Origin: an uncultured Chloroflexia bacterium
GTDB taxonomy: Bacteria; Chloroflexota; Limnocylindria; Limnocylindrales; CSP1-4
NCBI GenBank assembly: GCA_963778815.1
Contig: CAVZVS010000004.1
Location: forward strand, 131,987 to 195,986
DNA length: 64,000 nucleotides
Direction: 5' to 3'
The notes under the pieces are model-generated. The model was not told the DNA's origin. It saw only the letters and a list, made by a program, of their open reading frames with translations, and did not search any database. Positions 1-64,000 of the stretch are shown here, in pieces (the first letter of the stretch is position 1; each line of letters begins with the position of its first letter). The position numbers were made by a program, and so were the translations under genes.

Positions 1-2
1 CC

Positions 3-392
3 CCGCCCACGGTCGCCTCCAGCACCTATCGTCCGTCGTCCTCGACCCCGACCTATCCGGTCCCGCCGACCAGCTATCAGCCACCGGTCGCGGCCTCGCC
101 GGATCGCGCGCAGGCGCCGTCGAGCTACCAGACTCCGGCGTCGTCGAACTCCCCGGCCGCGGCCCCGGCGGCGCCGGTCCTGGCACCCTCGACGATCCGA
201 CCGACCGTCATCCGGGCGAGCGCGCCGATCGCACCCCCGCCCCCGGCGGCGCCGCCGGTCGTCGCCGAACCGACGCCCAGCAAGGCCACCTCGACGACCC
301 GCTCGACCACGGCCAAGCCACGTACGACTGCGGCGGCCAAGCCCCGCGCGCCGCGCTCGACGACGCCGAAGACCCCGACCGACAGTCACTGA
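3..392 (+). CDS. 3' end of an upstream gene: Pro/Ser/Thr/Ala-rich low-complexity C-terminal tail (partial, 5' end outside window)
   Basis: Frame 3 is open from the window edge to TGA at 390-392. Hand translation gives ...STYRPSSSTPTYPVPPTSYQPP...KPRAPRSTTPKTPTDSH*. It has no start codon in the window, so it is absent from the ORF track. Confidence 0.35.
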   Translation, partial: PPTVASSTYRPSSSTPTYPVPPTSYQPPVAASPDRAQAPSSYQTPASSNSPAAAPAAPVLAPSTIRPTVIRASAPIAPPPPAAPPVVAEPTPSKATSTTRSTTAKPRTTAAAKPRAPRSTTPKTPTDSH

Positions 393-402
393 GGCGGACC
401 GG

Positions 403-1383
403 GTGCGCGTCCTCGTCACCGGCGGTGCCGGCTACATCGGGTCCGAGACGGTCCGACTGCTGGCCGCCAGGGGCCATCAGCCGGTCGTCCTCGATACGCT
501 CGAGCGAGGGCACCGGGCCGCGGTCGACGGGGCGGCCTTGATCGTCGGATCGATCAGCGACGGCGGGTTGGTCGAGGCGACCCTGCGCGAGCACCACATC
601 GAGGCGGTCATCCATTTCGCGGCGCTGAAGTCGGTCGAGGCGTCGTTCAGCGACCCCGCCGGCTACTTCGGGACCAATGTGGGCGGATCGTTCGCACTGT
701 TGGGCGCGATGGGCCGAGCGGGCGTCTCCCAGCTCGTCTACTCGTCGTCGTGTGCCGTGTACGGGACGCCATCCGATCTGCCGGTCCGAGAGACCAGCGA
801 GCTCCACCCCGAGAACCCATATGGCGAAACGAAGCTGCTCGTCGAGCGCGCCCTGCGCTGGTTCGACGGGGTCGGCATCCGGACGGTCAGCCTGCGCTAC
901 TTCAACGCCGCTGGAGCGGCCTTCGACGGCCGCCACGGCGAGGATTGGACCGATGCACCAAACCTCGTCCCGGTCGTCATCAAGGCTGCCCTGGGACGCG
1001 GCCCGGCGGTCCGGATCCTGGGCTCCGACTATCCCACTCCCGATGGGACGGCGATCCGCGACTACGTCCACGTCGCGGACCTGGCCGAGGCCCACCTGCT
1101 TGCCGTCGAAGCGCTCGCCGGCGGGTTGCCCAGCACGACGCTCAACCTGGGCACCGGCCAGGGCTCGTCCGTCCGGGCCGTGATCGAGGCGGTCGGCGCG
1201 GCTGCCGGTGCGCCGGTCCCGATCATCGAGGCCGATCGGCGGGCCGGCGACCCCGCGGCGATCTGGGCCGACCCATCCCTGGCCGAGGCGACCCTCGGCT
1301 GGCGGGCACGATATCGACTGGACGCCATCGTCGAGACGGCCTGGCGCTGGCACTCGGTCCATCCCGATGGATACGGACGGTGA
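403..1383 (+). CDS. galE: UDP-glucose 4-epimerase
   Basis: ORF 403..1383. Rossmann motif VLVTGGAGYIGS, SSSCAVYG and PYGETK (YxxxK) of extended SDRs. GTG start. Confidence 0.9.
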   Translation: MRVLVTGGAGYIGSETVRLLAARGHQPVVLDTLERGHRAAVDGAALIVGSISDGGLVEATLREHHIEAVIHFAALKSVEASFSDPAGYFGTNVGGSFALLGAMGRAGVSQLVYSSSCAVYGTPSDLPVRETSELHPENPYGETKLLVERALRWFDGVGIRTVSLRYFNAAGAAFDGRHGEDWTDAPNLVPVVIKAALGRGPAVRILGSDYPTPDGTAIRDYVHVADLAEAHLLAVEALAGGLPSTTLNLGTGQGSSVRAVIEAVGAAAGAPVPIIEADRRAGDPAAIWADPSLAEATLGWRARYRLDAIVETAWRWHSVHPDGYGR

Positions 1384-2681
1384 CGGCCCTGGCCGTGGCG
1401 GCCGTCGCCGATCCGCCCGACCGATCGGCCGACGAACCCGCCGCATTGCGGGTGGCCTACGTGATGTCGCGCTTCCCGAAGCTGACCGAGACCTTCATCC
1501 TGTTCGAGATGGCAGCGGTCGAGCGCCAGGGGACCGACGTCTGGCTGTTCCCCCTGCTGCGTGAGCGCGAAGCGACGATGCACCCCGAGGCGGCCCCGTA
1601 CGTCGCCCGGGCGCATTACCTCCCGTTCGTCGACCGAGCGATCCTGGCCAGCCAGTGGCACTTCCTGCGCCACGCCCCGCGACGCTACCTGGGGACGCTT
1701 GGGGCGATGCTCCGCGGGACCTGGCGCAGCCCCAACTTCCTGGTCGGCGGGATCGGCATCTTCCCCAAGGTCGCCCACGCCGCCAGGCTCATGGAGCGTG
1801 ACGGCGTCCAGCACGTCCACTGCCACTTCGCGACCCATCCGGCCCTCGCCGGCCTGCTCATCCATCGCCTGGTCGGGATCCCCTATTCGTTCACGGCCCA
1901 TGGCTCCGACCTGCATGTCGACCGGACGATGCTCTGTCAGAAGGTCAGCGAAGCTGCCTTCACGGTGACCATCTCGAACGACAACCGAAAGGTCTTCGAG
2001 CGCGAGTGCGGTGGCCCCATCGCCAGCCTCGAGGTCATCCACTGCGGGGTCGACACGGGCGTCTTCCACCCGATCCCGCGGAAGACCGACCGGGCCGGGC
2101 TGGCCATCCTGTCGATCGGCACGCTGCACGAGGTGAAGGGTCAGACCCACCTCATCGAAGCATGCCGGTTGCTCGCCGCCGAGGGCGTCCCGTTCACCTG
2201 CCAGTTCGTGGGCGACGGACCGGACCGGGCGGCCCTCGAGGCGCAGGTGACCGAGGCCCGGCTGACCGATCGCGTCGAGTTCCTGGGCCAGCGGACCAGG
2301 ACCGAGATCGCCCGACTGTTGGCTTCGAGCGACGTCCTCGTCGCCCCGAGCGTCCCGACCAGGGGCGGCAAGCGGGAGGGCATCCCGGTCGTCCTGATGG
2401 AAGCGATGAGCGCCGGGCTGCCGGTCGTGGCCAGCGCCCTGTCGGGCATCCCTGAGCTGGTCATCGACGGTCAGTCAGGATCGACCGTCCCGCCGGGCGA
2501 CGCCCCGGCCATCGCCGCCGCCCTGGTCCGGCTCCATGGCGACCCGGACCTGCGAGCCCGCCTGGGCAACGCCGCCCGGGAGCGGGTGGTCAGCGAGTTC
2601 GATGTCGACCGCAATGCCCAGCGACTGATCGAACGGATCCGGCTGGTGAAGGCTGCGCCGGCCGCAACGACGGCCGCGTGA
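1380..2681 (+). CDS. GT-B (family 4-like, WcaL-like) glycosyltransferase
   Basis: In-frame part of ORF 750..2681. The conserved core starts at RVAYVMSRFPKLTETFI, and the C-terminal EGIPVVLMEAMSAGLPVVAS motif is present. GTG 1380 overlaps the galE stop (GTGA). Alternative starts are TTG 1446 and ATG 1464. Confidence 0.75.
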   Translation: MTALAVAAVADPPDRSADEPAALRVAYVMSRFPKLTETFILFEMAAVERQGTDVWLFPLLREREATMHPEAAPYVARAHYLPFVDRAILASQWHFLRHAPRRYLGTLGAMLRGTWRSPNFLVGGIGIFPKVAHAARLMERDGVQHVHCHFATHPALAGLLIHRLVGIPYSFTAHGSDLHVDRTMLCQKVSEAAFTVTISNDNRKVFERECGGPIASLEVIHCGVDTGVFHPIPRKTDRAGLAILSIGTLHEVKGQTHLIEACRLLAAEGVPFTCQFVGDGPDRAALEAQVTEARLTDRVEFLGQRTRTEIARLLASSDVLVAPSVPTRGGKREGIPVVLMEAMSAGLPVVASALSGIPELVIDGQSGSTVPPGDAPAIAAALVRLHGDPDLRARLGNAARERVVSEFDVDRNAQRLIERIRLVKAAPAATTAA

Positions 2682-3880
2682 TGATCAAGGCGCTGTTCTG
2701 GTCGGCCGTGGTGACCATCGCCTACACCTATGTCGGGTATCCCATCCTGGTCCTTGCCCGGGCGACCATCCGTCCACGGCCACCGCGATCGGCTCCGATC
2801 GAGCCGTCGGTCAGCGTCGTCCTGGCAGCCAGGAACGAGGCTGCTGCGATCGGCGCCCGGCTGGACAACCTGCTGGCGCTGGACTACCCGGCGCAACGGC
2901 TACAGATCGTGGTCGCGTCGGATGGCTCCGATGATGAGACCGTGGCGATCGGCGGGCGGTACGCGGATCGCGGCGTCCGGATGCTCGCCCTCGACCGGGT
3001 CGGCAAGGCCGACGCGCTCAACGCCGCGGTGGCCGCTGCGACCGGCGACATCCTCGTCTTCACCGATGCCAACACGATGTTCGAGGCGAGCGCGCTGCGC
3101 GCCCTGGTCGCCCCGTTCGCCGATCCGGAGGTCGGCGGGGTGGCCGGCGACCAGCGCTACCTGCCCCTTGGGGGCGACACGACCGAGGCCGCCGGTGAGC
3201 GGAGCTACTGGGACTTCGATCGACGACTCAAGCTCGCCGAGAGCGCAGCCGGAAGCACGGTCGCGGCGACCGGCGCGATCTACGCCATCCGGCCTGAACT
3301 GTTCCAGCCGGTCATCAGCGGGGTGACCGACGACTTCATCACCTCGACCGCGGTCATCGACCAGGACCGCCGGCTGGTGTACGTCGCCGACGCCGTCGCC
3401 TGGGAGCCCGTCGCGCCATCGAACCGGCTTGAATACCGACGCAAGGTCCGGATCATGACCCGCGGACTGCGCGGCGTGGCTGCCCGCCGAGCCCTCCTCG
3501 ATCCGCGTCGGAGTGGGTTCTATGCGATCCAGCTCGTGTCCCACAAGATCCTGCGCCGGCTGATGGCGGTCCCGCTCCTGATCGTCGCGTTGGGTGCGCC
3601 GTTGCTCTGGGGCCAGGGCCCGATCTATCAGCTGACGACGCTCGGTGCGGCCGCCGTTGCCGGGCTCGGGACGGTCGGACTGGCCGCTCCCGGATCGCGG
3701 GTCGGGCGGCACCGGATCGCCGGCCTCGCCTCGTTCTTCCTGCTGGTCAATGTCGCCTCGCTCGAAGCGGCCTGGAACCTGCTCAGTGGTCGGCGGATCG
3801 ATCGCTGGGAGCCGCGCCGGACGATCGACGAGCCGGCGGATACCACCCTCGGGACGCCGAGCGAGGCTGGGCCGCGATGA
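2678..3880 (+). CDS. membrane-bound family 2 glycosyltransferase (processive synthase-like)
   Basis: ORF 2678..3880. N-terminal TM, then SVVLAARNE...VVASDGSDDET...FTDANTMF (GT-A DxD-type motifs), then C-terminal TM helices. The start overlaps the GT4 stop. Confidence 0.8.
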   Translation: MMIKALFWSAVVTIAYTYVGYPILVLARATIRPRPPRSAPIEPSVSVVLAARNEAAAIGARLDNLLALDYPAQRLQIVVASDGSDDETVAIGGRYADRGVRMLALDRVGKADALNAAVAAATGDILVFTDANTMFEASALRALVAPFADPEVGGVAGDQRYLPLGGDTTEAAGERSYWDFDRRLKLAESAAGSTVAATGAIYAIRPELFQPVISGVTDDFITSTAVIDQDRRLVYVADAVAWEPVAPSNRLEYRRKVRIMTRGLRGVAARRALLDPRRSGFYAIQLVSHKILRRLMAVPLLIVALGAPLLWGQGPIYQLTTLGAAAVAGLGTVGLAAPGSRVGRHRIAGLASFFLLVNVASLEAAWNLLSGRRIDRWEPRRTIDEPADTTLGTPSEAGPR

Positions 3881-5401
3881 GCACCAGCCCCGGCCCGATC
3901 GCGGTGGCTCAGGACGGGCCGCGGTTCCGCTGGCCGCCGATCATCGTCGCCTTGTTGGCCATCGGCGCCTGCGCCGTGGTCGGAGCGGTCGCCGCGGATC
4001 GACCGATCATCGCCGCCGCCGGCTTGGCGGCCGTGCTGCTTGGCCTGGCCTCGGTCATCAGGCCCGAGATCGCGACCCTGATCGTCGTATTCCTGCTCTA
4101 CAGCAACGCGGCGGTCATCTCGGTGACGCGTTTCGGGATGCCCCTCTTCATCGGTGCGATCGTGCCCATGATCCTGGTCGTGCCGCTCGGCTACGAGCTC
4201 CTGATCAAGCGCCACAAGATCGTCATCACGCCGGCCTTCCCGTGGGTCGCCGGGTTCCTGCTGGTCCAGATCCTGGGCGTCCTGTTCGCCCGGGACATGT
4301 CCGATGCGATGGCCGGCCTGATCACCTTCCTGCTGGAGGGCGTCGGCCTGTACCTGCTGGTCGTCAACGTGGTCCGGACGCCCGCGGCGATGCGCAACGT
4401 GATCTGGACCCTCCTCGCCGTCGGCGCGTTCCTGGGGGGCCTGTCGGTGCTCCAGGCCGTGACCGGGACCTACTCCTCGGACTACTTCGGGTTCGCCCAA
4501 TCGGACGCGACCAACGACCTGGGCATCGTGACCAAGGGCGTCGCCCGCCTGGCGGGTCCGATCGGCGAGAAGAACCGCTACGCGCAGATCATGCTCATGC
4601 TCGTGCCCCTGGCACTCTTCCAGGCGTGGACCGAGCGCCGGCGAGTGCTCAAGCTGGCCGCCTACGGCGTCGCAGTGCTGACCTCAGGGGCGGTGATCCT
4701 GACGTTCTCTCGCGGTGCGGCCGTCGGGTTCGGGCTGGTGATCGTGATCATGGTCCTGCTGCGCTACATCAAGCCGATCCAGCTCTTCGTGGTCCTCGTG
4801 CTGGCAGTCTCGTTGCTCATCGCCGTGCCCCAGTACGCCGAGCGGCTGACGAGCCTCAATGCCATCGTCGATGCCGTCACCGGCGGAGATTTGGGTACCC
4901 AGGCCGACAACTCGATCACCAGCCGGGCGACCGAGAACCTCGCGGCGCTGGCCGTCTTCTCGGACCACCCCGATCATCGGCGTCGGTCCGGGCGAGTTCA
5001 GCACGTACTACCGTGAATACGCCAACGACATCGCGATCAACGTCAAGGCCGAGGATCGCCAGGCCCACAACCTGTACCTGGCGACCGCCGCGGAGACCGG
5101 CGTCCTTGGTCTGATCTGCCTGATGGCAGTGCTCCTGGTCACGCTCTGGGAGCTCGCCAAGGCCCGTAGGAAGTGGGTCGGCCGTCGGACGGACCTGGCC
5201 AACATGGCCACCGCCTTCAGTCTGTCCGTGCTGACCTACATGACGACCGGGATCTTCCTGCACCTGTCCTACGCCCGTTACTTCTGGTTGATCATGGCCC
5301 TGGCCGGAGCGACCGCGGCGATCGCCCTGGCCGAGCCGGATCCGGATGCGAAGCCGAAGGTATCCACCGACCCCTACCGCGGACCGCGCGTCAATCCCTG
5401 A
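3877..5401 (+). pseudogene. O-antigen ligase / Wzy-like polymerase, split by a +1 frame disruption
   Basis: Multi-TM ORF 3877..5016 continues in ORF 4859..5401. The family motif ...FSDHP|IIGVGPGEF...AHNLYLATAAETGVLG is broken exactly at the C-run 4968-4971; one C fewer restores the frame. The ATG overlaps the GT2 stop (ATGA). Confidence 0.7.
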
Positions 5402-5409
5402 CCCGAACT

Positions 5410-5471
5410 GCGCGGGCTTGGCGCCGGGGCGGGCTGGCGCCGGCGCGGGCTTGGCGCCGGGGCGGGCTGGC
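5410..5471. repeat. 33-nt intergenic tandem duplication
   Basis: gcgcgggcttggcgccggggcgggctggc occurs at 5410 and again at 5443 (period 33), read directly. Confidence 0.8.
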
Positions 5472-5518
5472 CCTCGGATCTCACGCCATCGGAGAGCCGT
5501 CTGGGCACCGGGAATTGA

Positions 5519-5558
5519 ACGGCGCGGCCACCGACCCGAAGGCCGAGAACCGCGCCGT
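5519..5558. terminator. hairpin between convergent genes (putative bidirectional terminator)
   Basis: acggcgcgg (5519-5527) pairs with ccgcgccgt (5550-5558). It lies between the wzy-like stop (5401) and the minus-strand stop (5584). On the minus strand it is followed by tcaattcc. Confidence 0.45.
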
Positions 5559-5583
5559 CCAGAGGCGCCGGTCTAGCGACCGA

Positions 5584-8322
5584 TCACTTGAAGTAACCGG
5601 TCACGTCGAGGATGAGGTTGGTCGAGGCGGATGTGACCGGGGAGACGTACACCCCCTGGAGCGTGCCGCCGGCACCCAGCTGGACATCGAGCCCGTTCGC
5701 TCGGTTGTCGCCGACCGGGAAGTTCAGGGTGGATGACGGCGGGTTCGAGGTCGCCGTGGGGCCGACGAAGGCAAAGCCGCGCTGGTTCTGGTCGGCGACC
5801 GTCAGGTTACCCGTGATCGCGACCGCGTCAACGGGCGCCGCGTGACCGGTCCCGGCCACAGTGAACGTCCGAACGGTGTGGTTGGTGAACTTGCCGGCCA
5901 GGCCCGTGCCGTTCCGGGTGTTGAGCTCGCGGGTCGGCGCCAGGGGGAAGTACCGGGCCCCGGTGGCGTCGCTCGTGAAGTACCCGGTGAGATCGAGGAT
6001 GAGGTTGGTCGAGGCGGTCGTCACCGGGGAGATGTACACCGCCTGGAGCGTGTGCGAGGCACCGAGCTGGACGGTGATGTTGTTGGCCCGGTTGTCGCTG
6101 ACCGGGAAGTTGAGCGTCGACGAAGGCGGGTTCGCGCTGGCCGTCGGGCCGACGAACACGAAGCCGCGCTGGGTCTGGTCGGCGACCGTCAGGTTGCCGG
6201 TGATAGCCACCGCTGCGGCCGGCAGGCCGGGCACCGTGAACGTGCGGACGTTGTGGTTGGTGAACATCCCGGACAAGCCGGTCCCATTCCTGGTATTGAG
6301 CACCCGGGTCGGGTCGACCGCGGTGTAGGTCGCGTCGCCCGAACCGTCGACGAAGTACCCAGTCACGTCGAGGATGAGGTTGGTGGTCGCTCCGGCGACC
6401 GGCGAGACGTACACGGCGGCCAGTTCGCCGCTGCCGTTCAAGGCGACCGTCACCCCGTTGGCCCGGTTGTCGCTGACCGGGAAGTTCAGGGTCGACGAGG
6501 TCGGATTCGAGCTGGCCGTCGGGCCGACGAACACGAAGCCGCGCTGGCTCTGGTCGGCGACGGTCAGGTTGCCGGTGATCGCGACGGCGTTGGACGGGAT
6601 CACCCCGACCCCTGCGATCTGGAAGATCCGAGGCACGCTGTTGACGAACTTGCCACTGAGACCGGTCCCGTTCCTTGTATTGAGGATCCGGGTCGGGTCC
6701 ATCGGCGTGTAAGTCGCTCCGGGTGGGGGCGTCACGTGGATGTAGCCGGTCTTGGTCACGGAGTTCGAACCGACCGCGTTGGTCACGGTCAGCTTGACGT
6801 TGAAGTCACCCGGATTGAACGTGTGGGACGGGTTCTTCACGGTGGCGGTGGTGCCGTCGCCGAAGTCCCACGCCCAGGTGGCCGGGACGCCCGTGCTGGT
6901 GTCGGTGAAAGCGACCGCCAACGGGCCCTGGCCGGTCGTCGGCGTGGCCGTGAAGTCGGCGACCGGGGCGACCGGGCAGACCACGCCGGCGCAGCCGTGC
7001 AGGTAGGTCCGGGTGGGGATGTTCTCCGCCTCGAGGATGATGCCCGAGGCAGCGGTCGTGATCTGCTTGGTCGAGGTCCCGTTGTTCAGGCTGCCCGAGG
7101 CCGTGTTGCTGATGAACGGCGTGCCGATCGACGCGGCGCCGAAGCTCAGGGTGCTGAGAGAAGCCGTGCGCCGGGTGATCAGGTAGTGGCCCACCCCGGC
7201 GTCGGTGTCGGTGATGAACACGTTCGCCTCGTTGCTCTCACTGTCGAGAACGAGGACCGGCCGAGTGCCGTTCTGGCTGACGCTGGACACGATGCGGTTG
7301 GACCAGGTCCCGGCGACGTCGGCGTTACCGGTCCGGGCCAGGACATCGATGAGCGGGTCGCTGCCGGTGGTCCGGCTCGTCTTGACCGCGGCGATGACCC
7401 GCCCGCTGGCGTCGGTCTTCATGCTGATGTGGCCATCGGCCGACGCCGTTCCGGTGCCGCCGAAGGCGGTCTCGCGCGCGGTCCAGGTGCCATCCGGGTC
7501 GCCGTCCTTGTGGGCGGCGAAGTAGAAGGCCTCATCGCCCAGGGTCTGGTTGCCCCAGAGGACGCCGACGCCGTTGGTGCCGGTCACGGAGATCGCGGCC
7601 TGGTCGTCGGTCGTAACGGGGTTGCCCATGCCGGGGATGACGAACGGGGTGACCCAGAGCGTCCCGCCCGAAGTCGTGGAGTGGGACACCATGATGTTGG
7701 TGCCCTTGCGGTAGGCGACCCAGAGGAGGCCACTGGGCGCCTTGGCGATGGTCACCTCCGAGGTGCCCGCCCCGGCGACCGTGTTCGAGTCGACCTTCTT
7801 GGGGAAGCCACTGACGAGCGCGTATGTCTTAGAAGTGGCGTTGTATGAGTACTTGTAGAGGCGCAGGTCGCCGTTCGGCGAGATGTTCGACCCGCGATCG
7901 TGCGATGAGGCGACCCACAGGTTGGTGCCGTCCCAGAGCGCATCGGCGTGGGAACGGTTCCGGTTATCGACCGCAGTGGCCGTCGCCGACGTCGTCCAGG
8001 CCTGGGTGGCCATATTGAAGCTCTGGATCCGGTACGTCCCATTGGAGGTCGTGCCGCGATCGAACATGATCGCCCACCATCGGCCGTCGTTGAACCAGAG
8101 CTTGCTCTGGTTGCGCGACGAGGTGACGTCGTTGCCGCCGGTCCCCGTGTCGGGATCCGGCTTGTACACGAAGTCGGTGTAGCCGGGCCCGGGCACCGCA
8201 GGCGCTGCAGCCACCGGGACGATCGCGAGGAGACCGACCCCGAGGATCGCGATGAGCGATGCGGCGAGGGGCCTCAGACCCCTGCGCGAGCGGCGGACGC
8301 TACGAGCGCTGGACGGCATCAA
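5584..8322 (-). CDS. secreted beta-propeller (sialidase/BNR-like fold) - PKD - triple-repeat-domain protein
   Basis: ORF of 912 aa. Signal peptide RRGLRPLAASLIAILGVGLLAIVPVAAAP. PKD signature WDFGDGTTATVKNPSHTF. Three C-terminal tandem domains. Confidence 0.8.
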   Translation of the reverse strand: MMPSSARSVRRSRRGLRPLAASLIAILGVGLLAIVPVAAAPAVPGPGYTDFVYKPDPDTGTGGNDVTSSRNQSKLWFNDGRWWAIMFDRGTTSNGTYRIQSFNMATQAWTTSATATAVDNRNRSHADALWDGTNLWVASSHDRGSNISPNGDLRLYKYSYNATSKTYALVSGFPKKVDSNTVAGAGTSEVTIAKAPSGLLWVAYRKGTNIMVSHSTTSGGTLWVTPFVIPGMGNPVTTDDQAAISVTGTNGVGVLWGNQTLGDEAFYFAAHKDGDPDGTWTARETAFGGTGTASADGHISMKTDASGRVIAAVKTSRTTGSDPLIDVLARTGNADVAGTWSNRIVSSVSQNGTRPVLVLDSESNEANVFITDTDAGVGHYLITRRTASLSTLSFGAASIGTPFISNTASGSLNNGTSTKQITTAASGIILEAENIPTRTYLHGCAGVVCPVAPVADFTATPTTGQGPLAVAFTDTSTGVPATWAWDFGDGTTATVKNPSHTFNPGDFNVKLTVTNAVGSNSVTKTGYIHVTPPPGATYTPMDPTRILNTRNGTGLSGKFVNSVPRIFQIAGVGVIPSNAVAITGNLTVADQSQRGFVFVGPTASSNPTSSTLNFPVSDNRANGVTVALNGSGELAAVYVSPVAGATTNLILDVTGYFVDGSGDATYTAVDPTRVLNTRNGTGLSGMFTNHNVRTFTVPGLPAAAVAITGNLTVADQTQRGFVFVGPTASANPPSSTLNFPVSDNRANNITVQLGASHTLQAVYISPVTTASTNLILDLTGYFTSDATGARYFPLAPTRELNTRNGTGLAGKFTNHTVRTFTVAGTGHAAPVDAVAITGNLTVADQNQRGFAFVGPTATSNPPSSTLNFPVGDNRANGLDVQLGAGGTLQGVYVSPVTSASTNLILDVTGYFK
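5587..6717 (-). repeat. three tandem ~125-aa coding repeats (approx. 5587-5958, 5959-6333, 6334-6717)
   Basis: Units begin A[TR]Y(T/F)P..PTR.LNTRNGTGL and end TNLILD(V/L)TGYF, with shared AVAITGNLTVADQ.QRGF.FVGP...SSTLNFPV.DNRAN. Counted by hand as 128+125+124 aa. Confidence 0.85.
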
Positions 8323-8482
8323 AGGGTTCCCCCTGCAGCAGTGGAAGGGACGCGCTCACGCGCATCGAGACGATGCGCCGATGGTACCCGAGGTTCGCCG
8401 AAGATGGTCCCGATGGTCGAGGGAATTCGGTGTCCGCCTGCAACGCGAAGGTGATCCGGGCCCCGCGGCCCCGCGACTCCGC

Positions 8483-10198
8483 CTACGACGCTCCTCCGGC
8501 CAGCGCGCCGAGGCGCTCCGTCAGGCGAAGGTTCTCGCGATAGTCGATGGGCACCTCGACCACGCTCGGACCGGGGGTATCGAGCGCCCGCATCAGGGTC
8601 GGGTACAGGTCGGCCGACGACCCGACCCGGAAGCCGGCGATCCCGAAGCTCTCGGCGTAGGCGACGAAGTCGGGGTTGCCGAACTCGACCCCGAACGGTC
8701 GCCCGAACTGGTCGCGCTGCTTCCAGTCGATCAGCCCGTAGCCGTCGTCGCGCCAGATCACGACGGTGATGTCGGCGCCGATCCGCTTGGCCGTCTCGAG
8801 CTCCTGGCTGTTCATCAGGAAGCCGCCGTCGCCGCACAACGCGACGACCTTGCGCTCGGGCTGGACCAGCTTGGCGGCGATGGCCCCCGGCAGGGAGATG
8901 CCCATCGCGGCAAAGCCGTTGGAGATGATCACCGTGTTCGGCTGGTAGGCCTGGTAGAGGCGGGCGACCCAGACCTTGTGGGCGCCGACGTCGGAGACCA
9001 CGATGTCGTCCGGGCCAAGGGCCCGACGCAGGTCGGCGATCGCCTTCTGGGGCTTGACCGGGAAGCCGTCGTCCGCCTCGTAGGCCTGCAGATCGCGCAA
9101 CAGGGCCACCCGCAGGTCGGCGTTGACCAGGATCTCCTTCGACTCGTGACGGGCGGTCGCGTCGCGTCCGCCGATACCCAGCGGCAGGAGTGCCTCGAAC
9201 AGCCGGCGGAGCGTCCCGCCGATGTCACCGATGAGCTCGATCGACGGCAAGTAGTCGGCATCCACCTCGGCCGGCTGGGTATCGATGTGGACGATCGGCT
9301 TGGTCCCGGCGGGGTTCCAGCGACTGGGTGCGTACTCGACCAGGTCGTAGCCGACCGAGACGACCAGGTCGGCCCGGTCGAACCCGGTCAGGACGTGATC
9401 GCGAGCCTGCAGGCCGACAGCCATCAAGGAGAGGTGCGAACGATCGTCGAGGGCGCCCTTGCCCATGAACGTGACCGCGACCGGGATGTGGAGCCCTCGG
9501 GCGAGGGCGCGCAGTTCGTTCGAGGCGCGCTGGCGAAGGACGCCGTTGCCGGCCAGGATGAGCGGCCGGCTCGAGGCCGCGATGAGCCGGGCGGCATGGG
9601 CGATGGCCTCGTCGGTCGGCTCGGGGAAGTAGGTCCTGGTCGGCTGGAGCGGGCGGGTCGCGTCGCCCGACTCGGGGGGCATGGCGGCGAGGTTCTCGGG
9701 CAGCTCGATGTGGGTCGGGCCGGGCTTCTCCAGTTCGGCCACCCGGAACGCCTTGCGCACGATCTCGGGGATGGCGTCGATCCGCTCGACCCGGGTGTTC
9801 CACTTGGTCACCGGATCGAACATCCGGACGATGTCGACCAGCTGGTGGGCCTCCTTGTGGAGCTTGTCCGAGCCGGTCTGGCCGGTGATGGCGACCATCG
9901 GCGCCCGGTCCAGATAGGCGTCGGCGACGCCGGTGATCAGGTTGGTCGCCCCCGGGCCGAGGGTCGACATGGCCACGGCCGAGGTGCCGGTCAGCCGCCC
10001 GTGGACATCGGCCATGAACGCTGCGCCTTGCTCGTGGCGGGTGGTCACATGGCGGATCCGCTCGGACCGGCTGAGGGCATCGAGGATGTCCATCGTCTCC
10101 TCGCCGGGGACCGAGAAGACGTACTCACAACCCTCGGCCTCGAGGCACTCGACAAGCAGGTCGGCAGCGGTCCGAACACGCCGTGAAGGGGTGGACAT
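8483..10198 (-). CDS. thiamine-pyrophosphate enzyme, acetolactate synthase (AlsS-like) family
   Basis: Inner part of ORF 8483..10771. ATG at 10198 (MSTPSRRVRTAADLLVECLEAEGCEYVF...). TPP motif GDGGFLMNSQELET. Confidence 0.8.
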   Translation of the reverse strand: MSTPSRRVRTAADLLVECLEAEGCEYVFSVPGEETMDILDALSRSERIRHVTTRHEQGAAFMADVHGRLTGTSAVAMSTLGPGATNLITGVADAYLDRAPMVAITGQTGSDKLHKEAHQLVDIVRMFDPVTKWNTRVERIDAIPEIVRKAFRVAELEKPGPTHIELPENLAAMPPESGDATRPLQPTRTYFPEPTDEAIAHAARLIAASSRPLILAGNGVLRQRASNELRALARGLHIPVAVTFMGKGALDDRSHLSLMAVGLQARDHVLTGFDRADLVVSVGYDLVEYAPSRWNPAGTKPIVHIDTQPAEVDADYLPSIELIGDIGGTLRRLFEALLPLGIGGRDATARHESKEILVNADLRVALLRDLQAYEADDGFPVKPQKAIADLRRALGPDDIVVSDVGAHKVWVARLYQAYQPNTVIISNGFAAMGISLPGAIAAKLVQPERKVVALCGDGGFLMNSQELETAKRIGADITVVIWRDDGYGLIDWKQRDQFGRPFGVEFGNPDFVAYAESFGIAGFRVGSSADLYPTLMRALDTPGPSVVEVPIDYRENLRLTERLGALAGGAS

Positions 10199-10242
10199 GG
10201 CCGGCAGTGTACCCGCGCCCAGAGGCCCACGACGCCGATGTC

Positions 10243-11253
10243 CTACGGGGTGTAGGTCACCTGGACGGCGACGTAGTCGAGCGAGAACGTCTTGGTCGCG
10301 AGGGTCGACGCGTCGATGATCCGGACCCGGAAGTTGGTCGTGTTCAACTGGGCCGGGGTCCAGGTCCGGCCCCAGGTGTCGTTGGTGGCGCCGAAGGTGT
10401 AGGTGGTCTCGGCCAGGACGGTCACCGGCAGGGTCTTGATCGTCGTCCAGGTCGTCCCGCCGTCCCACGACAGCTGGGCGCACAGGTTGGTCGTCCCGGT
10501 GACGTTGTTGAGGGCGAGATCCGCCCGGACCTGGATGCCGTCGATCGAGGTGACCGTGGCCGGCAGGCCCAGGGCATAGCCCCAGAAGCGGTGGCTGTCC
10601 TTGGTCGTGTCCGGCACGGCCCCCGCTCCACACGACTGGGTGCCACCCGTTCCGCTGCTCGGGTCCGTCGCGAAGGACGAGTCGTCGGTGCAGGCTCGGG
10701 TCGGGTTGGTCTGGTAGCCGTTGTTGTCCCCGGCATTGATGACGTCGGCGGCATTGGACGCGCCCACGCACGCCTTGTAGCCGGTCTGGGCCTGGACGAC
10801 CGCATTGAGCGGGCCGGCGTCGACGCTCTCCCAGCTCTGGTAGTAGCTGCGGACCGTGTAGTAATAGGCGCCGGCTGCTGGTGAGTCGAGATAGGTCACC
10901 GTCGTCCGCGGGCTGACCGTGGCGATGAGGCTGTACGGCCCGGCCGAGGCCGTCGCCCGGTAGACGTGGTAGCCGCTGGCCCAGGTCTTGGTCGTGGCGG
11001 TCCAGGTCAGCGCCACGGTCAGTCCGCCGGTCGCACCGAGGGCGGTCGGCGGGAGGAGGGTGTCGGTGGCGACGCTGCCGGTCGAGACCGACGTGTCGGT
11101 CGAAAGAGCGAGCGACATCTGGGTCGAGCCAAGGCCGACCAGGAGGGCCATCGCCAGGAGACCGACCAGCCGGGTCGATCGCGACCGGCGGTTCAGCCGC
11201 CGCTCAACGTGGGCGCTGGACGGCATGTCGATCGCGACGACGGGTCGAGGCAA
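10243..11253 (-). CDS. exported FN3-domain protein with SipW-type signal peptide
   Basis: ORF of 336 aa. Basic N-terminus plus TM plus SLALSTDTSVSTGSVATDTL, then an FN3-like segment (LTWTATT...GYHVYRA...YYYTVRSY), then a Cys-containing beta-rich C-terminal domain. Alternative ATG at 11226. It overlaps the sipW 3' end. Confidence 0.65.
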   Translation of the reverse strand: MPRPVVAIDMPSSAHVERRLNRRSRSTRLVGLLAMALLVGLGSTQMSLALSTDTSVSTGSVATDTLLPPTALGATGGLTVALTWTATTKTWASGYHVYRATASAGPYSLIATVSPRTTVTYLDSPAAGAYYYTVRSYYQSWESVDAGPLNAVVQAQTGYKACVGASNAADVINAGDNNGYQTNPTRACTDDSSFATDPSSGTGGTQSCGAGAVPDTTKDSHRFWGYALGLPATVTSIDGIQVRADLALNNVTGTTNLCAQLSWDGGTTWTTIKTLPVTVLAETTYTFGATNDTWGRTWTPAQLNTTNFRVRIIDASTLATKTFSLDYVAVQVTYTP

Positions 11254-11833
11254 GGTGGCGGGCGACCCGACCGTCCAGCCGAGGTCCGGGCTCGGTCCGG
11301 AGGACGGCGGCCTGCCTGGGAGTCTCCTCGAACGACTCGAGGAGCAGGGCCACGAGCACCAGGACCGCTCCCAGCCCGAGCACGAACAGCACGCCGACCG
11401 GGATGGTCAGCAGAGCCAGGAGGTAGCCCAGGAGGGGCACGCTCAGGGCCACCCGACCGACCACCGCCGATGCCCGGACGGTCGCCCCGTCCGGACCCGG
11501 ATTGGCGTCGCCCTTCGTCTCGATGTAGGGATCGCCGTCGAGCGTGAGCAGGCGGGTGACCCGATGCGTATACAAGGTCGCGGTTGGGGCCGCCCGGACC
11601 GTGACGACGTCACCGGGACGGATGTCGCTCCCGGCCACCTTGTCGAGGATGACGATCGATCCGAGCGGGATCGCGGGCTCCATCGACGGCCCACCGACGA
11701 TAAGCGTCTGGTTGCCGGCGAGCGGGAGCAGGCGACTCAGGGCCAGGCAGATCAGGACACCGACCACCAGCACGACGATGGCGACATCGACCAGCCGGCG
11801 GACGAACACGATCAGGTTCGGACGGATGGCCAT
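11204..11833 (-). CDS. sipW: signal peptidase I, ER/archaeal (SipW) type
   Basis: ORF of 209 aa. N-terminal TM, GGPSMEP (Ser box), YTHRV (His box), ETKGDAN, C-terminal TM. Confidence 0.8.
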   Translation of the reverse strand: MAIRPNLIVFVRRLVDVAIVVLVVGVLICLALSRLLPLAGNQTLIVGGPSMEPAIPLGSIVILDKVAGSDIRPGDVVTVRAAPTATLYTHRVTRLLTLDGDPYIETKGDANPGPDGATVRASAVVGRVALSVPLLGYLLALLTIPVGVLFVLGLGAVLVLVALLLESFEETPRQAAVLRTEPGPRLDGRVARHLASTRRRDRHAVQRPR

Positions 11834-11938
11834 GGTGCCGATCTCCGGGTGGTCAGGTGCGGTCCCCGGTCACCGGGCGAGGCCCGCCCGGATGGTCGTC
11901 CGGACGGGCCGCGCTGCGGTGCTGTGAGGATGGCGAGA

Positions 11939-12526
11939 CTACGGGTTGTTGGTCGTCTGCTCGGCGGCGAAGGTGAAGGTCGCCGTGGTGGCGGCGCCCT
12001 GGTAGGCGTTGCTGCTGGCCAGAGCCAGGCTCCAGGCGAAGCAGAGCTGCTCGCTGACGCCCGAGGCCAGGGGCCGGTCGCCGGCCTGGTTGCCCTGGGT
12101 CGGGCTCCCGATGGCTGCGCCGTTCAACGGTCCGCTGTACAGAGCCGCCCCGGCACCGGGGCAGGTGCCGGCCTTGATCGACAACTGGAGCTGGTCGCGC
12201 AGGGCCTTGCTGTCGGCATTGGTGCTGACACTGGTCATCGCGTAGCGGAGCGCGGCGGTCCCGCTGTTGGCGACGTTCAGGGTCGCGCTACCCGAGTCGC
12301 CGGGCAGCATGCCGGCGACGGTGAACAGGGTGGCGGGCGTCGTCGCGATGTCGACCGTGCCGGTGGTGAATGAGCCGGTCGTCGTGTCGGTGTCGGTGAA
12401 GTAGGCGAGCGAGAACATCCCGGCCCCGATCGTCCCGACCGACAGGGTCAGGAGCAGGGCGACGAGGCCGCGACGGCGACGCCGTCGATGAACATCGGGG
12501 ACGACCGGCTGGGGATAGATCTCCAT
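11939..12526 (-). CDS. TasA/camelysin-like (peptidase M73-like) exported protein with SipW-dependent signal peptide
   Basis: ORF of 195 aa. RRRRRRG plus TM plus SLAYFTDTDTTTGSFTTGTVDI, matching the SipW-cognate signal and N-terminal TasA pattern. Size and Thr/Ala/Gly-rich beta composition fit. Confidence 0.7.
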   Translation of the reverse strand: MEIYPQPVVPDVHRRRRRRGLVALLLTLSVGTIGAGMFSLAYFTDTDTTTGSFTTGTVDIATTPATLFTVAGMLPGDSGSATLNVANSGTAALRYAMTSVSTNADSKALRDQLQLSIKAGTCPGAGAALYSGPLNGAAIGSPTQGNQAGDRPLASGVSEQLCFAWSLALASSNAYQGAATTATFTFAAEQTTNNP

Positions 12527-12726
12527 GACGCGCGCAACCTCACACAGCAGTCCGGTCGGCGGATGCCGAGCTCGGGGTCCTCCGTGACCGGTTCCCCTGG
12601 GACGGATGGGATCGCGTCGTCCGTGGAGCCGGTCGGGTGTATCTCACCCCACAGGTGACGTAGTCCACCAGACGACGAGTGGGCTACCCGGACCGGTACC
12701 TTCGGGTCATCGGACGCTCGGAACGC

Positions 12727-12756
12727 GTTCGGAGCGGTGCCTTTCGGCACCCGAAC
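12727..12756 (-). terminator. stem-loop just downstream of the acyl-CoA synthetase stop
   Basis: ggtgcc-tttc-ggcacc (12736-12751) is extended by gttcg/cgaac (12727-31 and 12752-56) with a 4-nt bulge. It gives a GAAA tetraloop on the transcribed strand. There is no clear U tract. Confidence 0.4.
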
Positions 12757-12759
12757 CGA

Positions 12760-15069
12760 TCAGCCGGTCGGCGCTTCCGAGTCGCCGGACGGCGGACGGA
12801 CGCCCGGGTCGACACGAGCGGCGACCGTGTCCGACAGCTGGTCCATGTGGACCACTCGATCGGCCAGCACGACCAGGCCATCGACCGCGACCGCGCCGCT
12901 GGCCGAGGCGACGACCGGGTTGAGATCGACGGCCGCGATGTCGGGGCGTTCCCAGCCGAGTCCGGCCAGGGCCACGATCAGCTCGGCCACGGCGTCACGG
13001 TCGATCGCCGGTCTGCCGCGGGCCCCGGCCAGTAACGATGCGCCGCGTAGGGAGGTGAGCATCGCCAGCGCGTCCTCGCTGCTTATCGGCGCCAGCCGGA
13101 TCGCGACGTCGTCGAGGACCTCGGCATAGATACCGCCGAAGCCGACCAGGACGGCCGGGCCGAACAGGGGGTCCCGGATCAGGCCCACGATCAGCTCGAT
13201 CCCGGGGTCGACCATCGGCTCGACGATGACGCCGCGGACGTCGAGTCCCTCGCGGCGACCGAGGTCGATGACCTCGCCGGCGGCGTGGCCCACCGCGTCG
13301 GCCCCGACCAGGTCGAGCCGCACTCCGCCGATGTCGCTCTTGTGGGCCAGACCGTCGGCCTCGAGCTTGACCACCAGTCGCCCGTCGCCGTGGCTGGCCG
13401 CGACCTCGGCCGCGGCGTCCGGATCGCTCGCCCGCCAGGTGTCGACCACGGCGATCCCGGCCGATCGAAGGATGGCCAGACTGTCGAACTCGGTCAGGGT
13501 CGTGAGCGAAGGGCCTGCGCTGGCGGCCGGCTCGATCCCGCTGTCATCGTGGCCCCAGCGGGTCCGGTCCATCGCCAACGCCGGCCAGGTCGGCCGGGCC
13601 GGCCCGTCGACCCGTCGCTCGGCCCGACGTCCTTCCCACCAGGCACGGCGGGCGATGGCCACCTCGGCCTCACGGGCGCCGCGTAGCAAGGGGATCCCAC
13701 CGGCCGCGTCGAGCATCGCCTGGACCTCGGGCGTCGGTTCACCGCTGGTCAGCGAGATGTAGACGGGCAGGATGTCGGGCCGGTCGGCGGTCGCCTCGAT
13801 GAGGGCCCGGCTGACCGTCCGGGCCACACCGACCTCGCCCGGCAGCGAGCGATAGGGGAAGTCGTGGACGATGGCCAGGACGTCGTAGGCGCCCGACTCG
13901 GCGAAGCCGCGGAAGACCGCCGGGTAGCCGACCGACTCGTCGGCTGCGCCCCACGGGTCGATCGGGTTGCCGATGTAGCCCATCGTCGGCAGGTCGCCCA
14001 GGATCGCCGCGCGGGCAGCGTCGGGGACCGGCGGCAGGTCGAGCCCGGTCTCCGCTGCGAGGTCGGCGATGAGCGAGGCCTCCCCGGTCGAGACGGTGAC
14101 GACCCCGGTCCGGCCGCGACCCACGGAGCGGCCCATCCGCTGGCAGCCCGCGTGGAGCTCGGCCGATTCGAGCAGCTCGTCGAGGTCCGCGCAGCGGATG
14201 ACGCCGGCCGCGGCGAGGGCCGCATCGGTCACCCGGTCCTCCCCCGCGATCGAGCCACTGTGGGCGACCGCGGCCTCCTGGGCCTGCTCGGATCGACCGA
14301 CCTTGACCGCCAGGATCGGCTTGCCCAGCTCGAGGGCACGGTCGGCCAGGGCCAGGAATCGTTCGGGCCGTTTGAAGCCCTCGACGAACAGGATGATCGT
14401 GTGGGTCTCGGGGTCGTCCAGCGAATAGGCCAGGTAGTCGCACACGTCGAGGACCACCTCGGCGCCGCTGCCGACGATCCGGCTGAACCCGATGCGCGTC
14501 CCGGAGTGGATGAACGCGTCCGTCACGCTGCCGCTCTGGGCGATCCCGGCCACGCCGCCACGGGGCAGCCACGGGCTGACATCGCCGATGTACAGGGCCG
14601 AACTGGTCGTCCAGTCGACCATGCCCATGCAATTCGGACCGAGCACGGCCAGCCCGTGGCGGAGGGCGATCTGGCGGACATCGCGCTGCATCCGGGCGGC
14701 CGCCTCGCCACCCTCGACGACGCCGCCGCCAGGGATCAACACGGCGCCGACCCCGAGATCAGCCGCCTCCTGGGTGACGATCGTCGCTCGAGCCGGGTTG
14801 ACCGCGATCAGGACCGCGTCGGGGACCTCGGGCAGGGCGGCCAGGTCGGCGAAGCACGGTTGGCCCCACGCCTCGGTGTACTTCGGATTGACCAGGTAGC
14901 CCCGGGTCGAGCTGCCCATCACGGTCAGGTTGTTGAGGATCGTCGGGGCCAGGTCGGACCTCGGCGAGGCACCCACGATGGCGATCGAGCGTGGCGCGAA
15001 GAGCGGCCGCAGATCGATATCCGGGCGGGTCGCCGGTGCCTCCGACGATGGTTCCGCGGCGTCGATCAT
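12760..15069 (-). CDS. acyl/acetyl-CoA synthetase, ADP(NDP)-forming (CoA-binding + ATP-grasp)
   Basis: Inner part of ORF 12760..15780. ATG 15069 overlaps the upstream stop (ATGA). N-terminus ...LFAPRSIAIVGASPRSD...VNPKY... is a CoA-binding domain; the C-terminal ATP-grasp region reads ...VVKLEADGLAHKSDIGGVRL. Confidence 0.8.
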   Translation of the reverse strand: MIDAAEPSSEAPATRPDIDLRPLFAPRSIAIVGASPRSDLAPTILNNLTVMGSSTRGYLVNPKYTEAWGQPCFADLAALPEVPDAVLIAVNPARATIVTQEAADLGVGAVLIPGGGVVEGGEAAARMQRDVRQIALRHGLAVLGPNCMGMVDWTTSSALYIGDVSPWLPRGGVAGIAQSGSVTDAFIHSGTRIGFSRIVGSGAEVVLDVCDYLAYSLDDPETHTIILFVEGFKRPERFLALADRALELGKPILAVKVGRSEQAQEAAVAHSGSIAGEDRVTDAALAAAGVIRCADLDELLESAELHAGCQRMGRSVGRGRTGVVTVSTGEASLIADLAAETGLDLPPVPDAARAAILGDLPTMGYIGNPIDPWGAADESVGYPAVFRGFAESGAYDVLAIVHDFPYRSLPGEVGVARTVSRALIEATADRPDILPVYISLTSGEPTPEVQAMLDAAGGIPLLRGAREAEVAIARRAWWEGRRAERRVDGPARPTWPALAMDRTRWGHDDSGIEPAASAGPSLTTLTEFDSLAILRSAGIAVVDTWRASDPDAAAEVAASHGDGRLVVKLEADGLAHKSDIGGVRLDLVGADAVGHAAGEVIDLGRREGLDVRGVIVEPMVDPGIELIVGLIRDPLFGPAVLVGFGGIYAEVLDDVAIRLAPISSEDALAMLTSLRGASLLAGARGRPAIDRDAVAELIVALAGLGWERPDIAAVDLNPVVASASGAVAVDGLVVLADRVVHMDQLSDTVAARVDPGVRPPSGDSEAPTG

Positions 15070-16247
15070 CCCTGGCCGACGACCCTGCCTACTCCGCGCT
15101 TCTCGAGGGCCCGGGCGATGACCAGCCGCTGGATCTCGCTGGTCCCCTCCCAGATCCGGTCGACCCGGAGCTCGCGGAAGAAGCGCTCGGCAGCGAACTC
15201 GCGCATGTAGCCTCGGCCGCCGAAGACCTGGACGACCCGGTCGGCGCAGCGGAAGGCAGCCTCGGATGCGAACAACTTGGCCAGAGACGCCTTGGCATGG
15301 ATCACCTTGGGATCCTCGCCGGTGTCGACCAGCCAGGCGCACTCGCGGGTCAGCAGGCGGGCGGCGCTGGCATCCGCGGCCGAGTCGGCCAGGGGGAAGC
15401 TGACGCCCTGGAAGTCGTAGATCCGTTGGCCGAACTGGATCCGATCGGTGGCCCACTCGACGGCCAGGCTGAGCAGCCGCTCCATCGCCCCGCTGCAACG
15501 AGCGCCGATGTGGATGCGTTCCTCGACGAACCACTCGTTGGTCAGGGCATCGGCCGCACCGACGGCCCCCAGCACGGCACTCGCCGGTACCCGGACGTCG
15601 TCCAGCACGAACTGGGGATGCCGGTCGGCGAACGTGTGCATGTAGTCGGGGTCGTGCTTGACGGTCACCCCGGGCGTGTCGTAGTCGACCAGGAAGAGGG
15701 TCGGCTGGAGGCGACCGTCGTCGACCACGTTGCAGTGGAAGATCATGAAGTCGGTGTCGTCCGGCCCCGTCACGAACCACTTCTCGCCGTTGAGGACGTA
15801 CTGGCCGGTGGCGGCGTCACGGACGGCTGTTGCGGCGAGGGTCCGCGGATCAGACCCGGCCAGGTCCTCGGTGATGGCGTAGGAGCCGGAGCGCTCGCCG
15901 CGCATCGATGGGTCCAGATAGCGCCGGCGCTGGTCGGGATCGCACTGGATGAGCGCGTTGTAGGGGCCCGGGATGTATGACCACAGCCCGCCGGTCACCT
16001 GGCCGAGTTGCTCATGGACGAGGACCTGGTCGAAGGCCGACCAACCCTGGCCACCGAGCTCGGTCGGGAACGAGCCACCCTGGAGGTTCGCGGCGATGGC
16101 TGCCTGGCGAAGTTCACGCCCGACCTCTGGGGCGAGCCGGCCGCCGGCTTGCTCGAACGCGACCTCGAGCGGCTGGAGGATGTCGGTGACGTAGGCACGG
16201 GCACGAGCCTGGAGTTCGCGCTGGGCTGCGCTGAGAGTCAGATCCAT
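15066..16247 (-). CDS. acyl-CoA dehydrogenase
   Basis: ORF of 393 aa. Typical ACAD layout, with C-terminal ...QVFGGRGYMREFAAERFFRELRVDRIWEGTSEIQRLVIAR. Confidence 0.85.
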   Translation of the reverse strand: MDLTLSAAQRELQARARAYVTDILQPLEVAFEQAGGRLAPEVGRELRQAAIAANLQGGSFPTELGGQGWSAFDQVLVHEQLGQVTGGLWSYIPGPYNALIQCDPDQRRRYLDPSMRGERSGSYAITEDLAGSDPRTLAATAVRDAATGQYVLNGEKWFVTGPDDTDFMIFHCNVVDDGRLQPTLFLVDYDTPGVTVKHDPDYMHTFADRHPQFVLDDVRVPASAVLGAVGAADALTNEWFVEERIHIGARCSGAMERLLSLAVEWATDRIQFGQRIYDFQGVSFPLADSAADASAARLLTRECAWLVDTGEDPKVIHAKASLAKLFASEAAFRCADRVVQVFGGRGYMREFAAERFFRELRVDRIWEGTSEIQRLVIARALEKRGVGRVVGQG

Positions 16248-16329
16248 GGGTCGATGGTGACCGCTCGGGCGAACGACCGACGCAACCGTCGCGGGCGACG
16301 GAACGGGCGACGGAACGCGCCCGCCGGCA

Positions 16330-17776
16330 TCAACCGGGCTGGGCCACGACCATGATCCGGATCTCGGTCATGTCCTCGATCGACCAGCGCAGGCCTTCGC
16401 GGCCGAGACCCGAGTCCTTGACCCCGCCGTAGGGCATGTGGTCGATCCGGTAGGTCGGTACGTCGTTGACGATGACCCCGCCGACCTCGAGCCCCTCGAA
16501 CGCTCGCCAGCTGTGAGCGAGATCGTTGGTGAAGACCCCGGTCTGGAGCCCGAAGGTGCTGTCGTTGACCGCGGCGATGGCAGCGTCGAAGTCGCTGAAG
16601 GGGAAGGCCACGACGAGCGGGGCGAAGGCCTCCTTGGAGCAGACCTGGGCGGTCACCGGGGTATCGGTCAGGACGGTCGGCGCGAAGAAGGTCCCGTCGG
16701 CGGTGCCGCCGGCCAGAAGCTTGCCACCGAGGGCCACGGCTTCATCCACCCAGCGCTGGGTCCGGGCCGCCGCCGCGGCGTCGACCATCGGTCCGAGGTC
16801 CGTCGTCGGGTCGGCTGGGTCGCCCAGCCTGAGGGCCTTGGCCCCGGCCACGAAGCGGCTCATGAACGGCTCCCAGACGTCTTCGTGGACGAACATCCGC
16901 TGGACGCTGATGCAGGTCTGGCCGGCATAGGTGAAGGCACCCATCAGGGTCCGCTTGACGGTCCAGTCCAGGTCCGCGCTGGCATCGACGATGACGCCGG
17001 CGTTGCCGCCCAGCTCGAGGACGACCTTCTTCTTGCCCGCTCGAGCCTTCATCGGCCAGCCGACCGCGGGCGAGCCGGTGAAGGTCAGCAACTTGAACCG
17101 CTCGTCCTCGACCATCCGGTCGCCGAGCTCGCGGGTCATCGGCAGGATGCTCACCGCGCCGGCGGGCAGCCCCGCCTCGGCCACGATCTCGCCGACGGTC
17201 AGCATCGTGAGCGGGTCCTTGCTCGGCGGCTTGAGCACGATCGAGCAGCCGGCGGCGATGGCCGGGGCGAGCTTGTGGGCGGCCAGGTTGAGCGGGAAGT
17301 TGAACGGGCTGATGGCCGCCACCGGTCCGATCGGGAAGCGCCGGGTCACCCCGAGCCGACCCTTGGAGGACGGCATCAGGTCGAGCGGGATGGCCTCGCC
17401 GGTCAGCCGCTCGGCTTCCTCGGCTCCGAGCCGGAAGGTCAGGATCGCCCGGTCGACCTCGACCAGGGCATCGCGGATCGGCTTGCCCGCCTCGGCGCAG
17501 ATGAGCGCACCGAGCTCCTCGCGCCGGCCGGCGATCCCGGCGCTGATCGCGCGCAGGACCCGGCCGCGTTCGTAGGCCGGCAGTCGACGGGTCTCCTCGA
17601 ACGCCGCTGACCGCGGCGTCGACCGCCTGCTCGTACTGGGCGTCGGTCGCGAGGTAGGTCGCTCCGACCGGGGTCGACGGATCGGCCGGGTTCGCGACGA
17701 TCAGCCGCTCGGGTGACTCGACCCACTGGCCGGCCAGCAGGATCGGATGGGGTTCGGTGCCGATCGTCGTGGTCAT
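16330..17776 (-). pseudogene. NAD(P)-dependent aldehyde dehydrogenase, one frame disruption near 17604
   Basis: The N-terminus (ORF 16742..17776: MTTTIGTEPHPILLAGQWV...YEQAVDAAVS) continues in the frame of ORF 16330..17376. Hand translation upstream of 17376 gives AFEETRRLPAYERGRVLRAISAGIAGRREELGALICAEAGKPIRDA... Catalytic region VLELGGNAG...FTYAGQTCIS. Removing one G/C at 17604-05 joins the frames. Confidence 0.8.
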
Positions 17777-17873
17777 CTCGAGGCTCCTGCTCCCCGGCGG
17801 TCAGGCGGCCGCGACGTCGGGCGGGGAGGCTGTCATCCTAACGGCTCGGCTGGCGAACACGCGAGGAGCCCAG

Positions 17874-18704
17874 ATGTCTCGATCGATCCCGACCGGCAAG
17901 CTCGGCGACGCGCTTCGGATCAAGCCGGGCTCCAGGGTCCGCCTCGCCGACTTCGACGCAGGTGAGACGTTCGGCCATCAGAAGGCCGCCGCGGTCGAGA
18001 CCGAAGCCGAGGGCGAGGCCAAGCTGCAGCGACCTCCAGGAACGTCTCTGGGCCGAGTCCAAGCAGCCGGTCCTGATCGTCCTCCAGGGGATCGATGCCG
18101 CCGGCAAGGACGGCACGATCCGCAAGGTCATGGACGCGTTCAACCCGATGGGCTGCCATGTCATCGGGTTCAAGGTGCCGACCCCGCTCGAGCTCCGCCA
18201 CGACTACCTGTGGCGGGTCCATCCGCACGCTCCGGAGAAGGGCACGATCTCGATCTTCAATCGATCCCACTACGAGGACGTGCTGGTCGTTCGGGTCCAC
18301 GACCTCGCTCCCGAGACGATCTGGCGCAAGCGCTACCGCCACATCAACGAGTGGGAGCGGCTGCTGACCGATGAAGGCACCACGATCATCAAGTTCTTCC
18401 TGTACATCGACCGGGACGAGCAGAAGGCAGCGTCTCCAGGCGCGCATCACGGACCCGACCAGGAACTGGAAGTTCGCGACCGGCGACCTCGCCGAGCGAG
18501 CGCTGTGGGATCGATACGTCGAGGCGTTCGAGGAGTGTCTCGAGCGGACCTCGACCAACTATGCGCCGTGGCACCTCATCCCCGCCAATCGCAAGTGGTT
18601 CCGCAACCTGGCCGTCGAACGGATCGTCGCCGAGACGCTTCGAGCGGCTCGATCCGCAGTACCCGGCGCCCGAGGCGGGGATCGACAAGGTCGTCATCGA
18701 GTAG
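17874..18704 (+). pseudogene. ppk2: polyphosphate kinase 2, three single-base frame disruptions (~18030, ~18433, ~18639)
   Basis: ATG 17874 follows GAGGAG. The pieces lie in ORFs 17757.., 17962.. and 18371... Walker A GIDAAGKDG, ...FNRSHYEDVLVVRVH..., ...RNWKFATGDL..., and after the third shift ERLDPQYPAPEAGIDKVVIE* (stop 18702-18704). Confidence 0.8.
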
Positions 18705-18811
18705 TCTCGATGCTCGGACGGCGGTAGGCCGAGGGTCCCACGTTCGGCGCGCGATCGACCGGACCAACGACCCATCGACGAGGCGGGACCGTCTGCGTAC
18801 GGTCCACCCAA

Positions 18812-20332
18812 GTGGATACGACCCGTCGCGGCAGCCTGCCGTCCCTGCGCCTCCTCGCGCCTTCGCTCCTGGTGGCGATCGCGCTCGGGTCTGAGCGCGC
18901 TCTTCGTGGCACCGGTGGCAGCGGCGTCCAGCTGCACGACCGGCGGCGGCCACACCAGCACCCTCTCGAACGGTGGGGTGAACCCGGCTCGGGTACGACC
19001 GTCACGAAGTTCACCTTCTCCGTGACGCTTCTTCGACAACCCGCGCGGACCGTTCTCGATCGGGGTCGTCATCGATGGAACGACGACGCCATGCCCACCG
19101 GGACCGGCGACGTCGCGGTTCCCTGGCGGTCGCCTTCCAGATCGATCACGACCCTGCCCGCCGGGAGTCCACCCATACTCGTTCGTCGCCCACGGCAAGA
19201 CGGGCGGTGGTGCGGCAGGGCAGCGTGCTCGCGTCGACCTGGCAGGCGGCACGTCACCGTGACGGCCCCGACGCCGGCCGAAGCCGACGCCCGAAGCCGA
19301 CACCGAAGCCGACGCCGAAGCCGACGCCCAAACCCACGCCCAAGCCCACGCCGAAGCCCACCCCAAGGCCGACCCCCAGGCCGACCCCGAAGCCGACGGC
19401 CAAGGTCGATCCCGAAGCCGGCCGCGAACGCCGATCCCCGCACCGCCGACCCGACGCCGACCGCCACCGCAATCGAGACGACCAGCCGATCCGACGGTCG
19501 ACCCCACGAGCGCGACGCGCTTCGCCGACCGAGCCGACCGATCGCGGTGGTCGGTGCGGTCGATGGGTCCGGTGACGGATCCGGCGGCAACAATGGCGGA
19601 TCGGGGCTCGGGCGGCTCGGCTTCGCCCAGTAGCGGACTGACCGGGTCGAGCGGGCCGGGCGGCCTCGGGCTGTGGATGACCGCGGCGGTCGTGGCCGGG
19701 CTCGGTCTGATCTTCTTCGTCTACACCCGGCGCCGACGTCGCGACGAGCTCGAGCCGAGCGTTGCGCTCGCTGCGGCCACTGCGGCCGTCGCGACGAGCG
19801 CACCGACCAAGGCTCCGCCGAAGCGTCGGTCGAAGGCGGCCAAGGCGGCCTCGAAGCCGCGGCCTCGACCGCCCCGTTGCCGGTCGTGCCCCCGCCACCG
19901 GCTCCGACGCGCATCGTCGCGGCAACCGCAGATGTGCTCGACGAAGAGGCCGGGATGCCGCGCTGGCGGCGACCGTCCGTCCAGAAGGCTCGCAAGGAGT
20001 CGCGTGGCGGCGAAGTGGCCCATGTGCCGCTGGCCTTCGCCGCGACGGCTGCCGGCGCGGAGCACGAGCCGGTCGTCGAACGTCGACGGGTACGCTATCG
20101 CCTGGTCCGGATGTCGTCCATCCCCGACGAGATCATGGGCGACGAGGTTGCCCGTCTCGACCGCGGTGACGAAGTCGAGTTGATCCGTTCCTCCGGATCC
20201 TACTGGCTGGTCCGAACGCCGTACGGCGAAGAGGGCTGGGTCCACCAGATGACCCTCGAGTCCGGTCCGCCGAGCCCGAGGCCGAGCCGCATTCCCCGGG
20301 TGAGTCCCGAGGACGACGACCCACCCTTCTAG
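18812..20332 (+). pseudogene. heavily frame-disrupted membrane-anchored protein: signal peptide, Ig-like region, PT linker, TM helix, C-terminal SH3-like domain
   Basis: Sense-making peptide pieces hop between all three + frames: LLVAIALG / [31 protein letters not shown] / [10 protein letters not shown] / [13 protein letters not shown] / [10 protein letters not shown] / (PKPT)n / GLWMTAAVVAGLGLIFFVYTRRRRR / ...YRLVRMSSIPDEIMGDEVARLDRGDEVELIRSSGSYWLVRTPYGEEGWVH. Confidence 0.4.
19285..19400 (+). repeat. 12-nt coding micro-repeat, (P-K/R-P-T)n linker
   Basis: ccgaagccgacg-type units are read directly; translation in one frame is [36 protein letters not shown]. Confidence 0.8.
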
Positions 20333-20369
20333 GCGCGCGGTCGCCGGGCGCATCGGTGGCCCCGACCCA

Positions 20370-22042
20370 CTACGCTTCTCGCCGAACAGGGTTCCGAAGA
20401 CATCGCGTAACAGGTTCTGACCAGCCCTCGATGTGACGATCCGACCACCGGTCCGGATCGCCGAGTCGATCGACCGCTGGTGAGCCCGCTCGTCGGCCTT
20501 GCGTTGCTTCTCGGCGGCGGCTCCCGCTCGCTGCGTCGGCCCGCGCGTCGCGTTCGGCCGGCTCGCGCTAGCTTCCGAGGCATGCGCCTGGCGTTCGATC
20601 TCGCGTTGTTGCTGCGCCGCGTGAGCATGACCGGGGGGAACGGTCGCGTTCGGGTCTGCGCCGCCTGGCCCGCGGCGACCTGCTTGGCCGCCACGATCCG
20701 GGCGGTGATGATCTCGTGGGCGCTCTCCCGGTCCACCGTCTGCCCGTACTTGGCGGTGAGCTGGACTCGTGGCGATGCGACCCTGGAACTGGACCGGGTC
20801 GAGCGCGCGCCATGAGCGAGTCGGGCGGGATCAGCCGAGTCGCCGCCAGCGGCGTCGGCACTCCGCGCGGCGACAGGACGGTGATCAGCGCCTCGCCCGT
20901 GCCGAGGCTGGTGATCGTCTTCTCGACGTCGTAGAAGTCGGTCATCGGGAACGTCCGGACGGTCTTCTTGAGATCGTCGGCATCCTGCGGCGTGAAGGCT
21001 CGCAGGGCGTGCTGGACCCGGTTGCCCAGCTGGGCCAGGACCGGAGCCGGGATGTCGGTCGGGGTCTGGGTCACGAAGTAGACCCCGACGCCCTTCGACC
21101 GGATGAGCCGGGCCGTCCGTTCGACCTGGTCGAGGAGAGCCTTCGAGGCATCGTCGAACAGGAGATGGGCTTCGTCGAAGAAGAAGCACAGCTTGGGCTT
21201 GGGCAGGTCGCCCGCCTCGGGCAGGTCGTGGTAGAGCTGGGCCAGCATCCAGAGCATGAAGGTGCTGAACAGGCGCGGGCTTGTCCATGACGTCGGACAG
21301 CTCGAGGATGCTGATGATCCCGGCGCCGTTCGGCCGTGGTCCGGAGCAGGTCGTCCACGTCGAACTCGGGTTCGCCGAAGAAGACGTCGGCGCCCTCCTG
21401 CTCGAGGGTGACGATCGAACGGAGAAGGACCCCGAGCGACGCGCTGGACATCCCGCCGTACTCGTCGAGGACGGGCTTGCCGGCATCGGAGCCGAGGAAG
21501 CGCAGCGTCGTCGACAGGTCGGCCAGGTCGAGCAGTGGCAGCTCGTTATCGTCGCAGTACTTGAAGATCAGGCTCAGGATCGAGGTCTGGGTGTCGTTGA
21601 GGTCGAGGACCTTGCCCAGCAGGAGCGGACCGAAGCTGTGGACGGTCGCCCGGACCTGGGCGCCCAACTTGCCGCTGAGCGACAGGAACTCGACCGGGTG
21701 GCCGGCCGCCTCGAACGTCCAGCCGAGGCTGGCGCAGCGCTCCACGACCTTCGGATTGGTCGCATCGCCGGGGGCGCCGAGTCCGGTCAGGTCGCCCTTG
21801 ATATCGGCCACGAAGCAGGGTACGCCGGCCTTCGATAGCTGACCGGCCATCAGCTGGAGGGTCTTGGTCTTGCCCGTCCCGGTGGCGCCGGCGACGAGCC
21901 CGTGACGATTGAGCATCGACAAGGCGACCTGGATCCGGGCCTCCGTATCCACCTCTGCGCCGAGCATCGGTCCGCCGAGGATGATCGACGGCTCGGTCAG
22001 CGCGTAGCCGGCCGCCATCGCCTCATGGAACGCCTGGTCCAC
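20370..22042 (-). pseudogene. DUF853 / HerA-like (YjgR-type) P-loop ATPase with at least five frame disruptions
   Basis: GTG 22042 follows GGGGAGG. NRHGLVAGATGTGKTKTLQ (Walker A) lies in ORF 21071..22564. GAGIISILELSDVMDKP is in a second frame, MLWMLAQLYHDLPE...CFFFDEAHLLF (Walker B) in a third, and the tail ...GQNLLRDVFGTLFGEKR in yet another. The end coordinate is approximate. Confidence 0.65.
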
Positions 22043-22187
22043 CGCTACCTCCCCGTCCTGAGCGGCCTGCGCGGAGCGGCGCACGGATCGAAACCGACTC
22101 GGGCGCCGAGGGTACCATCCACGGCACGATCCCAGACGGCGCAAGGCCGGCGGGTCGGCCGCAGCCGAGTGACAGGAGAGTTCATCG

Positions 22188-22592
22188 ATGCGCATCGACG
22201 AGATCGAAGGGATCGGCCCGGCGAACGCCGCGAAGTTGTCAGCCGCCGGGGTGTCCACGACCGAGGATCTCCTGGAGCATGGCGCCAAGCCCAGCGGGCG
22301 AGACAGCCTGGCCGCTGCGACGGGCATCAGCGGGACGCTCATCCTCGAGTGGGTCAACCACGCCGACCTGATGCGGATCCCGGGCGTCGGATCCGAGTAT
22401 TCGGACCTGCTCGAGGCCGCCGGGGTGGACTCGCCGCTCGAATTGGCCCGACGCAACGCGGCCAACCTGGCCCAGACGTTCCAGGAGGTCGACGCAGCTC
22501 GCCCGAACCTGGTCCGGCGGGTCCCGTCCGAAGCGACCGTCGAGGCCTGGATCGCCGCGGCCAAGGACCTCGACCGGGTCGTCGAACACTGA
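22188..22592 (+). CDS. DUF4332 domain protein (tandem helix-hairpin-helix-like)
   Basis: ORF of 134 aa with an AGGAG RBS. IEGIGPANAAKLSAAGV...ADLMRIPGVGSEYSDLLEAAGVDSPLELARRN. Confidence 0.7.
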   Translation: MRIDEIEGIGPANAAKLSAAGVSTTEDLLEHGAKPSGRDSLAAATGISGTLILEWVNHADLMRIPGVGSEYSDLLEAAGVDSPLELARRNAANLAQTFQEVDAARPNLVRRVPSEATVEAWIAAAKDLDRVVEH

Positions 22593-22662
22593 TCGCCGGC
22601 GCTTCGGCGCTGGTCACGCTCCGGAACGGGCCCGGGGTCCGGCGTTCGCGTCGACCCGGGCC

Positions 22663-23523
22663 TTAGCCTTGGGCGGCTCGAGGGTAGGTGCCCAGGACCC
22701 GGATCATCGTGGTGACCTCGGCCAGGTCGCCCAGGGCGGCCGCGGCGGCAGGGTCTGTGGCATCGGCGTCCAGGTCGATCCAGAAGACGTATTCCCAGGC
22801 GCGCTCCCGACTCGGCCGGGACTCGATCGTGCTCATGTTCAGGGCGTGGTCTGAGAAGACGGTCAGGACCCGCAGCAGCGTTCCCGGCTCGTTGCGGACC
22901 GCGACGACCAGGGTCGTCCGCATCGCCGCGCCGGCCGTCGACCGGAGTGGCGGCAGGATCGCGCCGGGTCGGGCCATGACCAGGAAGCGGGTCCGGTTGT
23001 CGGCGACGTCCTCGATCCCGTCGGCCAGGATGTCCAGCCCGATCAGGGCGGCCGCCCGCGGCGACAGGACCGCCGCCGAGCCACGCTCAGCGCGGTCGAC
23101 GATGGCCTGACCGGCGCCGGCCGTGTTGTAGGTGGTCAGCAGGGACCAGGGCCGGGTGCGCAGGAAGGCCTCGGCCTGGCCCAGCGCCTGGATGTGCGAG
23201 TAGACCCGCTCGATGTCCTCGATCCGCTCACCGGGCAGCGCGGCCAGGCAGAGCCTGACCGGCACGACCACCTCGGCCCGGATCTCCAGCCCGTGCTCGA
23301 GGAGGAGGTCGTAGTTCTCGCGGACGGTGCCGTGGACGCTGTTCTCGATGGGCACCACGCCGGCGATGGAGCGGCCGGCCCCGACCTCATCGAAGACGTT
23401 CCGGAAGCCGGGCAACCCGACCCGCTCGATCTCCCCGAAGGCCAGCCCGACCGCGTCCTCGGCGAAGGCCCCGGACACGCCCGAGATAGGCGATCCTGTC
23501 GTCGGTCGCGGCCGATCCGGGCA
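22663..23523 (-). pseudogene. pheA: prephenate dehydratase, one frame disruption near 23481
   Basis: ORF 22663..23478 carries the PDT and ACT domains (...VVPIENSVHGTVRE...TRFLV...ESRPSR). The expected N-terminus RIAYLG sits upstream in another frame: atc gcc tat ctc ggg c gtg tcc. One G fewer restores IAYLGVSGAFAEDA. Confidence 0.8.
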
Positions 23524-23537
23524 CGGTCACCCTCGGA

Positions 23538-24011
23538 TCAACGCTCGAACAGGTCGCTGGTCAGGAGCTCGGCGGCGTCTTCGTCGAGCTGGGCCCGGCG
23601 CGGCTCGCTGGCCACCGCCGCGGCTCTCGCCCGGCGCCGGTTGCCGGCGGCGTCGGTCGCCCCCTGCCAGTGGGCCTCGGCCAGGAGCTGGTCGATCGCT
23701 CCGATGTACGCCTCGATCGAGGCGGCGATGATGTTCACGTCGCTCGACGATCCGGTGTACTTGCCGGTCGCCCGCTGGCCCTCGGCCGATGCCGGCGGGG
23801 CGATCCGGACCGTCACCAGACCCTCCGCGTCGGGACCCTCGGCCACGGCATGGACGTCGTAGGCGATCAACCGGGGATGACCGGTCAGGACCCCTTCGAG
23901 CGCCGCGTCGACCGCCCGGAACAGGGCATCGACCGCGCCATTGCCCTCAGCCGAGCCATCCCACTGGTGGTCGCCCGAGCCGATGACGACGGCGCCCGCG
24001 ACTCTGGACAT
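23538..24011 (-). CDS. free-standing LeuA allosteric/dimerisation-domain (LeuA_dimer-like) protein
   Basis: ORF of 157 aa. EGNGAVDALFRAVDAAL...SSSDVNIIAASIEAYIGAI parallels the C-terminal domains of the neighbouring cimA (EGNGPVNALDAAL...GSDTNIIAASAAAL) and leuA (TGNGPVNALFSAV...GLSTNIIEASLEAYL). No catalytic barrel is attached. Confidence 0.6.
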   Translation of the reverse strand: MSRVAGAVVIGSGDHQWDGSAEGNGAVDALFRAVDAALEGVLTGHPRLIAYDVHAVAEGPDAEGLVTVRIAPPASAEGQRATGKYTGSSSDVNIIAASIEAYIGAIDQLLAEAHWQGATDAAGNRRRARAAAVASEPRRAQLDEDAAELLTSDLFER

Positions 24012-24065
24012 TCGAACCCGACGTCACCGTCCAGCGCTCGAGATGGAGAGTCGTCGCGTCGTCGG

Positions 24066-28605
<4,540 letters not shown>

Positions 28606-28609
<4 letters not shown>

Positions 28610-29670
28610 CGGGACGACTCGGCGACCCGACGCGGTTCGCTGGCCGCCGCCTGGGCCTCGCCGGCACGGACGACGACCGGGTCGAGGAAGGCCATCTGGC
28701 CGCGCAGCTCGGCGCCGACCTGCTCGATGAGATGGTCGCTGTCCTGTTGGCGGAGCCGCTCGAACTCGGGTCGCCCGGCGTCGTTCTCGGCGATCCAGTT
28801 GCGGGCGAAGGTGCCGTCCTGGATCTCGTGCAGGACCTGCTTCATCGTCGTGCGGACGTGCTCGTCGATGATCCGCGGGCCGGACACGTAGTCGCCGTAC
28901 TCAGCCGTGTCGCTGACGCTGAAGCGCATGAAGTTGAGCCCGCCCCGGTACATCAGGTCGACGATGAGCTTGAGCTCGTGCATCGTCTCGAAGTAGGCGA
29001 GCTCCGGCTGGTAGCCGGCCTCGACCAGGGTTTCGAAGGCCATCTTGACCAGGGCCGCCGTGCCGCCGCACAGGACCGACTGCTCGCCGAACAGGTCGGT
29101 CTCGGTCTCCTCGGCGAAGGTCGTCTCGAGGACGCCGGCCCGGGTGTTGCCGAGCCCGCGGGCATAGGCCAGGGTCCGTGCCCGAGCTGTCCCGGTCGGG
29201 TCGCGGTGGACCGCGAACAGGGCAGGCACGCCGCCGCCGGCCCGGTACACGCTCCGGACGAGGTGGCCGGGGCCCTTCGGGGCGACCATCCCCACGTCGA
29301 TGCCGGCCGGCGGATCGATCCGCTCGAAGTGGATGTTGAAGCCGTGAGCGAACATCAGGAGTTGACCGTCGCGCAGGTTTGGCGCGATGTCGGCGTCGTA
29401 AACGGCCTTCTGACTGGTGTCCGGGACAAGGATCATGATCACATCCGCGGCTTTGACCGCCTCGGCCACGGTCAGCACCTTGAGACCGGCGTCCTCGACC
29501 AGCTGGCGGCTCTTGCTGGTCGGCGCCAGACCGACCACGACATCGACGCCCGACTCGTGCAAGTTGAGCGCGTGGGCGTGACCCTGGCTGCCGTAGCCGA
29601 TGATGGCCACCGTCTGCCCGCTCAGCGCGGCCGGGTCCGCGTCATCGTCGTAGTACATCTTGGCCGTCAT
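28606..29670 (-). CDS. ilvC: ketol-acid reductoisomerase
   Basis: ORF of 354 aa. [12 protein letters not shown]...[15 protein letters not shown]... The ATG overlaps the ilvN stop (ATGA). Confidence 0.92.
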
Positions 29671-30242
29671 CGCTTGATCGCCTCCTCGATGGATCCCGAG
29701 CCGCGGGCCATGACCACGGTCCCGGTGCGGACGAGTTCCCTGACCCCATAGGTCCGAAGCAGAGCCACCAATGCGTCGACCTCCGCTTCGGTGCCGGTCG
29801 CCTCGACGACGATCGACGTGTCCGAGATGTCGACGACCCGGGCCCGGTATAACTCGACGATCTTGACGATCTCGCCGCGGTTGCTGTCGCTGGCGCGGAC
29901 CTTGACCAGGGCCAGCTCGTGGGCCACCGTCGGCTCGTCGGTCAGGTCCTGGACCTTGAGCACGTCGATCAGTCGGTAGAGCTGCTTGGTGGCCTGTTCG
30001 AGCAGGACGTCGTCCCCGTGCAGAGTGATCGTCATCCGGCTGATATCGGGCTGGTCGGTGTGGCTGACCGCGAGCGACTCGATGTTGAAGTTGCGCGCCC
30101 GCATCAGGCTGGAGACCCGGTTGAGGACACCCGGCTTGTCGAGGACCAGCACGACCAGGACGTGGCGATGCTGGACGCCGCCGCCGGGCAACGCGCGCGG
30201 TGGGGGCGTGCCCCGGTCGGAGGTGGAGCCGTCGGCGGTCAT
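29667..30242 (-). CDS. ilvN: acetolactate synthase small (regulatory) subunit
   Basis: Inner part of ORF 29667..30506. ATG 30242 overlaps the ilvB stop (ATGA). ACT domain [33 protein letters not shown]. Confidence 0.85.
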
Positions 30243-32143
30243 TCGTCCGCTCCGCCCCAGTTCTCGATGAGGTCGGACAGACCCTTGCCGGCCGGCATCA
30301 TCGGGAAGACGTTCTGTTCCTCGGCGATCTCGAACCAGATCAGGGCCGGTCCGTCGACCGCCTGGGCCGCCCGGATCGCGTCGTCGACCTCGGCCGGGGT
30401 ATGGGCCCGGAAGGCCGGCACGCCGAACGCGTCGGCCAGCTTGGCGAAGTCCGGCCCCATCAGAGTGGCCGAGTGGTAGTTGCCGCCGTAGATGATCTCC
30501 TGCCACTGGCGGATCATCCCCAGCTTCTTGTTGTCGAGCAGGGCGATCTTGACCGGGATCCGATCCTGGACCAGGGTCATCAGCTCCTGGAAGGTCATCT
30601 GGAAGCCACCGTCGCCGGTGATCGCCCAGGTTTCCCGGTCGGGTCGGCCGAGGGCCGCCCCCATCGCCGCCGGCACGCTGAAGCCCATCGTCCCCAGGCC
30701 ACCCGAACTGACGTGGCTATTGGGCTGGCGAAAGCCGGCGTAGCGAGCCAGCCACATCTGGTTCTGGCCGACGTCGGCGACATAGGTGGCGGCGTGGTCG
30801 GTCAGCTCGCCGATCCGCTCGACCACGTAGTCGGCAGACAGCAGACCGTCGCGCCAGGCGCCCGAACCATGCCAGCTGGAGCCCTCGGACTCGCGCTTCC
30901 AGTCGGCCAGCTGGGCCAGATACGCCGCGCGTTCGGCCGGAGCGGTCGTCTCGACCAGCGGGGTCAGCGCACGCAGGACCCGCCCGGCGTCGCCCACGAT
31001 GGGGACCTCGACGGCCACGTTCTTGCCGATCTCGGCCGGGTCGATATCGACATGGACGATCCGGGCGTAGGGGGCATACGTCCGGACATTGCCGGTGACC
31101 CGGTCGTCGAAGCGCATCCCGAAGGCGATCAGCAGGTCGGCCGCCTGGATGGCCCGATTGACGTGCTTCCAACCGTGCATACCCATGTAGCCGTAGGCCA
31201 GGGGATGGGTCTCGTCCATGGCCCCGATGCCGAGCAGCGTCCAGGCGACCGGGATGCTGGTCTTCTCGGCGAAGGCGCGCAGGTCGTCCCAGGCATCGGC
31301 ATGGAGGACGCCGTGACCGGCCAGGATCATCGGCCGCTCGGCCCGGGCGATCTCGGCCGCGGCCAGCTTGACCTGCTTGGGGTGGCCGTCGAAGGTCGGG
31401 CGGAAGCCGGGCAGCCCGGCCACGATCTCGGCCTCCGACGGGTGTTCGGCCGTCGTCTCCTGCTGGAGCGCGTCTTTGGTGATGTCGACATGGACCGGTC
31501 CCGGTCGGCCGGTCCGGGCGATGTGGAACGCTTCGGCGATGATCCGGGGCAGGTCGTCGGCGTCACGGACGAGGTAGTTGTGCTTGGTCATCGGCAGGGT
31601 GATGCCGGTGATGTCGATCTCCTGGAAGGCATCCTTGCCGATCAACGCGCTGGGCACGTTGCCGGTGATCGCGACCATCGGCACTGAGTCGAGCAAGGCC
31701 GTCCCGATCCCGGTGACCAGGTTGGTCGCGCCCGGGCCTGACGTCCCGATGCAGACCCCGACCCGGCCGGTGACCCGGGCGTAGCCGTCGGCCGCGTGGG
31801 CACCGCCCTGCTCGTGGCGGACGAGGATGTGCCGGAGCTCCGGATAGTCGCCCAGGATGTCGTAGAGCGGCAGGATGACCCCGCCCGGATACGAGAAGAC
31901 GACATCGACCCCCTGGCGGAGCAGGGCTTCGCAGACCACGTCGGCCCCGATCCGAGTCCGCTTGCGCGGCTTGACGTCGCGCAGCATCGCCGAGCGGGCC
32001 TGCTCCACAGCGACAGCGGTCGGGGTCCCATCGGCCGGGACGTGGCTGCGCCGCGGCCGAGCGGCCAGCGGACCGTCCTTGGTCGGTGCCGCGGGCGCCC
32101 CAGGTGCCGCCCCGCCGTCGGGCGTCCCCTTCGTCATCGTCAT
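30239..32143 (-). CDS. ilvB: acetolactate synthase large (catalytic) subunit
   Basis: ORF of 634 aa. ...[23 protein letters not shown]...[18 protein letters not shown]...; TPP motif [21 protein letters not shown] 10 nt upstream of the ATG. Confidence 0.9.
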
Positions 32144-32201
32144 CGCGTCAAGGCCCTCCGTGGCGTCAATCGTACTTGGTGATCGGCTCCGAACATGACA
32201 A

Positions 32202-32225
32202 GACCCCCGCCTCCCGGCGAGGGTC
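32202..32225 (-). terminator. GC-rich stem-loop in the ilvB leader (candidate attenuator terminator)
   Basis: gacccccgcc (32202-11), tccc, ggcgagggtc (32216-25): 9 of 10 bp pair. On the transcribed strand it is followed by UCUUGUCAUGUU, and it lies ~59 nt upstream of the ilvB ATG. Confidence 0.4.
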
Positions 32226-32251
32226 CCTTCGGTTCTCGGTGGCGCTACTCG

Positions 32252-32452
32252 CTACCTCCGCGATCCTCCGTTCTCCTGCCGAGAGCCGGTAATGAGCCCA
32301 AGAAGGCCGTCCAGCTCAAGAAGGAGCGAGCGAAGAAGAGCGAGGGGAGATACCAGATCCGACCCGGAGTCCATGGGCAGATGCACACGGCGACCGTCCG
32401 TCGTCACGACGACGGCGACGCGGCGGCGATCCTGACCGTTGAACAGACCCAA
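32252..32452 (-). promoter_or_regulatory. candidate ilvB leader ORF rich in Val/Leu/Ile
   Basis: ORF 32252..32452 starts at TTG, 5 nt after GGAGG. It encodes ...RRRVAVVVTTDG... and ...SPLALLRSLLLELDGLLGLI... and stops 27 nt before the hairpin. It is unusually long (66 codons) for a leader peptide. Confidence 0.25.
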
Positions 32453-32881
32453 GTCATCCTCCGGTATCGGCCCACTCGACCGCGTTGGTCGGAGCGCTGT
32501 GCGCGCAGTCTATCAGCCTCGCCCGATAACGCAACCTCTGCGACCGCACCGGACCGCACCAGCCGAGCGGGCTGCGCGCCGACGTCTCCGGACCGCCCCG
32601 AACCACAGCGGACCGGATGCGCTCACGAACGGATGGGTGCATACTCCGAGTAGCCCTGTCGGGCTCCAAGCGCGCGGCGCGACCCCCGGTCGCGTGGCCC
32701 CCAGTCCTCCTTCGCCGGACGCCGCGACCCCCGTGCCCTCGGTCGCCGCGCCGCCCCCCGAAGGTCAGCTCTCCGCTCGCCATGCCAGCCGCATGGCGTC
32801 CTGGTAGGGAGGAGGCAAGAGTTTGCGGCGGTTGACAAGCGGCGCCCAGAGGGCGTCCAGTCGAGTCCTCACCCCCGGTCC

Positions 32882-34432
32882 GTGCCGATCATCTCGGACA
32901 TGCGACCCCAACCTGCGGCGAGGTGTCCGATGAACCGGACGGCCTCCCCTTCCAGCCCTGCTCGTCGACCCTCCTCCCGTCTCGTGGAGTCGAGCGTCGC
33001 CGCCGTCCTGAGCCTGGTCCTGCTGATCGGCCTCGGTCCCATCCTCGACCACGCCGGCTTCGCCGGGACCCAGCAGGTCGATGCCGCGACCGGCCCGCAC
33101 ATGATCGCCACCGCGGCGGACATCGCCAAGCTGCCCACGTCCGGGGTCGCCTGGACCAACCTGAAGAAGGCAGCCGACGAGAGCGCCGGCACGCCCGATC
33201 TGTCGAATCAGGACTCCAACAACGATGTCCTGGTCCTGGCCAAGGCCCTGGTCTACGCCCGGACCAAGATCGCCTCGTACCGGACCACCGTCCTGACCAA
33301 CCTCAAGGCGGTCGTCGGGACCGAGGTCGGCGGTCGGAGCATCTCGGTCGGTCGCGGACTGCCCGCGTACATCATCGCGGCGGACCTGATCTCGTTGCCG
33401 ACCTACCAGCCCACCTTCGACGCGGGCACGTTCAAGCCGTGGCTGCGCAAGCTGCTGAGCGAGGATCTCCAGGGCGATACGCTGGTCAGTACCCACAACC
33501 TGCGCCCGAATAACTGGGGCACCCACGCCGGGGCGGCCCGGATCGCCATCGCCATCTACCTTGGCGACGCGCTCCAGCTCAAGCGGGCGGCCACGGTCTT
33601 CCATGGCTTCCTTGGCGACCGGGCCTCGTACCACGGCTTCGACTTCGGCGCCGACCTGTCCTGGCAGTGCTCTGTGACGGCCCCGGTCGGGATCGACGCC
33701 GGCTGTGTCAAGAACGGGATCAACCTAGACGGAGCCATCCCCGACGAGATGCGCCGCGGCGCCTCGCTCCAGTGGCCACCGGTCCCAACCTCGTATCCGT
33801 GGGAGCTGATGCAGGGTGCGGTCCTCCAGGCGGAGCTGCTCCAGCGGGCCGGTTATGCGGCCTGGTCCTGGTCGAACAAGGCGCTCCTGCGGGCTGCCCG
33901 CTTCCTGTATCGGGCTGGCTGGCCGGCCGACGCCAACGACGACTGGCAGCCCTGGCTGCTCGACTATCGCTACGGGACGACCTTCCGGAAGGCCGGCGCG
34001 ACCCACTTCGGGAAGAATTACGGTTGGTCGGATTGGCTGTACGGGGCCAAGGTCAGCGGCAGTCCAGGCTGGCGCTCCTACTCGGACGCCAAGGTGGTCT
34101 ACCACAAGGCCTGGTTCCGCTCCTCGTCGGCTCGCTACCTCGGCGGCTGGGTCCATTCGTCTCGAACGAGGGCTGCCAAGGCGGTCTTCAGGTTCTACGG
34201 TGACCAGGTCGCCTGGATCGGACCAAAGGGTCCCGCCTTCGGGCGTGCCGCGGTCTACGTCGATGGTCACCTGATCAGGACGATCAACCTGCACACGGCG
34301 ATCAAGCACTATCGCGTCAAGTTGTTCACGGCGATCTTCGGCAAGCCGGGTACGCACTACCTGACGGTGAAGGTGATGGGCACACCCGGACACCCGCTCG
34401 TCTCGATCGACGGTTACCGAGTCCACCGCTAG
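32882..34432 (+). CDS. secreted polysaccharide-lyase-like protein (alginate-lyase-family-like) with C-terminal beta-sandwich domain
   Basis: ORF of 516 aa; more likely start ATG 32930 (MNRTASPS...). TM/signal VAAVLSLVLLIGLG. All-alpha region with NLRPNNWGTHAGAA. The family assignment rests on weak motif memory only. Confidence 0.45.
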   Translation: MPIISDMRPQPAARCPMNRTASPSSPARRPSSRLVESSVAAVLSLVLLIGLGPILDHAGFAGTQQVDAATGPHMIATAADIAKLPTSGVAWTNLKKAADESAGTPDLSNQDSNNDVLVLAKALVYARTKIASYRTTVLTNLKAVVGTEVGGRSISVGRGLPAYIIAADLISLPTYQPTFDAGTFKPWLRKLLSEDLQGDTLVSTHNLRPNNWGTHAGAARIAIAIYLGDALQLKRAATVFHGFLGDRASYHGFDFGADLSWQCSVTAPVGIDAGCVKNGINLDGAIPDEMRRGASLQWPPVPTSYPWELMQGAVLQAELLQRAGYAAWSWSNKALLRAARFLYRAGWPADANDDWQPWLLDYRYGTTFRKAGATHFGKNYGWSDWLYGAKVSGSPGWRSYSDAKVVYHKAWFRSSSARYLGGWVHSSRTRAAKAVFRFYGDQVAWIGPKGPAFGRAAVYVDGHLIRTINLHTAIKHYRVKLFTAIFGKPGTHYLTVKVMGTPGHPLVSIDGYRVHR

Positions 34433-34475
34433 CGATCGGGTCGGCATCCCCCAGGGCCGACCCCACCCCCGGAAT

Positions 34476-34537
34476 CAGAACGACCGCCGGGCGACCGGCG
34501 GTCGTTCTGCGATCTGCGATCGAGGCCAAAGGCCTCG
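34476..34537. terminator. two hairpins between convergent genes; the first is a perfect 15-bp stem
   Basis: cagaacgaccgccgg (34476-90), gcga, ccggcggtcgttctg (34495-509). Then cgaggcc (34521-27), aaa, ggcctcg (34531-37). Confidence 0.6.
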
Positions 34538-34580
34538 GATGATTGCTACCAGCGACGTCCCGCATCGGGTGCCATCGCCG

Positions 34581-34676
34581 TCAGCCCCACCGCATGCCGG
34601 CACCGAGACTGAGGGCGATCGTCGCCAGCAGCGCGATGGCGGTGGTGAAGCGCGCCAGGTTCGCCTTCACGGTCAT
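34581..34676 (-). CDS. 31-aa hydrophobic peptide (putative small membrane protein)
   Basis: ATG 34676 follows AGAGGTG. Sequence MTVKANLARFTTAIALLATIALSLGAGMRWG*. The hairpins above lie immediately downstream. It is very short and there is no homology evidence. Confidence 0.3.
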   Translation of the reverse strand: MTVKANLARFTTAIALLATIALSLGAGMRWG

Positions 34677-34977
34677 ACACCTCTGTGTCAGATCACATCG
34701 GTGGTCCGGCGGCCGGGCGGTCTCGAGGGGCTCGAGATCCCTGGCTTTGCGTCCCCGCCTCACGACGGGTTTGCCCTGGACGGTCCAGTCGATGGAGGAC
34801 GTTGATCGCCCTCGACCAGAACGCTAGGTCCAGTCCACGGCGGGACGAATGACCCATCGGTACCGGACGCACCGCGATTCCGGGGGAGGTTCCCGGATGC
34901 ACCGTGGCGTCGGCGCACCGGGTGTCGTGCCTCCCAGCCGTCGTAAGGTCGTGGCGTCGGCCGGTCCGGCGTGCGGG

Positions 34978-35526
34978 TCAGGCCGTGGCCGGTCCGCCGG
35001 CCGGCACCGGGCGACGCATCGCGACGACGATGGCGACGGCGATCCCGACTCCGATCAGGACATCGCCGAGGCTGAACACGTTGCTGAACGGGAGCCAGGC
35101 AGGCAGCGAGAAGAGGTCCGTCAAGGGGGCCAGGACCGGATCGGCCAGGACCGCGCTGTTCGAGTAGCCCGCGGCCGGTGCTCTGCCCGCAGCCGTGAGC
35201 GCCGCGGCCGATGCCGGCATGTAGCCGCCGTTGGCCACGATCGCGACCAGGTTGCAGGCGGCACCCAGTGCGACGATGGGCAGACCGGGGATCCGGATGT
35301 TGGCCATGAGGACGAGGAAGACGAGGCCGGTCGAGGCGACATAGGCGGGCGCGCCAAGCCAACCGATCCGCTCGCTGATCGGACCGGAGAAGATCAAGAC
35401 CTGGATCCCGAACCCGAGGACCGCCAACCAGGCGAACCGGAACTGAAGGGCGCCCAGGCCGGCCGGTCGACCACCGAGCAGGAGGCCGACGACCAGCCCG
35501 ACCAGCACGGCATACAGGATGAACAT
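34978..35526 (-). CDS. DUF5317-like integral membrane protein
   Basis: Inner part of ORF 34978..36273. ATG 35526 lies 15 nt after the GGDEF-EAL stop. 182 aa, about 5 TM helices (MFILYAVLVGLVVGLLLGG...). Confidence 0.6.
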   Translation of the reverse strand: MFILYAVLVGLVVGLLLGGRPAGLGALQFRFAWLAVLGFGIQVLIFSGPISERIGWLGAPAYVASTGLVFLVLMANIRIPGLPIVALGAACNLVAIVANGGYMPASAAALTAAGRAPAAGYSNSAVLADPVLAPLTDLFSLPAWLPFSNVFSLGDVLIGVGIAVAIVVAMRRPVPAGGPATA

Positions 35527-35540
35527 CGCTGCCGCCGCCC

Positions 35541-38333
35541 CTAGGTCCCGACCGGGAAGGTGACCGGGACGGGGGTCGGTCGGTCGAGGATGGCCTCGAC
35601 CCGGTGACTCTCGATGGGAGCCTCGAGGGTGACTCCCAGCAGCCGGGCCAGATGGTCGGCCGAGATCGGCCGGGCGAATAGGAAGCCCTGACCGAACTCG
35701 CAGCCGAGGCTGCGCAGCCGCTCCAGTTGACCTTGCTCCTCGATGCCTTCCGCGACGATCTTCAGACCGAGCGTCTGACCGAGGGCCACGATGGCGTGGG
35801 CGAACGCCCAGGTTTCTGGGTCGTCCTCCCCGGACACGACGAAGTCGCGGGCGATCTTGAGGATGTCCACGGGGAACCGACGCAGGTAGCCCAGCGACGA
35901 ATAGCCCGTTCCGAAGTCGTCTACGGCGATCCGCACGCCGAGCGCCCGGATCGCCTGGAGTCGGGTGATGGTGGTCGCGGTATCGCGGAACATCGCGGTC
36001 TCGGTCAGCTCGAGGACCAGGTCGGCCGGGTCGAAGCCGGTCTGGTCGAGGATGTCCCGGATGTCGTCGACGATATCCGCCCGCTGGAGCTGGAGGGGCG
36101 ACATGTTGACGCTCAGTAGGAGTCCCTCCGGGGCACCCGCCGCGCGCAAGGCGACCACGGTCCGGCAGGCCTCGGCCAGGACCCAGTGGCCGAGGGCCAG
36201 GATCGTCCCGTTCTCCTCGGCCAGAGTGATGAACTCGTCGGGCAGGGTCAGGCCACGGACCGGGTGGCGCCATCGCACGAGCGCCTCGACGCCGATCGTC
36301 CGGCCGCTATCGAGGGCCACGATCGGCTGGTAGTGGACGACCAGCTCGTTACGAGCCACGCTCCGCGACAGTTCGGCGGAGAGCTCGTGACGGGCGACGA
36401 TCGAGGCATGCATCGCCGGATCGAACACGGCGAAGCGGCGCTTGCCGGCTGCCTTGGCCGTGTACATCGCGACGTCGGCGTGGCGCAGGATGTCGTCGAC
36501 GTCCTCGGCCGGGGCGCCCGCCAGACCGGTCCGGGCCATGGCGATGCCGACGCTGACCCCGACCACGGTCTCCTGACCCAGGATCGGGAACGACATCCCG
36601 AGCAGATCGATCAGACGACGGGCGACCGCCAGCGAGTGGCGCAGGTCAAGCTGGTCGATGACCAGGATGGCGAACTCGTCGCCCCCCAGACGGGCGGCCA
36701 GATCACCCTCACGGATGGTGCTCCGGATCCGTTCGGCGACCGCCACGAGGAGCTGGTCCCCGGCGGCATGACCGAGGGTGTCGTTGACCACCTTGAAGTC
36801 GTCGAGGTCGAGGAACAGGACGACCGGGACCCGGTCGTCGCGGCGGTCGCGCAGGCGGATCGCGACCTGCTCGGCGAAGAGCGCCCGATTGGGCAGATCG
36901 GTCAGCGGGTCGTGGTAGGCCTGGTAGCGGAGCTGCTCCTTGAGTCTGCCCAGCTCGGCCAGCGACTGCTCGAGTTGGCCGTTCTCAAGGGCCACGGCGA
37001 CCTGGCTGGCCAGAGTCTCCAGCAGCCGCAGGTCGTCGTCGCTGAAGGTGCTGCCCTCGGTCGCCCGGTTGACGATGGACAGGATGCCGATCGTGCCCGA
37101 TTCACCGACCAGCGGGGCGACCATCGCCTGGCGGATGGCCATCCGGCGGCCGCCCGGGGTGCTCGGCGGAGTGGCGAAGAAGGCACGCTGCTCGGCCTTG
37201 GCCCGGGCCCGGACCGGCTCGCCGTCGAGCAACTCGACCGGGACCATCAACTCGGAGTCCGCATCCTGTACCGACGTGGTCCGGAGCGGCTGTCCATCGC
37301 TGGTCACGGGCTCGAGGAGGACTTCGGCGAGCTCGGCCCGGAACATGTCCCGGGCATGGTCGAGCAGCGCGATCAGGGCTCGGTCGAGCTCGGGCGAGTG
37401 CTGCAGGATCCGGCTGGACTGGTAGAGCAGCTCGAGGCGCTCGTGCTTCTCACGCTCCGAGACGTAGGCCCGATAGGCCACGAACAGGGTGATCAGGGGG
37501 ACGGCCAGCAGACCCATCGCGATCGGTTCGATCCACAGGATGGTCACCGCCAGCAGGGCCAGACTGGTGTTGGCCAACGCCACCAGCCCGCCGAACTCGA
37601 TCATCTCGGGCAGCTTCTGGAACTGTGGGGCTCCGCCGGACAGGACGATGACCGTGGCGATGGTCAGGGCGCTGATGACGGCCCCCAGGAAGGTCGCCAT
37701 CATGGCCGCCAGCCAGTCGATCGGGGCGGGCGGTCCCTCGAAGGTGCCGATCGCCCGGAAGACGGTCAGGCCGACCACGGCGATGAACGCGTAGTTGGCC
37801 AGGTTGAACCCGACGCGCAGCGGCGACTGGCGCGATTGGACCACCAGGGCGACCCCGGAACCGACCAGCAGGCCGATCAGGAAGTCCGTCGGCGCCATCA
37901 GGAAGAAGCCGATGACCGCGGGCAGCTCGCTCAGTGAGAACGAGTGGGTCTCGCGCCGGAAGTGGACGTCGATGACCTTGGCCTCGGTCACGAAGAAGGC
38001 CACGGCGATCAACGGCCAGGGCACCGAGACCGGTGCGGGCAGGGTCGTCATCCCCCGCACGAACCCGAGGTAGACGGTGCTAGCGGCCACTGCCAATGCG
38101 AGGCTGAACAAGCCGACCCGGATGACGGCAGCGTGGGCCGTCAAGCGCGACCGGACGGTCCCGATGACCGCATCGGACGGTGGATATGCGTGGGCCACCG
38201 ACGGATTGTCCTCTTCCAAGGGGGCATCGGGGTCAACCCCGAAGTACCGGCCGGGACCGGTACAGATAGGGGAGGAGTGGACGGTTCCCGGCGGGACAGC
38301 GGCGGTCCCGGAGCCCTCCCCAGGCCGGTCCAT
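35541..38333 (-). CDS. membrane sensor - GAF - GGDEF - EAL protein (c-di-GMP turnover)
   Basis: ORF of 930 aa. N-terminal multi-TM region, a GAF-like segment, [10 protein letters not shown] (GGDEF), [11 protein letters not shown] (EAL). The true start is probably downstream of 38333 (e.g. a GTG near 38190), because only 26 nt separate it from the divergent leuC. Confidence 0.8.
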
Positions 38334-38359
38334 GCCGAGCCTCTGGTACCCTCCCAGCC

Positions 38360-39805
38360 ATGTCTGCCAACGCCCCCCGAACCCTCGTCGCCAAGATCTG
38401 GGATGAGCACGTCGTCAGCGACGAGCCAGGTGCCCCGACCGTCCTGGCGATCGACCTCCATCTCGTCCACGAGGTCACCAGCCCACAGGCGTTCACCGGA
38501 TTGCGGACGCGCGGACTGACCGTCCGGCGCCCCGGCCAGACCGTCGCCACCGCGGACCACTCGATCCCGACTCACGACCGCAGCCTGCCCATCGCCGACG
38601 CCATGGCCGCGGCCCAGGTCCAGCAGCTGACCGACAACTGCGCCGAGTTCGGGATCCCACTCCATGGCCTGGGCTCGCCCAACCAGGGCATCGTCCACAT
38701 CATCGGCCCGGAGCTGGGTCTGACCCAGCCGGGCATGACCATCGTCTGCGGTGACTCGCACACTGCCACCCACGGCGCGTTCGGCGCGCTCGCCTTCGGG
38801 ATCGGCACGAGCGAGGTCGAGATGGTCCTGGCCAGCCAGTGCCTGCTCCAACGCCGGCCGAAGACCTACGAGGTCCGGGTCGACGGTCGACTGTCGGCCG
38901 GGGTCGGGGCCAAGGACATCATCCTGGCCCTGATCGCCCGGATCGGCATCGGTGGCGGTACCGGTCATGTCTTCGAGTACACCGGCGAGGCCATCCGGGC
39001 CCTGACCATGGAACAGCGCATGACGATCTGCAACATGAGCATCGAGGGTGGCGCACGGGCGGGCCTTGTGGCCCCCGACGAAACAACCTTCGCCTATGTC
39101 GAGGGACGGCCATTCGCGCCCCGCGGACCGGCCTGGGACGAGGCGGTCGCCCGCTGGCGACGTTTGCCGACCGACGACGGCGCCAGCTACGACCGGTCGA
39201 TCAGCATCGACGCCTCGACCCTCGAACCGATGGTCACCTACGGGACGAATCCGGGCATGGGCATCCCGATCACCGGCCTCGTCCCCTCCCCCGAGGACCA
39301 GGCCGACCCAAGCCAGCGCCGCGCTCTCGAGCGCGCGCTCGAATACATGGACCTGGTCCCCGGTCAACCGCTCCTCGGTCGCCCGGTCGACGTCGTGTTC
39401 ATCGGCAGCTGCACCAACGGCCGGATCAGCGACCTGCGTCTGGCCGCCTCGGTCCTGCGCGATCGGAAGGTCGCCCCAGGCGTCCGGGTGATGGTCGTCC
39501 CGGGTAGCCAGGAAGTGAAGAAGGAAGCCGAGAACGAGGGGCTGGCAGACATCTTCAAGGCCGCCGGCGCGGAGTGGCGCGAGGCGGGCTGCTCGATGTG
39601 CATCGCGATGAACGGCGATCAGCTGACCCCGGGCCAGTACGCCATCTCGACCTCGAACCGCAACTTCGAGGGTCGCCAGGGGGCGGGCGGGCGCTCGTTC
39701 CTGGCCTCGCCATTGACCGCCGCGGCCGCCGCCATCACCGGAGTCGTGACCGACCCTCGGACGCTGCCCGGCATCGAGGCCGCGGCCGGCCTGGGCGGGC
39801 GCTGA
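38360..39805 (+). CDS. leuC: 3-isopropylmalate dehydratase large subunit
   Basis: ORF of 481 aa. [11 protein letters not shown]...[14 protein letters not shown]...CGDSHT...[11 protein letters not shown]. Confidence 0.92.
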
Positions 39806-39806
39806 C

Positions 39807-40430
39807 GTGACGACCCGGTTCACCTCGTTCAGCAGCGCGGTCATCCCGCTCCCGGCCGAGAACATCGACACCGACCAGATCGTGCCGGCCCGCTACCTCA
39901 AGGTGACGGCCAAGGACGGCCTGCGCGACGCGCTCTTCCACGACTGGCGCTACGACGCTGACGGTGGCCTCAAGGAGCCGCTTTTCGTGATGGATCGGCT
40001 GGCCATGGCCGATCGCCGGATCCTCCTCGTCGGCGACAACTTCGGGACGGGCTCGTCCCGCGAGCACGCACCCTGGGCGCTGGTCGCCTGGGGCATCCGG
40101 GCGGTCATCTCGACCAGCTTCGCCGACATCTTCCGGAGCAACGCCCTCAAGAACGGCCTCCTGCCCATCGCCGTCGAGGCGGAGCGCCACCGCCAACTGT
40201 TCGAGCTGCTCGAGAGCCAGCCACGGGTCGAGTTGACGGTCGATCTCGAGGCCCAGGTCGTCCATCTCCCAGGGGACGAGGACCTGCCGTTCGAGGTCGA
40301 CCCGTTCGCCAAGGAGATGCTCCTGGCCGGCACGGACGAGATGGGCTGGCTGCTCGCCCGCGACCCGGCCATCGCGGCCTACGAGGTGGCCCATCCGGCG
40401 CGGGTCGACACGCTGGCCGACGCGGGCTGA
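39807..40430 (+). CDS. leuD: 3-isopropylmalate dehydratase small subunit
   Basis: ORF of 207 aa. GTG one nt after the leuC stop. ...NIDTDQIVPARYLK...GDNFGTGSSREHAPWAL. Confidence 0.9.
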   Translation: MTTRFTSFSSAVIPLPAENIDTDQIVPARYLKVTAKDGLRDALFHDWRYDADGGLKEPLFVMDRLAMADRRILLVGDNFGTGSSREHAPWALVAWGIRAVISTSFADIFRSNALKNGLLPIAVEAERHRQLFELLESQPRVELTVDLEAQVVHLPGDEDLPFEVDPFAKEMLLAGTDEMGWLLARDPAIAAYEVAHPARVDTLADAG

Positions 40431-40494
40431 CCTCCCGGCGGCGAGCGCCGCCCGCGTCAGGGAACCGATCGGGCCGGCCGGTCGTCTGGCGGTC

Positions 40495-41040
40495 ATGAAC
40501 CCGACCATCCGAACCATCCTGCTGGCCGCGACGGTGACGCTCGCCAGCGCCTGTACCGCACCGGGCGCCGGCGGCCCGAGCGCTCCCCCGACGACCACCC
40601 CGAGCGATCCCGCCGGCGGCGGTTCGGCGGGCGACCCGGGTGTCGCGATCGACCTGCCGCTCGTCCCGGGCCAGGACAGCCCAGGCCCGACGGACGAGCC
40701 GCAGCCGACGATCGTCCTGGCCGAGCCCGGGCGCCTCGATGTCCATCCGATCGGAGCGACCCGGGTCGCAGCCAGCGCGACCGGCCGCCGGGTCACCGCC
40801 CGGGTCAGCTGGTGGAGCGGGGTCGCCCCCTGTTCGGTCCTCGACTCCGTGAACGTGGTCAAGACCGGGGCGGACATCGTCCTGACCGTCCGCGAGGGCG
40901 CCGATCGGCGTGGCGTCGCCTGCATCGAGCTGGCCATGTTCAAGGCCACCCTCGTGGACCTCGGCGAACTGGCGCCCGGGACCTACACCGTGTCCGCGTT
41001 CGGCCAGGCACCACCGGTCGAGGTCGTCGTCGTGGGCTGA
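40495..41040 (+). CDS. lipoprotein of unknown function
   Basis: ORF of 181 aa. Signal peptide with lipobox LLAATVTLASAC, then a Pro/Thr/Gly linker. Confidence 0.6.
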   Translation: MNPTIRTILLAATVTLASACTAPGAGGPSAPPTTTPSDPAGGGSAGDPGVAIDLPLVPGQDSPGPTDEPQPTIVLAEPGRLDVHPIGATRVAASATGRRVTARVSWWSGVAPCSVLDSVNVVKTGADIVLTVREGADRRGVACIELAMFKATLVDLGELAPGTYTVSAFGQAPPVEVVVVG

Positions 41041-41092
41041 GGCCGGTGACGGGGCGAGGGCGGCTTCCGCCAGCGTCGTCGATACTTCCCCG

Positions 41093-42274
41093 GTGAACCT
41101 CATCGACGTCGGGATCGTCATCCTGCTCGGCTTCGGCCTCGTCGCGGGCTGGCGCTCCGGCTTCTTCCCGCAGATCCTGGGGCTGGCCGGCGCCGCGGCC
41201 GGCGCCGCGATCGTCGTTCTGGCCTTGCCCTTTGCCCGTGGCTTCCTCGACGGGCTCGACCCGGCCCTCCGGGCCATCGGGGTCCTGGTGGCGCTGCTGG
41301 CGGCCATCGGCATCGGCGAGGCCATCGGCTCGAGCATCGGGGCACGGATCGGGAGCCGCCTCGGCGACGGCGTCCTGGGCGGCCTCGACCGGGCCGCCGG
41401 TGCGCTGGCCGGGTTCGCCCAGGGGCTCCTCGTCGTGTGGCTCGTGGGCGGGCTGTTGGCTGCCGGACCGGTCCCACAGATGGCCGCCCAGGCCCAGGGC
41501 TCGCGGTTCATCCACACCATCACCGACGTCCTGCCGCCCCCGACCGCCTATGTCGACGAGCTGGCAGGCTGGCTGGATGCCACGGGCCTGCCCGAAGTCT
41601 TCATCGGGCTCGAGCCGTTCCCGGCGGCGCCGGTCGACCGCCCGACCGACGCCCAGGCGCAGACGATCGGCCGGCTCGCCGCGGCGAGCACCCTGGCCGT
41701 CCGGGCGACCGCCTGCGGCCGGGTCTCCACCGGCACCGGGTTCGTGGTCGGTCCGGGCGGCTACGTCGTCACCAACGCTCACGTGGTCGCCGGGTCCAAG
41801 GCGGTCGTGGTCGCCTTCGACGGCGCCGGCCCGGTCGATGCCGACGTCGTCCTGTTCGACCCGAAGCTCGACATCGCGGTCCTTCGCGCACCGAAGATCA
41901 AGGCCGCGCCACTCGAGTTCGCCAGTGCCGACCCCAAGCGCGGGACGCTCGGCGCCGCCCTCGGCCACCCGGGCGGCGCGGCGCTCAGCATCATCCCGGC
42001 CGCGGTCTCGAGCAGTTACATGGCGGAGGGTCGCGACCTGTATGGCAGCGGTCGCGTCCGGCGTCAGATCGTGGAGCTCCGCGCCGACATCGAGCGTGGC
42101 GACAGCGGTGGCCCCCTGATCCTGCCCGACGGCACGGTCGGCGGGGTCGTCTACGCCGAAGCCCTGAGCGATCCATCGGTCGGCTACGCCCTGGCCCCGG
42201 GACCGGTGGCAGATCGGGTCCGACCCGCCCTCGACGCGACCGCTAAGGCCGCCACCGGCGAGTGCACGAGATGA
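41093..42274 (+). CDS. CvpA-family membrane domain fused to a trypsin-like serine protease (MarP-like)
   Basis: In-frame part of ORF 40910..42274; GTG 41093 (VNLIDVGIVILLGFGL...). 4 TM helices, then VVTNAHVV (His), DIAVLR (Asp), GDSGGP (Ser). Confidence 0.75.
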   Translation: MNLIDVGIVILLGFGLVAGWRSGFFPQILGLAGAAAGAAIVVLALPFARGFLDGLDPALRAIGVLVALLAAIGIGEAIGSSIGARIGSRLGDGVLGGLDRAAGALAGFAQGLLVVWLVGGLLAAGPVPQMAAQAQGSRFIHTITDVLPPPTAYVDELAGWLDATGLPEVFIGLEPFPAAPVDRPTDAQAQTIGRLAAASTLAVRATACGRVSTGTGFVVGPGGYVVTNAHVVAGSKAVVVAFDGAGPVDADVVLFDPKLDIAVLRAPKIKAAPLEFASADPKRGTLGAALGHPGGAALSIIPAAVSSSYMAEGRDLYGSGRVRRQIVELRADIERGDSGGPLILPDGTVGGVVYAEALSDPSVGYALAPGPVADRVRPALDATAKAATGECTR

Positions 42275-43971
42275 CGTCCAGCGGACTGGCCGGACTGGCC
42301 GATGCGGCCTGGTCCGGCTCGCTGGCTGCCGATCCGGTCGGCGCGACCTCGATCGGCGACCGTCGCTTCGACGACCGGCTCGAGGACGTCTCGCCGGGAG
42401 CCGTCGCGGCCGAACGCCGGCGCCTCACCGAGCTGCTTCACGAAGTCCGCCAGGTCGCACCCGACGATCTCGACGCTGCCGAAGCCACCACCCGCGAGGC
42501 GCTCATCGCCTTCGTCCAGATGGGTCTCGACCTGAACGAGTCGGGACTCGATCGCTGGTCGATCGATCCGCTCGAAGGGCCTCAGGTCCGGCTCCTCAAC
42601 CTGGCCTCCTTCCAACCGCTGGCCACGCCCGCCGACGGCGATCGCCTGCTGGCGCGTTGGGGTGCGATGGATCGCCTCCTCGAACAGCACAGCGCCAACA
42701 TCCGCCAGGCGTTGGGTGACGGCTTCGTGTCGGCCGAGGCCCCGGTGCGCAAGGTCGTCGATGAGCTCGACGACCTGCTGGCCGGCCCGGCCGGTTCGGC
42801 TGCCCTCCTGGCTCCTGCGCGGACCAACCGACCGACCTGGTCCGAGGCCGACCGGGCACGCTTCGATACGGCCCTCGAGGCGGTCGTCGCCGAGCGCATC
42901 CTGCCGGCCTTCGCGGCCTACCGCCGGATGCTCGTCGACGAGATCGTGCCTCGGGCTCGCTCCAACGAGCGACCGGGGCTGGGCGACGTCGCGGGCGGGC
43001 CCGAGGCCTACCGACGGCTCATCCGGGCGCACACCTCGCTCGAGCGGTCGGCCGAGGAGATCCATCGGATCGGCCTGGACGAGATCGAGCGGATCGATGG
43101 CGAACTCGAGATGCTCACAGGACGAGTCCTGGGCAGCCCCGACCGAGCCACCGCGGTCGCCCGGCTGCGGGCCGACCCGAGCCTCCACTTCGCGACCAGC
43201 GCCGAGGTCGTGGCGACGGCCGAGGCCGCCCTCGCCCGAGCCCAGGCCGCCACCCCCGACTGGTTCGGGATCCTGCCCCGGGCCGCGTGCGACGTCGTCG
43301 AGATGGAGTCGCATGAGTCGAAGCACTCGACCATCGCCTACTACCTCCAGCCGGCCGAGGACGGCAGCCGGCCCGGGCGCTACTACCTCAACAGCAGTGC
43401 CCCGGGCAGCCGGCCACGCTACGAGGCCGAGGCTCTGGCCTTCCATGAGGCTGTACCAGGTCATCACTTGCAGCTGGCGATCGGCCAGCAGCTGACCGAC
43501 CTGCCGGCCTTCCGACGCCATGCTGGGACGACCGCCTACTTCGAGGGCTGGGGCCTGTATGCCGAGCGGCTGAGCGATGAGATGGGCCTCTACAGCAGCG
43601 ATCTGGACCGGATCGGGATCGCCTCATTCGACGGTTGGCGCGCCTCGCGTCTGGTCGTCGACACGGGTATGCACGCGCTGGGCTGGTCACGCGATCGAGC
43701 CATCGCGTTCATGCACGAGCACACCGCCCTGGCTCCGGACAACATCGCCAACGAGGTCGACCGCTACATCACCTGGCCGGGTCAGGCGCTGGCCTACAAG
43801 CTGGGCCAGCTGGAGATCCTGCGGTTGCGAGCGGCCGCCCGCGACCGGCTCGGAGCCAGGTTCGACATCCGGGCCTTCCACGACGCAGTCCTCGGTCAGG
43901 GCGCCCTGCCCCTGTCCACGCTGGCCACGGTCGTCGAGACGCAGCTCGGCGGAGACCCGCCCGAGGCCTAG
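42271..43971 (+). CDS. DUF885 family (putative metallopeptidase) protein
   Basis: ORF 42262..43971; ATG 42271 overlaps the upstream stop (ATGA). Motif FHEAVPGHHLQ. Confidence 0.75.
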   Translation: MTSSGLAGLADAAWSGSLAADPVGATSIGDRRFDDRLEDVSPGAVAAERRRLTELLHEVRQVAPDDLDAAEATTREALIAFVQMGLDLNESGLDRWSIDPLEGPQVRLLNLASFQPLATPADGDRLLARWGAMDRLLEQHSANIRQALGDGFVSAEAPVRKVVDELDDLLAGPAGSAALLAPARTNRPTWSEADRARFDTALEAVVAERILPAFAAYRRMLVDEIVPRARSNERPGLGDVAGGPEAYRRLIRAHTSLERSAEEIHRIGLDEIERIDGELEMLTGRVLGSPDRATAVARLRADPSLHFATSAEVVATAEAALARAQAATPDWFGILPRAACDVVEMESHESKHSTIAYYLQPAEDGSRPGRYYLNSSAPGSRPRYEAEALAFHEAVPGHHLQLAIGQQLTDLPAFRRHAGTTAYFEGWGLYAERLSDEMGLYSSDLDRIGIASFDGWRASRLVVDTGMHALGWSRDRAIAFMHEHTALAPDNIANEVDRYITWPGQALAYKLGQLEILRLRAAARDRLGARFDIRAFHDAVLGQGALPLSTLATVVETQLGGDPPEA

Positions 43972-45173
43972 ACGACGTGGCCTTCGGGAACGGTCTCGGC
44001 GGCGAACCGGTCGAGCCCCAGCGACCCGATGTCGACGGTCCGGGCTATGCCCTCGAACACGATCTCGGCCAGCAGCTTGCCCACGATCGGCGCGTGCTGG
44101 AAACCGTGCCCGCTGAACCCGTTGGCGAGCAGCAGGCCGTCCAGGCCGGGGACCCCACCCAGGATCGGATGGCGGTCCGGGGTCATCTCGTAGAGGCCCA
44201 CCCAGCTGTGGGCGATGGCCGCCTCAGCCAAGGCCGGCAGGACCTGGATCGCCGTCGGCAGCAGCTCCTCGGCGACGAACCGCTGGTCGACCCTGGTCTC
44301 GAAGGTGGGCTCCCCGGCAGGATCGCCCATGCCCATCAGGACGCCGTCCCCTTCGCGGTGGAAGTAGAAGCTGCTGGCCGCATCGATGACCAGGGTCCGG
44401 CGGCTAGGCACGCCCGGGAATGGATCGGTCACCAGGACGACCCGCGGCAGCGGCTCGAGGGGCAGCTCCACACCAGCGGTCGCGGCCAACAACCCTGCCC
44501 AGGGACCTGCGGCGTTCACCACCAGCCCCGTCGCGACCGTGCCCCGGTCCGTCTCGACGCCGGTGACCCGACCCGAGGCGGTCACGATGCGCTCGACCGA
44601 CACGCCGGTCAGGATCCGGGCGCCGGCACGACGAGCGGCGCCGGCATAGCCGAGGGTCAGGCCCGACGGATCGGCGATGCCGTCCTGAGCGCAGTACGTC
44701 GCGCCGACCACGTCGTCGACGGTCAGCCCCGGGACCAGTCCGGCGACCTCCGAGGCATCGAGCAGCTCGACGGCAACGCCCAGCCCGCGCTGCATCTCCG
44801 CTGCCCGCCGGTAGGCGGCCCACGTCTGCGGGTCCCGGATGACGAACAGGTAGCCGTCCTGAGTGACGTCGAGGGGCAGCCCGTGGGTCGCGCTGAAGCC
44901 GGTGATGAGGGGGATGCTGGCCAGCGACAGGCGGACGTTGACAGGGCTCGAGAACTGGTGCCGGAAGCCGCCGGCGCAGTGCCCCGTCGAGCCCGTCCCG
45001 AGCGCTGTCTCGCGCTCGAGCAGGAGGACGGATCCCGCGCCGGCAGCGGCCAGGTGGTACGCAGCGCTGACGCCGACCGCGCCGCCGCCGACCACGACGA
45101 CGTCGGCCGCCCGGGGCAAGGAGCTGCTGTCGGCAAGGCCAGGGGTCACCGTGGCATCGTACCGAACGTACAC
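43968..45173 (-). CDS. FAD-dependent oxidoreductase (DAO / sarcosine-oxidase-beta-like)
   Basis: ORF of 401 aa. DVVVVGGGAVGVSAAYHLA dinucleotide-binding motif. Its stop shares the CTAG at 43968-71 with the convergent DUF885 stop. Confidence 0.8.
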   Translation of the reverse strand: MYVRYDATVTPGLADSSSLPRAADVVVVGGGAVGVSAAYHLAAAGAGSVLLLERETALGTGSTGHCAGGFRHQFSSPVNVRLSLASIPLITGFSATHGLPLDVTQDGYLFVIRDPQTWAAYRRAAEMQRGLGVAVELLDASEVAGLVPGLTVDDVVGATYCAQDGIADPSGLTLGYAGAARRAGARILTGVSVERIVTASGRVTGVETDRGTVATGLVVNAAGPWAGLLAATAGVELPLEPLPRVVLVTDPFPGVPSRRTLVIDAASSFYFHREGDGVLMGMGDPAGEPTFETRVDQRFVAEELLPTAIQVLPALAEAAIAHSWVGLYEMTPDRHPILGGVPGLDGLLLANGFSGHGFQHAPIVGKLLAEIVFEGIARTVDIGSLGLDRFAAETVPEGHVV

Positions 45174-45222
45174 TTGAGACTCGTCGTCAGCACACCGTCG
45201 AGCCGACCGAGGACGCCATCCG

Positions 45223-46963
45223 ATGCCCGACCGAAGCCACCCCTACGACCTGCCCAGCGATCCCGCCAAGCGCCATTCGCACGCCCTGACCGACGGGCCA
45301 GATCGAGCCGCCGCTCGGGCGATGCTCAAGGCGATCGGCTTCACCGACGAGGACCTGGCCAAGCCCCTGGTCGGAGTGGGCACGACCTGGATCGAGACGA
45401 TGCCCTGCAACTACAACCAGCGTCGCCTGGCCGAGCAGGTCAAGGCCGGCATCCGGGCGGCCGGCGGGACGCCCATGGAATTCAACACGGTCTCGGTCAG
45501 CGATGGCGTGTCGATGGGCTCGGAGGGGATGAAGGCGAGCCTGGTCAGCCGCGAGGTCGTGGCCGATTCGATCGAATTGGTCGTGCGCGGTCACCTGCTC
45601 GACGGGGTGGTCTGCATCGTCGGTTGTGACAAGACCATCCCCGGCGCCGCCATGGCCCTCGGCCGGCTCGACGTCCCGGGCATCGTGCTCTACAGCGGGA
45701 CGATCTATCCAGGCACCTACAAGGGCAGAGCGCAACGCGACCGTCGTGACCGTCTTCGAGGCGATCGGGGCCTACCGGGCCGGGACGATCAGCCTCGACG
45801 AGCTGTACGAGGTCGAGAACGCGGCTTGCCCCGGTCCAGGGGCGTGCGGCGGCCAGTTCACGGCCAACACGATGAGCCAGGTCATGGAGTTCATCGGCCT
45901 GTCGCCGGCCGGACTCAACGGGATCCCGGCCGAGGATCCGAGCAAGGATGGGGCGGCCTACACCACCGGCGAGCTGGTCATGGACCTGGTCCGACGGGAC
46001 ATCCGGCCGTCGACCTTCGTGACCCGCGAAGCCCTCGAGGACGGGATCGCCTCGATCGCCGCGACCGGTGGCTCGACCAACGGCGTGCTCCACATGCTGG
46101 CGATCGCCCACGAGTTCGGGATCAAGCTCGACATCGACCGCTTCGGCACGGTCGCCGACCGGACCCCGATCGTGGCCGACTTGCAGCCAGGCGGGCGATT
46201 CACCGCGTCCGACATCTACGACGCCGGTGGGGTCGCCCTGGTCATGCGCGAGCTCCTCAAGCAGGACCTGCTCCACGGCGACCGGCCGACGGTCGACGGC
46301 CGGACCATCAGCCAGATCGCGGCAGACGTGGAGGAGACGCCCGGCCAGGAGGTCGTGGTCCCGATCGAACGGCCGATCAAGCCGACCGGAGGCCTGGCCA
46401 TCCTGCGCGGGTCGCTGGCGCCCGACGGTTGCGTGGTCAAGCTGGCCGGTCACGAACGACGCCTCCACCGCGGACCGGCCCGTGTCTTCGATTCGGAGAC
46501 CGCCTGCTACGAAGCGGTCCGCGACCGTCGGATCGTGGCCGGCGATGTCGTGGTCATCCGCTACGAGGGTCCCGTCGGTGGACCGGGCATGCAGGAGATG
46601 CTGAGCGTGACCGGGGCGCTGGTCGGCGAGGGTCTGGGGGACACGGTCGCGCTTGTGACCGACGGTCGCTTCTCGGGCGGCACCCACGGCCTGATGATCG
46701 GCCACATCGCCCCGGAGGCTGCCCTGGGCGGTCCGATCGGCCTGGTCGAGGAGGGCGACTCGATCGTCATCGATGTCGACCGCAAGGCCCTCGACCTAGA
46801 CGTGCCGGCCTACGAGCTGGAGCGTCGACGGGCGCGCTGGACGGCACCCGAGCCGCACTACCTGGGCGGCGTGATGGCCAAGTACGCGGCCCTGGTCAGT
46901 TCCGCCTCGGATGGTGCGGTCACGACGGGTGCACGGATGACGGCCGGCCTGCGCGGCCGGTGA
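45223..46963 (+). pseudogene. ilvD: dihydroxy-acid dehydratase, one frame disruption near 45730
   Basis: The N-terminus is in ORF 45223.. (…[29 protein letters not shown]…[11 protein letters not shown]…). The rest is in ORF 45626..46963 (…TVFEAIGAY…[16 protein letters not shown]…[11 protein letters not shown]…). Removing the A in ggcAgagcgc gives [14 protein letters not shown]. Confidence 0.85.
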
Positions 46964-47847
46964 GCCACGTCCTGATCGGCTTCAAGACGTCGCCCCAGGA
47001 CGTCGACTGGCCGACCCTCGACGCGACCTGGGCACTGGCCGGCGAACTGCCGATCTTCGAGTCGGCCTGGATGAACGACCATCTCACCAACCCCAACCTC
47101 GCGCGGGGCGGTTCGAGCTGGGAGCCGATGACCGTCTCGGCGGCACTGGCCCATCGCGTCCCCGGCAAGTGGATCGGTCAGGCGGTCCTGTCGAACACGT
47201 TCCGTCTCCCGGCACTGCTGGCCAAGCAGGCCACGGCGATGGATCTGATCACGGGTGGCCGATTCATCCTCGGCCTGGGCGCTGGCTGGCATGACGGCGA
47301 GCACGACGACTTCGGGATCCCGCTGCCGCCGATCGGCGAGCGGATCTCGCGTCTGGAGTCCGCGGTCAAGGTCATCCGGGCACTGGGCTCGGCGGAAGCC
47401 GCGGTGCCGCCTGGAGTCACTCTCGACGATCCCTACTACCCTCTCCGCGGGGCGCTCAACCTGCCCGGTCCGGTGACCCCCGGTGGACCTCCGCTGTGGC
47501 TGGGTGGCCAGAAGCCCCGCGGCTTCCGGATGGCGGCGAGGTACGCCGACGGCTGGGTCCTGCCGGCGGCCGACGACGCCGGGTTGGACGAGTTCCGGGC
47601 GCGCCGGGAAGCGATCCTCGGCGAGCTCGAAGCGATCGGCCGAGACCCTGCGACCTTCACTTTCGCCGGCCAGCTGCCGACCGGGCGGACGCCAGCCGAC
47701 AGGGTCGCCGCACTGGAGATCGGGCGTCGGTTCGTGGCCGCCGGAGCCGGCCATGTCCTGCTCGGGATGCCGGCCGGTCTCGGACCGGACGGTCTGGCCG
47801 CCGTGGCCCGGGAAGTCGCCGAGCCGCTGCGCGCGGCCATCGGCTGA
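46960..47847 (+). CDS. LLM-class (luciferase-like) F420/flavin-dependent oxidoreductase
   Basis: Tail of ORF 45223..47847. GTG 46960 overlaps the ilvD stop (GTGA). ...[19 protein letters not shown]... Confidence 0.7.
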
Positions 47848-47891
47848 GTCCAGCGCCGGCCGCCGGGCGCGGATTGCGGCATCATGACGTC

Positions 47892-48191
47892 GTGACCGAC
47901 GAACCCCGACCAGCCGACCCGGCCAAGGCCAGCCCGATCACCGACGCCGTCTTCGATTCCATCCAGACGCGGCCGGGCAAGGCCATGCCCTGGCCCCCGG
48001 CGCCGGATCAGCGCGGCCTGGCCTCACCTTATCCTCCCGGAGGTGTCGATCCGAATCCCGACGCCGGGCAGCGCGAGGACCGCTACTACCTCCGGCTGCT
48101 GGTGGCGATGATCATGATCATCGTCCTGAGCGGGTTCGCGGTGACCATCATCGCCCTGGTCCTCGGGATCTCCAGTCCTGGGGCCGAGTGA
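47892..48191 (+). CDS. small C-terminally TM-anchored protein
   Basis: In-frame part of ORF 47496..48191 from GTG 47892. C-terminal helix LLVAMIMIIVLSGFAVTIIALVL. Its stop overlaps the next start (GTGA). Confidence 0.3.
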   Translation: MTDEPRPADPAKASPITDAVFDSIQTRPGKAMPWPPAPDQRGLASPYPPGGVDPNPDAGQREDRYYLRLLVAMIMIIVLSGFAVTIIALVLGISSPGAE

Positions 48192-49627
48192 GGTTGACCG
48201 GGCCCGGTCGTCCGTCCGACGCCGTCCCGTCGGCCGATTGGGATCGGGCCTACGGCGACCTCATCGAGCAGGTTCGGACGCTCATCCGGATCCCGAGCGT
48301 CAATCCCCCTCCGGACGATGGTGACGGCGAGCTCCGCGCCGCTCGTGAGATCGGGGCGATCCTGGCTGAGGCGGGGATCCCATCGGAGATCGTCGAGCCA
48401 GTCGCCGGGCGTGGCTCCATCACCGCTCGCCTGCATGGCGACGGCAGCGGCGGTGAACCGTTGCTGCTGCTGTCACACCTCGACGTGGTGCCGGCGCCGC
48501 CGGAGCTGTGGACCCACGACCCGTTCGCCGCCGACCTTGCCGATGGCTATATCTGGGGCCGTGGCGCGGTCGATATGAAGGGCATGGTCGGGATGGAGCT
48601 CGGGGTCCTCGGACGCTTGGCGGCCGAGGCCCGTGCCCACGGCCGTGATCCCGCCAGTGACCCGATCCCGGGGCTGACCCGGGATATCCTGTTCGCGGCC
48701 ACCGCCGATGAGGAGGCCGGCGGTCGACACGGTGCCGGCTGGATCGTGGATCACCGTCCCGAACTGCTCCAGGCGGCCGGCGCGATCAACGAGTGCGGTG
48801 GCGTGTCGGTCGACTTCGGGCGTCGTCGGTTCTATCCGATCGGCGTCGCCGAGAAGGGCTACGTCGACGTCCGGATCGTCGTCCACGGGACATGGGGCCA
48901 CGGCTCGATGCCGCGCCCGGACAACGCGGCCGTGCGAGCCGCGGCCATCGTGACCCGCCTGGCCGAGCCCGGCCCCCCGCGGCTCGTCCCGTCGATGGCT
49001 CGTTTCTTCGGGACGATCGCTGCCGAGATCGGCGGCGCAGCCGGGGACGTGGTCCGACGGATCGCATCGCCCGACAGCGCCGAGAGCGAGGCGGCGATCG
49101 CCGAGGCCTGCCTCGATGAGATGTACGGTCGGGCCGTCCGGGCGCTCCTGCGCGACACCGCGTCGCCCAACGTCATCCGGGCCGGCATCAAGTACAACGT
49201 CATCCCCGGGGTCGCCGAGGTGGAGGTCGACGGGCGGACCTTGCCGGGCACCGACGAGACCGCGATGCTGGCCGAACTCGAGCGCCGGATCGGTCCCGAC
49301 CTGATGGCCCACTGTGAGCTCGAGCTCATCCGGTCGGCGGCGGCGGTCGAGGCGTCGTTGGACACCGACCTATACCGGATCATGACCGCGACGCTGGTCG
49401 ATCACGACCCGGGCGGGGTGCCCGTCCCGATCCTGGCCCCGTTCGCCACCGATGCCAAGCACACCGTCCGCCTCGGTATCCCGACGTACGGCTTCTCGCC
49501 GCTCCGACTCGACTCCGACGAGCGCTTCCTGGAGCGGTTCCACGGGGTCGATGAGCGGGTCGGTGTCGATGCCCTCCGGTTCGGGCTGCCGGTCCTGTAC
49601 GACGTCGTCCGGCGCTACTGCGGCTGA
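48188..49627 (+). CDS. M20/M25/M40 family metallopeptidase/deacylase
   Basis: ORF of 479 aa. LLLLSHLDVVPA...WTHDPF...GYIWGRGAVDMKG...ADEEAGG. Confidence 0.8.
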   Translation: MRLTGPGRPSDAVPSADWDRAYGDLIEQVRTLIRIPSVNPPPDDGDGELRAAREIGAILAEAGIPSEIVEPVAGRGSITARLHGDGSGGEPLLLLSHLDVVPAPPELWTHDPFAADLADGYIWGRGAVDMKGMVGMELGVLGRLAAEARAHGRDPASDPIPGLTRDILFAATADEEAGGRHGAGWIVDHRPELLQAAGAINECGGVSVDFGRRRFYPIGVAEKGYVDVRIVVHGTWGHGSMPRPDNAAVRAAAIVTRLAEPGPPRLVPSMARFFGTIAAEIGGAAGDVVRRIASPDSAESEAAIAEACLDEMYGRAVRALLRDTASPNVIRAGIKYNVIPGVAEVEVDGRTLPGTDETAMLAELERRIGPDLMAHCELELIRSAAAVEASLDTDLYRIMTATLVDHDPGGVPVPILAPFATDAKHTVRLGIPTYGFSPLRLDSDERFLERFHGVDERVGVDALRFGLPVLYDVVRRYCG

Positions 49628-49800
49628 CCGGGAGACGCGAGCCCCGGTCGGCCCGCCACTCCCGCGGCGGTCGCCCCGCCCGCTGCCACGCCAGAGCTCC
49701 GGTGACCGCTCGCACCACGATCCATCGCCAGCTGATCCGTGGCCAACGACCCCGCTCTACGATGACCTGACCGCCGTGTCATCGGTGGAGGTGATCGTCC

Positions 49801-51627
49801 ATGCCCACGCGCCGGATCCTCGCGGTCCTCATCGCCATCGTCCTGAGCGCCGCCCTCAGCGGGTCGGTCGGGGCCGCCCAGAAACCGGCCCGTGTCGCGG
49901 TCATCGTCGGCCCGGCCGGTGAGCTGACGGGGCTGTACCGCTCGATCGGCCTGGATGCCGCCCGCGAAGCGCGCCGCTGGACCACCGATGTCGTCACGGT
50001 CATGACCCCCGATGCGACCTGGCCTGCTGTCAAACGTGCCCTTCGCGGGGCGTCGGTCGTGGTCTACCTCGGCCATGGCAACGGGTTCCCGTCGCCCTAC
50101 CGGGACTCGCTCTTTCGACCGACCCAGAACGGCTTGGGCTTGAATCCGGTCGCCGGCGGCGACGATACCGCCCACCAGTACTTCGGCGAGGCGTTCCTCG
50201 CCCGCGAGGTCCGCCTCGCGCCCGGGGCGGTCGTCCTGCTCCACCACCTGTGCTACGCCAGCGGCAACTCTGAGCCGGGTCTCGCCGAGGGGACGCTCGA
50301 CGTCGGTCGGCAGCGGGTCGACAACTACGCGGCCGGCTGGCTGGCCGCCGGTGCGGGTGCGGTCATCGCCGACACCTTCGGGGCACCCGGGCCCTATCTC
50401 AAGGCACTCTTCGGGACGAACCAGTCGATCGACCGGATCTGGCGCGATGCCCCGACCTTCCACGACCACGTCCTGACCTTCCCGAGCACCCGGACACCGG
50501 GCGACCTGGCCTCGATGGATCCGACCCGACCCGACTCGGGCTTCAATCGATCGCTGGTGGTCCGGCCCGGCCTGACCGCCGGCGACATGCGCGACGGAGC
50601 AGGGCAGGTCGCCACGCTACCGATCCGGTCGGCCGGCCCGAGCGATCCCACGGTCGGCTCGCTGGCCCAGCTCGGGGTGACCTTCCAGGCCCCCACCCTG
50701 GCTCCGCTTCCAGCCGGCCGGAGCGGTCTCGTCGCCGGGTCCACGGCGACCTTGAACCTGCCGATCAAGACTCCGTCGGGGCCGAGCCTGCCCAGAAACC
50801 TGCAGCTCGGGGTCCGTTGGGACCCGATCGCCCTCGATCCGGCGGTCGACCCGGTCATGACGCCCGCCCCGGATCCGGGACCGGCCCTCGCCCCGAACCC
50901 ATCACCCACGACCACGGTCGGACCGAACTCGGGGTCGCCGCCGCGCGGCCGTCCAGCGCCACGCCCCGGGCCGACGGCGACACCAGCCCCGACCGACCCG
51001 CCGACCATCGACCTGGTCGCTCCCGAGGTCCAGGGGTCGGTCGTGACCACGGCCCGGGCCAGGCTGCTCAAGGGCCGGCTCCGAGTGACCGTCCGGCTAC
51101 CGATGGCACCCGGCAGCTACCGGCTGGTGACCACGATCCATGGATCTGACGGGATCGCCTTCGACGCAGCGACCCAGGTCCTGGTGCCCGCCCTGACCGT
51201 CCGGGTCAGCCGGCCGCTGTCGGCGGCCTACGGCGTGGTCCCTGTCCTCCGGCTCACCGCCGGCGTGGCGACGATCCTGCCGGTCCGGGTCGTGAACGAC
51301 GGCGCGCTGACCTGGGCGGACCCGGCAGCGGTGCCCGAGGACCTGATCGATCCGTCGGTCATCCGGGCCCACCCCGCCGCCCGGCTGGTCGGTCGCTGGA
51401 TCCCGCTGGCGGTCGGCCAGGCCGGCGATGCCGTTGGCGAACGGACGGTCCCGATCGACGCCCAGCCCGGTTCCGAGGTGACGGTCCAGCTTGCCCTGAC
51501 CGCGCCGATCGTGGCCGGCGACTACCTGCTGGTCCTCGACGTGGACAGCCCACTCCACGGCTCGCTGGCGGCCGGCGGAGTCCCGCCGGGACAGGTCCGC
51601 GTCTCGGTCAGTCCTGGGGCGCCTTGA
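49801..51627 (+). CDS. secreted protein with clan-CD-like (His-Gly / Cys) N-terminal domain and C-terminal Ig-like domains
   Basis: ORF of 608 aa with a GGAGG RBS. Signal ILAVLIAIVLSAALSGSVGAAQ. VVVYLGHGNG and VVLLHHLCYASG each follow a hydrophobic strand. Pro-rich linker, then beta-rich C-terminal region. Confidence 0.55.
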   Translation: MPTRRILAVLIAIVLSAALSGSVGAAQKPARVAVIVGPAGELTGLYRSIGLDAAREARRWTTDVVTVMTPDATWPAVKRALRGASVVVYLGHGNGFPSPYRDSLFRPTQNGLGLNPVAGGDDTAHQYFGEAFLAREVRLAPGAVVLLHHLCYASGNSEPGLAEGTLDVGRQRVDNYAAGWLAAGAGAVIADTFGAPGPYLKALFGTNQSIDRIWRDAPTFHDHVLTFPSTRTPGDLASMDPTRPDSGFNRSLVVRPGLTAGDMRDGAGQVATLPIRSAGPSDPTVGSLAQLGVTFQAPTLAPLPAGRSGLVAGSTATLNLPIKTPSGPSLPRNLQLGVRWDPIALDPAVDPVMTPAPDPGPALAPNPSPTTTVGPNSGSPPRGRPAPRPGPTATPAPTDPPTIDLVAPEVQGSVVTTARARLLKGRLRVTVRLPMAPGSYRLVTTIHGSDGIAFDAATQVLVPALTVRVSRPLSAAYGVVPVLRLTAGVATILPVRVVNDGALTWADPAAVPEDLIDPSVIRAHPAARLVGRWIPLAVGQAGDAVGERTVPIDAQPGSEVTVQLALTAPIVAGDYLLVLDVDSPLHGSLAAGGVPPGQVRVSVSPGAP

Positions 51628-52210
51628 TCAAGCGTCCCCGCCGCGAGATGGCGCCCGTGGCCAGGGCGGCCACGCCCATGGCGATGAGCTTGCGTTCCGG
51701 GGGCGGGAGCGACCGGACCGCCGACAGGAACTGATCGGCGCGACCCCGGTCGACCACCCGGAGCAGGGCGTGCCCGCGTTGGGTCAGCCAGAGCGAGCGC
51801 TGGCGACGGTCCTCCTCCTCCTGACGCCGTTCCACGAGGCGTCGCCGGACGAGCCCCTCGACGAGGCGCGACGTCGCCGATGGGGAACGACCGAGCGCGT
51901 CGGCGAGATCCGCGACGGTCGTCGTCCCGGTGTCGGCCAGCACGTACAGCGCCGCGAGCTGGGTGAACCCGAGGCGCAGCTCACCGAGCTGCCAGGCGAA
52001 GCCCACGACCAGCTCGCGCCAGAGCGCCCGACCCATCGCCACCCGTTCGGAGATCTGGCGCGGGTTCTGGAGCGAGGTGCCAGCCGCCTGGACCGGACCG
52101 CTCAGGGCGGCCTCGAAGGTGCGCGCGATGGTCCGCTGCGAGGCGGTCCGCCGGACGGGCCGGGACCCGGCTCGGGAGGACGCTCGACCGGTCGTCGGTT
52201 CTGTGCTCAC
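51608..52210 (-). CDS. MarR family transcriptional regulator
   Basis: Inner part of ORF 51608..52417 from GTG 52210. ...LAALYVLADTGTTTVADLADALGRSPSATSRLVEGLVRRRLVER... Divergent from fabD (145-nt spacer). Confidence 0.75.
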   Translation of the reverse strand: MSTEPTTGRASSRAGSRPVRRTASQRTIARTFEAALSGPVQAAGTSLQNPRQISERVAMGRALWRELVVGFAWQLGELRLGFTQLAALYVLADTGTTTVADLADALGRSPSATSRLVEGLVRRRLVERRQEEEDRRQRSLWLTQRGHALLRVVDRGRADQFLSAVRSLPPPERKLIAMGVAALATGAISRRGRLIKAPQD

Positions 52211-52355
52211 CCGCTGAGCGTACGCTGCGGGCCGGGATGTGTGCAACCTTGCACACGCTGGCCGCTTGGACGACCCCGTCGGACGTACTCTCGGAGGTGA
52301 GCCGGTTCGCCTACCCGGCGACGCGCGCGCCCCGAAGATCGACCACAGGAGCCCG

Positions 52356-53321
52356 ATGCCTACGTCCGCCTTCGTTTTTCCCGGCCAGGGATCGCAGACC
52401 GTCGGGATGGGTCGCATCGTCGCCGCGGGCAGTCCCGCCGCGACTGCGGTCTTCGCCCAGGCGAACGAAGCGCTGGGCGAGTCGATCTCGAGCCTGGCCT
52501 GGGACGGGCCAGCCGACCTGCTCGACCGGACCGAGAATGCCCAGCCAGCCCTCCTGACGACCTCGATCGCCTACCTCGCGGCGGTGCGCCGTCGTTGGGC
52601 CGAGGCGGGTCTCGGCGACCCCCAGCCGGCCTTCTACGCGGGACACTCGATGGGTCAGTACAGCGCGATGGTCGCGGCCGGGGTGCTCGACCTGGGCGAT
52701 GCGATCCGACTCGTGCGCGAGCGCGGCCGCCTGATGCAGGCCTCGGGCGGCGGACGTGAAGGTCGGATGGCGGCCATCATCGGGCTGGACGAAGCGCGCT
52801 TGTCTGAGCTGGTGGATCAGGCCCGCAGCCACGGCGAGTTCGAGGTCGCCAACCGCAACTCACCCGGCCAGGTGGTCGTGTCCGGCGAACGGACGGCGGT
52901 CGAGGCTTCCCTGAACATCGCCCGCGAGCTCGGTGCCAAGCGTGCGATCGAGCTGCCCGTGTCAGTGGCCGCGCACTCGCCCTTGATGGCCGATGCAGCG
53001 GACGGGATGCGCTCCGCATTGGCCGACATCCGCTTCCGCGATCCGAGCGCTCCCCTCCTCGGCAACCGGGATGCCCGACTGCTGACGACCGGTGAGCAGG
53101 CACGGACCGAGCTCATCGAGCATCTGACGGCCGGTGTCGACTGGGTCCTGGCGGTCGAGACGATGGCCGCCGCCGGTGTCGAGCGGTTCCTCGAGATCGG
53201 ACCCGGCCGAGTCCTGACCGGACTGATCAAACGGATCGTGCCCGACCTCGAGGCGCTCGCCACCGACGCCCCGAATGCCATCGACGGCCTGGCCGTGCCC
53301 GGCCTCGAGAACCCTGCCTGA
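52356..53321 (+). CDS. fabD: malonyl-CoA:ACP transacylase
   Basis: ATG 52356 follows AGGAG. FVFPGQGSQTVGMG...GHSMGQYSA... Confidence 0.88.
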   Translation: MPTSAFVFPGQGSQTVGMGRIVAAGSPAATAVFAQANEALGESISSLAWDGPADLLDRTENAQPALLTTSIAYLAAVRRRWAEAGLGDPQPAFYAGHSMGQYSAMVAAGVLDLGDAIRLVRERGRLMQASGGGREGRMAAIIGLDEARLSELVDQARSHGEFEVANRNSPGQVVVSGERTAVEASLNIARELGAKRAIELPVSVAAHSPLMADAADGMRSALADIRFRDPSAPLLGNRDARLLTTGEQARTELIEHLTAGVDWVLAVETMAAAGVERFLEIGPGRVLTGLIKRIVPDLEALATDAPNAIDGLAVPGLENPA

Positions 53322-53341
53322 GCGATAGGAGAGATCAGCCC

Positions 53342-54604
53342 GTGCGTGCCCCCGACCACACCCGTCGCGTCGTCGTCACCGGCCTCGGCGTCATCAGTCC
53401 GGTCGGCAATGACAAGGACAGCGCCTGGGCCAACCTGACCAACGGCGTCTCCGGCATCCGCGAGATCACCAAGTTCGACGCGTCCGCCTACGAGCAGCGG
53501 GCGGCCGGCGAGGTCGACGGATTCGTGCCCAGCCAGTGGATGGACGCCAAGGCCGTCCGCCGCAGCGAGACATCGATGCACTACGGGGTGGCCGCTGCGA
53601 AGCAGGCCCTGGCCGACTCGGGGTTCGAGATCAACGACGAGAACCGGACCGAGGTCGGGGTCGTGTTCGGCTCCGGAGCCGGCGGTCAGTCGCTCATGAT
53701 CGACAGCGTCAACGCCCTGCGCGAGCGCGGTCCGCGGGGCGTCGCCCCGACCTTCATCGCCAACGCCCTGCCCGATTCGGCCTCCGGCATGATCGCCATC
53801 GAGACGGGCGCGATCGGTCACAACATGTGCATCGTGACGGCCTGCTCGACCGGGACCCACTGCGTGGCCGAAGCCGCCGAGGCGATCCGCCGGGGCGACT
53901 GCATCGCGATCATCTCGGGCTCGACCGAGATGCCCCTGCTCGAGGTCGGCCACGCTGGCTTCGCCAACATGCGCGGCCTCGGGGAGCCCCGGCCGGGCGA
54001 GCCGGTCGAGACCGTGTCACGGCCGTTCGACCTGACCCGCAACGGCTTCGTCCTGGGTGAGGGCGCGGGATCCCTGTTCCTGGAGGACCTCGAGCTGGCC
54101 AAGGCACGCGGGGCACGGATCTACGCCGAGGTCGTCGGCTACGGGTCGGCCGCCGACGGCTGGGACATGATCCAGCCGATCGCCGGCGGGATCGGCTCCG
54201 CCCGGGCGATGAAGATGGCCCTCGAACGGCGCGGCGTGCCGGCCGATGAGGTCGACCTGATCAACCCGCACGGCACCTCCACGCCGCTCGGCGATCAGCG
54301 CGAGGCGGAAGCGATCTGGACCGCCTTCGGGGCCCATACCCCGAACATCCAGATCAGCGCGACCAAGTCGATGACCGGCCACATGATGGGTGCCGCCGGC
54401 TCCTTCGAGGCCTTCGCCACGGTCATGTCGGTGGCCGAGCAGACGGTTCCCGCCACCCTCCACTACCGCGATCCCGACCCGCTCTGCAACCTGACCATCG
54501 CGACCGAGACCCACCGTCGCGAGATCCGCTACGGGCTCTCGAACAACATCGGCCTGGGCGGCCACAACGGCGCCGTCATCTTCGGACGCTACGACGGAGA
54601 CTGA
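53342..54604 (+). CDS. fabF: beta-ketoacyl-ACP synthase II (KAS), copy 1
   Basis: ORF of 420 aa. VVVTGLGVISPVG...; active-site TACSTG, HGTSTPLGD, GHMMGAAG. Confidence 0.88.
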   Translation: MRAPDHTRRVVVTGLGVISPVGNDKDSAWANLTNGVSGIREITKFDASAYEQRAAGEVDGFVPSQWMDAKAVRRSETSMHYGVAAAKQALADSGFEINDENRTEVGVVFGSGAGGQSLMIDSVNALRERGPRGVAPTFIANALPDSASGMIAIETGAIGHNMCIVTACSTGTHCVAEAAEAIRRGDCIAIISGSTEMPLLEVGHAGFANMRGLGEPRPGEPVETVSRPFDLTRNGFVLGEGAGSLFLEDLELAKARGARIYAEVVGYGSAADGWDMIQPIAGGIGSARAMKMALERRGVPADEVDLINPHGTSTPLGDQREAEAIWTAFGAHTPNIQISATKSMTGHMMGAAGSFEAFATVMSVAEQTVPATLHYRDPDPLCNLTIATETHRREIRYGLSNNIGLGGHNGAVIFGRYDGD

Positions 54605-54679
54605 GCGGCGAATGACTACAATCCGAGCGCTGCCCCAGGTCGCTCCGTCGGCGACCTCCGGTCGACCCTGAGGTATCCC

Positions 54680-55945
54680 GTGCCAAGTCAGGATCCTGCC
54701 CGCCGTGCCGTGATCACCGGTCTCGGCGCGGTCATGCCCATCGGCAACGACTTCCCGACCTACTGGGCCAACCTCCAGGCCGGCGTGGCCGGGACCCGAA
54801 GCATCCAGAGCTTCGACGCCTCGGCCTTCGAGGTGCGCATCGCGGCCGAGGTGCTCGACTTCGACCCGGCTTCGGCCATGGATCCGAAGATGGCCCGCCG
54901 GATGAGCCGGTTCATCGCCTTCGCGATGGCAGCGGGCAAGGAGGCGGTCGCCGACGCCGGGCTCGACTTCGAGGCGATGGACGAGGACCAGCGCGATCGG
55001 GTCGGCGTGGTGGTCAATACCGGCGGCGGCGGGATCGAGCAGATCATCCACGGGACCCAGGTCCACGACCAGCGCGGGCCGCGCTTCGTCAGCCCGTTCG
55101 CGGTCCCTGCCCTGTCCGGTTCGATGGCCGGTTGCATGCTCTCGATGGAATACGGACTGACCGGGCCGATCATGACCCAGGTCGCCGCTTGTGCGTCCTC
55201 GGTGATCGCCTTCCACGATGCCCTGCGCCTGATCCAGACGGGCGAGTGCGATGTCGTCCTGACCGGCGGCTCGGAGGCGCCCATCTGGCCGATGGGCGTC
55301 GCGGCCCTGGGCAACATGGGAGCCCTGTCACGGCGTAACGACGACCCCGGCCATGCTTCGCGACCGTTCGACCGCAACCGCGACGGGTTCGTCCTCGGTG
55401 AGGGCGGCGGCGTCGTGGTGGTCGAGTCACTCGAGCATGCCCGGCGCCGGGGAGCGACGCCGATCGCCGAGATCCTGGGCGGGGCGCTGACCTCCGACGC
55501 GTTCCATATCAGTGCCCCGGAACCGACCGGTCGGGGCCAGATCAAGGCGATGCAGAACGGTCTGCGCAACGCCGGAGTGAGCGGCGACGAGATCGACTAC
55601 ATCGTGGCCCACGGGACCTCCACCTCGCTCAACGACGTGACCGAGACGCGGGCGATCAAGGGAGCCTACGGCGAGCAGGCCCGGCGGATCCCGATCAGCT
55701 CGCCCAAGTCGATGATCGGCCATCTGGTCGGGGCGGCCGGGATCGCCAGCGCGCTGGCTGCCCTCGGGGCCATCCGCGACGGGGTCATCGCGCCGACGAT
55801 CAACCTGGACGATCCCGACGACGAATGCGACCTCGACTACGTCCCCCTGGTGGCCCGCCCGACCAGGGTCGAGACGGCGATGATCAACGGCTTCGGCTTC
55901 GGCGGCCAGAACGCCGTCGCGGTCTTCCGGCGGGTCGTCGACTGA
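54680..55945 (+). CDS. fabF: beta-ketoacyl-ACP synthase II (KAS), copy 2
   Basis: ORF of 421 aa. AVITGLGAVMPIG...; active-site AACASS, HGTSTSLND, GHLVGAAG. Confidence 0.88.
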   Translation: MPSQDPARRAVITGLGAVMPIGNDFPTYWANLQAGVAGTRSIQSFDASAFEVRIAAEVLDFDPASAMDPKMARRMSRFIAFAMAAGKEAVADAGLDFEAMDEDQRDRVGVVVNTGGGGIEQIIHGTQVHDQRGPRFVSPFAVPALSGSMAGCMLSMEYGLTGPIMTQVAACASSVIAFHDALRLIQTGECDVVLTGGSEAPIWPMGVAALGNMGALSRRNDDPGHASRPFDRNRDGFVLGEGGGVVVVESLEHARRRGATPIAEILGGALTSDAFHISAPEPTGRGQIKAMQNGLRNAGVSGDEIDYIVAHGTSTSLNDVTETRAIKGAYGEQARRIPISSPKSMIGHLVGAAGIASALAALGAIRDGVIAPTINLDDPDDECDLDYVPLVARPTRVETAMINGFGFGGQNAVAVFRRVVD

Positions 55946-55987
55946 CCGGTCCCCGGGCGATCCGGCCGGGTCGACTGTCACCGGGAC

Positions 55988-56030
55988 GACAGGCGGCCTG
56001 TCTCTCGGCGGGCTGACCGGCCGCCCGGTC
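55988..56030 (+). terminator. two short GC hairpins after the second KAS gene
   Basis: gacagg-cgg-cctgtc (55988-56002) and gaccgg-ccgc-ccggtc (56015-56030). No U tract. Confidence 0.3.
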
Positions 56031-56088
56031 GGGTCTACGGTTCCCCTGACCTTCCCGACAGGGAGCTGACCCCGGAGGAACCGCCGCG

Positions 56089-56757
56089 ATGAACGCCACG
56101 ACGACGAACGCCGACCAGACCTTCACGATCATCCTCGACGACGACCACGAGCTGATGGCCGAGGGCCGTCTGCGCCGGGCCGACGCCGGGCCGACCTGGG
56201 CCAAGCACCGGGTCAAGATCGTGCTCGACGAAGGTGACACCAGTGGACACTCGGCCGGTGCCACGGAGCTGTCGATCAACCTCAGCTTCGAGGACGATGT
56301 CGCAGGTCATGCCCTCAGCCTCCACTTCCCGAACGCCCAGAAGGCCGACGAGTTCCGCAAGCGGCTCCTGGCCGGTGGGATCGTGGCCGGCGCCCTCGTC
56401 GTCGGCGTGACCGCCGCTCAACTCTCGGCGAGCGTGCCCGCCACGTCGGTCGCCGCTCCGGCCCCGATCGTGGTCGCGGCGCCGGCTCCGGTCGCCCAGC
56501 CCCTGACCAACCCACGGATCCCGGCCGAGGATCTCGCCCCCGTCGCGCGCAGCGTCCCTGTCGAGCAACCGCTGGTCAATCCCCGGCTGCCGATCGAGGA
56601 TGTCGCTCCGGCGATCCCGCTGGCCAATGGCGCGCCGATCGAGCAGCCCCTGGTCAATCCCCGGCTTCCCGCGGAGGAGTTCGCTCCGGGCGCCTCGTCC
56701 GCGACGACCGGCGCTGCGCTGCCGACCGACCCCAAGAGCTTCCGACGCGGCAAATAG
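56089..56757 (+). CDS. acidic-x-G-H motif protein 1: cytoplasmic motif domain, one TM, Pro-rich repeat ectodomain
   Basis: ORF of 222 aa with a GGAGGA RBS. VKIVLDEGDTSGHSAG and LSFEDDVAGHALS (plus degenerate ILDDDHELM). TM LLAGGIVAGALVVGVTAAQL. 3x (A/E)QPL(T/V)NPR(I/L)P.E(D/E). Confidence 0.6.
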   Translation: MNATTTNADQTFTIILDDDHELMAEGRLRRADAGPTWAKHRVKIVLDEGDTSGHSAGATELSINLSFEDDVAGHALSLHFPNAQKADEFRKRLLAGGIVAGALVVGVTAAQLSASVPATSVAAPAPIVVAAPAPVAQPLTNPRIPAEDLAPVARSVPVEQPLVNPRLPIEDVAPAIPLANGAPIEQPLVNPRLPAEEFAPGASSATTGAALPTDPKSFRRGK

Positions 56758-56895
56758 ACCTCGGCGCCGGGGAGACCCGGCCGCCCTTCGCTCCCAGCGG
56801 CGGACCGTCCTTCGGGATGGTTCGTTCGCATTCCTGCCGATCGATCGCCTTTCGTCGCGTTGTACGCTCCTGATCGAGCCACGAACGGAGGCCCG

Positions 56896-57492
56896 ATGAT
56901 CGGGATCAGCGTCGTCGAAGCCCCCTGGGGACCGGTCCACATCGCCGCCGATGGCCAGGGCGTGGTGGGCCTGGAGGTCCTGACCGGGACCGCTGCGTTC
57001 ATCGCCTCGGTCCAGAAGCGGCGGCCCGCGGAGGTCGTGGCGCAGGCGCCGGACGACTTGCCGGGACCCGCAGCGCGGCACCACCTCGGAGCGGCCGCCG
57101 ACGCCGTCGAGGCCTACCTTGGCGGGCGTCCGGACGCGTTCGTCGAGCTCCCCTTCGCCCTGGATGGCCTGACCGGCTGGGACCGGCTTGTGCTCGACGG
57201 CGTTCGGAGCGTGCCCTGGGGCGAGCTGACCAGCTACGGGCGATTGGCCCGCCAGATCGGTCGACCAGGTGCCGCCCGGGCCGTCGGTGGCGCGGTCGGG
57301 CGGAATCCCATCGGCCTGATCGTGCCCTGCCATCGGGTCATCGCCGGGGACGGTTCGATCGGCGGTTACGGCGGCTCGTGGTACGGCGATCGTGAGGTGC
57401 TCCTCGGGATCAAGCGCAGCTTGCTCGGTCTCGAAGGCAGCACGCTCGGTGGCGCTGTCGCCTGGACGACCTTCGGACGGCGTCACGGGTGA
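56896..57492 (+). CDS. ogt: methylated-DNA--protein-cysteine methyltransferase
   Basis: In-frame part of ORF 56860..57492. ATG 56896 follows GGAGG. ...GRNPIGLIVPCHRVI... Confidence 0.8.
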   Translation: MIGISVVEAPWGPVHIAADGQGVVGLEVLTGTAAFIASVQKRRPAEVVAQAPDDLPGPAARHHLGAAADAVEAYLGGRPDAFVELPFALDGLTGWDRLVLDGVRSVPWGELTSYGRLARQIGRPGAARAVGGAVGRNPIGLIVPCHRVIAGDGSIGGYGGSWYGDREVLLGIKRSLLGLEGSTLGGAVAWTTFGRRHG

Positions 57493-57567
57493 CTTCCCGT
57501 CGGCCCCATGGGACGCCTAGACTCGGGACTGCGACGGTCCGGTCGCGAACGCGACGAGGAGAACCCG

Positions 57568-57753
57568 ATGACCGAGCCCGAGGATCAGCCGACGCCAGCG
57601 GCCGACGAGGACGACACCTCCGGCCACTCGCTTGGCGACGACTACGCTCGTCAGCACGCCGCCCAGCGGGCGCGCGAGACCGACCAGTGGGCGGCCCGCG
57701 AAGCCATCCGCAAGGTAGCCAAGAGCCCGCTCGACCGACTCCGCGGCCGCTGA
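57568..57753 (+). CDS. acidic-x-G-H motif protein 2 (single motif + basic helical tail)
   Basis: ATG 57568 follows GAGGAG (inside ORF 57508..57753). MTEPEDQPTPAADEDDTSGHSLGDDYARQHAAQRARETDQW... Confidence 0.5.
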   Translation: MTEPEDQPTPAADEDDTSGHSLGDDYARQHAAQRARETDQWAAREAIRKVAKSPLDRLRGR

Positions 57754-57769
57754 CCCCCAGCGGGGTCCG

Positions 57770-59431
57770 GTGAGCGTCCTTCGCGCCTACCGCGGCCTTC
57801 TCTCGAACGGACCGCTGGTCCGTCTGCTCGGCGGCGAGTTCATCAGCTCGATCGGCGACTGGTTGTACCTCGTCGCGCTGCTCATCGTTGTCTACCAGGT
57901 CAACCAGGACCCGCTCATCCTGGGCATCGTCGGGGCGGCCCGGATCCTGCCCTACGTCCTGCTATCGATCCCGGCCGGGATCGTGGCCGACCGGTTCGAG
58001 CGCCGGATGGTCCTGCTGGTCACCGATGTCGCCCGCGGCCTGATCATGCTGGCGATGGCCTGGCTGGTGGCCGTCGAAGGACCGCTCCTGGCGATCGTCG
58101 GGTTGGCCGTGCTCGCCACCTGCTTCTCATGCTTCTTCGGTCCGACGATCGGCGCCTATCTGCCCAACCTCGTCCGGGACGAGCACGAGCTCGGCCCGGC
58201 CAACAGCGCCTGGTCGACCCTCGACAACCTAGCCTTCGTGATCGGGCCGGCGGTCGCGGCCCTGCTGATCGCGGCGAGCGGACTGGCCCTGGCCTTCGTG
58301 CTCAACGCGATCTCGTTCGCGTTCGTGGCGATCATCCTGTGGCGCCTGCCAAGCGAGCGCGGGAGCGGCGCGACCGAGCCCTCGGTCGTGGAGGCGGCCG
58401 CCGCTGAGACGAAGGCCGCGCCCGTCCCGACGATCGATCGCGAGACGCTGGTGCCACTGGCCGGGCTGGCCCTGATCGACACGGTGGCCGGCTTCGTCTT
58501 CGGCGGCCTGGGAGTCCTGACGGTCATCATCGCGGTCGATCGGCTGGGAGCCGATGAGGCGGCGACCGGGTTCCTCAACGCCGCGATCGGGGTCGGCGGG
58601 ATCGTCGGTGCCGTCGGCTCGTCGGCCTTCGTCGTTCGACCGGCCTTGCGCCTGCCGCTGATCCTGGGTTCGTGCCTGTTGGCCGCCGGCGTGGCCGCGC
58701 TGGGCCTCACGACGAGCCTCGGCCCGGCCCTCGTCGCGATGGCCCTTGCCTCGGCTGGCAGTCTGCTGACCGAGGTCGTCAGCACGACCCTCTTCCAGCG
58801 GACCGTGCCCGACATCGTCCGCGGTCGGGCCCTGGGCACGATCGCCACCATCTCGACCCTCGCCTACGCCGCCGGCTCGCTGGTCCTGCCCGTCGCGGCC
58901 GGGGTCGTGGGCATCGAGCCGGTCCTGCTGGCTTCGGGCCTCCTGGTCGTCCTGGGCGCCCTCGTCGCTGTCTGGTTGATCGGCTCCGCCGGCAGCCATG
59001 GCCCATCTGCCGAGCTGACCGCCGCGGCGACCAGAGTCGTCGGGTTGACCGTGTTCGCCGGCGTTCCGGCGTCGCGCCTGGCCGACAGCCTGTCCCGGGC
59101 GATCGAGCTCGAGGTGGCAGCAGGCACCGTCGTCATCCGTCAGGGCGAGCCGGCGGATCGGTTCTACGTGATCCTGGCCGGCGCCTTCGAGGTCGATCAG
59201 GCGGACCCGGTCAGCGGTGCGATCAGCCGCCTGCGGACGATGGGCGAAGACGAGGTCTTCGGTGAGATCGGGCTGCTTACCGGATCGGCCCGGACGGCGA
59301 CCGTGACCGCCGCGACGCCGGGGCGCCTCGTCGCCCTGGACGCGGCGGAGTTCCTCGGCCTGGTAGGGTCGGCTGCGGAGGTCGGACCACGCCTGCTGGC
59401 GATCCACCGGGGCGGTGCGCTCGCCGGTTGA
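57770..59431 (+). CDS. MFS transporter fused to a C-terminal cyclic-nucleotide-binding domain
   Basis: ORF of 553 aa. About 12 TM helices, then ...VIRQGEPADRFYVILAGAFEV...FGEIGLLTGSARTATVTA... Confidence 0.8.
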   Translation: MSVLRAYRGLLSNGPLVRLLGGEFISSIGDWLYLVALLIVVYQVNQDPLILGIVGAARILPYVLLSIPAGIVADRFERRMVLLVTDVARGLIMLAMAWLVAVEGPLLAIVGLAVLATCFSCFFGPTIGAYLPNLVRDEHELGPANSAWSTLDNLAFVIGPAVAALLIAASGLALAFVLNAISFAFVAIILWRLPSERGSGATEPSVVEAAAAETKAAPVPTIDRETLVPLAGLALIDTVAGFVFGGLGVLTVIIAVDRLGADEAATGFLNAAIGVGGIVGAVGSSAFVVRPALRLPLILGSCLLAAGVAALGLTTSLGPALVAMALASAGSLLTEVVSTTLFQRTVPDIVRGRALGTIATISTLAYAAGSLVLPVAAGVVGIEPVLLASGLLVVLGALVAVWLIGSAGSHGPSAELTAAATRVVGLTVFAGVPASRLADSLSRAIELEVAAGTVVIRQGEPADRFYVILAGAFEVDQADPVSGAISRLRTMGEDEVFGEIGLLTGSARTATVTAATPGRLVALDAAEFLGLVGSAAEVGPRLLAIHRGGALAG

Positions 59432-59579
59432 GCCACGAGTGTCGCCCATGCGACCACGACGACGTCGCCTGTCGGCCAGCCCGGTTCGGACCGCACCGTG
59501 TACGGTTGCAGCCGGGTGGACCTGACCGCAAGCCACCCGTTCGGTCGACCGAGGGCCGCGCGGCCGGCAGGAGGCACTG

Positions 59580-59867
59580 ATGGCAGAGCACGATGAAAGC
59601 AAGACCTCGGCGATGCGCCCACGTATCGACGACGACGATGTCGAGGGCCATTCGATGAGGACGCGGGTCGACGGCGGCCCGGACGACTTCCAGATGCGAG
59701 CCGATGCCGGTGACGACGTCGAGGGTCATTCGGTGAAGGTCCGTGTCGATGGTGGCGAGGATGACGTCGAGGGCCATGCGCAGGTCCGTCGGATCGATGC
59801 CGACGAGGACGACGACGTCGAGGGCCACTTCGGCCAGCTGAAGAGCCCGACCAGCCGAGGCGAGTAG
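59580..59867 (+). CDS. acidic-VEGH motif protein 3 (four motif copies)
   Basis: ORF of 95 aa. AGGAGG RBS with a 5-nt spacer. RIDDDDVEGHSM, ADAGDDVEGHSV, DGGEDDVEGHAQ, DEDDDVEGHFG, plus degenerate DGGPDDFQM. Confidence 0.6.
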   Translation: MAEHDESKTSAMRPRIDDDDVEGHSMRTRVDGGPDDFQMRADAGDDVEGHSVKVRVDGGEDDVEGHAQVRRIDADEDDDVEGHFGQLKSPTSRGE

Positions 59868-59891
59868 CCGGGAGGGCGGCCGACGATTCGG

Positions 59892-60719
59892 TCAGCCGCC
59901 CGGCCGAGCCCCGTTCGAGACGGCCGCCAGGATCGCCTTCACCTCGAACGGTGAGGCGCTGGGGTGCTTGGCCCGGATGAGGGCCGCCAGCCCGGCGACG
60001 TGCGGGGCAGCGAAGCTGTTGCCGGTCGCGATGATCCGGCTGCCATCCTTCCAGGCCACGTCGACATCGACACCGTATGCCCCGAACTCGACCGGTGGAC
60101 GTGGGTTGTAGAACCACGTCCAGCGGTCGGCGATGTCGTGGGCGGCGACCGAGATGACCGAGGCGAACAACGACGGATAGCTCGGCCCGGGCACGTTGTT
60201 GGCAGCACTGACCAGGACGACGTTGGCGAAGTAGGCCTCGTCGGCGATCTCATGGAAGACGCCGAACAGGGCATCGCTCTTCGATGACAGGCTCAGGTTG
60301 ATGACCGACGCCCCCTGGGCGATGGCCCACTCCAGCCCGGCCGCGAAGATCGTGCCTTTGCCTCGATTGTCCGGCCCGAGCACGCGGACCGAGATGATCT
60401 CCGCTCCCGGTGCCAGCCCGTGGATGATCCCGGCGCAGGCGGTCCCGTGACCGACCACGTCGATCGCCTCCGGATCGTCGACCACGACCGGGTCCTCCTC
60501 GCCGGGCTCGACCCGGACGCTCCGGATGAGCTTGCCGCCGACCGCCGGATGATCGCGCTCGACACCCGAGTCGACGATGGCCACGGTGACGCCGGTCCCG
60601 TCGACCCCGCCGAAGGCCGTCTCGCGGTCCATCCCGGCGATCGGCACGAGGCGGTCCAAGGCGTCCCGCCGCTCCCCTACGAACGGCTCGCTCCAGGCCG
60701 GCAGGTAGGGGTCGGTCAA
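59892..60719 (-). CDS. S8 (subtilisin-like) serine peptidase, no signal peptide
   Basis: ORF of 275 aa. AIVDSGV (Asp), GHGTACAG (His), SAANN (oxyanion Asn), GNSFAAPHVAG (Ser). The ATG overlaps the GAF gene stop (ATGA). Confidence 0.85.
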   Translation of the reverse strand: MTDPYLPAWSEPFVGERRDALDRLVPIAGMDRETAFGGVDGTGVTVAIVDSGVERDHPAVGGKLIRSVRVEPGEEDPVVVDDPEAIDVVGHGTACAGIIHGLAPGAEIISVRVLGPDNRGKGTIFAAGLEWAIAQGASVINLSLSSKSDALFGVFHEIADEAYFANVVLVSAANNVPGPSYPSLFASVISVAAHDIADRWTWFYNPRPPVEFGAYGVDVDVAWKDGSRIIATGNSFAAPHVAGLAALIRAKHPSASPFEVKAILAAVSNGARPGG

Positions 60720-61567
60720 CGGTCGTCGCTGCGCGCCGACGGTCCAGGGCGACCGCGTCGGCGGGAGCGGACATCACGCTCGGCCTGCCTGGCCAGGGCG
60801 TCGAGCAGATCGCTGACCAGCTCGAGCCGATCTGGGCCGACCCGTCGGATCCGGGCCACCTGCTCGACCAGCGTCCACAGCCGGGAGTCGTCTTCACGAC
60901 CCAGTCCGTCGGTCGCCGCGCGGACCAGCTCATCGAGGGCAGCCTCGGTCGACGGGCCGTCGAGATCGGCACCTGCTGATGCGGCCAGGTCGGCCAGGGT
61001 CGCCCGGAGCAGTCCAGCCAGGTCGCGCTCGACCCGACTGGCCCGGATGGCCACCGTGGCCTGCCGGGCGAAGACGCCGGCCAGCTCGATGTCGCGCAGC
61101 GAGAAGGCGGCCTGGCTGCGCTTGTCGAGGACCTCCAGCACGCCGATCGTGCCGTGCTCATCGATGAGCGGCACGGCCACGATCGAACGGGGCACATAGG
61201 CCGTCTTCTCGGCGACCGTCCGACCGAAGCGCGGGTCGCTGGCGACATCCGACAGGGCCAGGGCCTGGCCGGAGGTGAAGACATAGCCGGCGATGCCCTG
61301 ATCCGGGCGGATGGCGACCCCGATGACGCCCTGGCCCTGCTCACCGGCTGCGACCTCGAAGATCAGCTTGTCGGTCGCGGCGTCGTACAAGGCGATCGAC
61401 GACGCCTCTGCTTCGAACAGGGCGACGGTCGCCTCGACGACCGAGCGGAGGACGGCACGCGCCGAGCCGATCTCCAGGCGCCGAGCGACCTCAGCCCGGA
61501 GAGCGATCCGCTCCAGGAGTCCGAGTGCCTCCTGACCGAGTGTCGAGCGGCCAGCATCGTCAGCCAT
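60716..61567 (-). CDS. GAF domain protein with C-terminal helical domain
   Basis: ORF of 283 aa. ...ASSIALYDAATDKLIFEVAAGEQ...GIAGYVFTSGQALALSDV...VAVPLIDEHGTIGVLEVLDK... It starts 6 nt after the crp stop. Confidence 0.8.
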   Translation of the reverse strand: MADDAGRSTLGQEALGLLERIALRAEVARRLEIGSARAVLRSVVEATVALFEAEASSIALYDAATDKLIFEVAAGEQGQGVIGVAIRPDQGIAGYVFTSGQALALSDVASDPRFGRTVAEKTAYVPRSIVAVPLIDEHGTIGVLEVLDKRSQAAFSLRDIELAGVFARQATVAIRASRVERDLAGLLRATLADLAASAGADLDGPSTEAALDELVRAATDGLGREDDSRLWTLVEQVARIRRVGPDRLELVSDLLDALARQAERDVRSRRRGRPGPSARSDDR

Positions 61568-61573
61568 GAGCGC

Positions 61574-62272
61574 TCACCGTTCGGCGGCGCGGGCGAGCCG
61601 ATCGAGATCCGGGATGATCAACGCGTCGCGCTCCAGCCGAACGAGATCCTGGGCGGTCATGTCGGCCAGGAGTCGGTTCACGGTCTGGCGCGTCCCGCCG
61701 ATCATCGCGGCCAGATCGCTCTGGGTGAACGGCCAGTCGAGCCGGATGTCCTTGGTCACGCCGGGCTGGCTCTCGCCGGCGAGGCGGACGATCCGGCTGG
61801 CGAGCCTGCCGGGCAGGTCCAGGAAGTGGAGTTCCTCGACGTGACCGGTCAGTCGGCGCAACTCGGTCACGAGACCCGCGAAGAGCGCTTTGCGCAGCTG
61901 CGGCTGGGTCTCCACCAGGTCCTCGAAGCGGTCGCGGCGGAGGACCAGCCCTTCGGTCGGCTCGATGGCGACCGCGGTCGCTGAGTGGGGCGCCCCGTCG
62001 AGCAAGGCCAGCTCGCCGAAGAAGTCGCCGCGCATCAGGGTGGCGATGATCGCGCCTTCCTCGCCCTCGGGCGACGGCAGGACGATCTTGACCGACCCGG
62101 ATTCGATGATGTACAGCGAGTCGCCGGGGTCACCCTGGTGGAAGATCGTCTCGTTCTTGCGGTAGTGCCGTAGCCGCAACGAGGAGGCGCACAGGTCGAG
62201 CGTCTCATCGTCGACCTTGGCGAACAGGGCGCACCGGCGCAGTGCCTCGATGGCGAACGTGGCCTCGCTCAT
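61574..62272 (-). CDS. Crp/FNR family transcriptional regulator (cNMP-binding + HTH)
   Basis: ORF of 232 aa. ...IFHQGDPGDSLYIIESGSVKI...FFGELALLDGAPHSATAVA... and ...SDLAAMIGGTRQTVNRLLADM... Confidence 0.85.
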   Translation of the reverse strand: MSEATFAIEALRRCALFAKVDDETLDLCASSLRLRHYRKNETIFHQGDPGDSLYIIESGSVKIVLPSPEGEEGAIIATLMRGDFFGELALLDGAPHSATAVAIEPTEGLVLRRDRFEDLVETQPQLRKALFAGLVTELRRLTGHVEELHFLDLPGRLASRIVRLAGESQPGVTKDIRLDWPFTQSDLAAMIGGTRQTVNRLLADMTAQDLVRLERDALIIPDLDRLARAAER

Positions 62273-62394
62273 TCACCCTCCACTCGGTCACTCGACCGAC
62301 TGGGCGACATCGTAGTCGGCGCCCGCTGGGCAGTCGAGGCGGAATCGACGAGGCGGCGCCGGTCGGCGTCGCCTCGTTCAGAGCCTGATCCGGG

Positions 62395-62418
62395 CTGGAG
62401 CGCGTCGAGGCGCTCCAG
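62395..62418 (-). terminator. perfect 9-bp hairpin right after the repeat-protein stop
   Basis: ctggagcgc (62395-403), gtcgag, gcgctccag (62410-18). The stop codon is at 62426-28. A second, longer imperfect hairpin lies at ~62350-62381. Confidence 0.5.
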
Positions 62419-62425
62419 GGTTCGA

Positions 62426-63040
62426 TCACTTCTTGTGCGGACGGCTCGCTTCGCGGGTCTCGTGGGCGCGCAGGTTGCGCTGGATGTCCTGTTCGCGGGC
62501 ACGGGCGAGGTGCTGGCTAAGGACCGGGTTGCCCATCATGTGGCCCTCGGCATCGTCCTCGTCGCCGGTCGCACGGTGCTTGCCGTGACCCTCGACGTCG
62601 GCGTCGTCCTCGTCGCCGGTCGCTCGGTGCTTGTGGTGGCCTTCGACGTCGGCGTCGTCCTCGTCGCCGGTCGCTCGGTGCTTGTGGTGGCCTTCGACGT
62701 CATCCTCGTCGCCGGTCGCGCGGGGCGCGGGGCCCTTGCCGTGGCCTTCGACGTCATCCTCGTCGCCGGTCGCGCGGGGCGCGGGGCCCTTGCCGTGGCC
62801 TTCGACGTCGTCTTCGGTCGCGCGGGGCGCGGGGCCCTTGCCGTGGCCTTCGACGTCGTCTTCGGTCGCGCGGGGCGCGGGGCCCTTGCCGTGGCCTTCG
62901 ACGTCGTCTTCGGTCGCGCGGGGCGCGGGGCCCTTGCCGTGGCCTTCGACGTCGTCTTCGGTCGCCCGGGGCGCGGGGCCCTTGCCGTGGCCTTCGACGT
63001 CGTCTTCGGTCGCTCGGGGCTGCTTGGCGGGACTTGGCAT
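62426..63040 (-). CDS. acidic-VEGH motif protein 4: ten tandem motif units + basic helical tail
   Basis: ATG 63040 follows AGGAG (inside ORF 62426..63094). MPSPAKQPR, then 5x ATEDDVEGHGKGPAPR-type, 2x ATGDEDDVEGH, 2x ATGDEDDADVEGH and 1x ATGDEDDAEGH units, then MMGNPVLSQHLARAREQDIQRNLRAHETREASRPHKK. Confidence 0.65.
   Translation of the reverse strand: MPSPAKQPRATEDDVEGHGKGPAPRATEDDVEGHGKGPAPRATEDDVEGHGKGPAPRATEDDVEGHGKGPAPRATEDDVEGHGKGPAPRATGDEDDVEGHGKGPAPRATGDEDDVEGHHKHRATGDEDDADVEGHHKHRATGDEDDADVEGHGKHRATGDEDDAEGHMMGNPVLSQHLARAREQDIQRNLRAHETREASRPHKK
62540..63015 (-). repeat. in-frame tandem DNA repeat array (unit lengths 45/51/51/54/54/48/48/48/48/partial)
   Basis: Read directly. The 48-nt unit gtggccttcgacgtcgtcttcggtcgcgcggggcgcggggcccttgcc occurs at 62795, 62843 and 62891, and at 62939 with one substitution. 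Two identical 54-nt units lie at 62687 and 62741, and two 51-nt units that differ at two positions (gtgaccctc vs gtggccttc) lie at 62585 and 62636. Confidence 0.9.
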
Positions 63041-63178
63041 GGTGATCTCCTGTCGGCTTCCCGGACTTCGGCTCTTGTGATCGAGCCAGGTCATCTTGCG
63101 CCGAGGATGGATCGCCAGTCCAGCGCGTCGGGCGACGCTCAGAGTGTCGGGCAGGCGACCATCCGCTCGTGGACGGGC

Positions 63179-63661
63179 TCAGCCCCTGGTCACCGGTCGC
63201 ATCGGATAGACCCCGATCACGATGGGCGAGACGGGATCGAGCTGGAGCTCGTAGCCGACCTCCCCGCCCCGCAGCAGCTCCCCCAGCATGTGGCCCTCGC
63301 GGTCCGGCAGACCCACGAAGATCCGACCGGTCGATAGATCGATCCCGGTCACGTCATCGTCCTCCGTGGCGATCAGGAATCGTCGCCGGATCTCGTGCAT
63401 CGGGATGTACGCTCGGCTCTTGATGAACCGGCGCAGCTGCGCCGTGGTACAGGTCCCATGCCGGTCGACGGAGGGTGGCGGTCCGGTCGGCGGCGGTCCG
63501 CCGGTCGGCGGTTCGGAGGCGAGCGGCGGAGTGGCCTCGACCGGTCCATCGGCGAAGACGGCCGCGACATCGGGCGGAACGTCAGCGGGGATCGGATCCA
63601 ACACGTGCTCGAGATCGGATCCGGCCGGCTGGGCCGGCGGTCCGGATCGATCGACGTCCAT
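63179..63661 (-). CDS. hypothetical protein (Pro-rich N-terminus, compact C-terminal domain)
   Basis: Inner part of ORF 63179..63805 from ATG 63661. C-terminal ...TTAQLRRFIKSRAYIPMHEIRRRFLIATEDDDVTGIDLSTGRIFVGLPDREGHMLGELL... No family recognised. Confidence 0.35.
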   Translation of the reverse strand: MDVDRSGPPAQPAGSDLEHVLDPIPADVPPDVAAVFADGPVEATPPLASEPPTGGPPPTGPPPSVDRHGTCTTAQLRRFIKSRAYIPMHEIRRRFLIATEDDDVTGIDLSTGRIFVGLPDREGHMLGELLRGGEVGYELQLDPVSPIVIGVYPMRPVTRG

Positions 63662-64000
63662 GACCGGTCGGGTCGGGTCGGGATCGGTCAGGGCCGCCGA
63701 ACCCGGCGTGGCCGGGCGGGCGACCCTGGTCGGGTCGTGCGGGCGCGGGCCGCCACGATGATCGGGATGGCGCGGCCGCCCACCGCGACCGGTGCGACGG
63801 CTCAAGGTCGAGCCGCCGGCATCGATCGGCGGGCACGCCGAGTACGGGTCGGCTGGGGTCCAGCGTCGCCGAGGCGACGGGTGAAAGTGTCAGGCATCGG
63901 TCCGAACGCGTTGGGCTGGGCGCGCTCGTCTGGCGCGTCGGTCGTCCCGATGATACCGCGCCCGGCTCAGACCCCGTCGACGACGAGCAGGTCGAGCGGC

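Follow-up and report, generated by a model that had tools for sequence, protein, structure and literature searches.

We analysed a 64 kb stretch of genomic DNA (hereafter the window) in which four ORFs, A to D, share the short motif DVEGH or variants of it, and are interspersed with genes for a transporter, a subtilase, a GAF protein and a CRP-family regulator. The genes considered here are:

56089..56757, + strand: gene A, membrane-anchored DVEGH protein, 222 aa, 2 motifs
57568..57753, + strand: gene B, single-motif protein, 61 aa, 1 motif
57770..59431, + strand: MFS_3/EntS-like transporter, MFS_1/MFS_3 matches and C-terminal cNMP_binding domain
59580..59867, + strand: gene C, predicted disordered protein, 95 aa, four DDVEGH units
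59892..60719, - strand: subtilase (Peptidase_S8), leaderless and propeptide-less
60716..61567, - strand: GAF protein, GAF domain and helical C-terminal extension
61574..62272, - strand: CRP-family regulator, cNMP_binding and HTH_Crp_2 domains
62426..63040, - strand: gene D, repeat protein, 204 aa, ten (E)DD(V/A)EGH units with a 16-17-aa period
63179..63805, - strand: conserved protein, 208 aa, adjoining gene D

The motif genes and their neighbours

When the whole window was scanned in six frames with the pattern D[VTA][ESA]GH, 17 matches were obtained, all 17 inside ORFs A-D, in agreement with the count made in the preliminary description of this DNA, and the looser pattern [DE][VTA]EGH had no match across the other 55.5 kb. 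The good ribosome-binding sites claimed for the four ORFs were also recovered, each having a Shine-Dalgarno-like GGAGG or AGGAG 6-10 nt 5' of the ATG. Within repeat arrays, the motif codons showed 113 synonymous versus 11 non-synonymous differences, so that the motif is kept at the protein level; the corresponding figures for the spacers were 135 and 244. The DVEGH core is near-invariant among 487 distinct copies, with up to 13 identical units per array. Spacers are polyampholytes (2.2% His, 0% Cys, few Ser/Thr or aromatics), hypervariable between species and near-identical within one protein, and in some arrays (loci L085, L050 and L079) their residues are kept despite synonymous change. No match to these proteins was found in Pfam, NCBIfam or PADLOC, the named database matches were all 'hypothetical protein', and DVEGH in this sense was not found in the literature, which bears out the earlier impression that the motif family had not been described. 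A-D are real genes belonging to one undescribed protein family, whose defining feature is a short linear motif in which [D/E]-[V/T/A]-E-G-H comes after an acidic run, and whose members are hypervariable and mostly disordered outside the motif.

The N-terminal part of the gene A product is a folded beta domain containing DTSGH (residues 50-54) and DVAGH (70-74); a single TM helix comes next, and then a disordered, Pro-rich tail of NPR(I/L)P(A/I)E(D/E) repeats. An AF2 model of A places both motifs in loops between strands, and neither AGPTWAKHRV nor the TM segment varies among the homologues (n=25). In gene B, EDDTSGH closes an acidic N-terminal 'leader', after which comes a conserved basic helical tail of 41 aa. 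Motif and tail (YARQHA..KARE.D.WA..LRKQAKSPLDRLRGR) are conserved in the relatives of gene B (36 clusters), and single-motif relatives show the same leader-motif-tail layout. Gene C, modelled by AF2 without secondary structure (pLDDT 56), ends in the conserved C-terminus GHFGQLKSPTSRGE, with the last motif and P..RGE unchanged across 39 sequences. At the DNA level, gene D forms a 48/51-nt tandem array, and a conserved basic helical tail, MMGNPVLSQHLARAREQDIQR...RPHKK, comes after the repeats. The resemblance between the tails of B and D, noticed previously, turned out to reflect a recurrent C-terminal module present in many relatives. A role of the conserved C-terminal tails as docking elements, instead of as products, is equally conceivable.

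Domain matches confirm the earlier assignment of the Crp, GAF, S8 and cNMP-MFS neighbours. The MFS gene starts 17 nt downstream of gene B, and the cyclic-nucleotide-binding domain of its product has a canonical phosphate-binding cassette, FGE...RTA. In the subtilase, the catalytic triad is D50/H91/S235 and the oxyanion residue is N175; the protein also has a family-specific N-terminal signature, PAWS(E/L), and an invariant Cys95. Neither a signal peptide nor an I9 propeptide was found in it, and its scores with the NCBIfam PatA/G, QhpE and mycosin models were far below the cut-offs. Its S1 region is remodelled with respect to subtilisin BPN' (156-166 loop deleted, G154 replaced by N), so its P1 preference cannot be read off. 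The EVEGH variant of the motif covaries with S8 positions 116/122/124 in a single clade only, and this is confounded by phylogeny. The stop codon of the GAF gene overlaps the TTG start of the subtilase gene (TTGA), as expected from the coupling proposed in the preliminary description, and the GAF domain has cAMP/cGMP-binding GAF domains as its closest solved relatives. The window Crp is closest, among solved relatives, to Mycobacterium tuberculosis CRP (E = 4e-36). In its phosphate-binding cassette, His replaces the Arg that binds the cyclic phosphate, which makes its ligand uncertain; most Crp orthologues have the canonical cassette FGE...R[ST]A. The 208-aa protein is lineage-specific, being present only in Chloroflexota-type loci among those examined (13 and 19 loci in two analyses).

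A common operator upstream of the motif genes

A CRP-type palindrome, TGTC-N8-GACA, or a site resembling it, is located upstream of all four DVEGH genes of the window (4/4), together with a -10-like hexamer:

55976..55991, + strand: operator-like palindrome of gene A, TGTCACCGGGACGACA, perfect TGTC-N8-GACA, 98 nt upstream
56036-56041: -10-like hexamer of gene A, TACGGT
57456..57471, + strand: operator-like site of gene B, TGTCGCCTGGACGACC, 97 nt upstream, contained in the 3' end of the ogt gene
57518-57523: hexamer of gene B, TAGACT
59440..59455, + strand: operator-like site of gene C, TGTCGCCCATGCGACC, about 125 nt upstream
59501-59506: hexamer of gene C, TACGGT
63145..63160, - strand: operator-like site of gene D, GGTCGCCTGCCCGACA on the gene strand, ~105 nt before the start codon
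63098-63093: hexamer of gene D, CAAGAT, a position that favours start 63040 over 63094

Enrichment of the palindrome was evaluated in the zones 30-330 nt upstream of motif genes, which together make up 4-5% of the sequence. These zones held 35 of the 42 TGTC-N8-GACA occurrences in Actinomycetota (p = 1e-40), 46 of 58 in Chloroflexota (p = 2e-47) and 32 of 46 in metagenome loci (p = 2e-35). A site with at most one mismatch accompanies 184 of 234 motif ORFs, a perfect one is present in 19 of 27 'orphan' DVEGH genes, and the gene C site is also kept in locus L005. A TAnnnT hexamer was found at offset 59-61 in 57 of 159 regions and almost nowhere else, the operator being placed about 52 nt upstream of this -10 element; such fixed phasing suggests an upstream activator site.

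The DVEGH operator is a 16-bp palindrome identical to TGTC-N8-GACA, published as the box of CooA, a member of the CRP/FNR family. CooA is not among the top solved relatives of the window Crp, which by sequence is closest to M. tuberculosis CRP and Corynebacterium glutamicum GlxR. The recognition helix of the window Crp, TRQTVNR, has Gln at the position of Escherichia coli CRP Glu181, and Crp orthologues of the module have Gln or Pro there; Glu181 recognises the base pair that distinguishes this box from TGTGA. Besides this departure from Glu, the system differs from known CRP/FNR regulons in the His that takes the place of the cAMP-phosphate Arg in the window Crp, and in a regulon made up of DVEGH genes.

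Conservation of the module in two phyla

The distribution of the module was analysed from both sides. A DNA scan of GTDB species genomes with two DVEGH codon strings retrieved, by motif alone, at least 120 DVEGH loci (68 in Actinomycetota and 50 in Chloroflexota). An S8 orthologue was present in the same fixed 8-kb block in 73 of 118 motif loci and a GAF gene in 74 of 118, the motif gene usually being within a few hundred nt of them, and the S8 proteins beside DVEGH genes in both phyla are 45-94% identical to the window subtilase. About 30-40% of the motif loci have no S8 gene in the same 8-kb block, and most of those have the operator. From the S8 side, subtilase-centred metagenome loci flanked on each side by at least 1.5 kb contained GAF in 18/18, Crp in 17/18, a motif gene in 16/18 and MFS in 10/18 cases, the background rate of the motif being 0-1 per 55 kb. 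All-against-all clustering of ~7,400 ORFs from 200 loci revealed no recurrent tailoring enzyme or other conserved neighbour. DVEGH genes are embedded among housekeeping genes in Limnocylindria-type genomes. Relatives of the window organism encode a P-type ATPase with an HMA domain, in one case also with a cupredoxin domain, between A and ogt; HMA-domain ATPases were found in 9 of 200 loci and are absent from the window.

DVEGH genes form, with Crp, GAF-S8 and often cNMP-MFS, a conserved module or regulon of soil Chloroflexota and Actinomycetota. The linkage seen in the window is not a local coincidence, since it is conserved in both search directions, and synteny with GAF, S8 and Crp, set beforehand as a test of the preliminary description, held in both phyla. 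The operator before all four genes, the His-for-Arg replacement in the window Crp and the far larger size of the family go beyond what had been described.

A candidate protease recognition site

Gene linkage and the analogy with characterised S8 leader peptidases lead us to propose that DVEGH may be a P5-P1 site, at which the GAF-coupled leaderless subtilase would cut proteins under Crp/cyclic-nucleotide control; we assign this reading a probability of about 0.5. PatA, an S8 leader peptidase, cuts after G(L/V)E(A/P)S, and ElxP, a cytoplasmic one, after (D/E-5)(L/V-4)xx(Q-1). DVEGH has the same layout, sharing with the PatA site an aliphatic P4, Glu at P3 and a small P2, while ElxP, the LanP protease of a class I lanthipeptide, offers the closest published match to an acidic P5, aliphatic P4 and polar P1. 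Because the known enzymes combine acidic P5 and aliphatic P4 with cleavage after the pentapeptide, the analogy points to a cut after His. The S8-substrate or precursor idea of the preliminary description has become the best explanation, with cleavage itself inferred, while the cut it had placed N-terminal to E-G-H, giving ATCUN ends, is not favoured. The intact triad and the lack of a secretion signal in the subtilase are in line with this proposal, as is the lack of any further conserved neighbour, and the predicted disorder of C and the modelled position of the A motifs in loops suggest that the motifs would be accessible. Points against it are the remodelled S1 region, the motif loci that have no S8 gene in the same 8-kb block and the uncertain ligand of the window Crp.

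The starting point of the proposed mechanism is the co-location of the DVEGH genes and their one common cis-element. Crp would switch on these genes together with crp-GAF-S8 and B-MFS, and the subtilase would read D-V-E-G-H through its acidic P5, beta-branched/aliphatic P4 and small P2, cutting after His. C and D would be chopped into many acidic/basic peptides of 11-30 residues each, B-type single-motif proteins would lose the acidic leader and release the conserved basic helical tail, and the cuts in membrane protein A would fall in exposed loops of the cytoplasmic domain. The GAF partner could gate the protease through a small ligand, probably a cyclic nucleotide, and, more speculatively, the cNMP-gated MFS might export a product. 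Counting against this last step, an MFS would be unusual as an exporter for 11-30-residue peptides, and it is found in only 10 of the 18 S8-centred loci.

Fungal Kex2-processed repeat proteins and alpha-factor-type pro-pheromones are polyprotein precursors with many near-identical short units, which a protease of the subtilisin family (S8) separates at a short conserved site. Kex2 substrates are eukaryotic, belong to the secretory pathway (Golgi) and have a dibasic cut site, whereas the DVEGH module is all cytoplasmic and its site is acidic-Val-Glu-Gly-His. Resemblance to LanP systems extends to the cytoplasmic location of ElxP and to the leader-site-core layout of gene B-type proteins; however, the DVEGH module has no LanB/LanC genes, its substrates would consist of repeats or of long helical tails, with no Cys, Ser or Thr patterns, and its protease is coupled to a GAF protein.

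It seems to us fairly unlikely that DVEGH is instead a docking or pseudo-substrate motif, binding multivalently to the S8 cleft, the GAF or a cNMP-binding domain, with the repeat proteins inhibiting, scaffolding or regulating the protease, Crp or MFS, and the real protease substrates elsewhere. Linkage and regulon data would be identical to those for cleavage, the multivalency of arrays with as many as 13 identical units is in keeping with a sponge or scaffold, and the conserved spacers of L085, L050 and L079 would fit a defined binding unit. The I9 propeptide is the normal chaperone and inhibitor of subtilisins, and its absence here makes a trans-acting partner conceivable. Nevertheless, a pentapeptide with aliphatic P4 and Gly at P2 would normally be cut in an intact subtilase cleft, the leader-motif-tail proteins resemble pro-forms more than sponges, and the binding is hypothetical.

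Quite unlikely, in our opinion, are metal-binding or hydrophilin-type stress proteins, devoted to Cu/Ni/Zn/Mn buffering or desiccation protection and degraded by the subtilase when unneeded. DVEGH proteins resemble repeat hydrophilins and the general stress proteins (GsiB, YciG, KGG-repeat) in being small, disordered and highly charged, with short conserved repeats. Each DVEGH unit provides one His and 3-5 carboxylates, C is predicted to be disordered, the spacers of the family are polyampholytes, the motif genes are carried by soil and desert-type taxa (Geodermatophilus, for example), and the HMA-domain ATPase of the relatives of the window organism could fit a metal-related role. However, the metal-buffer or dehydrin idea of the preliminary description fares poorly against the composition outside the motif, where His is not enriched and Cys is absent. 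The strict D-V-E-G-H order and the invariance of Val and Gly are more like a recognition site for a protein pocket than a chelating patch, and chelation leaves them unexplained, as it does the dedicated GAF-S8 pair and membrane protein A; the ATPase is as infrequent as indicated above. DVEGH proteins also differ from hydrophilins in lacking any sequence relationship (no Pfam match) and in having a dedicated protease, sensor and regulator module.

We regard as very unlikely that these are multi-core RiPP precursors modified by enzymes encoded elsewhere, with S8 as leader peptidase and the MFS as exporter. Many RiPP pathways employ S8 leader peptidases, the MFS is EntS/MFS_3-like, and the layout recalls cyanobactin PatA/PatG with multi-core PatE, an S8 gene lying beside a precursor with repeated pentapeptide sites that flank segments variable between species and, here, near-identical within a protein. 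Against this, the 200-locus clustering showed no recurrent tailoring enzyme, and neither YcaO heterocyclase nor macrocyclase or DUF domains at DVEGH loci; Cys is missing from the spacers, where Ser/Thr and aromatics are also few; the window subtilase scores 28 bits where the NCBIfam PatA/G cut-off is 421, and is also far under the QhpE and mycosin cut-offs; and the genes sit among housekeeping genes in Limnocylindria-type genomes. Unlike cyanobactin clusters, the module includes Crp, GAF and cNMP-MFS and is found in Actinomycetota and Chloroflexota, not cyanobacteria. Finally, the notion that the motif is a by-product of DNA-level repeats (as in the tandem array of gene D) or of high-GC composition (the genome is ~70% GC, with many spurious ORFs), the small ORFs not being genes, is effectively refuted by the synonymous variation of the motif codons, the maintenance of the motif in two phyla despite differing spacers, the Shine-Dalgarno sequences and phased promoter/operator, the conserved non-repeat tails of B and C, and the absence of the motif from the other five reading frames and the other 55 kb.

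The window represents one instance of a conserved, unannotated module spanning two phyla. With DVEGH as the putative recognition site of its subtilase, this module would constitute an undescribed, probably cyclic-nucleotide-switched protein-cutting system.

The motif genes and their relatives

ORF calling in the window returned the four motif-bearing ORFs of the preliminary description (A to D) exactly as it had listed them, each, as also claimed, behind a GGAGG-like ribosome-binding site. The neighbours it had named were likewise found to be an MFS_3-type transporter with a C-terminal cNMP-binding domain, a subtilase, a GAF protein and a Crp-type regulator, and an Ogt methyltransferase is also present among them.

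Features of the cluster (strand in brackets)
56089-56757 (+): A, 222 aa, two motifs
57568-57753 (+): B, 61 aa, one motif
57770-59431 (+): MFS transporter
59580-59867 (+): C, 95 aa, four motifs
59892-60719 (-): S8, leaderless subtilase
60716-61567 (-): GAF protein
61574-62272 (-): Crp-type regulator
62426-63040 (-): D, 204 aa, ten motifs
63179-63805 (-): U208, 208-aa protein

A six-frame regular-expression scan of the 64 kb (GC content about 70%) for D[VTA][ESA]GH gave two copies in A, one in B, four in C, ten in D and zero elsewhere, in agreement with the reported confinement of 17 copies to these ORFs, and [DE][VTA]EGH had zero matches in the remaining 55.5 kb. An Rfam scan of 55-64 kb gave zero matches, and a scan for sigma-70 and terminator consensus sequences found nothing. 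Directly upstream of the cluster lies a tandem pair of KAS-II (FabF-like) genes (53342-55945, +), an arrangement kept in the relatives L002, L005 and L011 (L numbers denote compared loci from other genomes or metagenomes), where FabD precedes the pair. A heavy-metal P-type ATPase (HMA and E1-E2 ATPase domains) adjoins ogt in relatives, mostly between A and ogt (L002 6867-9230; L005 6853-9216; L010 16029-18740; L011 4528-7272), and that of L011 additionally carries cupredoxin/Cu-oxidase domains; the gap between A and ogt in the window is only about 100 bp (56757-56860), and the ATPase is therefore absent at that position. U208 has a conserved C-terminal domain of about 90 aa (CTTAQLRRFIKSRAY...EDDDVTGIDL...REGHMLGELL...YPMRP), gave no match in Pfam or NCBIfam, and adjoins D-type genes in 13-19 loci, every one of Chloroflexota type.

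The motif family had not been recognised in the preliminary description, and this was borne out: no curated family, defence-system model or paper was found for proteins with the DVEGH (Asp-Val-Glu-Gly-His) motif, for the Crp-GAF-S8-MFS module or for the regulon. A to D had no Pfam match at E <= 0.1 and only spurious low-complexity matches in NCBIfam (12-15 bits against cut-offs of 450-710), neither they nor U208 matched any PADLOC model, and literature searches for DVEGH, the EGH motif or the GAF+S8+Crp+MFS combination returned nothing relevant. Relatives are named "hypothetical protein" by their sources in every case, and the matches of B and C come from Chloroflexota or "Candidatus Limnocylindrales" metagenome-assembled genomes. 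Among the 36 cluster-level relatives of B, D-T-x-G-H is invariant and the 41-residue basic tail strongly conserved, while the N-terminal part varies; in the 25 relatives of A both motifs are present, AGPTWAKHRV is invariant and the TM helix is conserved; and C has 131 small relatives (54-170 aa) with 2-6 DVEGH copies. An exhaustive phmmer search with C against 1.84 billion representatives yielded just 72 proteins at E <= 1e-3, all unannotated repeat proteins, which indicates that sequence homology is unsuited to finding this family: it is effectively invisible to such searches because only about eight residues per unit are conserved. Frameshifts interrupt the repeat genes, the ATPase and others in long-read-style assemblies (L001 5686-8504; L002 14916-15580; the D-homologue region of L003 and L004), a D homologue being broken for example into two or three ORFs, and repeat number and reading frame of the arrays are thus unreliable there.

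Distribution of the module in two phyla

The whole neighbourhood is retained in close relatives of the window, but synteny among these alone is uninformative, and the search was therefore done with the motif itself. Two DVEGH codon strings 33-63 nt apart were sought in one genome per GTDB species, with less than one chance match expected by our estimate, which assumes uniform base composition. At least 120 stretches were obtained; the matches listed comprised at least 68 from Actinomycetota (including Geodermatophilus, Nocardioides, Marmoricola, Naasia, Jatrophihabitans, Frankiaceae, Gaiellaceae and Solirubrobacterales), at least 50 from Chloroflexota and at least two others without a motif ORF. 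Apart from the motif, diversity among the encoded proteins is extreme. Among the matches listed, tblastn with the window proteins placed an S8 orthologue in the same fixed 8-kb block in 73 of 118 loci, with 45-57% identity even in Actinomycetota, a GAF protein in 74/118, and at least one of S8, GAF and Crp in 83/118. The partner genes are usually immediately adjacent to the motif gene, which in Actinomycetota commonly lies in the GAF-S8 operon with crp divergent.

In the opposite direction, 80 metagenome loci were fetched with an alignment of 28 subtilases (A2), and 18 of them had at least 1.5 kb on both sides. These contained GAF (18/18), Crp (17/18), MFS (10/18) and a [D/E][V/T/A/I]EGH gene (16/18), with EVEGH, DAEGH, DTEGH and DIEGH among the variants, so that conserved synteny with GAF, S8 and Crp in other genomes, on which the preliminary proposal depended, was upheld from the motif side (118 loci listed) as well as from the S8 side (18 loci). 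At many S8-centred loci single-motif proteins consist of a short polar leader, DVEGH and a conserved tail. One recurrent tail, basic and helical (..P.L...LAR.RE.D[IV][QE]R..), is carried by both B and D, as the related tails noticed earlier had implied; the other (P-[ST]-x-G-E / KSPSSRGE) is that of C. When some 7,400 ORFs of 200 loci were clustered all against all, no family other than Crp, GAF, S8 and MFS was present in more than 19 loci, and no peptide-modifying enzyme emerged; recurring at that lower level were U208, an M24 peptidase, an ECF sigma factor and the HMA ATPase. The ECF-type sigma-70 factor (Sigma70_r2 and r4) lies near DVEGH, GAF or S8 genes in 13 GTDB loci (L089 4651-5319 and 12 other Actinomycetota).

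A shared operator and the sensor proteins

In three data sets all palindromes with 4-5-nt arms were enumerated in the zone 30-330 nt ahead of the first motif codon, and in each set the top palindrome was TGTC-N8-GACA, with the extended form (G/C)TGTC(G/A)-N6-(C/T)GACA(G/C). Control palindromes showed no enrichment upstream of motif genes.

Occurrence of TGTC-N8-GACA in the zone upstream of motif genes (first two rows among the matches listed)
Actinomycetota: 35/42; zone 4.5% of sequence; p 1e-40
Chloroflexota: 46/58; zone 5.4% of sequence; p 2e-47
S8-centred metagenome loci: 32/46; zone 3.7% of sequence; p 2e-35

Among 234 motif ORFs the site is perfect in front of 114, and in front of 184 it has no more than one mismatch. 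Of 27 "orphan" motif genes, whose block lacks S8, 19 carry a perfect operator, among them those of Geodermatophilus amargosae and of locus L008, whose context is unrelated. In 57 of 159 distinct regions a TAnnnT hexamer stands 59-61 nt from the operator's first base, and almost nowhere else, which indicates a promoter of fixed geometry, the operator being centred at roughly -62 to -65. Within the 64-kb window TGTCR-N6-CGAC occurs four times, each copy preceding A, B, C or D by about 100-125 nt, and -10-like hexamers are found at 56036, 57518, 59501 and 63098, respectively, the last of which supports the 63040 start of D. The palindrome noticed first, GTCGC-N4-GCGAC, is the inner part of this larger site; its only other copy in the window (6386-6399) is far from the cluster, lacks the outer T/A and is probably unrelated. 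The cluster Crp is predicted to bind these sites and would then control four transcription units, A, B-MFS, C and D-crp-GAF-S8.

The regulator has a cNMP-binding domain (PF00027, 101 bits) and a Crp-type HTH (PF13545, 59 bits), qualifies as CRP/GlxR-type, and has Mycobacterium tuberculosis CRP as its best solved relative (E = 3.7e-36). Where E. coli CRP has Glu181, the residue that reads the base pair in which TGTC-N8-GACA differs from TGTGA, it has Gln (Pro in many Actinomycetota). The cassette Arg of CRP contacts the cyclic phosphate. The window copy departs from the FGE...R[ST]A phosphate-binding cassette, having FFGELALLDGAPHSATA with His at the Arg position (region GAPHSATA, residues ~84-102 of 61574-62272, -); cluster orthologues have Arg in 51/80 and His in 29/80, a hint that the response to cNMP is altered or lost in the latter lineage. 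The GAF protein (PF01590, 62 bits) has cAMP/cGMP-binding GAFs as its closest solved relatives, the top matches being the GAF domains of PDE5, PDE2A, PDE10A and the CyaB2 cyclase (E = 3e-15 to 8e-10), next to an HD-type phosphohydrolase, and the cNMP domain of the MFS transporter is canonical. Judged from these relatives, the MFS domain and the 51 Crp orthologues with Arg, the sensors look cyclic-nucleotide-type; the Crp family looks cNMP-responsive and cyclic-nucleotide gating is plausible for it, but uncertain for the window Crp. The published CooA box, TGTC-N8-GACA, is identical to the operator consensus of the DVEGH genes (PMC7306483). The cluster Crp itself, however, lies closest to M. tuberculosis CRP; most orthologues carry a canonical cNMP cassette, and CooA is absent from its 60 best solved relatives, among which CRP, GlxR and PKA/PKG cNMP domains are present.

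The motif, the subtilase and a possible proteolytic pathway

Pairwise codon comparison of repeat arrays from 20 loci gave 113 synonymous against 11 non-synonymous differences in the five motif codons, and 135 against 244 in the spacers. The synonymous excess indicates that conservation acts on the peptide and rules out an explanation by repetition at the DNA level. Some arrays (L085, NIRTKLED; L050; L079) likewise keep their spacer constant despite many synonymous changes. The unit runs from an acidic stretch through DVEGH to a short basic segment, and many of the proteins terminate a few residues beyond the last GH. The spacers are polyampholytic (D+E 23%, R+K 17%). AlphaFold2 predicted C to be disordered (pLDDT 56, zero secondary structure, 39 homologues) and the N-terminal domain of A to be folded (five strands and a helix, block-mean pLDDT ~64-89), with DTSGH in the loop after strand 40-46, DVAGH in the turn between strands 60-67 and 74-79, and a TM helix followed by a disordered Pro-rich tail downstream. 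A search of the PDB with the A model gave nothing significant, only weak PH/Ran-binding-like matches (probability <= 0.28). The C-terminal half of A (56448-56757) holds a second repeat, unrelated to the motif, PL(T/V)NPR(I/L)P(A/I)E(D/E)(L/V/F)AP, on the predicted extracytoplasmic side and in copy numbers that differ among homologues.

The strict residue order and the invariant Val and Gly argue for recognition of the motif by a protein pocket, and the sole enzyme universally linked to it is the subtilase. S8 matches PF00082 at 107.9 bits and qualifies as a subtilase. The intact D-H-S triad attributed to it was verified, D50, H91 and S235 and the oxyanion N175 aligning to D32, H64, S221 and N155 of the reference subtilisin BPN', and these residues are invariant in 28 orthologues. 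It was also right that the enzyme has no signal peptide (it aligns to mature BPN' and has no I9 propeptide either) and that it is translationally coupled to GAF, whose stop codon its TTG start overlaps; its 275 aa end with the catalytic domain, with no anchor. Across the subfamily the N-terminal signature (L)PAWS(E/L) is nearly invariant, and the Cys of GHGTAC, beside the catalytic His, fully so (alignment A2). Mycosins are type VII secretion subtilases with a signal peptide, a C-terminal TM anchor and ESX neighbours, QhpE matures quinohemoprotein amine dehydrogenase next to qhpA/C/D, and the cyanobactin proteases PatA/PatG have a neighbouring YcaO heterocyclase and a PatE-type precursor. S8 fell below the cut-off for each: TIGR03921 for mycosin (122.9 bits against 278.75; neighbours Crp, GAF and MFS), NF049966 for QhpE (106.6 against 165; no qhp genes seen in the loci) and TIGR03895 for PatA/PatG (28.4 against 421; no tailoring enzyme recurrent in 200 loci).

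The S8 leader peptidases described in the literature recognise pentapeptides arranged in the same way: PatA cuts after G(L/V)E(A/P)S, and the cytoplasmic ElxP reads (D/E-5)(L/V-4)xx(Q-1) (PMC10885120). By this analogy D-V-E-G-H may be read as P5-P1, with S8 cleaving after His; the S1 region is too remodelled relative to BPN' for P1 specificity to be predicted. C and D would then be polyprotein-like substrates, B-type proteins pro-forms that release the conserved basic tail, and A a protein clipped within its exposed loops, while the MFS transporter might, more speculatively, export the product. An example of a DVEGH-type peptide as candidate S8 ligand is PRATEDDVEGHGKGPA. The GAF C-terminus (AERDV...), considered as a mimic of a DVEGH tail, was ruled out, as it is not conserved across orthologues. 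In one clade (L189, L195, L197, L198, L201) EVEGH, as P-E-V-E-G-H in Lys/Pro/Ala-rich spacers, replaces DVEGH. S8 of this clade stands apart by R/K at position 116, A in place of the otherwise invariant G at 122 and Q at 124, positions equivalent to BPN' 98, 104 and 106 on the strand lining the S4 side of the cleft; this apparent covariation is suggestive, coming from a single clade and being confounded by phylogeny.

A more far-reaching interpretation, with a probability of about 0.3, is an unrecognised cyclic-nucleotide-triggered cytoplasmic "polyprotein" pathway common to both phyla, in which Crp would induce a dispersed regulon of DVEGH-tagged disordered proteins via a CooA-like operator and a GAF-gated subtilase would cut at the tag, yielding many short unmodified peptides, conserved basic helical effectors and a clipped membrane protein that would act as intracellular effectors or exported signals. 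That DVEGH is instead a docking or pseudo-substrate motif seems rather unlikely. We are more doubtful still that the proteins are metal buffers or hydrophilins: each unit has one His and an HMA ATPase lies nearby in some relatives, which is circumstantial, but the invariant Val and Gly and the spacer composition speak against it, and the metal-buffering idea of the preliminary description found no support in His or Cys enrichment (2.2% and 0% of spacer residues). A RiPP with unlinked tailoring enzymes is improbable, since no conserved tailoring enzyme was found among the 200 loci, and an artefact of motif or ORF is excluded.

In its working the DVEGH module most resembles S8-processed multi-copy precursors (cyanobactins, LanP/ElxP, fungal Kex2 repeat proteins), but it qualifies as a member of none of them. 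It can be described as protease-processed repeat precursors under a CRP-family regulator, with a substantial chance of being something more distinct. The module connects Crp, GAF and the cNMP domain of the MFS, three sensor domains of cyclic-nucleotide type, with a cytoplasmic subtilase dedicated to it and with the probable substrates of that enzyme, and a tag that is invariant in two phyla within otherwise hypervariable proteins illustrates how a whole regulon can escape family-based annotation. Carriers in culture (Geodermatophilus, Marmoricola, Nocardioides) make the model directly testable. If true, the polyprotein pathway would add to the ribosomal peptide systems a new class whose defining feature is a protease tag and not a fold; if the link between sensors and subtilase is confirmed, it would provide a new protease-recognition tag, with substrates predictable genome-wide from motif and operator, and cAMP/cGMP signalling in soil Actinomycetota and Chloroflexota would gain a concrete proteolytic output.
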